This document shows positions 1 through 64,000 of a DNA stretch of 64,000 nucleotides, piece after piece; position 1 is the first letter of the stretch, and the number at the start of each line of letters is the position of its first letter. The DNA is from Mobula hypostoma (taxonomy: Eukaryota). The notes beneath the pieces are model-generated. The model did no database searches, had not been told where the DNA came from, and worked only from the letters and a program-made list of their open reading frames with translations. Position numbers and translations under genes: made by a program. The DNA lies in NCBI RefSeq assembly GCF_963921235.1, contig NC_086097.1, forward strand, positions 55,740,001 through 55,804,000, given 5' to 3'.

Positions 1-7
1 TTTCGTT

Positions 8-570
8 AGAATCAGTAGGTTTCGGTTCAAGTTCCATAGTAGAGACCTGATGGCAAAAAAATTAGAGTGTCATTGTCGGCTAACATTCCAATGAGGTACA
101 GTTGGAGATTCAACTTTAAATTGAGAGTGCAAGTGGAATCCTATCTAATCTCTTAAATAATGACCCCAGAACACCTTTTCAATGAAGAACAAGGCAGCTA
201 AAATGCTAGAAATACTTTGCAGGTCAAGCAGAATCAATGGAGGAGGAAAGAGTTAATATTTCAGTTTATCCCTGTTTCTTCTTACAGATTTCGCAGCATT
301 TTCTGTTTCTGTTCAAAATTTTCATCTGTTGCAGTATATAGCTTCAGAGTTACCACTTTTCTTTCCTTATTATTTATCCCATGCTGCACATTAGGGAACA
401 GGTTATCTGATAATTATCACGTTGTAAATCATGGGAGATGGTTCTGCCTAAACCATTTGTCAAATTTCCTCCATTGTAGCACTGATTACATTTTTCAAGG
501 ACTTCATTCTTGTGCCAACCTGAAAGAGATGTGAAAAACTATATAAATGCAAATTAAATTCAATTTATTT
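8..570 (+). mobile_element. Old Deu-domain SINE relic (SacSINE1/AmnSINE1-like), interrupted at ~196-345 by a PLE-derived hairpin fragment
   Basis: Box-B-like GGTTCAAGTTCCA near 24-36; 372-510 (tttatccc...acaggttatctgataattatcac...ttcaaggacttcatt) resembles the Deu domain as I recall it; ends in ctatataaatgcaa plus a pyrimidine tail. Confidence 0.55.
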
Positions 571-1550
571 ACTGTTTCTTTTCTTTTCTCACTTTCTTTT
601 GATGTTTCAAAAATTCCTGTTAAATTGTGATTTTATAAGTTGCTATAAGAGCCTGCTAGTTGGACTTCTTGCATGTTTAGCATACTTGCCATTTTCCAAT
701 CTTGTGAATGGTAAAGATCTCCTTTCATTTTCCTTCAATTTAATAAAGATCTGTAATTTTAATTGCTTTCCTAGGAGTACAGTAACCCATCAAAAAAATC
801 TTTCTTCAGTCAATCATAAACAGCATATGTGGCAATTGAAATAGTGGCCATGTCATTTCAGATTCTTTCACCTTGTCCTTTCTTCTTGACCATCCTTGTC
901 ATGTCTCTCTGCTAAGATGGAAATCTATTGGTGCTGATTGTCTCTTGCCTAGGCTCACATGCAAACTTTCATTGACGGCAACAGACAATGAACTTCGGGC
1001 GTGCCAAAAGTCTTGACCATGTACTATTTAATGTATGAAATTCTACTGAGTTGCTGGGTAAAACTGAGAAGATGGATGCTGGCTACATTTTTAAAATCTT
1101 TTTTCTAACTATTGCGAATTGGGTTCAGTGACCATAAAACATTCAACTGATCAATGTAGTGCAGATAGATGATTCATATATATGTGGCTGACTTGGTAAC
1201 ATTCAGGGCCATAAAGTAATCAGTAACATGCTTGAAAAAGTTCCCGTGCAATTTTCTTCGTTTCTCTTCTGAAAACACTGATGTGTGCTAGAATCTTGCC
1301 AGTACAGACTATTGCAATGGGTGAAGATGTGGATTTGCGTGACTGGGCTAACTCACTATGGATATATGTGGAAATCACAAAGGAAATTGTGAAAAAAACT
1401 TAATCATTTCTTCTGTGACTTTCATCCATGCTGAAGCTTCAATATACAGTAGATTACAGGGAGCGTAATTAAGAGCTTAATACCTTGCTAACATTACTCT
1501 CACCTTCCCAATCTGTTTTGTGATCTGTGGTCATAAAGAAGGTTATAATA

Positions 1551-2390
1551 CTGTGGATTCTGGTCAATTGGGATACGTCAGGACTAGTTCATTTTGGCCC
1601 AATTAAGTGACTGCCCTAATTAGCTGTAGTTTCATAGAAATAGTAAAAAAGGTATAAAAAGACAAACTACCATTTAACTGAGTAACAAGTTATGCATTTG
1701 AATGAAATATAGAACAAATGATAATAGTATCAATATTACTACCGTGCTATAAAACTGTGTATTAGTTCCTAATAGTTATCGTTGGAGGAATTCATCTAAA
1801 CTAGCTGCTGTATTCTTTTGATTGATTGTAAATGAACAACATCAGCACAGACACCTGGTGTAGATAATGGACTGCCCTCATACAATACTATTGACAATTG
1901 CATACTTCAAATCTTCATTTTCATTGTAACAATGAAGATGATTGTCAATAACTTCAAATTATTTGTAGTCCCTAACTTGTTGAAATAGTGAAATCATTTC
2001 ATTTTCGCTCTTGCTGTTTCTGGCATCTCCAAACCTGAATGCTTGAAACTGCAGTGAACAAAACTGTTCTGAATGGTCTTACTGCTTATTTCTTGTCAGC
2101 TATCAGTGACAGAAATCACTGATTTTTGAACACAAGTATGCACACCTAACACTATTTTATACACTGCTCACTTTAAAACATAGTGTAGTAGCTAACAGTC
2201 ACACAAGTGCATATGACTGATACTTGTTAGAAACTGATTGGTAGCAGTCTGATGCCTCAATTAAGCGGCATGGTATCCCTAGTAAACAAAGGGAATCCCT
2301 ACTATTTGCTCAAATACTTTTAGTCGCTAAGAGTTGTCCCAATTACGGCTGCCCTGATTAACCGATGGCCTAATTAACCCGAATCCACAA
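1551..2390 (-). mobile_element. Non-autonomous pogo/Tigger-type DNA transposon
   Basis: Imperfect TIRs (ctgtggattctggtcaattggg / cctaattaacccgaatccacaa) flanked by TA on both sides; minus-strand remnant AVISVTDS*QEISSKTIQNSFVHCSFKH resembles the pogo transposase C-terminal 'W..V...TI.NCF...GF' motif. Confidence 0.8.
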
Positions 2391-2989
2391 TATTCCACTG
2401 TGGTATCCAGTGAGATAGGTACAGGTATAAATCATTTATACAAAGCTCAGCCTCTTGAAGTTTGATGGCCTTATCACATTGTAGTAAGGCAGCTTGTACC
2501 TTTTATTAATTTCAAATAAATTGGGCCAGAGCTATGAAACCCTATATATCTAGTGCTACATAACAGAGTTAAAATTGCTTCTTCAATTCTGCCATTTTTC
2601 TTGTTCAACGTTGTCACTTGTATATGTGTATGTAAGTTAAATTATATATTAAGGAATTGCAGAAGCAGTTTGCCTGTTCCAATAGCAATTGCGCATCTGA
2701 TGACTTCATTTTAACTGATGTCCAACGTAGGCAAAATGAGTTTAAAATGAATAGATTCCCAGGAACGTACAATATTTACCTTAGAGTTCTGAAGCCAGTC
2801 ATGAAGAATTGATAATCCTTCAGGAATATGAAGAGCTACTTATTTGTTAGAAACAGGCTAATGAGATGATTGGATTGAGTAAATGAAATAAATACAGAGA
2901 ACGATTGGAATGGGATTGATTTTTAGTAATAAGCTTGCATGACAGTAATTCTACATTGATTTTCTATGACTAACTTTTGATTTTCTAGA

Positions 2990-3800
2990 GGAAATGAGAA
3001 GATTTGATGATGATGTAGTACATCAGGAATCCAACTAACCTGGTGTACCATATCATAAGCAAATTTGCAACAAGTGAAAATCCAATTTGCACACGATTAG
3101 TTAACCTCAAATCACAAACTGAAGGGTGGGAAGCAGCAAGTACTTATTTGAAAATCTGTGCCAGAGATGGGAGAAGGAGAGGTACTGAACAGATTACCTT
3201 GTCACTGGACACTGGGCAAAGCACTGTAATTTACATAAATGACCTGGATTGAAAATCTCAGTGCTAAGTAATCAATAGCTGCTGCCATCAAATTACAAGG
3301 TTAGTGAAAGCTCGAAAGTTCATCAACACATTGAACAAAGTATGTTCAAGTCATAGGCAAAACAACGCCAAGTGCAATTTAATACTAAGAGCAAAATACT
3401 GTTCCTAGGAAAGGAATGAACTTGAAATGGTTAATTAGGAAAAAAATGCGGGATGAGACCAGTCAACCTATTATGACTGTTCTGCCACTTGATAATATCA
3501 TAGTCAATCTTTATCAAAGTAGAGCATTTCTTTTTTAATTCCATATCCCTGGATTTATTTAATACCTAAAACTCTTAATTGCTCAATGCACTTAGTATCA
3601 AAAGTCTTGATTGGTCAATACTCAATATTTTCAAACAATTTAATGTAGTCAGTAATACTGGAAATGAGAGACAGTCAAACTGTGGAAACAGTGTAGAGAA
3701 GTGCAACAGGGCTAATCCCAGGGAGAGGGATAGAAGCCATGAGTACAGGATGGATGAAATTGCTCTCTTTTGGACTGGAAGGAAGGTGTTTGCCATTATA
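2990..3800. mobile_element. Highly decayed CR1 LINE fragments
   Basis: RT remnant IYINDLD at the end of ORF 3043-3252; CR1 3'-end-like sequence at ~3450-3640 on the minus strand. Confidence 0.5.
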
Positions 3801-4129
3801 GTATCCATAAAATTAAAGAAAATATGACCTGGAATATTTCTTAAAATTAAACTGTGGAAATATATGCGCACTTGTATATATGTATATTTTTTAATGATTG
3901 AGGTAACAAATAACACTTCCATTTTCAAGTATGAAATATTAGTCTTACATACAGCTGAATTTTTGCTTCTGGATTGTGATTTGTAAAGAGAATATGCAGA
4001 TATGAAAGGCTACTTTTATTTCATTCCTGAAATAAGGGGATTAGCATACAAATTTCATCAAAGCACATGTAAGAATATAATAACGTCATTTTCTAGAATG
4101 TTAGTGGAAGGAAACTAATAATGAATAGC

Positions 4130-5075
4130 CTCATGAGTCTCCCAATCCAATACATCATTCTGTGTAATTTCTGCTATCTCCAAAGAGATCCTCCCACCAA
4201 GCACATCTTTACCTCCTCCCCCCACCCCCACTCTCTGCTTTCTGCAGGGATCGCTCCCTCCGCAATTTCCTTATCCATTTGTCCATCCCCACTGATCTCC
4301 CTCCAGGCACTTATCCTTGCAAGTGGTCAAATTGCCACACCTGCCCATTCACCTTCTCCCTCACCTGCATTCAGGACACCACGTAGCCCTTCCAGGTGAG
4401 GCATCACTTCACCTGTGAATCTGTTGGAGTCATCTATTGCATCTGGTGCTCCCAATGCACCCTCCTCTTCATTGCTGAGACCTGTCATAAACTGGGGAAT
4501 CGTCTGTTGAGCACTTCCCCTCCATCCGCCTAAAGGAGAATTTTCCTGCGGCCAACTGTTTTAATTCCATTTCCCAATCCCATCCCGACATGTTGCTCCA
4601 CAGCTCCTCTTATGCCACAAGGAGGCCACACTCAGACTGGAGGAGCAACACTTCATATTCCTTCTGGGTAGCCTGGTGGCGTGAACATCGATTTCTCCCT
4701 CCGGTAAAAAAACTTTTTCCCTCCCCCTTCCCTCTTCTTCTATTTCCCACTCAGGTTTCTTACCTCTTCTCTCCTGCTTATCACCTCCACCTGGTGCTCC
4801 TCCTTCTTCCCTTTCTCCCAAGGTCCACTCTTCTCCTATCAGATTTCTTCCTCTCCAGCCCTATACCTTTCCCACCCACCTGGCTTCACCCATCACCTTC
4901 TAGCTGTCTTCCTTCCCCTCCCCCCACCTTTTTATTCTGTCTTTCCCTTCTTTCTCAGTCCTGAAGAAGGCTTCTTGGGCTAAAACATTGACTCTATTTA
5001 TTCATTTTTATAGATGCTGCCTGACCTCCAGCATTCTGTGTGTGTTGCTTTGGATTTCCAGCATCTGTAGAATGT
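4130..5075 (+). mobile_element. Penelope-like element 3' fragment (decayed GIY-YIG endonuclease plus pseudo-LTR)
   Basis: Translated remnants IQYIILCNFCYLQRDPPTKHIF, FQVRHHFTCESVGVIYCIWC and EATLRLEEQHFIFLLGSL; pyrimidine tract, degenerate hammerhead at 4956-4993, and the gatgctgcctgacc...ccagcatctg tail. Confidence 0.85.
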
Positions 5076-6467
5076 ATCTTATTATTAAATAATGCTATTT
5101 TGATTCTGATGCTGCCTTTTAGTGCTAAATTGTGTTTGCTCATTAAGAGATTTAAGCAATGCCTATCCACAATTGCCAGTTAAGTTTACTTGCAGGCAGA
5201 GTTTACTTTCTTGCTACATAAAGAGAGGATGTTAGAACAACACTGTCTCTGGTCCTGCTTTCATGCGAAACTATCGATGCAAAAGCCTATAATGTGTTGG
5301 TTCAACCCAGACTCAAGGCATTAATATCCTGAGATATGGAAGCCGGGCAAATTAGAGATTTTTACTTTTCAGTTCTCATAAGTGTAATTAAAGTTGGAAA
5401 AATCTAGGCTGCAAAATGTCAATTAGAGTTATGTTCTTCTGTAAAATTATCTAGATTTAGACAGAGAAAAACATAGGCTTACATTGTTATAGCCCTTTAA
5501 ATTTTCCAGTGTAAAGAGATGAAACATTTAAAATATACTTAGAACATTTCCTGCTGCTAAATCCTAGCAGATTACTTGTAGTCTTATCCAGTCAAAGTAA
5601 AAATACATTGCAAGTATTTGGATTTTAAACCTTTGGAGGACTGTCTTTTCAGAAGAGTAATCATTGGTATTAACATTTATGATTTTAACAGGGGAACTGA
5701 TCACAGCTGCATTTGAGCTTGGGGTAAGTATTACTGTATTGTTTAAAAAATGCACTCATTTAGGGCATTAGTGATGATTAATTAGGCATGGACTAATATG
5801 GATTAATATGGTTTCCAATCACAAATTTCACTTATTTTGATTCAGTAAAATATGCTAAGATTTATTTCATTTTATTAATCCAATTAAATAGAATTATGAA
5901 GAAATAGCTTTCTAGTGTATGTACAGCTTATGATGTGGACATATTTTCACAAAGCTGTAAAGAATGAAATAAATCAGGTTAATAGTTTTAATGAGTTTTA
6001 TGATTTAGATTTTGGTGCTATGGGAAACCTCCTTTATAACTCAGGGAAAAATGTACCCATGGTGGTAATGAAAAGCCTCATAATGTGGACTAAACATAAA
6101 GAAGGAGACTCCTCTTGGGACTTCTGTCTTTGTTTATAATGTGCTCCATTTGTTTTCTTCTTTACCATCAGTTAGGAATTGGGGTTTTACATATGTGTAT
6201 CATTTTTAGAGAATCCTAAAGTGTAAGCTTTTTAACCCTATTAAAAATTAGGCAACTTCATATTACATTTCCAAAGTTCATCTTCCAAAATAGCTTCATA
6301 TTATGAATCACAGTGCTTTGCAAAAAAAGCAATTTACATATATTGCTAATCATGAAAAAAATACTCCAATTGCAGCTGTAAATTTAGCTAACTCTGTTTA
6401 TTAGTTTAAATTTAAAGAAAGTAACTGTTTGCAGGTAATATGAAAACTAGGGTCTTTATTTTCTCTA

Positions 6468-6668
6468 ATACACACAAAGTGTTGGAGGAACTCAGCAGGC
6501 TAGGCAGCATCTATGGAAAAGAGTAAACAGTTGACAGTTCAGATTGTCCTGATGTAGAGTCTCGGCCCAAAACATCAACTGTTTCCTTAGTCGCTGCCTG
6601 GCCTGCTGAGTTCCTCCAGCATTTTTTGTGTGTATTACTTTGATTTCCAGCATCTGCAGATTTTCTTT
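6468..6668. mobile_element. PLE pseudo-LTR-derived hairpin element (inverted arms)
   Basis: acacacaaagtgttggaggaactcagcaggctaggcagc (6470-6508) is nearly the reverse complement of gctgcctggcctgctgagttcctccagcattttttgtgtgt (6593-6633); degenerate hammerhead between the arms. Confidence 0.8.
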
Positions 6669-7729
6669 TGCTTGCCTTTATTTTCTGAACGCTGGAAATG
6701 TATTTTAGTGCTGTAAGAATTAAAGCAGTGCAATGCATTGTACCAATCTATGGGACAGTAAGGTGGTGCATTGTTGTCGACAGATGAAAAGTGGCTGAGT
6801 TATACCCTGTTTACACTGATTCCTTCATGCTAAAACAAAACTAGTATTACTACATGCCAATCTCCACAATAGAAACCTGCCCTAAAGCTGCATAGCCCAA
6901 GCTCATCCAACATTCCGTAATGCTACTTCAGGCATAGACCTTGTACTGCCGTGAGTTCAAGGGAGCTAAAGCACTAATTCCACCACAATGCTAGGGTAGA
7001 TGATCGTACGTAATACAAAAAAGCATTAATTTCTTCGTTGGAGACTGCTTTTGTATGAGATATAAACAATTAATACACATAGTAAGTGTTGACTAAATTA
7101 CAAGAAAGCAAGTGTATAAATATCTGATCATGGAAAAGAAATGCTACAGTACTCAGTAATTACGTAAATCCTAAGCAAGTGGCATGCTGCCAGCTTCAAC
7201 ATAACTAATGGAAAGATGACACTAATGGAAAGAAAATGGAGTGGGGGAGGAGACAGAGTATATCATCACTACTTTAATAATTGGTCATTAGGAAAGAAAC
7301 AAAATAAACAAGATGTTAACCTTAAGTCCATTTAATAAAGGTGCTTGCCAGCATTATTCTGTGGCCTAGGACTTAAAGAAAAAGAGAGATTAGCGAATGG
7401 CTGCTGTGATGCACAGCTGAGAGCTGAGGTTGTAGATGGGCAATTTTGAGGAGCTCTGCAGAGAAAACTTGAATTCTGAGCCTGGCTTAAGTACAAACAC
7501 AGTAATAGTGATGGTGTCAGCTGATGCATTACACAGCATCAAACATTGGCAGCCTGCTGAAATCAAAGACTGCAGCAGAATGCTTAAAAGTGCCACAGTG
7601 ATTGCACTAAAGGACAGATTCGAAGGGTGCGCTTTACTCTTAAATATAAAGGAGAAAAGTGCAGAATGTTTCAGAGAGAAAAGCATAGGTGAACTCCATT
7701 TGCCTTTAAATTTTCAAGGAAAGTCAAGG

Positions 7730-8140
7730 ATTTTTAAAAATGTATTCATTTGTGGTCTCTGGGGATCTCTGACATGGTCAACATTTCATGCTTATCCTTA
7801 GTTGTCGCTGAGATGATTGTGGTTGTGCGTTGTTTTCCGTGGACTACTGCAGTCCGTCTGGAATAGGGAATTCCAGGATTTAGACCTAGTCATGATAAAG
7901 GATTGGTGATATATATTTGCAAGTCAGAATGGTTTGCAACATAGAGGGAACCTTTATGCATTGAACCCCTTTTCCCTCTGATGATAATGGTCACGTATCA
8001 CAGAGGTACTCCGGAGTAATCTGGGCGAGTAACGGTGGTGCATTTTGAGGATGGTAGCCACTGCAGACGGTGGATGAAGTGAACATTTAGAATGGATGTT
8101 AGTGTGCCAAGGAAGTATTCAAGGATAGTGTTAATCTTCT
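7730..8140 (-). mobile_element. Old CR1/L2-clade LINE 3' fragment
   Basis: Resembles the decayed LINE 3' region also seen at ~23760-24230 (opposite strand); no ORF. Confidence 0.45.
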
Positions 8141-8699
8141 TGTAGGCTGTTGTGTATTTAATACTTTGGTGGTAGTTGTGTAATATTGTAAATATATAGT
8201 TTGATTAAACAATCTTGTTCATTTAAATGATTCATTAATCAGAATCAGTTTTAATAGCAAAGGGATATGTTGTGTAATTCATTAATTTTTCATCAGCAGT
8301 ACAATGCAGTACATAATAGAGAAAAAAACTGTGAGTTGCAATGAGTATATATATATTAAATAGTTAAATTAGAAAGTAGTACAAACAATAGAAATAAGAA
8401 AGTAGTGAGGTAGTATCCATTCAGAAAATGGATGGCAGAGGGAAAAAGCTGTTTCTGAATCATTGAGCGTGTGCCTTCAGGCTTCTGTACCTCCTTCCTG
8501 ATGGTAGCAAAGACAAGAGGCATGTCCTGGGTGATGGGGGGTCCTTAATGATGGACCCTGCTCTTTTCAGGCATCACTCCTTGAAGATTCAGAATCAGGT
8601 TTACCATCTCCGGCATGTGTCATGAGATTTGTTAACAGCTGCAGCAGTTCAATGCAATACATGATAATATCAAAATAAATAAATAATTAAATCAATTAA

Positions 8700-9431
8700 G
8701 AGCACCAAATTTCTTGGTGTTCACCTGGCAGAGAATCTCACCTGGTCTCTCAGCACCAGCTCCATAGCAAAGAAAGCCCAGCAGCATCTCTACATCAATC
8801 TCCCACCCCCCATCCTCACCATATTCTACAAAGGTTGTATTGAGAGCATCCTGAGCAGCTGCATCATGGACTGGTTCGGAAATTGCACCATCTCGGATCG
8901 CAAGACCCTGCAGCGGATAGTGAGGTCAGCTGAGAAGATCATCGGGGTCTCTCTTCCCGCCATCACAAACATTTACACCACACGCAGCATCCACAAAGCA
9001 AACAGCATTATGAAGGACCCCACACACCCCTCATATAAACTCTTCTCCCTCCTGCTGTCTGGAAAAAGGCACCGAAGTATTCAGGCTCTCACGACCAGAC
9101 TACGTAACAGTTTCTTCCCCCAAGCCGTCAGACTCCTCAATACCCAGAGCCTAGACTGACACCAACCTACTGCCCTCTACTGTGCCTACTGTCTTGTTTA
9201 TTATTTATTATTATTTATTGTAATGCCTGCACTGTTTTGTGCACTTTATGCAGTCCTGGATAGGTCTGTAGTCTAGTGTAGTTTTTGTGTTTTTTCTTAC
9301 GTAGTTCAGTGTAGTTTTTGTATTGTTTCATGTAGCACCATGGTCCCGGAAAATGTTGTCTCATTTTTACTATATTCTGTACCAGCAGTTATGGTTGAAA
9401 TGACAATAAAAAGTGACCTGACTTGACTTGA
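8700..9431 (+). mobile_element. Rex1/Babar-like LINE 3' end
   Basis: KFLGVHLAENLTWS..SIAKKAQQHLY (DUF1891-like) and ORF 8866-9159 ending TTRLRNSFFPQAVRLLN; AATAAA plus (GACTT)n tail. Confidence 0.85.
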
Positions 9432-9974
9432 TATATGCACAGTGAATATATTAAAATAGTGCAAAAACAGAAATAATATGTATTTAAAAAGTGAAGTGGT
9501 GTTCACGGATTCAAAGTCCATTTAGGAATCATACGGCAGAGGGGAAGAAGCTGTTCCTGAATCACTGAGTATGTACTTCTGTACTTCCTGGTAATAATGA
9601 GAAGATGGCATGCCCTGGGTAATGGGGTTCCTTAATAATGGACGTTGCCTTTCCGAGGCACCGTACCTTGAAGCTGTCTTGGGCACTATGGAGGGTAGTA
9701 CCCAAAGAAAGAGCTGACTAATTTTACACCTTTCTGTATCTTCAATCAGTCCTGCGCAGTACCCGCCCCCCACCTTACCAGACAGTGATGCAGCCTGTCA
9801 GAACGCTCTCCACGATACAACTATAGAAGTTTTTGAATGTATTAGTTAACAAACCAAATCTCTTCAAACTCTTAATGAAATATTACTGCATCAATATGTT
9901 GGGACCTGGTTAGATCCTCAGAGATCTTGACACACGGCACCCAGGAAGTTGAATTTCTTTCTTTCTTTTTCTCT

Positions 9975-10118
9975 CCCTCTCTCCCTCTCCCCCTCTCCCC
10001 CTCTCCCCCTCTCCCCCTCTCCCCCTCTCCCCCTCTCCCCCTCTCCCCCTCTCCCCCTCTCCCCCTCCCCCTCTCCCCCTCTCCCCCTCTCCCCCTCTCC
10101 CCCTCCCCCTCTCTCCAC
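9975..10118. repeat. (CCCCTCT/CCCCCTCT)n polypyrimidine microsatellite
   Basis: Directly visible tandem array. Confidence 0.95.
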
Positions 10119-10373
10119 TGAGTTTGAGCTGACTAAGTTTACAACTCTTTGCAGCTTACTTCAATCCTGTGCAGTAGCCCTCCTCCCCATACCAGACGGT
10201 GATGCAGTCTGTTAGCATGCTCTCCACAGTACATCTGCAAAAATTTGCAAGTGTTTTGGGTGACATGCCAAATCTCATCAAACTCCTCATGAAATATAGT
10301 TGCTGTCTTGCCTTCTTTGTAGCTGCATCAATAGATCCTCATAGATATTGATATCCAGAAACTTGAAATTACT

Positions 10374-10996
10374 AAACACGAGGAAATCTGCAGACGCTGG
10401 AATTTCAAGCAACACACATCAAAGTTGCTAGTGAACACAGCAGGCCAGGCAGCATCTCTAGGAAGAGGTACAGTCGATGTTTCGGGCCGAGACCCTTTGT
10501 CAGGACTAACTGAAAGAACAGATAGTAAGAGATTTGAGAGGGGGAGGGGGAGATCCAAAATGATAGGAGAAGACATGAGGGGGAGGGATGGAGCCAAGAG
10601 CTGGAAGGTTGATTGGCAAAAGGGATATGAGAGGATCATGGGAGATGAGGCCTAAGGAGAAAGAAAGGGGGAGGAGGGAAGCCCAGAAGATGGGCAAGGA
10701 GTATAGTGAGAGGGACGGAGGGAGGAAAAAGGAGAGAGAGAGAGAGAGAGAGAAATAATATATAAATAAATAACGGGTGGAGTACGAGGGGGAGGTGGGG
10801 CATTAACGGAAGTTTGAGAAGTCAATGTTTGTGCCATCAGGTTGGAGGCTACCCAAATGGAATATAAGGTGCTGTTCCTCCAGCCTGAGTGTGGCTTCAT
10901 CTTGACAGTAGAGGAGGCCGTGGATAGACATATCAGAATGGGAATGGGACGTGGAATTAAAATGTGTGGCCACTGGGAGGTCCTGCTTTCTCTGGC
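10374..10996 (-). mobile_element. Relatively young Penelope-like element 3' end (GIY-YIG C-terminus plus pseudo-LTR)
   Basis: ORF 10803-11006 DLPVATHFNSTSHSHSDMSIHGLLYCQDEATLRLEEQHLIFHLGSLQPDGTNIDFSNFR; pseudo-LTR nearly identical to 21327-21427. Confidence 0.9.
10471..10507 (-). ncRNA. Minimal type-I hammerhead ribozyme motif, core mutated
   Basis: Reverse complement reads agtc-CTGACAA-agggtctcggccc-GAAA-CATC-gactg; CUGANGA has become CUGACAA. Confidence 0.7.
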
Positions 10997-11669
10997 AGAC
11001 TCCCACTCACTCTTTCCATTTCTGATTCCTCTATGAGGACTGTTATTCCTCGTCTTACCCTTTCTGATGTCCACAGTCAGTTCTTTGGTCTTTCTGACAT
11101 TGAGTGCAAGGTTATTGCTGTGATCACACTACAGGTTATATGTAAAAATAAGTGACTTGCAAATGTCATGATGCTACAGCATGATATGTGTGCACCTCTC
11201 TTAAAGTAAAGAATGAAGTTAGACTCACATTCCTGGCTCTCTTGTTTTTTTTCCCCCCAATTAGTTTAATGTTTTGTACTTACATAGTATAACAAAAGTT
11301 GTTGGTATGACACTCTACATTGTAGAGTATTCCATCATACCCAAGATGTGCCTTATGTTTGAAAGGTTATTGGGTCGTCAGGAGGAAAGTACATTCATTC
11401 TGGGTACCTATCTCTGATCTACTGTTATAGCCAAAGAATTTACTGCATTTAACAGCTCCAGTTGAGTTTCTGATGAGTCATGTCCCATAAGATGTTAATG
11501 CAGAGCAATTGTTAATAGTAATACCTTTCAAGAGTTTGGTTAGGTTCTCCCTTATCAGAGATAGCCATTGACTAGTACTTTGTGCATGAATGTTCCATGC
11601 CGTTTATGAGCCTATGCCCGAATGTTGTCCAAGTCTTACTGCATGCAGGTATCAACAGCTAACTTTGCT

Positions 11670-12720
11670 GATTAGATTAGATTATGAGGATACTCAGTCC
11701 TTGTTTATTGTCATTTAGAAATGCATGCATTAAGAAATGATACGATGTTCCTCCAGTATGATATCACAGAAACACAGGACAGACCAAGACCTCATAGAAA
11801 CATTTCGAATGTTAAAAGACATGGACAGAGTGGATGTGGCAAAGTTGTTTCCCATGATGGGGGAGTCTAGTACGAGAGGGCATGACTTCAGGATTGAAGG
11901 GCGCCCTTTCAGAACAGAAATGCGAAAAAAAATTTTTAGTCAGAGGGTGGTGAATCTATGGAATTTGTTGCCACGGGCAGCAGTGGAGGCCAAGTCATTG
12001 GGTGTCTTTAAGGCAGAGATTGATAGGTATCTGAGTAGCCAGGGCATCAAAGGTTATGGTGAGAAGGCGGGGCAGTGGGACTAAATAGGATAAAGTGGAT
12101 CAGCTCATGATAAAACGGTGGAGCAGACTCGATGGGCCGAATGGCCTACTTCTGCTCCTTTGTCTTATGGTCTTATTGTCTAAAACTGACAGGAACCACA
12201 TAATTGTAACATATAGTTACAACAGTGCAAAGCAATACTGTAATTTGATAAAGAGCAGACCATGGGCACGGTAAAAAAAAGTCTCAAAGTCCCGATAGCC
12301 CCATCATCTCATGCAGACAGTAGAAGGGAGAAACTCTCCCTGCCATGAACCTCCAGCGCCGCAAACTTGCCAATGCAGCACCCTGGAAGCACCCGACCAC
12401 AGCAAATTCTGAGTCCGTCCGAAAACTTCAAGCCCCGACCAGCCTTCTGACACCAAGCACCGAACACCATCTCTGCCGAGCGCTTCGACCCCACCCCGGC
12501 CGCCGAGCAACAACCAAAGCCGAGGACTCGGGGCCTTCCCCTCCTGAGATTCAGGATCACACAGTAGCAGCGGTAGTGAAACAGGCATTTCAGAAGTTTC
12601 ACCAGATGTTCCTTCGCGCTCTCACATCTGTCTCCATCAAATCAGGATTGTGCACGGCCTCCTACTTGACAGATAACAGATGTTCATCATCGGAGTGATC
12701 ATACCGCCATCTTCTCCTCC
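11670..12720 (-). mobile_element. Non-autonomous retroposon with (ATCTA)n tail, interrupted by a CR1 fragment
   Basis: Tail gattagattagatt at 11670; 11670-11790 matches 35375-35496; GC-rich 5' part starting GGAGGAGAAGATGGCG on the minus strand. Confidence 0.7.
11790..12180 (+). mobile_element. Young CR1 LINE 3' fragment
   Basis: DLIETFRMLK...RGHDFRIEGRPFRTEMRKKIFSQRVVNLWNLLP...GIKGYGEKAGQW matches the C-terminus of ORF 13646-15094; (TCTTATGG)-type tail. Confidence 0.9.
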
Positions 12721-13540
12721 TAATAAGTTGTGATCAGTAAATTTCCCCACTTCTGACCTCAGAATGGAAACAAGTGGAAGACACTGACGACGGTTGGCCC
12801 TAGGACACTAGTTGAGGAGCTCCTGAAGTGATGTCCTAGTGTTGAGATGACCGATTTCCAACATAACTCTCTTTCTCTGTGCAAATTATGTCTCCGATCA
12901 TTGAAGTATTTACTTTTGATGACGATTGACTTCAGGGCTCCCTGATACCACACTTGATCATATGATGCCTTGAGTACCCACTTTGAGTTTATTTTTTAAA
13001 TCCATATTTGGACTAAGGACGTGATGAGCTATGAAAATTTATTAACAAATAAGTGCTGCTTGATAATGCTGTCAACAATGGCTTCTATCGTTTTGCTGTT
13101 GATTGAGAGGGGGCATGACAATTAGCCAGAGTAGATTCTCTTGCTTTTGTCATGAACAAAATATGACAATGCCCCAATACCCTCAATAATGAATGCTCAT
13201 GGGTGACTGGCTGGGGACTTAGTTAATTCAAGTCTTTGATACTGCGTACAATGTGAAGTACTTTGAATAAGCATCATTTTGAAGTGCATCTTCTTTCCTG
13301 AGAATCCAATTTCCTCTTTTATTCTTTATTCACTTTCTTTCAATTCTTATCAGCTGTTTAATCTACGCATATTAACTAAAACTATGGCTCTTAATTACTA
13401 ATATAGGGGTTTGAAAGCAGCATTTCTCCTTTGCCCATCAATCACATAGCACAGAATGTTCTCATAACTTCTGAAAGATCTATTGTTGCCTCTGCACAAA
13501 TTTCAATGGGCCAGGATGAAAAGTAATAATATACTCTGAT

Positions 13541-15063
13541 TAGAAACATAGAAACATAGAAACATAGAAAATAGGTGCAGGATTAGGCCATTCGGCCCTT
13601 CGAGCCTGCACCGCCATTTATTATGATCATGGCTGATCATCCAACTCAGAACCCCGCCCCAGCCTTCCCTCCATACCCCCTGACCCCTGTAGCCACAAGG
13701 GCCATATCTAACTCCCTCTTAAACATAGCCAATGAACCGGCCTCAACAGTTTGCTGTGGCAGAGAATTCCACAGATTCACCACTCTCTGTGTGAAGAAGT
13801 TTTTCCTAATCTCGGTCCTAAAAGGCTTCCCCTCTATCCTCAAACTGTGACCCCTCGTTCTGGACTTCCCCAACATCGGGAACAATCTTCCTGCATCTAG
13901 CCTGTCCAATCCTTTTAGGATCTTATACGTTTCAATCAGATCCCCCCTCAATCTTCTAAATTCCAACGAGTACAAGCCCAGTTCATCCAGTCTTTCTTCA
14001 TATGAAAGTCCTGCCATCCCAGGAATCAATCTGGTGAACCTTCTTTGTACTCCCTCTATGGCAAAGATGTCTTTCCTCAGATTAGGGGACCAAAACTGCA
14101 CACAATACTCCAGGTGTGGTCTCACCAAGGCCTTGTACAACTGCAGTAGTACCTCCCTGCTCCTGTACTCGAATCCTCTCGCTATAAATGCCAGCATACC
14201 ATTTGCCTTTTTCACCGCCTGCTGTACCTGCATGCCCACTTTCAATGACTGGTGTATAATGACACCCAGGTCTCGTTGCACCTCCCCTTTTCCTAATCGG
14301 CCACCATTCAGATAATAATCTGTTTTCCTATTTTTGCCACCAAAGTGGATAATCTCACATTTATCCACATTAAATTGCATCTGCCATGAATTTGCCCACT
14401 CACCCAACCTATCCAAGTCACCCTGCATCCTCTTAGCATCCTCCTCACTGCTAACACTGCCACCCAGCTTCGTGTCATCCGCAAACTTGGAGATGCTGCA
14501 TTTAATTCCCTCATCCAAGTCATTAATATATATTGTAAACAACTGGGGTCCCAGCACTGAGCCTTGCGGTACCCCACTAGTCACCGCCTGCCATTCTGAA
14601 AAGGTCCCGTTTATTCCCACTCTTTGCTTCCTGTCTGCTAACCAATTCTCCACCCACACCAATACCTTACCCCCAATACCGTGTGCTTTAAGTTTGCACA
14701 CTAATCTCCTGTGTGGGACCTTGTCAAAAGCCTTTTGAAAATCCAAATATACCACATCCACTGGTTCTCCCCTATCCACTCTACTAGTTACATCCTCAAA
14801 AAATTCTATGAGATTTGTCAGACATGATTTTCCTTTCACAAATCCATGCTGACTTTGTCCGATCATTTCTCCGCTTTCCAAATGTGCTGTTATCACATCC
14901 TTGATAACTGACTCCAGCAGTTTCCCCACCACCGACGTTAGGCTAACCGGTCTATAATTCCCCGGTTTCTCTCTCCCTCCTTTTTTAAAAATTGGGGTTA
15001 CATTAGCCACCCTCCAATCCTCAGGAACTAGTCCAGAATCTAACGAGTTTTGAAAAATTATCA
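13541..15063 (-). mobile_element. Young 5'-truncated CR1 LINE
   Basis: (ATGTTTCT)3 tail at 13541-13567 (minus sense), short 3' UTR, uninterrupted RT ORF. Confidence 0.97.
13646..15063 (-). CDS. CR1 ORF2 reverse transcriptase domain and C-terminus (N-terminally truncated; the ORF-track start codon lies in flanking DNA)
   Basis: Motifs PGNYRPVSLTS, QHGF, YLDFQKAFDKVPH, GVPQGSVLGP, FADD, RDLGV, RPHLEYCVQFW; no stops or frameshifts over ~470 codons. Confidence 0.9.
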
Positions 15064-15589
15064 ATAAAATAAATACAATAATTGATAAATACATTTATTG
15101 ATAAAATAAATACTAAAAGTTAAAAATAGAGGAAAAGGTAGGTTCTAGCTTTTTAACCTGAAATAAACAATCCATTTGATGATAGCGTTGCTACCATTCA
15201 ATATTGACTCGAAAAGCAACACAGAATTCAAACATCAAATTGTAGCTAAAAGTTAGGGAATGCAATATTCAGCTTGCATCCATGTCTTCATTCATTTAAA
15301 TGCACGGTGTTAGATTTGGTCTAGTGGAGGCACCATTGTTGCTGACTCATGTCCTCACTAATTTAGGCTTTTACACTGGAATTGAGTGAATGCTATTTTG
15401 TTAAGAGGTCTTCATTAGATGAAGTATTAAAGCTAATGGTTTAGTTAGGGATGAGCAAGTGAGAACACAAAAGATCTCAAGATATTATCCCAAGAATAAA
15501 ACATGACACCTTTGATCAAAATTTACTTGCTGACCTTTGATGATAGGAACATTAATGCCATGCTTCCATCCAAATGCATAATGTTTTAT

Positions 15590-16095
15590 ATACATGTCCA
15601 AAGTAAATGCATTATCTAGATACATATATGTCACCATATTCAACCCCGAGATTCATTTTCTTGCAGTCATATACAGTAAATCCAAGAATCAATGAAAGAC
15701 CACAACCAACAGGATGGACAAACAACCAACATGCAAGAGACAACAAACAGTGCAAATACAAAAGAGAGAAAAAATAATACTAATAGATAAATAAGCAATA
15801 AATATTGAGAGCATGAGATGAAGAGTCCTTGAAAGTGAGTCCATTACTTGTGGGAACAGTTCAGTGATGGGCAAGTGAAGTTGAATGAAGTTATCCCCAC
15901 TGGTTCAAGAGCCTGATGGTTAAGGAGTAATAACTGTTCCTGAACCTGGTGGTGTGAGTCCTGAGGCTCCTGTACCACCTTCTTGTTGGCAGCAGGGAGA
16001 AGAGAGCGTGTCCTAGGTAGTGGGAGTCCCTGCTGATGGATGTTGCTTTCCTGCAACAGCGCTCTGTGCAGATGTGCTCAATGGAAGGGATGAAT
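15590..16095 (-). mobile_element. Rex1/Babar-like LINE 3' fragment
   Basis: Reverse complement of the family at 46045-46618 (shared 3' UTR and TTRFRNSY..TIRLL-type C-terminus). Confidence 0.8.
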
Positions 16096-19000
16096 TGGAT
16101 AAAGTCTTTAAACCTTTATAGAGCAATTATTGTGAATTAGCTGTGATTACTCTGATCAATATTTAACCTTCAGAAACAGATACCCAAACCCTTGTTATCT
16201 AAGAATATAGTTTACTTTCTCATTGGTAAGGCTAGTTCAAAAGTACAAGAGGTTGTAATGCTTCTCCTTGTGAACAAAACTATATATGGTCTAAAATGAT
16301 GATCTTTCATTTACTCTGATTCAATTGTATTTCACAAAACGCATCATGAAAAAACTATTGTATTGTAATATACAAAAAAAATCATGAATTTTCCATAAGA
16401 AAATCACTAACGATGGAAGATTAGCTAAACGTTCAGTTTTTTTGATAACATCCTATAATGTTGCTTGGCCTGATTTCTAATGTACCACACTGTCAAGGAA
16501 AATTAGTCAGTGATTTTTAAATAAATACATTTGGTTAAGTAGATCATATGCATGTACTAGATGGGATTTTCGCTAGAATGGTAAAAGACTTTTATTTTAC
16601 CTACATTTCTTTGAAGGATTTGGTCCCATTGTTCAAGAAATAACCATCCTTGTCAAGTGGTGAACAAACAGCAGTACAAATATGATTTGCTCTTTGATCC
16701 CTGCTCGTTCTGTGCCATAAATCTTAAATGCTATGGATAACAGTATTTTGAATGTCCTGCACTATCCTTGAAGAGTTGACATTTTTATATAAATGTGAAT
16801 CGCCAGAGTTTCTTTAACATGGCTTCATTTGCATTATTACTGTGGCACAAGAGGCAGATCAAAACTGATGCTGTGACATCTAATATAAAATCAAGGGCAT
16901 TCCAAGCTTAGTTATTAAAGTAAAACAAAAATAAAAAATTTGAAGAATTACTTTATGTAATGTTAAATTTTATATTATCTACTATTCTTGATTATTATAG
17001 GGTTTATTGGTTTCTAGTATCAACGTGCTGAAGCCTTTCACTAATTTCTATACACAGTGTGATATGTTAGTTAAATAACTTGATCAAATTCTATTTGCTT
17101 ATTCTGCTTTTACCAGATCTCTCTCTAATAGTTGTTTTATATCAATGTTCTGTATTTTAATTTGGGATTCGGCAGCAAGTGAAAGAGTTCAAAAGCAAAA
17201 ACTTGGCGCTCCCTCCATTTTGTTTTTATGGTTTCTATAATTTGATTTCAACCTTCTATAAATGTACTTTTGAAAAGTTAAGAATGGAACAGAAATAATA
17301 TTTTGATTAATTCATTTTGGTAATATCATAGATTGTTTGAGCTGTACTAAGTAACTATAAATGTTCACTGTTAAATTGGATTCTTGCATCATTGGAATTC
17401 ACCTTAAAATAATGATCCAATTATGTTCTAAAAGAATATTGCAATATTGCACCTTTTTGAAAGCCGCATTGTTGTTAATCCTGAGCATATCCAGTATCCA
17501 GGTTTTCTTTGCTAAAATGATCCTTTAGCTTAAACAAAAAAACAGCAGCAAGCATTCTCTACATAACTGCTCTCTTCTCAAGGTATGTTTCCTTTACATA
17601 AGCAACATGAAACAGAAAATACTTTAAAGCTTTTGAGTAAGTACAATGGTCTTTTAGTAATGTTGGCATAATATAATGACATTTGGAGTCTTTTGATTTA
17701 ATTTCAAATGTATTTATTTTTGACATCGGAAAGATTTAAATATGAGCATGTCGGAATACAAATAATGTAAATAATTTATGAACAACATGCCTCTAGGGAA
17801 CATGGCAGTTCAAGTGTCAGATTCATGCTGCTGACAATAGAGACTGTGACTGGTATACAAAGTGAACCCTGTCTATGGTAATGGACTGAACATTGACCTA
17901 TTGATTGAGTGGTACAAGGCATTGTACAATATCAGCTGGGTCTTTCAAATTTAATTTGCTGCGTGACATGAATTAACCTTAGGAACCTTTCACTTGTACT
18001 TCTAGCTCTGTCAGTTTAGTTCTAGGTAATGTTCAATCATGTTAGTTTGTTGGTCAACATGACAAATTACTTTAAGAGTAGGCATCTCTCCCAGGTTTAA
18101 CTAACTAGAGCTAACGGTAAATAGAATTTAACTTACCACAGTTTCATCCATGAAGTGTGCTGGTAATTACAAAACTGTCTTTTCTTTGTCTTACAGCTAC
18201 AGAATTATGTTTTTAAGTAAATATTTGTAAAGTAAAAAGTAAAAGAATTTATTTGTAAAAATGTTGTATTACGTTTACATTTAATAAAGTTTAGTGTATC
18301 TTAAGGAGCTTACAAAGATGATATTTAGATCATCTGTACTCCAGTAGATAAAGTACTATTAACAGATTATTTTATGTAATTGAAGGGACTGCACACTCAA
18401 AAGACTCAATTGAAACGTCAGCATAGAAATGCATTTTTAAAAATTACTGTTTTGTATGTTTCAAAAAATATAGCTACATAAGACATCAAAGAAAGAAATA
18501 AAATAATTGTCAATTCAATTGCACAACACTTTAGCATGTTATGCCATGCTTAGGAAGACCTGAGATCAAATACCAGCCTCCTTGGTCAACATTGCTGTGC
18601 CACAGATGGCTGGTACAGATTATATTAAAGGAGATTGTATTTAAGTCATTGATTGGTTGAACTTGGCTATCTAGTCAACAGGAGAGAAATGTATAAACCT
18701 GCTTTAATGAAGGTGCCATTGAATTATGTAATGGAGATGTCCTGAATCATTTTCTCTTTTATGTGCCCTGAAAAAATACAAGGAAATGTAATAATTAAAA
18801 GCACTTCATCATAAAAAATTGATAGCCTTTTAAGAAAATAATGAAGTATATGAAATTAATTAGGAAACAATGCAGAAAATCAAAGTGAATCTTGTGTTTC
18901 TCGTGAATTTTAATTTATCATCTTCTGCAAAGAAAATTAAGAGTTTTCATTGATAATTTATAACAGGAAAATGATAATATAAAACAAATAGGATTAATAA

Positions 19001-21326
19001 TTTTTTTAAAGTTCTCACTGATTTTTCTATTTCCTAGACTAATATATATTTTGCTAAAATAATCTCACCTATATTATGACAAAATTTCAGGAATATTTTA
19101 AATCCACGTGTTTCAAATTTATTCTAAAAATAAAGAAATTCATCTGTATTTCTTATGATAAAAGTAGTCATATATTTATAAATGTTACTTTAGTCCACGT
19201 GTTTTGTCTGGAAAGAAAATGGATATGAAATTTAATCAATTTCACCTTTATGAATGCTCACATATAAATTGTTTTTGAGTGTTAAATATATTGGAGTGAA
19301 AGTAATTGTATTTAAAATGTGCATTCAGAACATCTATTTTATCATTCCGGCCTCCAGACAAGTCACATTGATAACTTGTTTAATATGTTGAAAGTACTGT
19401 TGTAATAGGATGGTCCTCCTTGAATTTACTTCCCACCTTTTGAGGTAAATCTTAAATATTACTAATTAATTTAGGCCATGCATTTTTATGAATAAACTGA
19501 CATTTCTGTTGAAATAGAAACGACTAAAAGAGCTGACTACTGGACACAGAATAAAATTAGGTATCTTAGATCATTGAATCATATTAAATTGTCATATTGA
19601 GTTGTGGTGATATATGTAAGAGAAAAGGCCAACAGATACTAAGTTAAACAAATTTTCTTCCTTTATAGTAAACTTACAGAAAACTTACTTCACAAATTTT
19701 CATCCATTTTCAATCTCAATAAATAATAAGTGTTACAAAGGAATGCATACCCATTTGACCAGATATGAGTGTTTTTAAAAAATCTGTATTGAAATAAGAC
19801 GTCACTTTTTATTTAGAACCCCTTCTTATTTTACCTGATATATAAGGCAGTGTGCACTGAAATATTATTATGGAATCGAGCATTTTAAAGCAGCAACATT
19901 TTATTCAAGAATTTGAAATATACATAACTGGCATATTTAATGTTGTTTGATCTGCCATAGTCAGTTTAGCAACAGTGAAGAGATATTCCTTAATAAAATG
20001 GACAACTCTTATATGACAACTGCATTTTTCATTAGTTCAAGAAAATGTTAATCATGCAATTCCAAGTCTAATCCTTTTGATATCGTCAGGTACCTCCTGT
20101 TCATGGGTTAATTGCTTTAAAAGCGGAGGCAATATTCTGAACGGTGGGCTGTGTCACCTTTTCACAGCTGTTACCATTGAGTGACAACTAAATCCCATGT
20201 GTAAAATGTGGAAAAGCTCAGTCTCCAATCGAGAGAAAATTTATGTAAACTGCAATCCCTTCAGTATGTGCGGAAGTCATAGACTTTCTTGATTTACCCT
20301 GCTTTTCCCAGAAAGCTCTATTGTTTGGCTTCCTAAGTCTCATCAACCCTTTGTAGCAGAATATCACAGCAGCAGCAGATAGCTTAAAAAATATAAATGC
20401 TATCATAGTGGTGATTAATAGCAGTGCTTATGAGTCAAGTCAGATAACACTGCAGCTCTCCACTCAATTTCAGATACTGCTAATGGAATCTGTCTTCTCC
20501 AATTGTAATATGAGAAGGGCTAATTTGCTATGGAGCTTGGAGCTGTCACCAGCAGGGGATTGTGGGGTCAGATGGGAGCTGCCAGGTTTTTGCCCTGCAG
20601 CTTGTATCTCTAGCTTTGAATAGAGCAGCCCCCTGCCTGCTAGTTAGCTGATAGGCCGCTATGGGGTTTATGCCACCTCATACAATAGGAAAGGGTTGTG
20701 CAGACTGACTTTTGTAATTGTGAAGCTGGCTCATATTTCGAGAGCTACTGTGCAGCATAATTTCTAATAACTGGTTTTAACAAATGTCAGATTATTAAAA
20801 GTTTTCTCAATTACAAAAACTCATAAAACATTTGAATTGATAAATCGGTCCCTTGTTGAGTTTCTGCCACTGGAAATAGAGCTGTTTTTCATGTGTGGTA
20901 TTATAAATTCACTTCAAAATTTGAATTGCTTTTAGTTTTCTCTGGTTTCAGGGAAGAAAATAATGCTGCATTTATTTTGTAATTCAGACACTTGAGAATC
21001 CAGTGGTGCCATGCACAAGTCATTTTTAACTTTTTGAGGACTAGGTTGCTCGAACTCCATGACGGAAAGAAATCAGCATTCTCAATGGTTCTGAGAATAA
21101 GGTGATTCAATGACAGGCTAATAATACAGGTGGCAGGGCACAGCACCTGCCTCCTAAAAGGATTGTTGTAAGCTCAAGTCCCAGGGTAATTGTCACTCGA
21201 GCCTTCCTGCCATTGTTGGCTTGCTGATTCTTTGCTCCACTCTTTGATACAGCACAACATAGGAGTTCCAATTTGTTTGTCTTCATATAAAATATAGGCT
21301 TTTAACAAAGTGCCTAAAGATCAGGT

Positions 21327-21427
21327 TAGTCCTGACGAAGGGTCTCGGCCTGAAACGTCGACTGCACCTCTTCCTAGAGATGCTGCCTGGCCTGCTGCGT
21401 TCACCAGCAACTTTTATGTGTGTTGCT
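21327..21427 (+). mobile_element. Solo ~100-bp PLE pseudo-LTR insertion with a 12-bp flanking duplication
   Basis: TAAAGATCAGGT at 21315-21326 and 21428-21439; insert matches the reverse complement of ~10407-10508. Confidence 0.9.
21328..21363 (+). ncRNA. Minimal type-I hammerhead ribozyme motif with intact catalytic core
   Basis: agtc (stem I)-CTGACGA-agg gtctcgg cct (stem II)-GAAA-CG-TC-gact (stem I'); predicted GUC cleavage after 21359. Confidence 0.8.
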
Positions 21428-21589
21428 TAAAGATCAGGTATTAAGCTTGAATCAAAATCTTGGTTGATTTTCTTACCTCTTGAGGTTTGAACGTTAATGG
21501 ATCTCTCTTTGCTGATTTGAAATTTATCAGTAAAAGCAACTTGCACTTAAATAAATCTCTCTCAGTGGAAAAAATATTATAGGGCATGG

Positions 21590-21850
21590 GCGTGCCAGTT
21601 GGCACTGCCACCAAACAGCTCTAGAAGTTTGGGTTTGAGTTTGTGCTTCTTACCCTGACTATGTGGGTTCCTGTTTCTTCCTATGTCTCAGAGATTAGTT
21701 GGTAGGTTGGATAGTTACTCCGTGTAGCTAAGTGCTGAAAGAATCAAAGTGGATTTGATGGGCATGTGAAAGGAAGACTAAATTGTAGGACCAGAGGGAA
21801 ATAGGAAGAAGGAGGATTGGGACTGCTGGACAGAGTGGCTTCCTCCAGAG
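21590..21850 (+). mobile_element. Decayed tRNA-derived V-SINE-like element
   Basis: gagtttgtgcttctt..tgactatgtgggtt core similar to copies at 35210, 50858 and 58020. Confidence 0.5.
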
Positions 21851-21859
21851 TTTAAAAAA

Positions 21860-22500
21860 TTAGACCAAAAAGTGAATACTGAGCCAAATATTAGCAAGCC
21901 GTTCAGTAAAGAGATGCCTTTCAGCAAAGAGATGGTTTTGAATGTGGAATTTAGTATAGGACATGGATGGGGAGGCAGATAACTGAAAGGTAGGATTTCC
22001 ATTGTGGAAAACATGAATGTTTGAAACCCTGTCATGGAGGATAGTCGAAGGCAAGTTGTGAATGATGCAAGCACCAAGAAATAGAAATGGCGGGGGGGGG
22101 CATTAAAGGGTAGGAAGAGAACATAAAGATCCAGAAGGGTGAAGCCATGGAGTGATTTACAGAAGAAGATATTAATCGTAAAGCCCTGGGAAATTGGGAA
22201 CACAGGCAATGTTGAGGATTTGGTGTGAATTTCACTTTGCCAGCAAAAACCTGAAAAGCGAGAGTGAAATAGAAGTGTGGATTGGAGTAGTCAAATCTGG
22301 AGTTTGGTTTGAGCAAATATGGAACAAGGCCAGAGTGGGGATGCGTGAAACTGTTTTTGATGTTGTTGCATCAATGAAAGTGAGCTCCCTTTATGATGGA
22401 GAGCATGTACGGGTCAGAGCTCAGCTCAGGCAGGAGGGATTATGGTTCAGCCAGAGACAGTGGCTGGAGAGGAGTCAAAATTAGAGCATGTGTGTAGAGT
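21860..22500 (-). mobile_element. Decayed L2-like LINE ORF2 fragment
   Basis: Broken minus-strand frames with LINE-like peptides (e.g. FHNGNPTFQLSASPS, LKPNSRFDYSNPHF); assigned from memory. Confidence 0.45.
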
Positions 22501-22708
22501 TTATTTTGAAGGCTGAAAGGATAATCAGGCAGACACGTGGAAGTATAATATTTTGTTACTTAAGCATGGAGTGGAGGGGTATGCAAAGCATCTTAATGTT
22601 CCAAGTTACATAGTTCTCTGACAAGAGAGATGGTGTTGTAAAAAGGAAGCTGTGGCAATATACGTTTAAGCGACAATCACAACTGTATGAAGAGATGATA
22701 TGTTAGAC

Positions 22709-22788
22709 CATGAGTTCCCAATCTTTTTTACGCCATGGACTAATATCATTAAGCAAAGGGTCTGAGCACCTCAGACTGGGAACCCCTG
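22709..22788. mobile_element. 80-bp hAT-type MITE
   Basis: TIRs catgagttccca / tgggaacccctg; 8-bp TSD tgttagac (22701-22708) / tgttagaa (22789-22796). Confidence 0.8.
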
Positions 22789-24224
22789 TGTTAGAAGGAT
22801 CATCAAATCAGGTTTTATGAGCCGTGCTAAAGAACAGAAAGGGGGCAATCACAGTCCAGGACGTTAACAGTCTGGGGAAAATTAGATGAACAAAACTAGG
22901 CATATCACAAGTGCAAAACTACTAGGTCAATAATGGGAGATTTAATTTACCACTGTGTTAACCGGAATGTAATTTAATGTACAGACAACACAGAACTCCT
23001 AAAATGCATTCAGGACATCTATTTTTAGCCAATATTTTGCAAACCATAAAGAGATGGGAAATTTAGAATTTAACTTTAAGGAATGATTTTGGCCCTATGG
23101 AGAGAATATTAGTGGGAGAGTTCTTTTGTGGTAGTGAGCACTTTTTTTGTGGTTGTTCAGTTAAGTTTAGCAAGGGAAAGAGGAAAATAGAAAAAAAATA
23201 AATGATTCCAAGTTTGAAGAAGGTCAGGTGCTAAGAGTACCTTCCTATTTTTCACTTCACTAATCATATGATGTCCTTGTTATTGCCAATGACCCCATCA
23301 AGTACAAAGGAACACGGAACTGATGCTACTGAAATTTTCCTCATGCTTGTTCCATGATCAAGCAGCTTTATTTCAATATTCCGCTGCCTTAACTTAGAGC
23401 TCTAGTTATGTCGTATTACCATGGTAACAACCTGTTCTTCTATTGAGGCCTCGGATGGTCTTAGAATGGAACTTATTGTTTTTTACCTCACTATAACTAG
23501 ATGGTTAGCCTTGTTCCTTCTAATTTATTATGCTTCTGCAACCTTGAATCCTAGCAAGGTAAACTAACTTCCAATTCATCACTGCTGCAGTGGGGTACTG
23601 TTCCTTATGACATGTTGAACTAGTTCACCCTGTGATGGATGAGTCCTGGAGATTCCTTCCTTCAGTTAAATAATTATCAGTATCTTTGATTATATTAACA
23701 TCCCAGAGAACTTCATGCATCATTAACCATACTTGTATGTGGCATCTTCCAACTTTTGATTGAAACTGACGACCAAAGCCATTCCACAAGAGTGGAATGG
23801 AACACTCTCTTGCCTGGAAGAATGTAGCTCCAAAAGCTCTCAAGAAGCACAACACCATCCAGAAAACAATCCATGCCATAAATCCCTCACATTACAAGCC
23901 CAGAGTTGAATTGTACACTAACTGCATAATGAACTGCAGTAGTTTGTCAAGGTTATGCCACCACCATCTCCCAAACGTGTGACCTACAAGTTGTGGGTGC
24001 TCTATTGTGCCAGAAAGACAAATGCTTTCAGTGTTAATGGGAATTAATACGTTTTCTGTTCCAAGTTGTATATTATTCTGACTGAGAAATACTGTATATT
24101 GCTATTCCTTCACTGGGCTTAAACCTTAGAACTCCCCCCTCCCCAGCAGTATTGGGTAGTACCCTCACCAGGTAGACAGCAGTGGTTCAGCAGATAGATC
24201 ACCAGAATCCTCTCGAGGACATAG

Positions 24225-24975
24225 TGGATACCGAGGAGTACTATCAAAGCTTGCAGCAGGATCTGGACTACCTGAAAAAATGGGCTAAAAAGTAGAATAT
24301 GGAACTTAATGCAGGCAAGTGTGAGGTGTTGTACGTTGGAAGGCCAAACCAGGGCAGGACTTATGCATCCAATGATAGGGCACTGAAGAGTGTGATAGAA
24401 CAGAGTGATCTAGGAATACAGATCCATAATTCCTTGGAAGCGGTGTCAAAAGTAGGTAGGGTCTAAAAGAGAGTTTTCAGTCCTCATAAATCAAAGAATT
24501 GAGTACAGAAGTTGGGATGTTATGTTTAAGTTGTATAAGATATTGGTAAGACACAATTTGGAGTATTTTCTGCAGTCCTGACTGCCTAACTACAGGAAAG
24601 ATATCACCAAGATTGAATAAGTACAGACAAAATTTAGAAGGATGTTGTCAGGACTTGATGACTGATTTATAGGAAAAGGTTGAATAGGTTAGGACCTTAT
24701 TCCTTGGAGCATGGAAGAAAAAGGGGAGATTTGATAATGGTATGCAAATTTAAAAGGGGTTGAGACAGGGTAAATGCAAACAGGCTTTTCCCACTAAGGT
24801 TGGGTGAGACTAGAACTAGAGGCCATAGATTAAGAGTGGAAGGTGGAATATTTAATGGGAAACTGAAGAGGAACGTCTTCACTCAAAGGGTGAGACGAGT
24901 TGCAGCAGAAGTGGTGGATGGGGTTTTGATTTCAACATTTAAGAGAAATTTGGATAAGTACATGGATGGGAGGTA
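24225..24975 (+). mobile_element. Decayed CR1 LINE 3' fragment
   Basis: Frameshifted peptides LQQDLD, KCEVLYVG, LYKILVRHNLEY, ETRTRGHRL. Confidence 0.85.
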
Positions 24976-26666
24976 AGAGGTCAGAGTGGGAATGGAGGTA
25001 GTGAACATAGAACATGGAACAGTACAGGCCATTACAGACCCTTTACCCCATGATGTTGTACTGACCTTTAACCTACTGCATATTCCTCCATTTTTCTTTC
25101 ATCCATGTGCCTTTCTAGGTAAGAGTCTCTTAAATATTCCCAGTGTACCTGCCTCTACCACTACCCCCCATTGTATATTCCACACACTTACTTCTCTCTG
25201 TGGAAAAGAAACCTATCTTTGACATGGCCTTATAATTTCTTCCGACCACCTGAAAATTATGCCCTCTTGTATCAGCCATTTCTGTCCTGGGTAAAAAATG
25301 CTGGTGGTCCACTCTGGTAATGCCTCTTATCATCTTATGCACCTCTAATAAGGCAACTCTCATCCTCCTTTGCTCAGAAGAGAAAAGCACTATTTGTTCA
25401 ACCTTTCCTTATAAAACATAGTCTTTAGTCCAGGTAAATCTCCTCTGTACCCTTTCTAAATGTTTTGAATCTTTCCTATAATGAAGCAACCAGAACTGAC
25501 CACGATATTCCGAGCGTGATCTAACCAGAGTTTTATAGAGCTGCAACATTACCTTGTGGCTTTTGAATCAAACTTTGACTAATGAAGGCCAATACACAAT
25601 ACACCTTCTTAACTACCCTATCAACTTATGCAGCAACTTTGAGGGATATATAAACGTGGATCCCAAGATCCCTCTGTTCCCCCACACTGCTAAGAATCTG
25701 GTCATTAACCTTACACTCTGCCTTCAAGTTTGACCTTCCAAAGTGTGTGATTCCACTCTTTTTCAGATTGAATTCCATCTGCCACCTCTCACCCTTGGTC
25801 TGCATCCAGTCACTGTCCCATTGTAACTATAATTACCTTCTACACTATCCACAACACCATCAATCTTTGTGTCATCTGCAAACTTACCAACCATTTCCTC
25901 ATCCAACTCATTTATAAAAAAAATCACAAAGAGCAGGAGTCCCAGAACAGGTCCCTGCAGGACACAACTATTCACAGAATGTGCTTCATCTGCTACCACC
26001 CTCTACCTTCTGTGGGCAAGCCAGTTCTAAATCCACACAGCCTCGTTTCCCTGCATCCCATGCCTCCTAACGTATTGAATGAGCCGACCATGAGGAACCT
26101 TGCTGAACGCTTTACTAAAATGCATATACACCATCCACTGCCCTACCTTCATCAATTTCTTTTGTCATTACTTTGAAGAATTCAATCAGACTTGCGAGGC
26201 ACGACCTGCCCCTCACTAAGCCTCGTTGACAATCCCTAATCAGCTATGCTTCTCAAAATGCTTGAAAATCATGTCTCTAAGAATCGCCTCCAATAATTTG
26301 CCCACGACTAATGCAAGACTCACTGATCTATAATTCCCAGGATTATCCCTATTACCTTTCTTGAACAAAGGAATAACATTTGCCATCCTCCAATCTTCTG
26401 GTACTACTCCTGAGGCCAGTGAAAACACAAAGATCATTGCTAAAGGCACAGCAATCTCTTCTCTTGCTTCCCATAGTAACCCAAGGTATATCATACCTGA
26501 CCCTGGGGAATTTTCTGTCCCAGTGTTCTTTCAAAATTTCCAGCACACTTTCTTTCTTAATGTAAACATGCTCCAACGTATTAGCCTGTACTATGCTGTC
26601 ATGGTTTCTCTTGCAGATGAATACTGAAGCAAGCATTCATTAAGGACCCCCCTTCCTCTTGTAACT

Positions 26667-27128
26667 CCATAGCCTCTTCTTCTGTCATGATGAGGCCACT
26701 CTCAGGGTGTAAGTATCCTCCTACCTGATGGCATGAACATTGATTTCTCCTCTTTTTTTCTTTTCCCCTCCCCTTCCCTCTTCTTCATTTCCCCACTCTG
26801 CCCTCTTATCTCTTCTTCTCACCTGTTTCTCACCTCCCCCTGGTGCCCGTCCTTCTTCCCTTTCTCCCATGGTCCACTCTCCTCTCCTATCAGATTCCTT
26901 CTTCTCCAGGCTGTTACCTCACCCACCTGGCTTCACCTATCACCTTCTAGCTTGTCCTCCTTCCCTTCCCCCCACCTTTTTTATTCTGACGTCTTCCCCC
27001 TTTCTGTCCAGTCCTGATGAAGGGTCTCGGCCTGAAACATCCACTGTTTATTCATCCTGACCTGCTGAATTCCTCCAGCATTTTCTATGCGTTACTCTGA
27101 TTTCCAGCATCTGCAGAATCTCTTGTGT
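26667..27128 (+). mobile_element. PLE 3' fragment/pseudo-LTR inserted in the CR1
   Basis: Same family as 4600-5075 (DEATLR..GMNIDFS, pyrimidine tract, hammerhead, ccagcatctgcag end). Confidence 0.85.
27009..27046 (+). ncRNA. Minimal hammerhead motif; core boxes intact, stem I/III substitutions
   Basis: cagtc-CTGATGA-agggtctcggcct-GAAA-CATC-cactg. Confidence 0.7.
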
Positions 27129-29029
27129 ACATGTTTCCTCTTTCATCCATGGTTGGTTCAATGCTCACTGTAATCATCCTCTTGTTCTTTACATACGTCT
27201 AGGATGTCTTGGGATATCCTCAATCCTAATTGCCAAAGCCTTCCCATGTCCCTTTCTAGTGCTCCTAAGTTACTTCTTAAGCTCCTTCCTGGCTATCTTA
27301 TTCTCTACAAAGCCCTATCTGATCTTTGTTTCCTAAATCTAAGTATGCTTCTTCCTTCTTCTTGACTGAATGTTCCACGTCTCTTGTTAACCTTGGTTCA
27401 TTCACCTACCATCTTTTCTCTGCCTCGGTGGGAAAAACCTATCCAAAACCCCATTCAAGAGCTCTCTAAGCATCCTTCACGCTTTTGTTGTGCATTTCCC
27501 TGAGTACATCTATTCCCAATTTATGCTTCCAAGTTGCTGCTTAATAGCATCATAATTCACCCTCCCCAATTAAATACTTTTCTATACTGTTTTCTCCTAT
27601 CTCTGTCCAAGGCTATGGTAAAGGTCAAGAAGTTATGGTCACTGTATCCAAAATGCTCACCCACCGAGAGATCAATCCCTAGTACTAGATCCAGTATGGC
27701 CTCTCTTATAGTCAGCCTGTCCACATATTGTGTCAGGAATCCTTCTTAGACACACCAAACAAATTCTGCCCCATCTAAACCTTTAGCACTAAGGAGGTGC
27801 CAATCAATATCAGGGGAATTGAAGTCACCCATGACAACAAATCTCTTATTTTTGGACCTTTCCAAAATCTGCCTCCTGATTTACCCTTCAGTGTCTCTGT
27901 TACTATTGGGGGGTGGAGTCTATAGAATACTTCTAATAGAGTGATTACTCCCTTCTTGTTTCTGACTTTCATCCACACTGACTCAGTAGATGATTTCTCT
28001 ATGGTCTTCCACTGCCCAACCTCTTTTATCTCTAACTGTCAATTTTGAAATATCTAAACCCCAGAATATCCAGGAGCCATTCTTGCCCCACTGACAGCCT
28101 AGTCTCTGTAATAGCTATAATGTCTGAGTTCCACGCACTGATCCATTCTCTGAATTAATCATTCTTGATTCTGATATTTCCCACATTAAAATAGACACAT
28201 TTCTGCCCATTTTGCCCTATCCACTGCTTATCCTTCCTCACAGTCTCTCTATACATTGCATCTACCTGTGCACCAACTGCCCATCTTCTGACCTTTCACA
28301 CTGGTACCCAGCCTCCTGCCAAACTAGTTTCAACTTTCCCCAACAAACCTGCCCACAAGGATAATGGACCCCACCCCACAAGTTCAGACGTACAGGCGTC
28401 CCTTTTGTACAGGTCATACATTCCCCAGAAGGGACCCCAATGGTCCTCAAATCTGAAACCCTGTCCTCTGCACCAATTCTTCAGTCACACACTCATCTAC
28501 CAAATAATCCTATCCTTATCCTCCCTGACATGTGGCAAAGGCAAGAATCTATTGATTATTAACTCTAAGGTCCTGCTAGTTAGATTCTTACCTTGTTCCC
28601 TATATATGTTCTTCAGGACCTCATCCCTTTTCCTACCAATGCTGTTTGTTCCAATACGTACCAGAAATTCTGGCTGCTCACCTTCCCATGTTAGAATGCT
28701 GTGGACCTGATCTGAGACGTCCCTGACCCTGGCACCTAGGAGGCAACATGCAATCAAGATATCTCTTTCATACCCACAAAATCTTTTGTCTATTCCCCTA
28801 ACTATTGAATCCCCTATCACTAATATACTTTTCTCCCCGCTTCCCTCTGAGCTAAGGTGCCAGACTCTGATACCTGATTTCTGCAGCTTTCCCTGGTGGG
28901 TCATCTGCCCCTAACGGTGAACAAAATGCCTGCCTATTCTATTTCCCTTCCGGACAGTCACTCAGCTACCTGCATCCTGCAAAGTAAGTGTGGCTACCTC
29001 TCTGTAGCTCCTAACTTTCCTGGGTGATC

Positions 29030-30300
29030 GATAGGTGGTCCAGCTCCAGATAACTAAGAAGGTGGATGAGGATAGGGTAGTGGATTTTATCCATTTGGAC
29101 TTGAGCAAGGACATCAACAAGGTTCCACCAAGTAGGCTGGTCTGGAAGGTTATGTCCCAGGAAATCCAAGGAGAAATGGATTCCAAATTGGTCTGGAGTA
29201 AGGAAGCAGAGGTTGGTGGATGAAGGTTGTTCCTTGGAATTGAGGCAAATGACTAGTGACATGCTTCAGGGGTTGGCACTGAAACCCTGATTTGGATGAG
29301 AATGCACAAGGCTTGATCAATAAGTTTGCAGATGACACAACATTTTCATAGCTAACAATGAACTTCGATCAGTTAGTGAAATGGGTTGAGAAGTGGCAAC
29401 TGGATTTCAATACGGATAATGTGAGATGATACATTCTGGAATGTCAAACTAACGTAGGACTTATACAATGATTGGCAGGGCACTAGGAAAGGTAATGGAA
29501 CTGAGGTAACTAAGAGTACATGCACAGTTTATTGAAAGTAATGTTAACATGCAGACAGGCTTTGAGCACACTGACCTTTATCAGTCAGGGCACTGAGTGC
29601 AGGAGTTGGGATATTATGTTGTAGTTGTGTGAGATGTTGGTGCGGTTGCACTTGGAGCACTGTACATTTTTGGCCGTCCTGTTATAGGAAAGGCATGGTT
29701 AAACTAGAAAGAATGTATAAGATATTTATGAGGATGTTGCCGGGATTAGAGGGCCTGGGTTATAGGGAGATGCAGGTCAGGCTAGGTCCTTATCCCTTGG
29801 AATGTCAGAGAAAAAGGAGTGTCCATTTAGAAATGTTTAATTATGTGAGGCATAGATAAGGTAGATGTTGGCAATCATTTCTCCAAGGAAGGGGAGTCCA
29901 CAACTTAGGTTGAGAGGGTGAAGGTTTAAAAGACCTGAGGGGATATGTTCTTCATGCAGAGGCTATAGCAATGAGTATATGGAGCGAGCTGCCAGGAGAA
30001 ATGGTGGGCACTACGTTGGCATAGATTTGATGGGTTGAAGTAATGTATCTGACTCTGTGTGACTGTAGTTACCATGGTTACTGGAAGTGCGAATGACACT
30101 AAAATTATGGTATAGTGGGCGCTGATTAAGGTCATCTAAGTTTAAAGCAGAATGGGGAAAGTGGGCAGAGGACTGGCAAGTAGAAATTACCTCAGACAAG
30201 TATGAAATATTGCATTTTGGTAAGTTAAAAGAGGGTAAGATTTGCACAGTAATAAATAAGACAGCATAAAATATAGAAAACCAAAGTGATTTCACTGTGC
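29030..30300 (+). mobile_element. Decayed CR1 LINE RT/3' fragments
   Basis: VDEDRVVDFIHLDLSKDINKVP (29035-29223), KFADDT at ~29320, FWPSCYRKG..RMLPGLEGLGYRE (29629-29859). Confidence 0.85.
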
Positions 30301-30564
30301 TGTTTTCAGACCTTCCAGAAGGATGATTTTGGATGACACAGCTTAGCCCTTGTATGAACTGAACTACATGGCTTGTTTTAACTGTTTTAATCTACCTAAT
30401 TCTAGTACTATTTTCATTAGAACAATGGGATTCACTCTAAGCCCTGAATATTTATTGTTTGTTTCATATACTTGTTTTTCTGTTGATCCTCGACAATATT
30501 GGATTTAGTAAGTAAAATGTATTGAATTTTTGAAGGGAGGTATTATAACAAAGGATAGACTACC

Positions 30565-32425
30565 AACACACACAAAATGGTGGAAGAATTTCAGGTTAGA
30601 TGGCAGCTATGGGGGGATATGTACAGTCATTGTTCTGGGCTGAGACTCTTCATTAGGACTGCAATGGACCAGAATTCAGAATGAAGAAGTGAGGGGACAG
30701 TGGGGGAAGCACAAGCTGGCAGGGGGTAGTTGAGTCCAGATAAGGGGGAAGATAGGTGGGTGGGGGAGGGGGGAATGAAAGGGAACAATGCAAGAATCTT
30801 GGAGGTGGAGGGTGGAGGAGGAAACAGCCTGAAGAAAAAGGAATCACATTGAATGAATGGAAGGAGATGAGGATCCATATGGGCAGGTTATGAGGGTGGA
30901 GGGAAGGGAATAGAAAGGGTGAGAGGGCTACCACAGGGGAGAAAACAAAGGGGAGAGTGAGTGGGAAGAGAAAACAATGTTCATGAAATCAGGTAGGATA
31001 CCAAGAAGGAATATGAGGTTTTGCTCCTCCAAACTGTGTTTAGCCTCATCATAATAGAGGAGACTGTGGACAAATATGTTGGTGTAGGAATGGGAAGTAG
31101 AAATGAAACAGGTGGTCGCTGGGATATCCTGACTGTTGTGGCAGACAGAGTGAAGATGCTCGAGAAATCATTTCCTCGATCTGTGTCAAGGAGCTGCACC
31201 AGGAGCACCAGGTGAGATAACTGACCTAGAAGCCACACCTGGAAGGAATACTTAGGGCTCTTACTGGTGGTGAGGTAGGAGATGTAGCGGCAGGCCTAGC
31301 ACTTTGCATCATTGCAGTAATAATCGTGTTGGAGATGGCCGAGGTTGTGGAGAATAATGTGTCAGATGCAGAGGTTCATGGGATGGTAGGTTAGGACAAG
31401 GGGTCACTATCCCTGTAATCTTAGAGGTAGATGTGTTAGGGGCAGGTGTGTGGGAAATGGAGGATGCTTGCATGAGGGCAGCTTTGAAGGAGGACATCTC
31501 AGATGTCCTGGATTGAATGGTTCGGAGAAAGTTGGGGGGAGTCAAAAGAGGAATAGTTGAGAGTAAGTACCTGTTCTGCCAGAAGGAGGGTGGGAGTGGA
31601 GGGGAAATGGTTGGGTCCATTATCACGATGGGGAAGGAAGTGTACAAGTATTGGATATCATGGTCATGGTGCTAAAAGTTATTGAAGTAAAGTGAGAGCA
31701 TGTGAAATGTCAGAGATGTAGGTGGGAAGGGATTGAACCAAGGGGTCAAAATGAAGTTGAGGTATGAAGATAGGAGTTCAGTGGGGCAGGAGCAGTCAGA
31801 AACAATGGGCCTACTGAGGCAGGTAGATTTGTAGATCTTGGGTGGGAGGTAGAAGTAGACAATATGTGGTATGGGAACCATGAGGTTGGAGGTTGTAAAT
31901 GGGAGATCTCCAGAGGTAATGAGGTTGATGATGGTGTGAGGGATATTGGCCTGATGCTTCTCAGTGGGGTTCTGGTTAAAGGGTAAGTAAGAGGAGGTGT
32001 CCAAGAAATGCTGTCTGGACTCAGCAAGGTAGGGGTCAGTTTGGGAGAGTACAACAGCACCACTCTTGTCTGTGGTTTGATGGTGAGGTTAGGATTGGTA
32101 TACAGAGAGAGTAGAGGGCAGTGCTTGAGGGTTTGAGTTTGGAATGGGTCAGCGGAGTGGTGAAGTTGATCCAGTTGACATCCTGGCAGTTAGAGATGAA
32201 AAGATCCAGAGCAGACAGGAGGCCAGAGCAGCGTGATCAAAAGGAAGAGGAGGAATGAAGTTGGGAGAAGGGGGTCAACAGTGGGGAGTAGGGAACCCTT
32301 GCTAAAGAAGTAGAATAGTAGATGGAGGTAATGGAAGAAGAGCTTGATATTACGGCAGGTGTGGAACTCACTGAGGTGCATGCACAGGGGCAAAGGTAAG
32401 GCCCTTGCTGTGGACACAACTCTCA
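30565..32425 (-). mobile_element. Decayed, internally deleted Penelope-like element (N-terminal region, RT start, GIY-YIG remnant, pseudo-LTR)
   Basis: ORF 31672-32004 FYLPPKIYKSTCLSRPIVSDCSCPTELLSSYL resembles the PLE RT 'PKIHK...RPIVS' motif; degenerate hammerhead at 30624-30661. Confidence 0.85.
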
Positions 32426-33334
32426 GACTACCAGACTACTTTCCTTTGAGATCTACTTTTAAACACGATGCACTCTGCATGACGCTTAAGCTTTTGAATA
32501 TCCAACATGCAACATCATAATAAAAATGATCACGACTCTTATACTATTAAAGAGAGATTTTATTTATATTGCAGTTGATTACCTTTCATTTCCTTATTTA
32601 AAAATTAGAATTTAATTCATAAATTTATGGTCACAAGAAATATTAAGTATAACAGATCACAGTTGTAAAATAACTGCAAAAACAGGCAAAATTAAAAATG
32701 AGGTAGCAACCTAATGAAACTGCATTACAGGGCTACTTGTGTGTTAAATAGTGCAAATGTGCATGCAATAGACTAATAAATGAAACAGCTTGTAGCTTTA
32801 CATTCACACCATATTTTGTGAAGTATTTGGATGGATAATCAATACACTAATAGAAAGAGAAGGCTGAAGGCTCATTCTTATCCTCACACACACAGCCTGT
32901 GATGCTCAAAGAAAAGCTGAAACATTTGATGCAAATGTTTGACCAGGAGTGCTGATCCATCTTGGCTTCCTCCTGGGATCCCAAAAAGATCCCAGTTTCC
33001 AATCAATTTGATTCAATCTACGAATTATCAATAAATAATTGGAAATCATGAAATATCAATGAATGGAATTGGTTTAAATATGCAAACAACATAAGGAATG
33101 ATTATACTGTTAATTGAATGAGATTGATTGCCTGAAATATGCCTGGTCACTGATCATAAAACAAGAAGTGATCTTTTCAAAAAGAAATCTACAAAGATTT
33201 AAAACATTGAAACTAAATAAAATGGTTATATTCTCACAGTAGAAAATTACAAGAATTACTCTTTCATTTAAATAGAAATCATTTCAGTACATCATGAATT
33301 GCATCATGGCTGCAAATGGGTTGAATCTTTGAAT

Positions 33335-34378
33335 ACCATAAGACTATAAGACTTTGAAGCAGAATTACACCATTCAGCCCATTGAATTCCATCATGGTTG
33401 CCTTACTGTTCTTCTTAACCTCATTCTCTTGACTTCTTGTAACCTTTGATGCCCTTACTAATCAAGAACCTATCAACATTCGCTTTAAATATACCCAATG
33501 ACTTGGCTTCCACAGGTGTCTGTGGCAATGAGTTCCATAGATTCACCACCTTCTGGGTAAAGAAATCTTCCCTCATCTCTTTCTAAATGGACATCCCTCA
33601 ATTCTGAGGATGTGTCCTCTGGTTCTAGACTCTCCCACAATAGGAAGTGTCCTCTCCTCATTCACTCTGTCTAGGCCTTTCAATATTCGATAGATTTCAA
33701 TGAGATCCCTCCTCATTCTTCTAAACACCAACAAGGACAGGCCCAGGGCCATCAAACACTCCTGATAGGTTAACACTTTCATTCCTGGGATCATGGGACC
33801 CTCTCTACCGCCTGCACGTCCTATCTTAGTTAAGGTCCCCAACACTGCTCACAAAACTCCAAGTGCAGTCTGACCAATGCCTTATAAAGCTTCAGTATTA
33901 CATCCTTGCTTTTATATTCTAGTCTTCCTGAAATGTATACTGACATTGCATTTTCCTTTCTTACCACCAACTCAATTTTCAAATTGATGTTTAGAGAATC
34001 CTGCATGAGGACTCCCAAGACCCTTTGATCTGATTTCTGATTTTTTTCCCATTTAGAAAATAATCTACACCTTTATTCCTTCTACTGAAATGCATGAGCA
34101 CACACTTCCCTACATTACATTCCATGTGCCTATTCTCCTAATCCATCCAAGCCCTTCAGCAGATTCCCTGCTATGTCAACATTACTTGTCCCTCTATCTG
34201 TCTTTGTAACCTCGCCCCAAAGCCATCAGCTCCATCACCCAAATCACTGACAAGGTGTATAACGTAAAAAGAAAGGGACCCAAAGGTAACACAACTAGTC
34301 ACTGGCAGCCACCCAGAAATGGCCCCCTTTATTAACCCACTTTGTCCTCCTGTCAGTCAGCCAGTCCATGCTAATATC
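33335..34378 (-). mobile_element. CR1 LINE 3' fragment
   Basis: LYKALVRLHLEFCEQCW and DLIEIYRILKGLDRV..ESRTRGHILRIEG; tail ccataagactataagac. Confidence 0.9.
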
Positions 34379-34436
34379 ATGAGAGGGACAAGCTAGTGTA
34401 GAATGAGAGGGAAAGCATAATAGAATGAATGGAATA

Positions 34437-34781
34437 CGAGGGGTGATTGATAAGTTCGTGGCCTACGGTAGAAGGAGATGAGTTATACCGCTCTCCTTAC
34501 ATGCACATGCAGTTCAACTCATTAAGTGAAAATGCAGAAAGTTTTGAAGTTTCTCCTCATCTCCTTCTACCTTAGGCCACGAACTTATCAGTCACCCCTG
34601 CTGTGGACCACTTTCTGGAGGTCCAAGACGCCAACTTCTACAAAGAAGGGATCTGTATGCTCCACGACCGCTGGACTAAGTGTGTAAATGTAGGAGGGGA
34701 CTATGTTAAAAAATAAATGTGATAGGTTTTCTAAAATTGACTTTTTCTACCTTAGGCCACAAACTTATCAATCACCCTTCG
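34437..34781 (+). mobile_element. Non-autonomous mariner element
   Basis: TIRs cgaggggtgattgataagttcgtggcctacggtagaa / ttctaccttaggccacaaacttatcaatcacccttcg with TA on both sides; remnant FYKEGICMLHDRWTKCVNVGGDYVKK* is a typical mariner transposase C-terminus. Confidence 0.9.
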
Positions 34782-35209
34782 TAATATGTGTTCCGAACTT
34801 TGAGCTATTATTCTGTTTCCCTGGGCTTTATCACAGAAATATCCACAAGTTATGCTGAATGTTCATGTGGAAATTCCATATACTGTAGATATTACAGCAC
34901 AAAAGCATAAGGATTGGATTTGAAAACTTCACGTTTTTTTTAGAGATACAGCACAGTAACAGGGCCCTGTGGCCCAACAAACCCGTATCCCTTACAGACA
35001 GTGGTGGTTGCTTGTGCTGTAATAGTGTTACACTAACTGCTACGCTACCGTACCACTGTGATTGACGTCCATTCTGAATTGACAGAGGAACAGCAAATGC
35101 TCAGTTACATTACAGTAAGTCTCCACACCTTCTTAGTCAACAGATGGGAAGACGAGGATGAAAATTGCAACCGGGACTAATTATTAACAGCGGCATAATG
35201 AGATTGCTG

Positions 35210-35680
35210 GGAGAGCCACTACCTCACAAAGCCAGAATCCTGGTTCAGTCCTGACCTTGGGTACTGTCTGTGTGGAGTTCCCCCTGTAAAGGCATGGATT
35301 TCCTGCCGATGTGCAGGTTTCCCTCCTGTTCACACAGATGTGCAGTTTGGTAGGCTAATTAACCACTGTAAATTAGATTAGATTAGATTATGAGGACACG
35401 CAGTCCTCTTTTATTGTCATTTAGTAATGTATGCATTAAGAAATGATACAATATTCCTCCGGTGTGATATCACAGAAACACAGGACAGACCAAGACTGAA
35501 AAACTGACAAATTGCTCCTAACGTAGAGGTGAGCGGTAGGATCTGGGGATAGTTGGCAAGGATATGGGGAGAATAAAAAATATTGGGATTAATGTATGAT
35601 TATTGCACCTATTATTATAGGTGTGGATTCAGTGGCTTGCTGTGCCTATTTCATTGCAGTAGCTTTTTGTGAATCTGTGA
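35210..35680 (+). mobile_element. V-SINE-like element containing a nested 134-bp retroposon tail (35375-35508)
   Basis: Box-B-like tggttcagtcc; tgtgtggagtt..ggtttccctcc core; nested insert bounded by AAATT repeats at 35370-35374 and 35509-35513. Confidence 0.7.
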
Positions 35681-36954
35681 CTTTGACCTGCACTAAATGT
35701 TGACTTAGGAGGGCAGATTTTAATTGTCCAAAAGCAGTCCATATAGGGAAACTATTTTTAGAGAAGTTACTTTGTGGTATGCTTTGTATTGTATCCTCAA
35801 CCAATATATAGCTATTTCATCACCAGATGAGTACAAAGACTCAGCTGATTCCGTGAGATGAAGCAGAGCAAGCAGTCAATGAGCAAAGTAACATTTGAGA
35901 AGCTGTGACCAAAGTTAATTAGGTTCCATCTAGGAGTAGAGAAAGATGAGGTTATGGATTAAACAACATTAGTAAAGCAACACTGTGTATTAGACTGGGA
36001 TTAAAGGGAACCAGAGTAGAGAAGTAGCTGGTAAAACTGCCTCAGAAAAGTGTAATATTTGAATAGGAGATGGAAATGCTAAACATTAAATATATTCATG
36101 TAAGAAAGGATGAGCAGTAGGGGTGAGATTATGGTTCACTGTTACAATAAAGCTACAAAAATCTGCTGAACTATTATTTAGAAATCACAGTGGTTCAATA
36201 TTTGGCTCACCAGGCATTACTTGTAGTCCCTTTAAACTTGCTGCACCCCATTTCCCATTCCACGTTTAACTTTACTGAGCTCACAACTAACATCGTCCTT
36301 TAAAGATTTTCCAGGGCACATTCCCATGCCCCATTTAAACTCCTGGGGCCCCAGTCACGGTCTCCATTTAAACTCCTGGGGCCTCTGTTACTTTGCTGAA
36401 TTTAAACTCATAGGGCCCCAGGAGTTTACACTGGACAGATTACTATTCTATGTGTAATTTCTAAAAGCTACTGAATTAAAAGTGTGTTTAGATGTTTATA
36501 GAAATAATATCCAATAGTCTGCAAAAACTATCAGCTCGGTTCTGCTAAAGTCCTAATTGTGTTGGATTAACAGAGTTTTTACATTACTCCAATTTTTGGC
36601 ATGACTGTAGTGATGAACCTTTTTTTAATATCACTGATGTCTACAGGAGGAGTGGACAATCCCATTTTTTAAATGAAATTTGAATTTAATGGCCAGTGAT
36701 CCTACTAGAAATAGGTGAAGAACGTTTAATACTATATTTTGAATTTTGACATTATCTCATCTCTTCAAAAGTCTGCCTCTTATCATCTTGAAATATGATC
36801 CAAGATATTCTTAAAACTGAACAGTGCAGTTGAACATGCTTATTGCAAGTGCCATGAAGAAATTTGCCCATGGGACATAACTGCTTTCACCATTTAATTG
36901 AATTTTGTGATCAGTTTAAAGCAATGAATTCAATAGTAATGCTGAGCAAGAGAA

Positions 36955-36967
36955 TGCCACCTAGTGC
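36955..36967 (-). promoter_or_regulatory. CTCF-like motif
   Basis: Reverse complement GCACTAGGTGGCA vs consensus CCACYAGRKGGCR (one mismatch). Confidence 0.4.
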
Positions 36968-39900
36968 CTAAGGGAGGGCCTAACGACACAAGACTTGTGT
37001 CTACCGACACAATATATAAAATTGAAGTTAGTATTGGCTTCTGGATCCATACTTCCCATGCAATAAAATTTTCACTAATTTTGAAATTGTTCTACAATTC
37101 AGGGAAACCAGTTGCTGAACTCTAATGACATGACCAGGCAGACAACTTGGTACCATTAACTGCTCCTAAAATGAAACAAAGAAAATGACTGCAAATAAAA
37201 GGACTAAACCTTCTCATTAATGCAAGAAGAATGAACCAAACTCTCACCATCCCCCACGTGGCTGTTGATCTCAGCTTGCTTTACATGGGTTTAACACCAA
37301 CATTGGAGCTTTGTGCTTTCTCATAGAACATGTGTCAAAGCCACGAATGAAGCACTGTTCTGAAATCAAAGCATTTGTTAAATTGCACAAAACAGTGGTA
37401 GAAACTACTGCCAGGAACACCAACACAGTATGTTAATTTAGATGAATTTCACTTAAAGTGTATAAGATTAACTTCCTTACGGAAGTTAATTGGCAAACTG
37501 CGTCACACTGGTCAAACTTGAGGAAGAATTGTTACACTTTCCCAATGTTTACTTCCCTGCTTTGGGTATTTTAATTTATGTAGATGGAAAATGGGATCAT
37601 CAGTTGCCAACTTGTATTCTTTCCTCGCCTCACTTTCTTCCAAATACTGTGCCTGGTGACGGGAAAGAATCAGGCAGAAAAAAAATGGGAAGAGCCCTCT
37701 CAATATCTGGGGGCAACCCCCAATTTCCTTGGACCAGAAATTTAGAGTTTTGTAGTACACCCAGTTTGTATGCTGGAGTAAATGGACTTGACAGAATTTG
37801 ATAAGATGAATCACTTTTTCATTAGTGTAACTGCAGAGTGTAAGCTGGAGCAACCTTTGCTGATGATTTTGAAGGGTTGTTACAAGCAAAGGGGAGGGAG
37901 GTTATTACTTCAAGCTAAGCTACTTGCTATGTGAGGATAAGGTTACAAGGGTAACTAATTTCCTAGCCACGACTTGAAAGCTCTCATGTAAAATGGTGGG
38001 TGTAATAGTTTCCTTTTTAAATGAAATGTCACTCTGCTGTGGAGGTGCCAACTATGAGGGTGGGGCTAACAGACAAAATAAAGGCAGTTCCACGTAACTG
38101 CGACATCACTACAGAGCGAACGAGGAATGATTTTTCTCCTGTGTAGGGAAGTAATGAATTTGCAGCTTTGTTCCTTGTTAATGTTTTCAGGACCCAAACC
38201 AATATCATTCTCCTCTGAGTTTTCAGGAAGTGATTGCACAAAGTACTCATTCCCCCCTTTTCACGGAACTCTTTCATAAAAGAGAAGTTGGAGGACAATT
38301 GGGGCCAGTAAGGTTTTCCACATAGTAACAAAAGCTTGGCTTCAGAAAGGAGGTGCCCTGGGCTTTAAGCAGCTTCTTGTGCATTTTTAGGGAACATCAG
38401 TGCAGGAAATGAAATGTTTCCACAGGAGGAATTAGACTAAGGTTACACATAGACCTTGGACAATAATCGCCTACAAAAAGTATGCATTTCAGGAACAACA
38501 TTTATAATAGGTGGCGCTGAACTGCCCCAGCTGACAGGAGAAAACAACTTTGGTAAAGAAAAAGAATCATGTGTTCTTTAAAGAAAAACAAAATCATAGT
38601 TCTTTTGTTAACCAAAGTTTGTGAACAGTAAAAGGGGTGTATTACCAGAAGCAACTCACAATGAGAGTTTTTCTTGTTTGTACATCTCAGTCTAGGTCAC
38701 TCTTCTTGTAGCTCCTTGAACCAGGCCTATGGCCCATTCCTCTTAAGAAAGAAAATTGAGGCAGGAAGATGATGCTGATTTTGAATCCTATGACAAAAGA
38801 GGATTTTACCCAGAGTAATTAGCAAAGGCTTTTGAAACACAACCATGGTCGGCCAGTGATCAAATGTTCAGTCCCTCTGGACAAATAGTCTTGAACTCCT
38901 ACCAGTATCTTGGATTCGTACAGAATAAGAAAAAAAATTGATGGCTTACAAGTGATGGGCTTTAATGTATAGGATGATAGCTCTATGGCTGGAAATGAAC
39001 TGTGCATGATGAAGTGGAATTCTTTCCCAGTAATGTTTGTAGTGATTTGTGAAATGCTAATGAGACAAGGACCCTATCAATTATGTCCCTTGACCTTGGG
39101 AAAACTGCCTCACAATGAAAGTTACTGTACCTGTTTATTCATTGGACAGACATAGTCCCCAATTTTAAAGCCCACCTACTGAAAACCAGTGAAAACAGGG
39201 ACAATCAACTTCAACCTCCATTCCCTTCAGACAATTAAAATCACAAACACATCCGGCTACCTCACAGATAAATTCAATAAAAGATCTAATTGGTTCACGT
39301 GAAGCCCAGTCTAACTTTAATTAGGTGGATCAAGTCCTCCCACTGAAATCTTGAAGCAATGTGTAATAGCTCTCTGAATCGATGCTGTCCTTTCTGCATT
39401 ATCATCCAAAATCAAAATTAGCCCTTCAGTGTAGTAGCAAATGCTTTGCTTTAAGAAGCATTCCGAAGAAAATGAGGACTGGTTTGTGTTTCTGTGTGAG
39501 TAGTGCAATCCATGATGTTGGTAAAAAAAATACCTTGGAAACTGAGACTTTAATTTAAACCAATCTCTAACATATTTAATAGTAGTAAAGTGAGTTGGAT
39601 TTAATTACTATCACAGCAATTTTAGTTTCTGATGTTAAATCCAAAGGATAAAGATAACAAAAGAGCTGGATCTATTATATATTGCTCTGTGCCATTTTAA
39701 ATTTATACTTTTTTTGTCTATTTTTTTCCCAGTACAGTTGGAAAATGTTTACAAAGGTAAGGAAGTTAATCATGTGAATTTTAAGTGAAATTCATCTCAA
39801 TTAACATACTGTGTTGGTGTCCTTGGCAGTGGTTTCTGCAGTTTAACAAATGCTTTAATTCAGATCAGTACTTCATTCGTCCCTTTGACATATGTTCTCT

Positions 39901-42900
39901 GAAAAAGCCCAAAGCTGTCCAACATTAGTGTTAAATCCATGTTAAGCAAGCTTAGAGAAACAGCCACGTGGGGGATGGTAAGAGGTTGGGTCATTCTTTT
40001 TGTTCTCTCCCACAGTATTTCACTTTATGTGGATGTTACTCTAACAAGACTTCAGGGTACTTATTTTGCAAAGAGTTATTATGGAAACTTTTTAGAAAGG
40101 AAACAAATTGCTGGAAGTTGCTTGAAATATTATGGAGTAAACATGTTGTCTGCAGTAGTGAGATGCCAATATGTTCTATAAATACCTGAGATGCTTTGGT
40201 GGGAATTTCAGAAAAGGAAAATAATCCAGTTTAGTTTTTCCTTTGAGTGGAGATTATTGCAGTAATCCATCTGGTTTTGCATAGTTGTGAATATCAAGTC
40301 ATTTCTATTCTTACTATTTCCATTTTTCTATGCAAAATGGCATAATAAGTAATAACGATTTCCAAACTGACATTGCTTCCGTGAATTTATATTCTGCTGT
40401 CTGCATTGGTTTGAGCATTTGGGAGTAAGTGTAAACGAAAAGACCTGGCATGGATAATCACAGAACAAGAAAAGCGAATTCTGATATTTTCTCAACTTGT
40501 GGGAATATAAATCACATGACTGGCTTCCTTTCTAATAACTGGTAATATTCCTACTGTTGTTTACTTACATTTGTGATTTTCTTTCAAAAACAAGAATATC
40601 CTGCAATTTGCAGTCACCTCAAATTAGGTGTAGTTTCTCTTTTTACTCAATGCTTAGTGCACAATTTTATGTCACACTCTGAATTGTTCGTGAAAAATAT
40701 AATAGACCATTCAGACAATGGTGCTTTCAATTATTTTATTATGACATTTAATTAATGGCAACCTGTTTTAATGAATAAAGTCACTCAGAGTCCTTCAGGG
40801 CTTCCTAAATAGTGACCAAAAGCAGCAGGGATTTTTTTTAGTTGTATGCTCCCAATCTTCAAGTGCTGTTTAGAAATGCTCACTAATGAAGAGGGAGGAG
40901 CAGAACCTTGTCTACATTCAAAGATCACTGGTGAGTCATTCACCAGAAAAGGACCCCTTACTAGGAATAGTCACAGTTCCGTGGCATTGTACTAGCAAAA
41001 GGTCCTGATCAAAGGTCTCCCGCAGAGCTTGCATGGTTTCCTTTCATAGTACAACCATAATTAAAACTACTAACTCTCTTTTAAACTGCTGCAGGATGCC
41101 ATGTAGGCATCTGTCTGGAGTGTCCTTTGTGATGTCATCAGCTGTCAAGGGCCAGTGCAAGAGGGCTTTGAGAAAAATGCCAGTCATGAAGGTGCTTGTA
41201 GACAAGGGTCCTGCTACTGCTTGACAAGAGCCTTGACTGTGTAATTCTTGCTGAATTCACCCCTTGCTATTGCGCTGTCAGCTGCCAGTAAATAAAACTC
41301 AAAGAGGCGAGCTGAAGTTTTATTACCTGATCCAAGAGGTTTTGTTGGTTTTGGCATCACACAGGGGAAGCTCTTGCTCCTCTATTGTTTGCATTAGAAG
41401 ATGTCCATTGGAGCCTGCAGGGTCTGGACAGAGTTCAGAGCGGGAGCTTTTGAAGAGTGTCAATAGTTGTAACAGTTCAGCTGTTAGGAAGGAGAATAAA
41501 TGGAGAAGCTTGTTAATCCTCCTTTGGCTCTTCTACTGCCTTTTGCCCTTTTATCACAGCCCTATTAGGCTCGTACTCATCTCAGACTATAAAAAAACAT
41601 GAATTGTTGTTGTTAAGTACTAATTGGGGAAGGCCATAAATCATTAAGTTCAGGAACTTTCTCTGACTGGAAGTCAACACTCCACAGGAATCAGGTGAAG
41701 GCTGGAGCCTTCTCAGAAACGATGGGACATTTGTGTTTAATACTGTAAAAAGAAATGCCAATTAAAGTACAGTGGAGATTATAAAACACCACTGCTATCT
41801 CAGATTATCATATGTGAATATTGTTAGAATGATAGACTAGGTAAACATTAGTACCTTTCTTAATTGACATTTAAAGAAAGCGTAGAATCATACTCATTTA
41901 CATATAACATATTTAGTGTGACCCAATTTTTTTTTGAACCAAGCACTAACCAATTGCTGGCAACATGACTGGATTTAGAAATGTTGCTAACATTAAAGAA
42001 ATTCTATTGCTGTACACGAAACTGGATCTGCAACTTTTTTTTCTATTCTGTATTAATAGCAGGCATGAGATTAAGTGATAATGGAAGTTATAATTTGTCC
42101 CACAAATAGGTATACAGCAGATTAAGGATAGTCAGTCAAAAGATGCAAGATTACTATCACTCCTGTAATTCCTGTCTCAGTACAGCATTAAATCTTTGGT
42201 AGCAACAGTGCCATGTTATGGCTGAGCAAATTTCATTGAAATTTATCATATCAAAGAGCACCTTAATGTGTTGTATAGTCATTTTCAGCCCCTTGATTTG
42301 ATAAATGCTGCATTTAAAGAAAAGCTAGACCCAAAGATAATGAGCACAAAACCACCATCCTTACCCAGTCAGGTCCATATGCAGTTAATCTTCAGGGCAA
42401 CCCCATGTCAGGTCAGTTAGGGATGGGTATTTAATGCTGGCATTGCAGCACCGCTAATAAAATGAGATTTGCTGGTTCAGGCTTGATTAACTGATTTTAC
42501 CGTTTGAAAAAAAAACACAAAGGCAGAAGATGGATGTGAAGCCATTTGTTTGTCTGGTGAGCAACATGAATTTTCATGGAATTTTCACAATAGCCATTCT
42601 AAAGTTTTCCCCAAAAATTGTAAGATAGTTGACAACAAACATAATAATTGCTTAAACATATATTATCACAAAAACACTAATTATGTTCTATTTTAACAGA
42701 AAATGTTCTATGCACTGCATTAATTTTTAAATTTTCTTTTATGTGGCTAATTTTGGACTTTCCATGGCCTTTGTTTATAAGATGAAGCTCAGCGAGCTTA
42801 TTTGAAGACTAATTGACAAGTTTGGGAATGTTCCAGTTTCAGACTGTGGGTTTGTTTTAAGGTACTTCTTGCCTCTGGAAAAGCAGGCAAAACATTCTTT

Positions 42901-44029
42901 TTACAGGATACACATAAATATTGTGAACAGCAAATCAATCTTCATCTATCATTTACATTTTGATATTTATATTTAAAATGTTTGTGATTATTACTCTTGA
43001 AGCTCCTCACAATTATGTAGAAGAATAAAATTCAAACACCACTTATAAAACAATGAGTATTTTAATTTTTCTTTAAACACCTAACCTAAATTCTCCTTGG
43101 ATTTTAGCTTCTGACAATTGAGTAACCCACTAATATTCAGTGTCAAAGGTGGCAAATGAACAATGCCTACTTGTTTGAGATATCAAAGGGTAAAGGAAAA
43201 ACAGCATTCTAAACAGTTGTGAGAAGAAGCAACATAACTATCAAAAAATATTTTCAACATAAAACTCAAAAGGTGGTGAATAAATGAGACAAAATCTATT
43301 TGACTGCTACTTGAATTTAAGAATGTCCGTTTACATAAATTAAGTAACATTAATTTACATAATACATTCAGAAAGCCCTGAAATGTTTTCCAGCCAGCTA
43401 GTATCTCTGCAGTGTGTGACAAGACAGAGCCTGAGCAGTTCTTGTCAGTGGCCATTTCCATGCATACATTGAACAGCAGTCATAGCTTATGCGTCAGCAA
43501 TGAGAATTTGGTCCTATTCTCCCTCTTGTGGGCCGTGATCTAGTTGCAGATTTGTCTCCCCTGCAGATCTTTGCAGAATGGTTTATTCAGAACAGATGAA
43601 ATACACTAGATCTGTATAATTATATGGTGCATCATTGTTTAATGACAATCTATTTTTAAAAACAGAGTGGATTGCTTGCAGCAGGACAGAAATTGAACTT
43701 CAGCCAATGTGCCATGCAACATGGGCAGAACGTTATCTTCTGTGGTTCTCTTTAAAGTTCTGCTACATCTGTCAAGGGCCTTCATTTGGCCTGTTAACTG
43801 AATTTTAGATTTGATTGTGAATTTGAATAGAATGTTAACTACTTTTACATATCTTGAGAGGGTCTTGTAATATTTATCTTTTGGTCATTGGCAACATACA
43901 CGAAAAGGCTTAATACAGTGCCTCAATAGGTAATGGAGGCACGAGATTTAAGAAATCTTTAGATGAAGACTTGAAGCACCATGCCAGAGGAAGCTTTGAA
44001 CCGAGTGTTGGAAAATAGAATTAGTATTC

Positions 44030-46618
44030 ATTCAGAGTCTTCCCCAACCAGAAGCCCTGGATAAACCTTGAGATCAGCAACCTGCTGAGGACCAGATCAG
44101 AGGCATCCAAGGCTAGTGATTAAGAAAGTTACAAAAGGTCAGGTACAATCTCTGGAAAGCCATCTCATGGACGAATTGGCAATCTTGAACTAAACTTGAA
44201 TCAATGAAGAATGCTCGACGGTTGTGACAGGGCTTGAATGCTATCACTTCTTATAAAATTAAATCAAGCAACATGGGGGACAGCAGGGCTTTGCTTCCAG
44301 ATGAGCTCAATGCCTTCTGTGCTTGCTCTGACTGTCGAAATTTGGAGGAACCAAGGAACTTGGAGGGACCATCAAAAGCTCCCACAGTTCCTGGTGATCC
44401 TGTGCTTTCACTCCCTGAGGCTGACGTGAGTGGCCTTCGGAAAGGTGAACCTATGAAAAGCATCCAGCCCAGGGCAGGTACCTGGCCAAGTACTAAAGAG
44501 CTGTGCTGATCATCTGGCTGGAGTATTCACTGATATCTTTTACCTCTCACTTTGACAGTCTGAAGTACCCACCCACTTCAACCAGGCTTCAAATGCGCTG
44601 GTGCTGAAGAAGAACGTGGTAACTTGTCTCAAAGACTATCGCTCGGTAGCACCTACATCCACAATGTTGAAATGTTTTGAGAGGTTGTTGATGAAACATA
44701 TCAACTCCTGCTTGAGAAGTGACTTGGATCCACTGCAATTCACCTACCAGAGCAACAGGTCCACGGCTAGTGCCATTTCATTGGCTCTTCACTCAGCTCT
44801 GGAACACCTGGGCAGTAAAGGTGTGCACATCAGGATGCTCCTTATCAGCTACAGCTCGGCACTCAATACTATTATCCCCTCAAAACTAATCAATAGGCTT
44901 CAAGACCTTGGCCTCAATACCTGCTTGTGCAATTGGATCCTCGATTTCCTCATTTACAGACCCCAGTCAGTTTGGATTGGCAACAACATCTCCTCTACAA
45001 TCTCCATCAGTGCAAGTGCATCACAAAGCTGTGTGCTTACGCCCTTGCTCTACTCTCTTTATACTGATGATTGTGCGGCTAAACAGAGCTCCGGTGCCAT
45101 ATTGAAGTTTGATGATGATGCCACCGTGGAGGCGAATCAGCATATAGGAGGAAGACTGAAAATCTGCAGAGTGGTGCCATAACAGCAACCTCTTACTCAA
45201 TGTCAGCAAGACCAAAAACCTGATTATTGACTTCAGGAGAAGGAAACCGGAGGTCCATGAGCCAGTCCTCATCGGAGGAGCAGAGGTGGAGAGGGTCACC
45301 AACTTTAAATTCTTCAGAATTATTATTTTGGACAAACTTTCCTGGGCCCACCACATAAGTACAATATGAAGAAAGCATGGCAGCGCCTCTACTTCCTTAG
45401 GAGTTTGTGCAGATTCAACATGTTATCTAAAGTTTTGACAAACTTCCACACATGAATGGTGGAGAACATATTGTCTGGCTCCATCACAGCTTGATATGGA
45501 AAAACCAAAGATCCAAAGGTTCAAAAGTTCATTTTAATATCAAAATATTTACGCAGAATACAACTTTGGTATTTGTCTTCTCCAGATAGCCATGAAATAC
45601 AGAAAAACCATGGAAGTCATTGAAAGACAAGACATCGACCCTCCCCCCTCCAAATGTCAGCATCGAGGAACGAGACAGCTCGAAATCATTCCTGCCATTG
45701 AGAGCAACCACCAACCCAGTCTTCTCCGCATTCGCCTCATTGTTTCAATCTACCTCGACGCTTCAATCAGTGAAACATGGAGTCGACCATGGTCCCACTC
45801 CCCATCTCTAGTCTTCTGCTTGACGCAGCTCGTGCTTACGGTCCTCCCCTGGAGTTTTCTTGGGGATAGCAGAACACTCAGTTGAACTCCAAACTGTAAG
45901 TCACAGGCTCCTAGAGCTTCTGAAACACAATTAAAATAAAAAGAATAAGTATAAGGCGTAGAAAAAGTGAAATAATTTAAATAATTGACTATCTGAAAGA
46001 TGTCACCCAAGGAATCGTTGTTTGCTGGCACCACCTTCACTGGAAAATCCTACAAAAAGTAGTGGATATAGCCCAATCCATCCATGGTAAAGCTCTCCCC
46101 ACCACTGAGTACATCTACATGAAGTGTTGTCACAGGAAAGAAGCATCCATTATCAGGGACCTCTACCTCCCAGGGCAAGCTCTCTTCTCACTGTTGCCAT
46201 CAGGAAGAAGGTATAGAAGCTTCAGGACTCACACTACCAGGGTTAGGAATAGTTATTACCCTTCAACTATCAGGCTCTTAAAGTAAATGGGAAAACTTCA
46301 CTCAACTCCACTTGCCCAATCACTGAAATGGTCTCACAACCTATGTGTTCACTTTCAAGGTCTCTTCATCTCTTGTTCTCAGTATTTATTGTTTATTTAC
46401 GTTTTATTATCATTTCTTTCTCTTTGTACTCGCACAGTTTGTTGTCTTTTGCACACTGATTGATCACCCGTGTCATTGTGGTCTTTCATTGATTCTATTA
46501 TGGTTATTATTCTATTCTGGATTTACTGAGTATGCCCAGAAGAAGATGAATCTCAGGGTTGTATATGGTGACATGTATGTACTTTGATAATAAATTTACT
46601 TTAAATTTTGAAATTTTG
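44030..46618 (+). mobile_element. Decayed Rex1/Babar-like LINE ORF2, interrupted at ~45510-46040
   Basis: FPNQKPWI at ~44040; ORF 44601-45182 CLKDYRSVAPTSTMLKCFERL..LDPLQFTY..CNWILDFL..LYSLYTDDC..KFDDD; resumes at 46045 with TTRVRNSYYPSTIRLL and an AATAAA + (TTTGAA)-like tail. Confidence 0.9.
45510..46040 (-). mobile_element. Non-autonomous Rex1-tail retroposon nested in the Rex1-like copy
   Basis: Starts with the reversed tail caaaggttcaaaagttcattttaat; a similar fragment lies at 49715-49925; host frame is interrupted here. Confidence 0.6.
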
Positions 46619-46939
46619 ATGGCCAGAACCGGTACAGTGGTCAGAAAAGCCCATGAGAAGGCAGACAAATCTGCTTTTTCTATATCCATCAAACCGTTCT
46701 TGATTTCCCTCCATTTCTGTTTCATTGAAATAGATTTGCTTATCACTGCACTGAGCTTCTCTCTCCTAGTCCTCCCAATGGATTACATACTGTGCCATTC
46801 TTCAGAAATAGAAGAGTGTGGCATGGGTCTTACAAAGATTGAAGGTAAAACCACCTATGAATTTGGAGTCATTAGGTCCAGACCTTATAGGTGAGTTACT
46901 TTAAAAGGGGGATGTTTCAAGAACATTTACATAGAAAAT

Positions 46940-48610
46940 TTGTGGTGTTGTTGATAGTGATAAGGATAGTTTGGGACTATGGGAAAACTATGGGACTATT
47001 GGTAAACTGGATGGAGTAACGACAGATAAAATTTAATTCTGGTACATGCAAGGTGATGCACCTTCAGAAGATGAATAAGGGTTTGACGTAAGATGAATCG
47101 GAGGGCTCTCCAGAGTATTGAGCAACAGAGGAGCGGGATCATGATGTACAAGTCCAAGGGCCCTTGAAGGAGCAGATGAGATGGTAAAAAAGGCAAATGG
47201 GATTCTTGTTTTCATTAACTGGCACATAGAATGCAAGAGTTTGGAGGTTATAGTGCAGATTCATAAAACATTTATGAGTACTGTTTCTAATTCCAGTCAA
47301 CACACTATGGGAAAGATGTGATTGCACTGGAGAGAGTGCAGGGAAAAATCACCAGCTTGTTGCTTGGAATGGAATGCTTCAGTTATGAAAATAAATTGGA
47401 TGGGCGAGGTTTGTTTCTGTTGCAAAGTAGGAGAGCCTTTTCATAATCCAAAATTATGAGGCCATAGACATGGTAGTTGTTAGCAAACATTCTCCCAGAA
47501 CAGAGCTGCTAGAGAGCAAAGGTTTAGCATAAGGTGTGAGAAATTCAGATAAAGATTTTGTTAAGGTTAAAATCTGGATCACATCACCTTAGTGGTTGGT
47601 CGTGTATCTGGACACGAGTGTAAATCTGTGTTGGTAAATGGGATTTATGAGAATGGGTAATTCCGGGGTTGGCACGGATCAGTGATCTGAAGGACCCGTG
47701 TTTGTGCTGTATGAATCTCTGACCAAATGAGTGTAAATACTTGTTACTTATGAAAGCAGTTTTACACATGCAAGGCTCAGTGAGCCGCCCATATTTTATT
47801 CATGGTGCCCCTGCTTTACAAGGTTACAGTGCATGAGAGGCAGAGACCAGTGAACCACAGGATGTGTCCTGTAAGTTTAGCAGGTACAGAGGTCATTGCG
47901 GAATGAGCAAAGAAATGGATTATGGCCCAGGGAGAGTTTCCTGAGGAGGATTCATATTAAATATTAATTAATCTGGTCTTCCATTTAAAGTAAAAGTCTG
48001 CACATGCATGAGAGGTCCACGTGCAACTGAATTTCTCAGAAGTTACAACTGTACAAGACATTGGAGAGACCACACTTGGAATATTGTGATCAGTTCTGCT
48101 GGCTGGCTGTTGCAAAGGTGTCATGAAGCTGGAAAAGGTGCAGAAAAGATTCATGATAATGACACTGGGACTGGAGGGCTTGAGTGGTAAGCAGAGGCTC
48201 ACTAGGCTGGGACTTTTTTCCTGTAGTGTAGGAGGCTGAAACGTGACATTATTGAGGTACAGGTACTGTATATAGAATCATGAGGGGAACAATGAGGTGG
48301 ATGGTGACTGTCCATTTCCCAGGACAGTGGAGTCTAAAGCCAGAGGGCAAAGATTTAAGTTGAGAGGGGTAATATTTTGATGGGACCTGCAGGGGCAACT
48401 TTTTCACATAGAGCATGGTCTGTGTATGGAACAAGCTGTCAGGTACAACTACAATATTCAAAATATATTTGAACAGAAACATGAATAGAAAAGGACTAAA
48501 GGGATATGGGTCAAACACCGGTCAATAGGATTTGCTCAGACCGACATCTTGGTCAGCATGGATGAGTTGGGCAGAAGGGCCTGTTTCTGTCCTGTGCAAT
48601 CCTATGACGG
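46940..48610 (+). mobile_element. Two decayed CR1 3' fragments (~46940-47720 and ~48040-48610)
   Basis: CR1 C-terminal remnants (RPHLEYCDQF, CKVMH, KANGIL) and gggcctgtttctgt..tgc..ctatga-type 3' UTRs. Confidence 0.75.
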
Positions 48611-50854
48611 TAGACTATAAGTAATGTATAAATGTTCAATGTACATTTTTGGATTGCACCAGGCATATCCTGTCACCTCTATGTTGTACGCAAAAGACAC
48701 AATTTTGCAAGCTACAGAAGCAATATGCTGGTCATATATCTGTCTTCCACTAAAATTCTGCTGTGGTACACAATCAGCTTTGTTGATCATTACCTTTGTC
48801 CTCCTTCAATGCAATAAGAGTTCAAGAAGGGTGAAACAAGTGTAAATTGTGACTCAGCACCCGGTCATATGCAGTAACTTCTGGGACTGTGATATGCAAT
48901 CATCCTTGGATTATGATGTAGCTCTCAGAAATGTGCTCCTTAGGACAAATCAGTGGGTGATTCTTGGTTCACAAAAGCACAGACTGCAACTCTGATGTCA
49001 GCATTAAAGCAAAACACTTCCAGCAGCATCTTTCAGTTTGTCTTACATTGCTCATTGTGTAATGAAAACACGTCACGGGATTTTGGATGGCAACGTTGTT
49101 GCTGCAGATTTTGCTGGGTGGTAATGAGCTCCCCACAGCTTTGGCAAACACAGACGGCCTCAGACTGAGTCAGGAGCTGCAATGCAAGTATTAAGGGGCA
49201 GAAAGGCTCTCACCTCAGAACATAAACATAAAATCACCAGCAGTCTGATCTTATACCAGAAACTTGTCAAAAAGCAACCAGTGAGCTTGGGATTAAAGAT
49301 GAGGAAAGTTTTTGAACCAGACATTTTAAACAGAATAATACAATTCGGAGTATCAAGGAAGATTAGCAGCTTGAAGAAGTACAAAAATGTCAATGAACAT
49401 TTCAAAGTGTAACTGAAAGGGTGAAACTAATCACAGTGAGTTAGAGAAAATGCTGCCAGCATTCAAGGAACTGCTTGAGGAATTAAACAATTATCAGAAT
49501 CTGTTTGAGTTCTGTGATAAGAATTCTAGGTATAAGATATTAACATTGAATATACAGTGTATTGCTGTTTCATTAGCGATAGACTAGCTGAAATAAATGA
49601 ATGCCATTTAGGGACCCTGTAAAAGGAACAATTAAGAACATACAGAAAATTTTTAAGAATATGAGGGATAAAAGTTATTATAGCCTCATATTCAAATCAT
49701 AATAGATTAAATAAATTCAAAGTACATGAATTATGGAAGTGTGTATATAGAATACGAATCTGAGATTTGTCCTCCCACAGCAGCCACAAAATGAAGAAAC
49801 ACCATGGGGCCTGTTCAAGAAAACATCAAACACCCAACTTCCAAAAAAAGAACAAAATTGTGCAAACAGTAAAAAGCAAGCGAACAACACATAGAATATC
49901 AAACATCAAACCAAGAGTCCAGTAGTATCCGGTATTCCATATTTATTCAGAAAACTGTGACCAAGGTAGCACAGGTAGAAATGGTAACACAGATGAGATG
50001 TTTGGAAATTAGATTGGAGAACTAATCCCTGGTGGCATTGTAGAAATTTCTGCTTGGAAACGCACTGATTATAGAATGAGAATAATCCAGAGAATTTACT
50101 CGAGTTCTGGCCAATGGCGAGCCTTTATCGACTGCATGACAACAGTAGCTCTAAAACCACTTCACTAATTTTGGACTATTGTGAGGGAAACAAAGAAGAT
50201 TCTCTATGATCTAGGGTCTTCCTGTAATCATTTAAAATGAAGAAATAAAGGACGTGATGGAAAACCAATGGATTGGTGCCACGCAAACCCTTCCGACTTC
50301 ATGAATGGCAAAATGGCAGTGCAAGACCCTGAGATGTGAATGAGAAAAATTTGAACCTCCACCATGCAAAATCCATTAGTCTCCTACCTTTAACTTCTTC
50401 TCCTACAAAGACAGTGATATTGCAACTGTAGCATTTAACAGAAGTTATCATTCCTAAACTCAGTGAAAACAGCATTAATGTCTCCACAGCAGTACAAAAT
50501 GCACACCGAAAGCTAGCCTCAAAGACCCACTTCCCTAACTACTTATCCCTTGACTCCTATAATATGAAAAATCTGTCTTTAACTCAGTGACTGAGTTTCC
50601 GAGTGACTGAGTTGCAGTTCTGAGTGAAGAAGGTTATATTCACCTCTGTCGTGAATGAGTGACTGACACTTGGTGCTGGGCATTCCACCAAGGGAAACGG
50701 GTGAATGACGGTACTGGAGAGGGAACAAAGAATGCTGCCACTGTGAGATGCCCTGCACAGCAGTCACTGGAAATTTGGGATGAAAGCGAACGTTGCAATT
50801 CTTTAGGAGTTTAGGAAGCGGAAGCATCAATGGTGACTGAAAATCTAAGTGGTT

Positions 50855-51132
50855 TGGGGCACCACGGTAGCTTAGTGGTTGGCGCGACCCTATTACAACT
50901 TGTGGCGTCGGAGTCCTGGGCTCAGTTCCAGCGCCATCCGTACGCTGCGTGGGTTTTCTCCAGGTGCTCTGGTTTCCTCCACAACTCTGAAGATGTACTG
51001 GGTAACTGGTCGTTGTAAATTGACCTGTGATTAGGTTAGGGTTAAATTTGGGTTGTCAGGGCTTGCTTGGGCGACACAGCTTGAACGGCCAGAAGAGCTT
51101 ATTCTGCGTTGTATCGCTAATTAAATAAATAG
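50855..51132 (+). mobile_element. tRNA-derived V-SINE-like element
   Basis: Box A ggtagcttagtgg, degenerate box B, gcgtgggttttctccaggtgctctggtttcctcc core, (TAAA)n tail. Confidence 0.75.
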
Positions 51133-51659
51133 ATTTTACAGATGAGTGGCCTGACACCAGACTGGCCAGCTCTAGACAAACAGAAGAGCTCATTATATAA
51201 AATTGTGTAGAATCATGTCTCAGGAGTTGCAATATATCCAGATGTAGTAAGATTATTTGCTGTTCCTCAAGCTTACATTGGGCATTTTAAGAAGATTGCA
51301 AGAGACCTATGATAAAGGGTGTCCATGCTGCGTAACTCTATTTAAAAAATATGATTGTGAGAGCAGGTTGGAAATCTGTCATTCACACTACCTGTTCAGC
51401 TGCACATTTCCAGCATCTCCCTTTATCGCAGATTCCAGAGGCCGCTGTGCACTTTCATCTGACAGCTCCAGCATTGTTTTCTTTTCTCTCCCTACAATTG
51501 TTATTCATCTCCTTGTGTTTATGCTTCTCGAGAAACATCACCTGTGATTTACAGGCATTCTTCACTCTCCCGGAGACGGCACAGATGGCATTTGTGTCCG
51601 TTGAGCAACTGTGATCTCTATCCTGTCACAGAGATTCCCCTTTGTTTTCTCCACCTCAG

Positions 51660-53470
51660 CACACTCACCACACCCCCCACCACCGCCATTGTCACACCCC
51701 CCACCGTCACTGTCACCGTCACACCCCACCATCACCGTCACACCCCCACCACTGTCACACCCACCACCACTGTCAACACCGTCAAACCCCCACCACAACT
51801 GTCACACCCACCACCACCACCATCACACCCCCACCACCACTGTCAACACCGTCAAACCCCCACCACAACTGTCACACCCACCACCACCACCATCACACCC
51901 CCACCACCACTGTCAACACCGTCAAACCCCCACCACCACCGTCACACCCCCCACCAACACCGTCACACCCACCACCATTGTCACACCCCCCACCACTGTC
52001 AACACCGTCAAACCCCCACCACCACTGTCAACACCGTCAAACCCCCACCACAACTGTCACACCCACCACCACTGTCAACACCGTCAAACCCCCACCACCA
52101 CTGTCAACACCGTCAAACCCCCACCACAACTGTCACACCCACCACCACCACCATCACACCCCCACCACCACTGTCAACACCGTCAAACCCCCACCACAAC
52201 TGTCACACCCACCACCACTGTCAACACCGTCAAACCCCCACCACCACTGTCAACACCGTCAAACCCCCACCACAACTGTCACACCCACCACCACCACCAT
52301 CACACCCCCACCACCACTGTCAACACCGTCAAACCCCCACCACAACTGTCACACCCACCACCACCACTATCACACCCCCACCACCACTGTCAACACCGTC
52401 AAACCCCCACCACCACCGTCACACCCCCCACCATCACCGTCACACCCACCACCACCGTGAACACTGTCACACCTCCACCACCACTGTCACACCCACCACC
52501 ACTGTCAACACCGTCAAACCCCCACCACCACTGTCAACACCGTCAAACCCCCACCACAACTGTCACACCCACCACCACCACCATCACACCCCCACCACCA
52601 CTGTCAACACCGTCAAACCCCCACCACAACTGTCACACCCACCACCACTGTCAACACCGTCAAACCCCCACCACCACTGTCAACACCGTCAAACCCCCAC
52701 CACAACTGTCACACCCACCACCACCACCATCACACCCCCACCACCACTGTCAACACCGTCAAACCCCCACCACAACTGTCACACCCACCACCACCACTCA
52801 CACCCCCACCACCACTGTCAACACCGTCAAACCCCCACCACCACCGTCACACCCCCCACCAACACCGTCACACCCACCACCATTGTCACACCCCCCACCG
52901 CCATCGTCACACCCCCCATCATCACCATCACACCCCACCATCACCGTCACACCCCCACCACCATCAACACCGTCACACCCACCACCATTGTCACACCCCC
53001 CACCGCCATCGTCACCGTCACACCCCACCATCACCGTCACACCCCACACCACCACCACCGTCAATTCCGTCACACCCCCACCACTGTCAACACCGTCACA
53101 CTCCCACCACTGTCAACACCGTCATACCCCCACTACCACCACCACCACCACAACCCTTACACCCCCATCACTGCCAACACCATCACACCTCGCACCAACA
53201 CTATCACACCCCACCACCACTGTCACACCCCACCATCACCTTCACACCCCCACCACCGTCAACACCGTCACACCCCCCACCACCACCACCATCTTACCCT
53301 GCAACACCATCTCCATCGTCACACCCTGCAACACCTTCACTGTCTCACCCCACCACCACCACTGTCACACCCACCACGACCACCCTCACACCCCCACCAC
53401 CAACACCATCACACCCCTACCACCACCCTCGCACCCCGCACCACCACTACTGTCTCACCCCTCACCATCA
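51660..53470. repeat. 1.8-kb C/A-rich minisatellite with higher-order structure
   Basis: Recurring modules ccaccaccactgtcaacaccgtcaaaccc and ccaccacaactgtcacac, often in a ~69-bp higher-order unit; degenerate at both edges. Confidence 0.97.
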
Positions 53471-53917
53471 CCTGTTTGCAACGTAAACCACACTTGTTTC
53501 ATGCTTTTTCCAGTTCAATTCTATTTTTCTCGCTATGCATACTGCCTGGTCTTCTGAGTTTTTGTAGTATTTTTTGTTCTGGCTTTATCCCAGACTACAT
53601 TGCAGTTCCTTTATCACAAGGATACACTTCCTTGGAAAGCAAGGCCAAAACCTCATGCAACATTCCAGGTGGTATTTCATGGCAGGTGTTTTTGTCTCTA
53701 CTTTTCTATTTAGATGCTGTGTATTACACCTGATTTTCTTCATCCACATAATTAAGATAGCCTGTGAACAGTTTGTACCCCAGCTCTGATCCCGAGCTGA
53801 AAATGACATCTTTATTTCTACCCTGTTTTCTACCCATTAATCAATCCTCAATCCATGCAAGTAAATTACTTCCAATGAGATGTGTTCTAGTTTTGTTTAT
53901 TAATCTCTTGTTGAGAG

Positions 53918-54140
53918 GTTGCATGGTAGCATAGCGATTAGTGTAACACCGTTTCAGTGTAAAAAGTGACGTGGGTTCAATTCCCACTGCTGTCTGTAAG
54001 GAGTTTGCACGTTCTCCCTATAACCCCACGTACCAAACGTAGATTCATTGCTCACATGGATGTAATCGGGCTGCTTCGGCTTGTTGGACCAGAAGGGTCT
54101 GTTCCGTACTGTATCCCTAAATAAAATTAAAAAAAATAAA
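53918..54140 (+). mobile_element. tRNA-derived SINE (internally deleted)
   Basis: Box A tggtagcatagcg, box B gggttcaattccc, aggagtttgcacgttctcc core, A-rich tail. Confidence 0.75.
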
Positions 54141-54474
54141 ACCTTATCGGGTCCCGGTACACCATCTAAGCTCATCTTATAAGTTTTGCCAATTTAGTGC
54201 AAAAAACACAAAAAAGCACCAATTAAATGGTCCAACATGATTTTTCTTTCATAAGTCCATGATGAATCTGTCCAGTCCTTCCATTAATTTCGCTGTTACC
54301 ACTTCCTTAATACAGATCCAAGTAAATGCTCGGCATTGCTGTTTCCAGACCTACTACTCCTTCGTCCTCTGATTGCTCTCACTCACCTTTAAGTTTAAGC
54401 CTGGAGCTTAAACTAGAAAAATGTGAGGTGATGCATTGTGTGAGTCTTAATGGAGCTGAGACATACAATGTAAG

Positions 54475-55745
54475 TAGAACACAGTACAGCAGAGTGCCAG
54501 CTCCTTCGGACCACAATGTTGGTGCCAATCAGAATGCCAATTTCACATAATCTCATCTGCCTGCATCCCTCCATTCTCTTAAATGTTTCTGCTGTATCTG
54601 CATCCACACCTCCCCGGCAGTATGTTACAGGCATCTGCCACTCTCTGTGTGTAAAAAAACTCCCTTGTAATCTCTCTTAAACTTTCCCCTTCTCACCTCT
54701 GGTATTTGACATATCCACCCTGGTAAAATGACTCTGACTATCTACTCTTTCTATACCCCTCATCGTTTACTCCTCAGCCTCCTAGACTCCAGACTAAATA
54801 ATCCAAGTTTGCCCAGCCTCTCCTTATACTTTCTAATCCAGGTCACATTCAGGAGAACAACTTCTGCACCCTCTGCACGTCCTTCCTGCAATAGCAAACA
54901 GAACTGAACCAAAGTTTATACAGTGGCAACATGACTTCCTGACTCTTATACACGACACCTGAACGATGAAGGAAAGTAGGTTGTATACTTTCTTTACCAC
55001 TATATCTGCTTACACTCAGTGGCCACTTTATTAGGTACACCTGTACACTGGCTTATTAATGCAAGTATCTAATTGGTCAATCATGTGGCAGCAACTCAAT
55101 GCATGAGAATGCAGACGTCGCTCACACGTTCAGTTGCTTTTCAGACCAAACATCAGAATGGGGAAGCAATGTGATCAAAGTGGCTTTGACCGTGGAATGA
55201 CTATTGATGCCAGACGCAGAGGGTTTGATTAACTCAGAAATTGCTGATCTCCTGGGATTTTCACACTCAACAGTCTCTAGAGTTTACAGAGAATGGTGCG
55301 AGAAACAAAGAAACATCCAGTGAGTGGCAGTTCCGTGGGCAAAAACAGCTTGTTAATGAGAGAGGTCAGTGGAGAATGGCCGGACTGGCTGAAGCTGACA
55401 GGAAGGTGACAGTAACTGAAATAACCATGAGTTACAACAGTGGTGTGCAGAAGAGCATCACTGAATCCACAACACATCAAACCTTGAAGTGCATGGGCTA
55501 CAGCAGCAGAAGACCTCACCGAGTTCCACTCATACCTAATAAAGTGGCCACACAATATTCTGGGAGATATGGACTTGTACCCCAGGATTACTCTGTTCAT
55601 CAATATATTTAATATCCTGACCAATAACAGCTGGTATTCCATATGGCTTTCTAACCACACTATCTACCAGTGTTGCCATCTTCAAGCGTCTATGACTTGT
55701 ACTCCAAGGCTCCTATGTTCCTTCATGCTTCTTAAGATCCTACTC
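54475..55745 (-). mobile_element. Decayed CR1 3' fragment split by the Tc1 element
   Basis: YKSQEVMLPLYKLW..KDVQRVQK remnant (54849-55040); resumes at ~55560. Confidence 0.65.
55013..55557 (+). mobile_element. Non-autonomous Tc1-family element retaining the transposase DNA-binding region
   Basis: TIR core gtggccactttattaggta / tacctaataaagtggccac, left TA; peptides SEIADLLGFSHSTVSRVYREWCEK and RMAGLAEADRKVTVTEIT..TTHQTLKCMGYSSRRPHRVP (paired-like HTH). Confidence 0.9.
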
Positions 55746-56530
55746 GGAAGGATACAGAAGTTGGAGGTTAAACTCCAGCTTTATAGACTGTTGCTCATAC
55801 TTCAGCAGAAGTACAGCGTGCAGTTCCGGTTACCATGCTATATGAAAGATATATTGTGCTAGAGAAGGTGAGATAATGCTGGAGAGATTCACCTGGATGG
55901 TGCCTGGGATAGAGCTGTTCAGATAAACAGAGAGTCCGGAGAAGTGAGTTCTATCCTCTCTAAAGTGGAGTAGTCTCTGAGGAGAAAATTTTAAAAAGTA
56001 CAAAAATAAACAGAGGTATAAAATATTTTAGGATATACAGTATAGATAGAGTAGACTGCAGGAACCTTTTTCCATAACAAGATAGATAAAGCTAGAGAAC
56101 AAAGATTTGGGGTAAGAGAGAAGGCATTCAGAGAGGATATGAAGGGACCTTCTTCACACAAAGAGTGGTAAATACCTGAAAGCATTGCCAGAGAGAATGG
56201 TTGAAGCACTTTTTACATGTCAGAATAAACTTTATTTTTAATAACATATTATTTGCAAGAATAAACTGTGCAATGCCTCTTTTTTTTCATTCATAGTCAA
56301 TGTGTTATGTAGAGTTCTATTACATTTCTTAAAACCAATTGGATTGTTGCTATTCACGTGGTCCCCTAGAGTGGTACACTATAACAGCTGACTGCATTTA
56401 GAAAGTGTCTAGATGAACACCTTGATCTCTTAGGCATTGAAGCCTATGGACCAGGTGTTGGGAGTTGTGATTAATACAGAAAGGGTACCCACTTATTAGT
56501 TTGGATGAGGTGGAATGAATGGTCTGTTTC
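55745..56530 (+). mobile_element. Decayed CR1 3' fragment with a nested insert (~56210-56385)
   Basis: VKLQLYRLL..YSVQFRLPCYMKD remnant; CR1-like 3' end resumes at ~56390. Confidence 0.6.
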
Positions 56531-57234
56531 CATAATGTACATCTCACTTACTTCTATGACATCTATAAATAGCAGGTTACGTTTACAGAATGGGATAATG
56601 GAAGTTATCTTCCTAAACCTCATTGAGGTTTGCCATAAAATATTCATCACAACTGCAACACTCACCACAAGAATCACCTCCCAAAATTTTCTAAAATATG
56701 GATCTGAACTTCCACAGCAAAAGCCACTCCAAATCTCAGTAAAATAATGTATAAGATATCCATTGCAAATGCAGCACCTAGCAGAAGAAATCCTCCCAAA
56801 ATCTGCTGAAAAATGGGGAAATTCCCGTCAGTGGGCACCATGGTAGTGCTGCCTTGCAACTCCAGGGGCCCAGGTTCGAGCTCGAACACTGGTATTCTCC
56901 ATGTGAAACTTGTATGTTCGTTCCATGATCAGTTTCTTCTCACAACCTCAAAGTTAGCTTGCTACTCTAAATTACTGTAAAGTGAAACAAAAGGCACTTT
57001 CGTCCCTGAATTATACAATTGTCCAGAGTGATGGTGAGGCTAAACCTTGAATATTCTTTCCAGTTTTCAACAAAAAAAATCAATCTGCTGGAGGAACTCA
57101 GGCAGCATTTGTGGGCAGAAAGGAACTATCAATTTTTTGGGTTAAAACTTACATTAGTCACTCTAGCCTGTATCAACAGTTCAATAAGATTCTGGCTGAT
57201 GTCTTACCTCAGCTCCACTTCCCTACATTAACAT

Positions 57235-57560
57235 CATCTTTACGAGTCGGTTCCTCAAGAAGGCAACATCTATCATTAAAGACCCTCACATCCAGGATAT
57301 GCAGTCTTCACATTTGTACCATTAGGGAGGAGGTACAGGAGCCTGAAGACCCATACTCAATGATTTAGGAACAGCTTCTTCTCCACCATCAGATTTCTGA
57401 ACAGCCCATGACCCCAGGTGCTACCTGAATATTTATTTATTTAGCACTACTTGTTTATTTTGCAGTTTATAATAATTTGTGTTTGCACTGTACTGCTTCC
57501 ACAAAACAATAAATATCATGTCCTGTAAGTCAATGAAAATAAACTTGATTCTGGTTCTGA
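57235..57560 (+). mobile_element. Rex1/Babar-like 3' fragment
   Basis: IIKDPHIQD..GRRYRSLKTHTQ*FRNSFF remnant; AATAAA + (TTCTGA)-like tail. Confidence 0.75.
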
Positions 57561-58544
57561 TCTCTTACTTTAATAGCTAAAACTCTATTGATATCTAACT
57601 TGAATATACTTGACGACTGAGCACCCACAGCCTTCACTGTGAGTGCTAAAATTTACTGTGATATATTTCAATTGAGCCAGTGATTTCATTTTTGAGATTG
57701 GGACTCTTGCTGCTAGATTCGTCAGTCAGGGGAAGCATTAACTCAACAGCAAGCTTCATAAAACTTTGAGGACTTGAATGGCACCACCTCTCATTCTTCT
57801 AAACCTATGAAAGTGTGAGCATAGTCTGCTTAATCTCTTCTGTGACAAACCTGCCGACTGTTTTGGTGAACCTTTGCTGTACAGCATTCCCTCTGTTGGA
57901 AGCATACTCTACCCTAAGTGGGTAGGCCAAATATGTACACAATATTCCACGTCGACCTCATGGAGACACTATAGAATTGGAGCAAGATATCCCTGTTCTT
58001 GAACCTCAGGGTACAGGAAATGCGATGGTACGGAAAATAAGTCTGCTGTCTCAAGCTCTGGTGGCCGGGTTTCTATCGTGACGTCTGGTGCTACTTGTGC
58101 AGAGTTTTCCCATTCCATGTGTGACACTGTGGGTTTCTAGTGCACATCTTAGTTTCCACCAAAATCCCAGATATATGCTGGTCAATAGTTTATTGCTGTC
58201 TGTTGTGGTGAAGGTGAGAGGTAGAATATGTGGGCAGTTGATAAGAAGGTGGGGTGAATCAGATGGACCTGTCTCCGTGCTGTGACTCTAAATGCACGTG
58301 ATAAAAACCATCATGCTTGCCTTAACTGTTGGCACATTAATTTCCTATGATCAAGATACTAAGATACCTAGAACTCTCTGAACACCAACAATTTTCAGCC
58401 TCTCACCTCTTAAAAGATATGCAGCCCTACTATTTTTTTCTAAACAAAGCGAATGAGCACAGATTTCCCTCATTATATTTCCGTTTCATTTTGTTAATTT
58501 TGCCAGCACCTGTATGCTTCATTTATACATTTTCTGTAGCTCTG

Positions 58545-59105
58545 GGGTTCCTTGAGGTTGTTATAGCCAGGAGTGCCAGTAGGGATAAGCTCCTACTACC
58601 TATCAAATGCTCCTGATGGCATGCATCTCAAATAGCCTGTAACAACCAAGGCCAGCTCCTGGCCTTCACGTGGAGCTTAGCTACTGAGCCTACTGGACCT
58701 GTTTCTACTGACAGGTGAAGGGGAAAAGGTGCCTTCAAACCAGTTACTTCAGGCAGATGGGGCTCGTCAGCCATGTTTGGCAGCTCATCCAGGAGAAGAA
58801 GAACTCTGGCCCCATGCCTCCGCTGCCTTGCACTTATGCCTATTCATGGGGAAGGCTTTGGGAGTAAACCCTGAAGAAAAACCTGGAGCTGGAGGCCCTA
58901 AGGCAGTCCTGCATTGAGTTCAGCATCGACACCGCTGGTGCCAGGCAGTATTAGTCTTTGCCATTCCTTTGAATTCATCATCTGCATAAAGGGGGCAGCC
59001 CGCTGCATGGGCAAAAGCTTGCTCTCCGCATTTTACTGCCCTGGCTTGTGGATCACGTAAATAGCTAGGATGCAATATCTATGGTCAACCTCAGCCAACG
59101 ATGGT
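58545..59105 (+). mobile_element. GC-richer interspersed repeat resembling an RTE-clade 5' UTR or derived SINE
   Basis: gatggggctcgtcagcc..ggcagctcatccaggagaagaagaactct resembles RTE-type 5' regions as I recall them; not verified. Confidence 0.4.
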
Positions 59106-59980
59106 AGCTCTGACACAGAGCCAGCCGAGCGAGAGATTGCCAGGGAACGGTCTGTCTGACCTGGGTAGGTCTCTTGCACTTTTTGAGGCCCAGTCATAAT
59201 CTTCACTCAGATCTCAAAGCAATATTAAGAAAAAGAGCTTGTTTTCCAGCAGTCCTTGAGAATTTGGAAGTAATCGATTCAAAGTTCATTGTGAGTTTTA
59301 ATACAACTTACAAAAATAGGGTAAAATATAAAATAATACAAACACAATCAATGTGCTTTCCTCGTTGAATATCAACTGGTATTAGATAATATTGAAGAGA
59401 ATTTTCCTCCTGTTTTTCTACCTGGTCCCAGGCAATACAATTCTCCTGCATTACAAGAGTTGTACAGCCTTGATGTCCCAATCTGATCTGTCATTCCAAT
59501 TTGGGCAAGGAAAAATAGCAGTCTGAATATTATAGCAAAATCACATCTTTGTTGCAATGCCAAGGGAGTCTGTAAAGCTCATTGTTCATGCAGCAGGACT
59601 GGAAAGCTTCATCCATCCTGTCTCTACAAATGATCTCTCTGCTTGGACTTAATCTTAAAATACCTAAAAGCAGTTTTGTTATCTGAATGCAAATTACAAC
59701 CTGCAAAAATGATGGTAGTTTACAAAACTGCTTCTCTTCACAATTTCCATAGAAGTAGCGATGAAATAGTCTTCAGGGCGACATGCTTTGAAGTAGCCTC
59801 CAAAAAATACATTGCTTGCTCTTCCTCAGGAACTTTGGCAGGTAAGGATTTTAACGAACCAATCGCGGATTACATAATTGGTAACCAATGGCACATATAC
59901 CCACACACACACACACACACCCAAACGGACTGATCACCGGACACATAAAAGATGAACAATTACCACCATGTCATCCGAAG

Positions 59981-60024
59981 TTGCACTGATGATACTGCCT
60001 AGCTGGGTAACAAAATGTCTGCAA
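59981..60024 (+). ncRNA. Second-family minimal hammerhead relic within a PLE-like 3' fragment (~59860-60066)
   Basis: ttgca-CTGATGA-tactgcctagctgggtaac-AAAA-TGTC-tgcaa: perfect 5-bp stem I; cGAAAcg appears as cAAAAtg. Confidence 0.6.
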
Positions 60025-60067
60025 ACTAACAAGCCAGCATGGCAAACTGCTCAACAACAACAAACCT

Positions 60068-60640
60068 GGCATGTCCTCAGTGACCCTTATCAATTTGTAT
60101 CAATGCACCATAGAAAGCATCCTATCTGGATGCATCATGGCTTGGTATGTCCACTGCTATGCACATAACCTCAAGAAGCAGTAGAGTTGTGAACGCAGCT
60201 CAGCACATTACCATCCCCTCCATGGACTATGTCTGTATTTCTTTATGCCTCAGTAAAGTCAGCATAATCAATAACCCAGCCCATTCTGGGCATTCTGTCT
60301 TCTCCTCTCTCCCCCCAGCCAGAAGAAGCAAAAGCCTGAAAGCACGTACCGCTAGGCTCAAGGACAGATTCTACCCCTCTGTTACAAGGATATTAAATTG
60401 TTCCCTTGAATGATAAGATGAACTCTTGACCTCACGAACTACTTTGTGATGATCTTTCACTTTATTGTCTATCTGGATTGCACTCTCTCTGTAGCTGTTG
60501 CACTTCATTCTGCATTCTGTTGTTGTTTTAGCTTGTACTATCTCAATGCACTGTGCATTGAATTAACCTGCATGAACAGTATGCATGGCAAGCTTCACAC
60601 TGTACCTTGGCACATGTGACAATAATGAACTAATTCCACT
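60068..60640 (+). mobile_element. Rex1/Babar-like 3' fragment
   Basis: ORF 60147-60413 RVVNAAQHIT..ARTARLKDRFYPSVTRILN; gcacatgtgacaataa 3' end. Confidence 0.8.
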
Positions 60641-63409
60641 TCTAATGGTCTCACTTCATCCTTGTATTATTTCCAGTTACAAAGCTTTTCACGCACTGAT
60701 CATTGTTTTCTCGCTTGAGGTTAAATAACAGAATTTCTTGCTCTTCAGTTGGCATGTGTTTTGTCAGATCTTCAGGCAGATTTGTCATAATTGCCTTCAG
60801 GGATTTGCATTTTAACCTGCATTGCGGATGTTGGTTCAGATTTTCATGCGTTGTCACAGATAATACACACGATGTGGGAAGAAAATGTCACATAGTGCCT
60901 TGTGTTGATGGAATCGCTTGAGTAAGATATGGGTGGAAAACTTTAAAAAGACTTCTTCAGTACATCTTAGGTATATCTTGATGAAACCCCTGGACTCTCC
61001 CTGCCCCTACCATAGGGTCTATTCTTTGCTTTCCTAACTGTTTGATATAACTCTTTGATATAACTCTTTGATATTTTTTAAATTTTTACCTTCCTTCTGG
61101 CTTTAAATCTGGAAATCACTGAAATATAAATAGAGCAATGGTCGATATATGCAATCTGTATTTATTGCTCAGGATTGATTTTGAGAGTCACTATATGGCA
61201 GTGTTTCATATTTTGAATGTTCAGTTTTGATGTATGTTGCCGAAGTTAGGTCTGGACAAGATCGACATTACCCACCCACTTGCTAGGCAAACCAACAATT
61301 TACATCCTCTGCTTATGTGATTAAGTAGCATAATGATCCATGGCATTTCCCTCATTGTACATGCATATGAATGATAAATATTTCCTATTGCTTGGCTTTG
61401 CTGTCCACACGAAGAAAAGCACAATATCCCATTTTCACCTCTCTGCTGTTCTCGGGCTGATTAATAATGACCCCCTCAGTGCTGGCAGGATAATGTTTCC
61501 CTGTAACACCATTAATAAGGTTTCATATTCTATTGGAAGCATTACACACCTGAGACATTTAATACTCACCATAAGTATATCTTGATGAAATCCCTGGACT
61601 CTCCATGCCCCAACCACAGTGTCTATTCTTTGCTTACTTTTTTCAAAAGGGTGACACCTGTGACTTTTACTGGGGAGAGAGTTGCAGTCAAAACACACTA
61701 CTGATTTTCCACTGAGTGCAAGCAGGCTCCTCTGCTCCCTGAATACACAAACTCACTTCAACACCCGAATCACAGAATGGTTATTGAGGCCTAAGAGTTT
61801 TCTTTGATTACCTGAAATGTCAAGTGGATGGCAGAATCACAGTTGTGTAAGTAAATCAATTTTCAGAGAGAACAATAGAACTCCCGGAGTACCAAAAAAG
61901 AATTGAGACTGCCAAATTATTGTCAATATTTCAATGCACTTTTGTTTACAGCCAGTAGAGGGCATGACAGTCAAAAATTTTGACAACCTTTTGAAAAAAG
62001 AATGTTCGGTATCAGAGATTTGCCGCAGCTTGTCTTGTATACATTTTTCCATGCATGTATGCGGGTTGAAAGAAATGCTGTGGACACACACACACATGTC
62101 TTATTTTTAAATTTGCTTCATATGAGTAATCCTTATTGGACCAGCATTGTGAATCATCAAGAACCAACACTTCAAAAACACAGATTTTATTCCACAAACT
62201 GTGGACTTTTAACTGGATGTGCAAATATCTATATATATATATATATAAGGAACTTTAAATCTGTTGCCTTTCATATGTTGATGAAATCTAGTTATCCTAA
62301 GATTGAAAAAAACTATTTGGAAATTTAAGCATATGCTTTCTGTATTAATATATTTTACCAACACAACTAATATCAACATGCATGCTCATTAGATATTTAA
62401 TTCCAATGATACCACGCTATTAAAGTGCAACAGATAATTATACAAGATGAGCACCAGTGGGATATGAAATTTATTGCAGGGTTTATCTCACCAGGTAACT
62501 CAAATACAATTAAATCCATCACGTGCTCTTGATATGTTAAATGTAACCATGAAGATAGTAATCACTATTTGTTTCTTTATTGTGATTATTTTTCTCTAAA
62601 AGCCAAACATGGATTTGACGTGTGTCTGCGACATCCATTAATATAATGTTACTTTTATTTGTGGTGGTAAGTACAAAACTGTTGGAGTAAATGAAACCTA
62701 ATATTAACCAAAGTATTTTCTGTGAGGGTGCATTTCCTTAGCTGACTTTTTCCACTTGTTCATCATGTGGATAGTCTATGTCAACAGACAGTAGCACCCT
62801 GAATGGAGAACCTACTCAGCCAAGCCGGTGATTTCTCAAGGAACTTGCAGCACAGATCACTGAACAATGAGTGGAAGTCTGTACTGCTTGGAAATAGGCC
62901 ATTTGGCTCACTGTACCCATGCTGACTAGTGGGCACCCTTGCATTTTAATCTGATCATTTGTCCTGTAGTCGTCAATGCCTAGGTGTTTCAAGTGCTTGT
63001 CTGGATACCTGCTAAGTGCGGTCAGTGACTCTGCTTCCACTGCTCGGTGACCTTTTACTTCCTACAGTAAGCTATGATTGCTAAAGACAGTTTTAACATT
63101 TCACTGTTATGGAATCTAAAATGTGTATCTTTCATACACTGATCATCATCGCTGCTCTTGTGAATGACAATGGACATTTTCTCATTCCATCCCCGTATGA
63201 GGCTGATTGTTAGAAAGTGGAGTTGCTGCCATCCTTTAGACCGGTGCCTCCAGTCTAAGCAATAGCCAGCTATTACTTTCTAACGAAATGGTGAAGGGTG
63301 AGTAAGATCTTGGTTCTTCATTCATAATAGCTTGTAATTATATGGGACCATAAGAAAGTTTCTAAAACAAAAGTGCATCAAACTTGTACATCCTTTGGCT
63401 GTAGACATC

Positions 63410-63725
63410 CTTGTAGTAGCGCGATACCGCAATTGTTAACATAATGCTATTACAGGACCAGTTCAATTCCCACCAGTGACCCTAAGCAGTTTGTATGTTC
63501 TCTCCATAAGAATACGGGTTCTTCTGGGTGTTCCAGTTTGTTCCCACATTGCAATGGTGTACAGTCAGGGTTAGTAAGTTGTTGGCATGCTATGTTGGTA
63601 CCGAGAGTATGACCACATTTGCGGGCTGCCCAGCACAATCCTCGCTGTTTTACTTTGACGCAAACAACGCATTCCACTGTATGTTTCGATGTACAGGTGG
63701 CAAATAAAGCTAATCTTTATCTTTA
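63410..63725 (+). mobile_element. V-SINE-like element with a Rex1-type 3' tail
   Basis: Box B agttcaattccc, core gtttgtatgttctc..gggttcttctgggtgttccagttt, tail gtacaggtggcaaataaagctaatctttatcttt. Confidence 0.7.
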
Positions 63726-64000
63726 ATGCCACTTCATTACCACGGACGTGTTGTCACAGTTATGCAGATGAAAAAGGGAACCAAAACCAAAGCAGGAAGA
63801 TTTTACAAATTGCCGTGAGGGAAAGCTAACTGGAATTGATTGAGGGGAGTACCCTGCCAGGTCTCTTGAAGAATTCAGTGACCTCCTATCAATTTGATAT
63901 TGATTTTTTTCATTCACCTGAACAAGCAGAGTATGTTTTAAATTGGAAATACATCCAAGAGGTGACAACACAGACAATGAAGCACTATATTGTACTGTGT

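Follow-up and report, generated by a model that had tools for sequence, protein, structure and literature searches.

The window, a 64,000-nucleotide stretch of the Mobula hypostoma genome, contains a 101-nt insert (21327-21427) flanked by 12-bp direct repeats, TAAAGATCAGGT, at 21315-21326 and 21428-21439; a 12-mer would arise at such a junction by chance with a probability of about 5e-6. Its features are as follows:

21315..21326, + strand: target-site duplication, left copy, 12 bp, whose final GT also matches the element (5′-junction microhomology)
21327..21427, + strand: pLTR stub of a Penelope-like element, 101 nt, tail-less and 5′-truncated, element positions -25 to +75
21327..21364, + strand: predicted minimal type I hammerhead, assigned from sequence and folding, with the layout given in PMC4209133
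21365..21427, + strand: pLTR sequence 3′ of the ribozyme, ending in the tail-less 3′ end class (+60 to +83)
21428..21439, + strand: target-site duplication, right copy, whose first T also matches the element

Element coordinates count the G of GAAA (21352) as 0, with stem I from -24 and the predicted cut between +7 and +8. The 3′ part of the insert (21365-21427) lacks a tail of about 35 nt that is present in other copies.

The 12-bp duplication that the first-pass annotation had described is borne out both by the two repeats and by an empty site in a relative, as its proposed check for an empty allele in a sister species had envisaged. The contig of this relative (flank ~94% identical; short side 67 letters) joins 21314 to 21428 and retains a single copy of the repeat. 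Since the 113 nt that it skips correspond to the insert plus one repeat, the event was an insertion with target-site duplication. In a closer relative (~98%), a contig begins at 21404, within the insert, and continues across the right flank, which suggests that this relative carries the insertion, judging from sequence with only 24 letters on the insert side as against a required 31. The insertion is, as had been proposed, fairly recent; it has no substitutions relative to a longer copy of the same family (L026).

The description of the insertion as solo holds locally, but the window has at least four further copies related to the insert. Nor does it lie at the edge of a transposon-poor island, as had been thought, but inside a repeat-poor stretch (16091-24216), in which nothing else matches the repeats contained in 0.95 Mb of sampled loci. 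The other repeats recognized in the window are:

4300-5073, + strand: older longer copy of a related subfamily, including the broken end of a GIY-YIG frame
6466-6660: older doublet from a related Penelope subfamily, arranged head to head, with arms 69% identical and the ribozyme decayed
10370..11020, - strand (ends approximate): longer copy of the insert's family, 93% over 101 nt, with the tail and the end of the endonuclease frame
13649-15094, - strand: LINE-type reverse transcriptase (RT) with a 482-aa open frame, apparently a young copy
26724-27127, + strand: older longer copy of a related subfamily
34435-34783: element of ~350 bp with 39-bp terminal inverted repeats (92%), which we take to resemble a mariner-type MITE
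51669-53461: C/A-rich minisatellite with periods of 29, 70 and 146, probably non-coding, with all three + frames open for hundreds of codons

A second stretch, at ~36000-44000, has almost no match to the sampled repeats, and both this and 16091-24216 are possibly constrained non-coding DNA. The segments 37223-37480 and 39757-40002 form an inverted pair (82%).

Every core nucleotide of the hammerhead is present (C3-A9 at 21332-21338 and GAAA at 21352-21355), along with the palindrome ACGU at 21355-21358 and a predicted cut after 21359. Stem I comprises 21327-21331/21360-21364. On the basis of folding and copy variation, stem II is formed by 21340-21343/21348-21351 (GGGU/GCCU, loop CUCG) after an unpaired A at 21339. 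Position 21351 is T in 31/39 copies and C in 8/39, and as either base still pairs with G, though not with A, we shifted the stem one base inward. Thus, the claim of an intact minimal hammerhead stands as regards the core but is amended in stem II, which lies one base further in with A 21339 left unpaired. This reading (an unpaired A, then GGGU/GCCY) matches consensus features in PMC4209133. A search with covariance models, which had been suggested as a check, yielded no hammerhead model at E≤5 in an Rfam scan of 18000-25000, a result uninformative for minimal forms. The folding z-scores of the region are not significant (-0.86, 0.34 and -0.65). In the isolated core, GACG is predicted to pair with CGUC (p 0.98), tying up the catalytic bases, and stems I and II are predicted to form at only ~0.12 in 250 nt of context. 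According to PMC4209133, single minimal hammerheads showed no cleavage. The lone ribozyme at 21327-21364 is, by these models, probably inactive here.

That the core is intact in a copy so young and free of mutations does not point to selection at this locus. The stem changes noted among copies are one-sided only (G-C/G-U at 10.1/11.1). Across four relatives, the similarity between subfamilies breaks near 21328 and 21364, which correspond to the borders of the ribozyme, albeit with loose ends; as far as sequence comparison goes, this hints at selection in active elements.

The insert belongs to an abundant family. A 34-mer derived from it has 31,800 exact matches in the 3.48-Gb genome, and a sister variant of the 34-mer has a further 17,273. 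A BLAST-type search of the genome with all 101 nt returned nothing, which the 34-mer count shows to be an artefact of common-word filtering. Over its 101 nt, the insert matches the corresponding part of L026 without a difference, and five other longer copies, one of them ~1.1 kb in length, are each a single nt away. Among 90 copies sampled from the first matches, the similarity extends upstream by anything from 1 nt to more than 1.8 kb, and short and long copies have the same four variant types in common. One long copy (L051) contains frames for RVT_1 and GIY-YIG (each with a Pfam E of 0.007, short of the curated cut-offs; frames broken), in which YIDD and GVIYCVCCSRCGLLYIGET are readable, together with the CCHH motif of the endonuclease, a CxxC between GIY and YIG, and a CX4CxxC linker, CKRNKCYTC, between RT and EN, which conforms to the Neptune-clade motif CX2-5CxxC. 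PMC8557442 ascribes CCHH and CX2-5CxxC to the Neptune and Nematis clades, with the linker common to both. On these motifs, we place the source as a Neptune-type EN+ Penelope-like element.

In five copies (L158, L160, L164, L168 and L170), the ORF start comes after the ribozyme and the tail, and a junction-proximal 30-mer has 212 matches. As this sequence is thus also found ahead of the ORF start in some copies, we identify it as the pLTR. The first open ATG of the long frame lies ~150 nt downstream of the ribozyme. In L158 and at 21380-21427 of the window, a short frame, in phase with the main ORF, begins at an ATG lying 28 nt past GAAA and is closed by a single TGA located at the tail-less end site. 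The initial assignment to the Penelope-type minimal hammerheads is thus upheld by long copies that carry RT and GIY-YIG frames and a pLTR before the ORF. The other suggestion, that of a discrete non-autonomous unit, fails, as the ends of copies scatter, variants are common to short and long copies, and the insert forms part of a longer copy. From sequence comparison, we conclude that the insert is a truncated end of an autonomous Penelope-like family rather than a separate lineage. The literature already records pLTRs with minimal hammerheads, truncated solo copies in the thousands, partners in inverted orientation and tails on one side.

The ends of copies were studied in arms sampled in the first 14 Mb of one contig, with an intact 34-mer required and both arms of some insertions included; the window copy, the reference L051 and L244 (a duplicate of L243) were excluded before the arms were counted. 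In 159 sampled arms, the 3′ ends are bimodal, falling at ~+60 to +83 and at +95 to +111, i.e., ~35 nt apart. The additional 35-nt 3′ segment is the optional tail known for these elements (PMC8557442 and PMC3846280). The family features this tail along with the inverted 5′-truncated partner and the target-site duplication. Where both outer ends of a head-to-head insertion could be seen (63 distinct cases), 62 combine one tailed and one tail-less arm, and 43 of the 63 have target-site duplications of 13-15 bp. Arms differ less within doublets (0.044 and 0.011 per nt) than between them (0.063 and 0.019, respectively), to which we give no weight because gene conversion could yield the same pattern. 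We found no published count of this one-plus-one pairing, or of the 5′-end pile-up described below, in a search that did not extend to Repbase and most subscription papers. In several loci (L257/L258, L260, L267, L274, L276 and L277), there are permuted partial tandems, in which the pLTR and 80 nt-1.4 kb of the ORF start are followed by a jump back to the same pLTR position (with three units in L257/L258), which suggests end-to-end template jumps.

At the other end, 48 of 158 sampled arms terminate at -30 to -15, the 5′ edge of the ribozyme, where 2.6 are expected; the density of ends rises from ~0.001 per nt upstream of -60 to 0.021 per nt in this zone. That the insert starts at stem I is, consequently, not a matter of chance, as the first-pass annotation had sensed, but an instance of a family-wide hot spot. 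The hot zone is broad, spanning -45 to -15 rather than a single base. Most of the zone ends (40/48) have an inverted arm or a duplication at their boundary, and 8/48 have neither. About two thirds of the zone-ending arms sit in palindromes, where microhomology in stem I can shift or create junctions. Genome-wide counts of patterns with four forced mismatches give 2,303/52,995 ends at the start of stem I; at the cleavage site they give 251/49,558, as against 285 at a control 6 nt downstream, for which there is no separate normalisation. When ends joined to flanks were checked in 30 loci each, 14 were recovered for stem I (11 without 3 of another subfamily), two for the cut and two for the control. 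Hence, neither the genome-wide pattern counts nor the 30-locus flank check reveals a 5′-end peak at the cleavage site.

The median end of the short arms is -22 for the tailed and the tail-less kind alike, which implies that position on the RNA, not length, sets the 5′ end and rules out length-limited synthesis as its cause. A spliced-exon origin of the 5′ end was likewise rejected, as there is no common upstream sequence in the 24 solo stubs or the 11 ORF-start loci listed. In copies with the ORF start, two successive passes end at most 10 nt apart in 9/10 direct cases (judged by eye, with two neighbouring loci taken as one; L273 is the one non-match in ten). Such matched ends are also found at -58, -95, -122 and -132. 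In L001-L090 and L181-L250, we observed a pyrimidine tract, a branch-point-like CTCAC/CTAAC and a CAG that ends two bases before stem I; the branch-point-like CTCAC or CTAAC lies upstream of stem I in at least 53/80 long copies. An Inr-like TCAGT lies near stem I.

We consider it likely that the insert is a 5′-truncated, tail-less pLTR end, which was internally primed on uncut RNA and ran off near stem I. The protein of the element would have cut the target site with a 12-base stagger, and reverse transcription would have been primed inside the uncut element RNA, ~75 nt downstream of the hammerhead (at +76). RT would then have run off the 5′ end of the RNA near stem I, at -25 to -27, and the junction would have been sealed through the GT microhomology with the end of the duplication. 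Normal events would involve one priming per strand, one at each of the two sites; the window copy may represent a one-armed event, in which the second arm was never completed and the lone ribozyme is inactive baggage. The hot zone would mark where the template RNA physically ends on its 5′ side, perhaps with transcription starting at the Inr-like TCAGT. In copies with the ORF start, RT seems to have traversed the pLTR twice, and the two-pass ends would then indicate where the individual template molecules physically ended on their 5′ side, in most cases near stem I.

These steps parallel biochemical results on Poseidon of Anolis carolinensis (Frangieh et al. 2024, PMC11167929), which describe internal priming at two tail-bounding sites, cutting and extension of both strands and uncleaved RNA as the template; the lizard ribozyme cleaves only with the protein, and cleavage is unnecessary for priming. 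The ray family resembles Poseidon in the two internal priming sites that define the tail, in the presumed both-strand extension on an uncleaved RNA template and in a hammerhead at the pLTR-ORF junction. It differs from Poseidon in possessing the CX2-5CxxC linker, which Poseidon lacks, and in a first open ATG ~150 nt past the ribozyme rather than within it. We further propose, with confidence about evenly poised between this and its negation, that the family records the Penelope cycle in vivo: a protein dimer would prime each strand of a 13-15-base staggered cut, once per internal site, on a short uncut pLTR-ORF RNA starting at stem I, with the hammerhead marking the start of the template without cutting and stubs such as this one being one-armed run-off products.

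The main alternative is that the same element was copied from a longer RNA, on which RT stalled or switched templates on account of the ribozyme fold, a bound protein or the splice-acceptor-like pyrimidine tract and CAG upstream of stem I, stalling near this tract being the foremost version. Long copies do carry the tract with the CAG two bases before stem I, the Penelope intron of D. virilis ends at helix I (PMC4209133), and the breadth of the hot zone would also suit such a process. Nevertheless, we deem it unlikely: the ends gather 5′ of the stems, beyond where RT would already have crossed them, the short copies have no common upstream exon, and the two-pass ends match at arbitrary upstream positions as well.

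As a lesser alternative, the stub might be what is left of a head-to-head doublet that subsequently lost its tailed arm by deletion via microhomology. Doublets are the commonest short form (31/48 zone arms), and there is 2-nt microhomology at the 5′ junction; however, the duplication is intact and directly adjoins the stub, the insert has no substitutions, and there are further solo stubs flanked by clean duplications, in some of which (L006, L016 and L125) a second arm was aborted after a few bases. Such a later loss strikes us as improbable.

More doubtful still is a discrete non-autonomous ribozyme mini-element, SINE-like or a retrozyme monomer, with a master copy of its own. Solo tail-less stubs starting in the -30 to -15 zone make up 10/158 sampled arms, or a few thousand genome-wide by rough scaling, and pLTR-derived retrozymes are described in bioRxiv 10.64898/2026.07.22.740005. 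These non-LTR retrozymes are akin to the stub in being non-coding, in their type I hammerhead, in their derivation from a pLTR and in occurring as dispersed monomers; they differ in being built of tandem units that each have a ribozyme. The locus is a single stub with no tandem array, and cleavage does not set its ends. Moreover, the ends of the ten solo stubs are scattered over -30 to -17 and +67 to +77, the four variant types are common to short and long copies with none private to the former, and the search for copies with the same two ends, advocated in the first-pass annotation, returned only one of the 158 sampled arms that agrees within 2 nt at both. That annotation had also regarded random copy ends as evidence against a discrete unit: they are in fact non-random, with the stem I zone and the two 3′ classes, but form no fixed pair.

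Least plausible of all is the idea that the ribozyme acts as a co-opted cleavage site on a host transcript: although its core is intact and it sits within a repeat-poor 8-kb stretch, the insertion is absent in the ~94% relative, its zero divergence is due to youth, the predicted GACG/CGUC pairing would lock the core of the monomer with stems I and II rarely formed, and the working cleavage site once envisaged in + strand transcripts finds no host exon nearby, with 0/70 frames (≥38 aa) matching Pfam in 16000-24500, where short or non-coding exons could escape. No RNA record was listed for the locus, which weighs neither for nor against transcription.

Placed among known systems, the family has the hallmarks of the PLE minimal type I hammerheads (Cervera and de la Pena 2014, PMC4209133), namely the core, the unpaired base between A9 and 10.1, G at 10.1, the palindromic 15.2/16.2, a short helix I and thousands of dispersed single copies from truncated elements (~4,000 in coelacanth and 9,000 in Xenopus). 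In contrast to the forms described there, helix II has 4 pairs and is shorter than in the Schistosoma forms, most ray copies have U rather than C at 11.1, the copy number is higher, and the ribozyme is known here from sequence. With the EN+ PLE insertion units (PMC8557442 and PMC3846280), it has in common the 5′ truncation, the inverted partner, the one-sided 30-40-bp tail, the duplications, the microhomology joints and the solo pLTRs; as distinct from the accounts in those texts, the pairing is here counted (62/63 doublets tailed plus tail-less), the 5′ ends are piled up at stem I, and the window stub has no inverted partner. The supplements of PMC4209133 and bioRxiv 2026.07.22.740005 may list the ray family.

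The locus itself is ordinary, one young dead stub among tens of thousands of shortened Penelope-type ends, and is usable as a presence/absence marker between relatives. The end statistics of the family are a modest lead. PMC8557442 describes what the hammerhead does in Penelope-like elements as unclear; here, tens of thousands of young copies display a strong footprint at stem I and no cleavage footprint. The pattern of ends makes the template RNA's 5′ end directly testable, and it offers genome-scale support for the priming at two sites and on both strands that was observed in vitro with a single lizard element.
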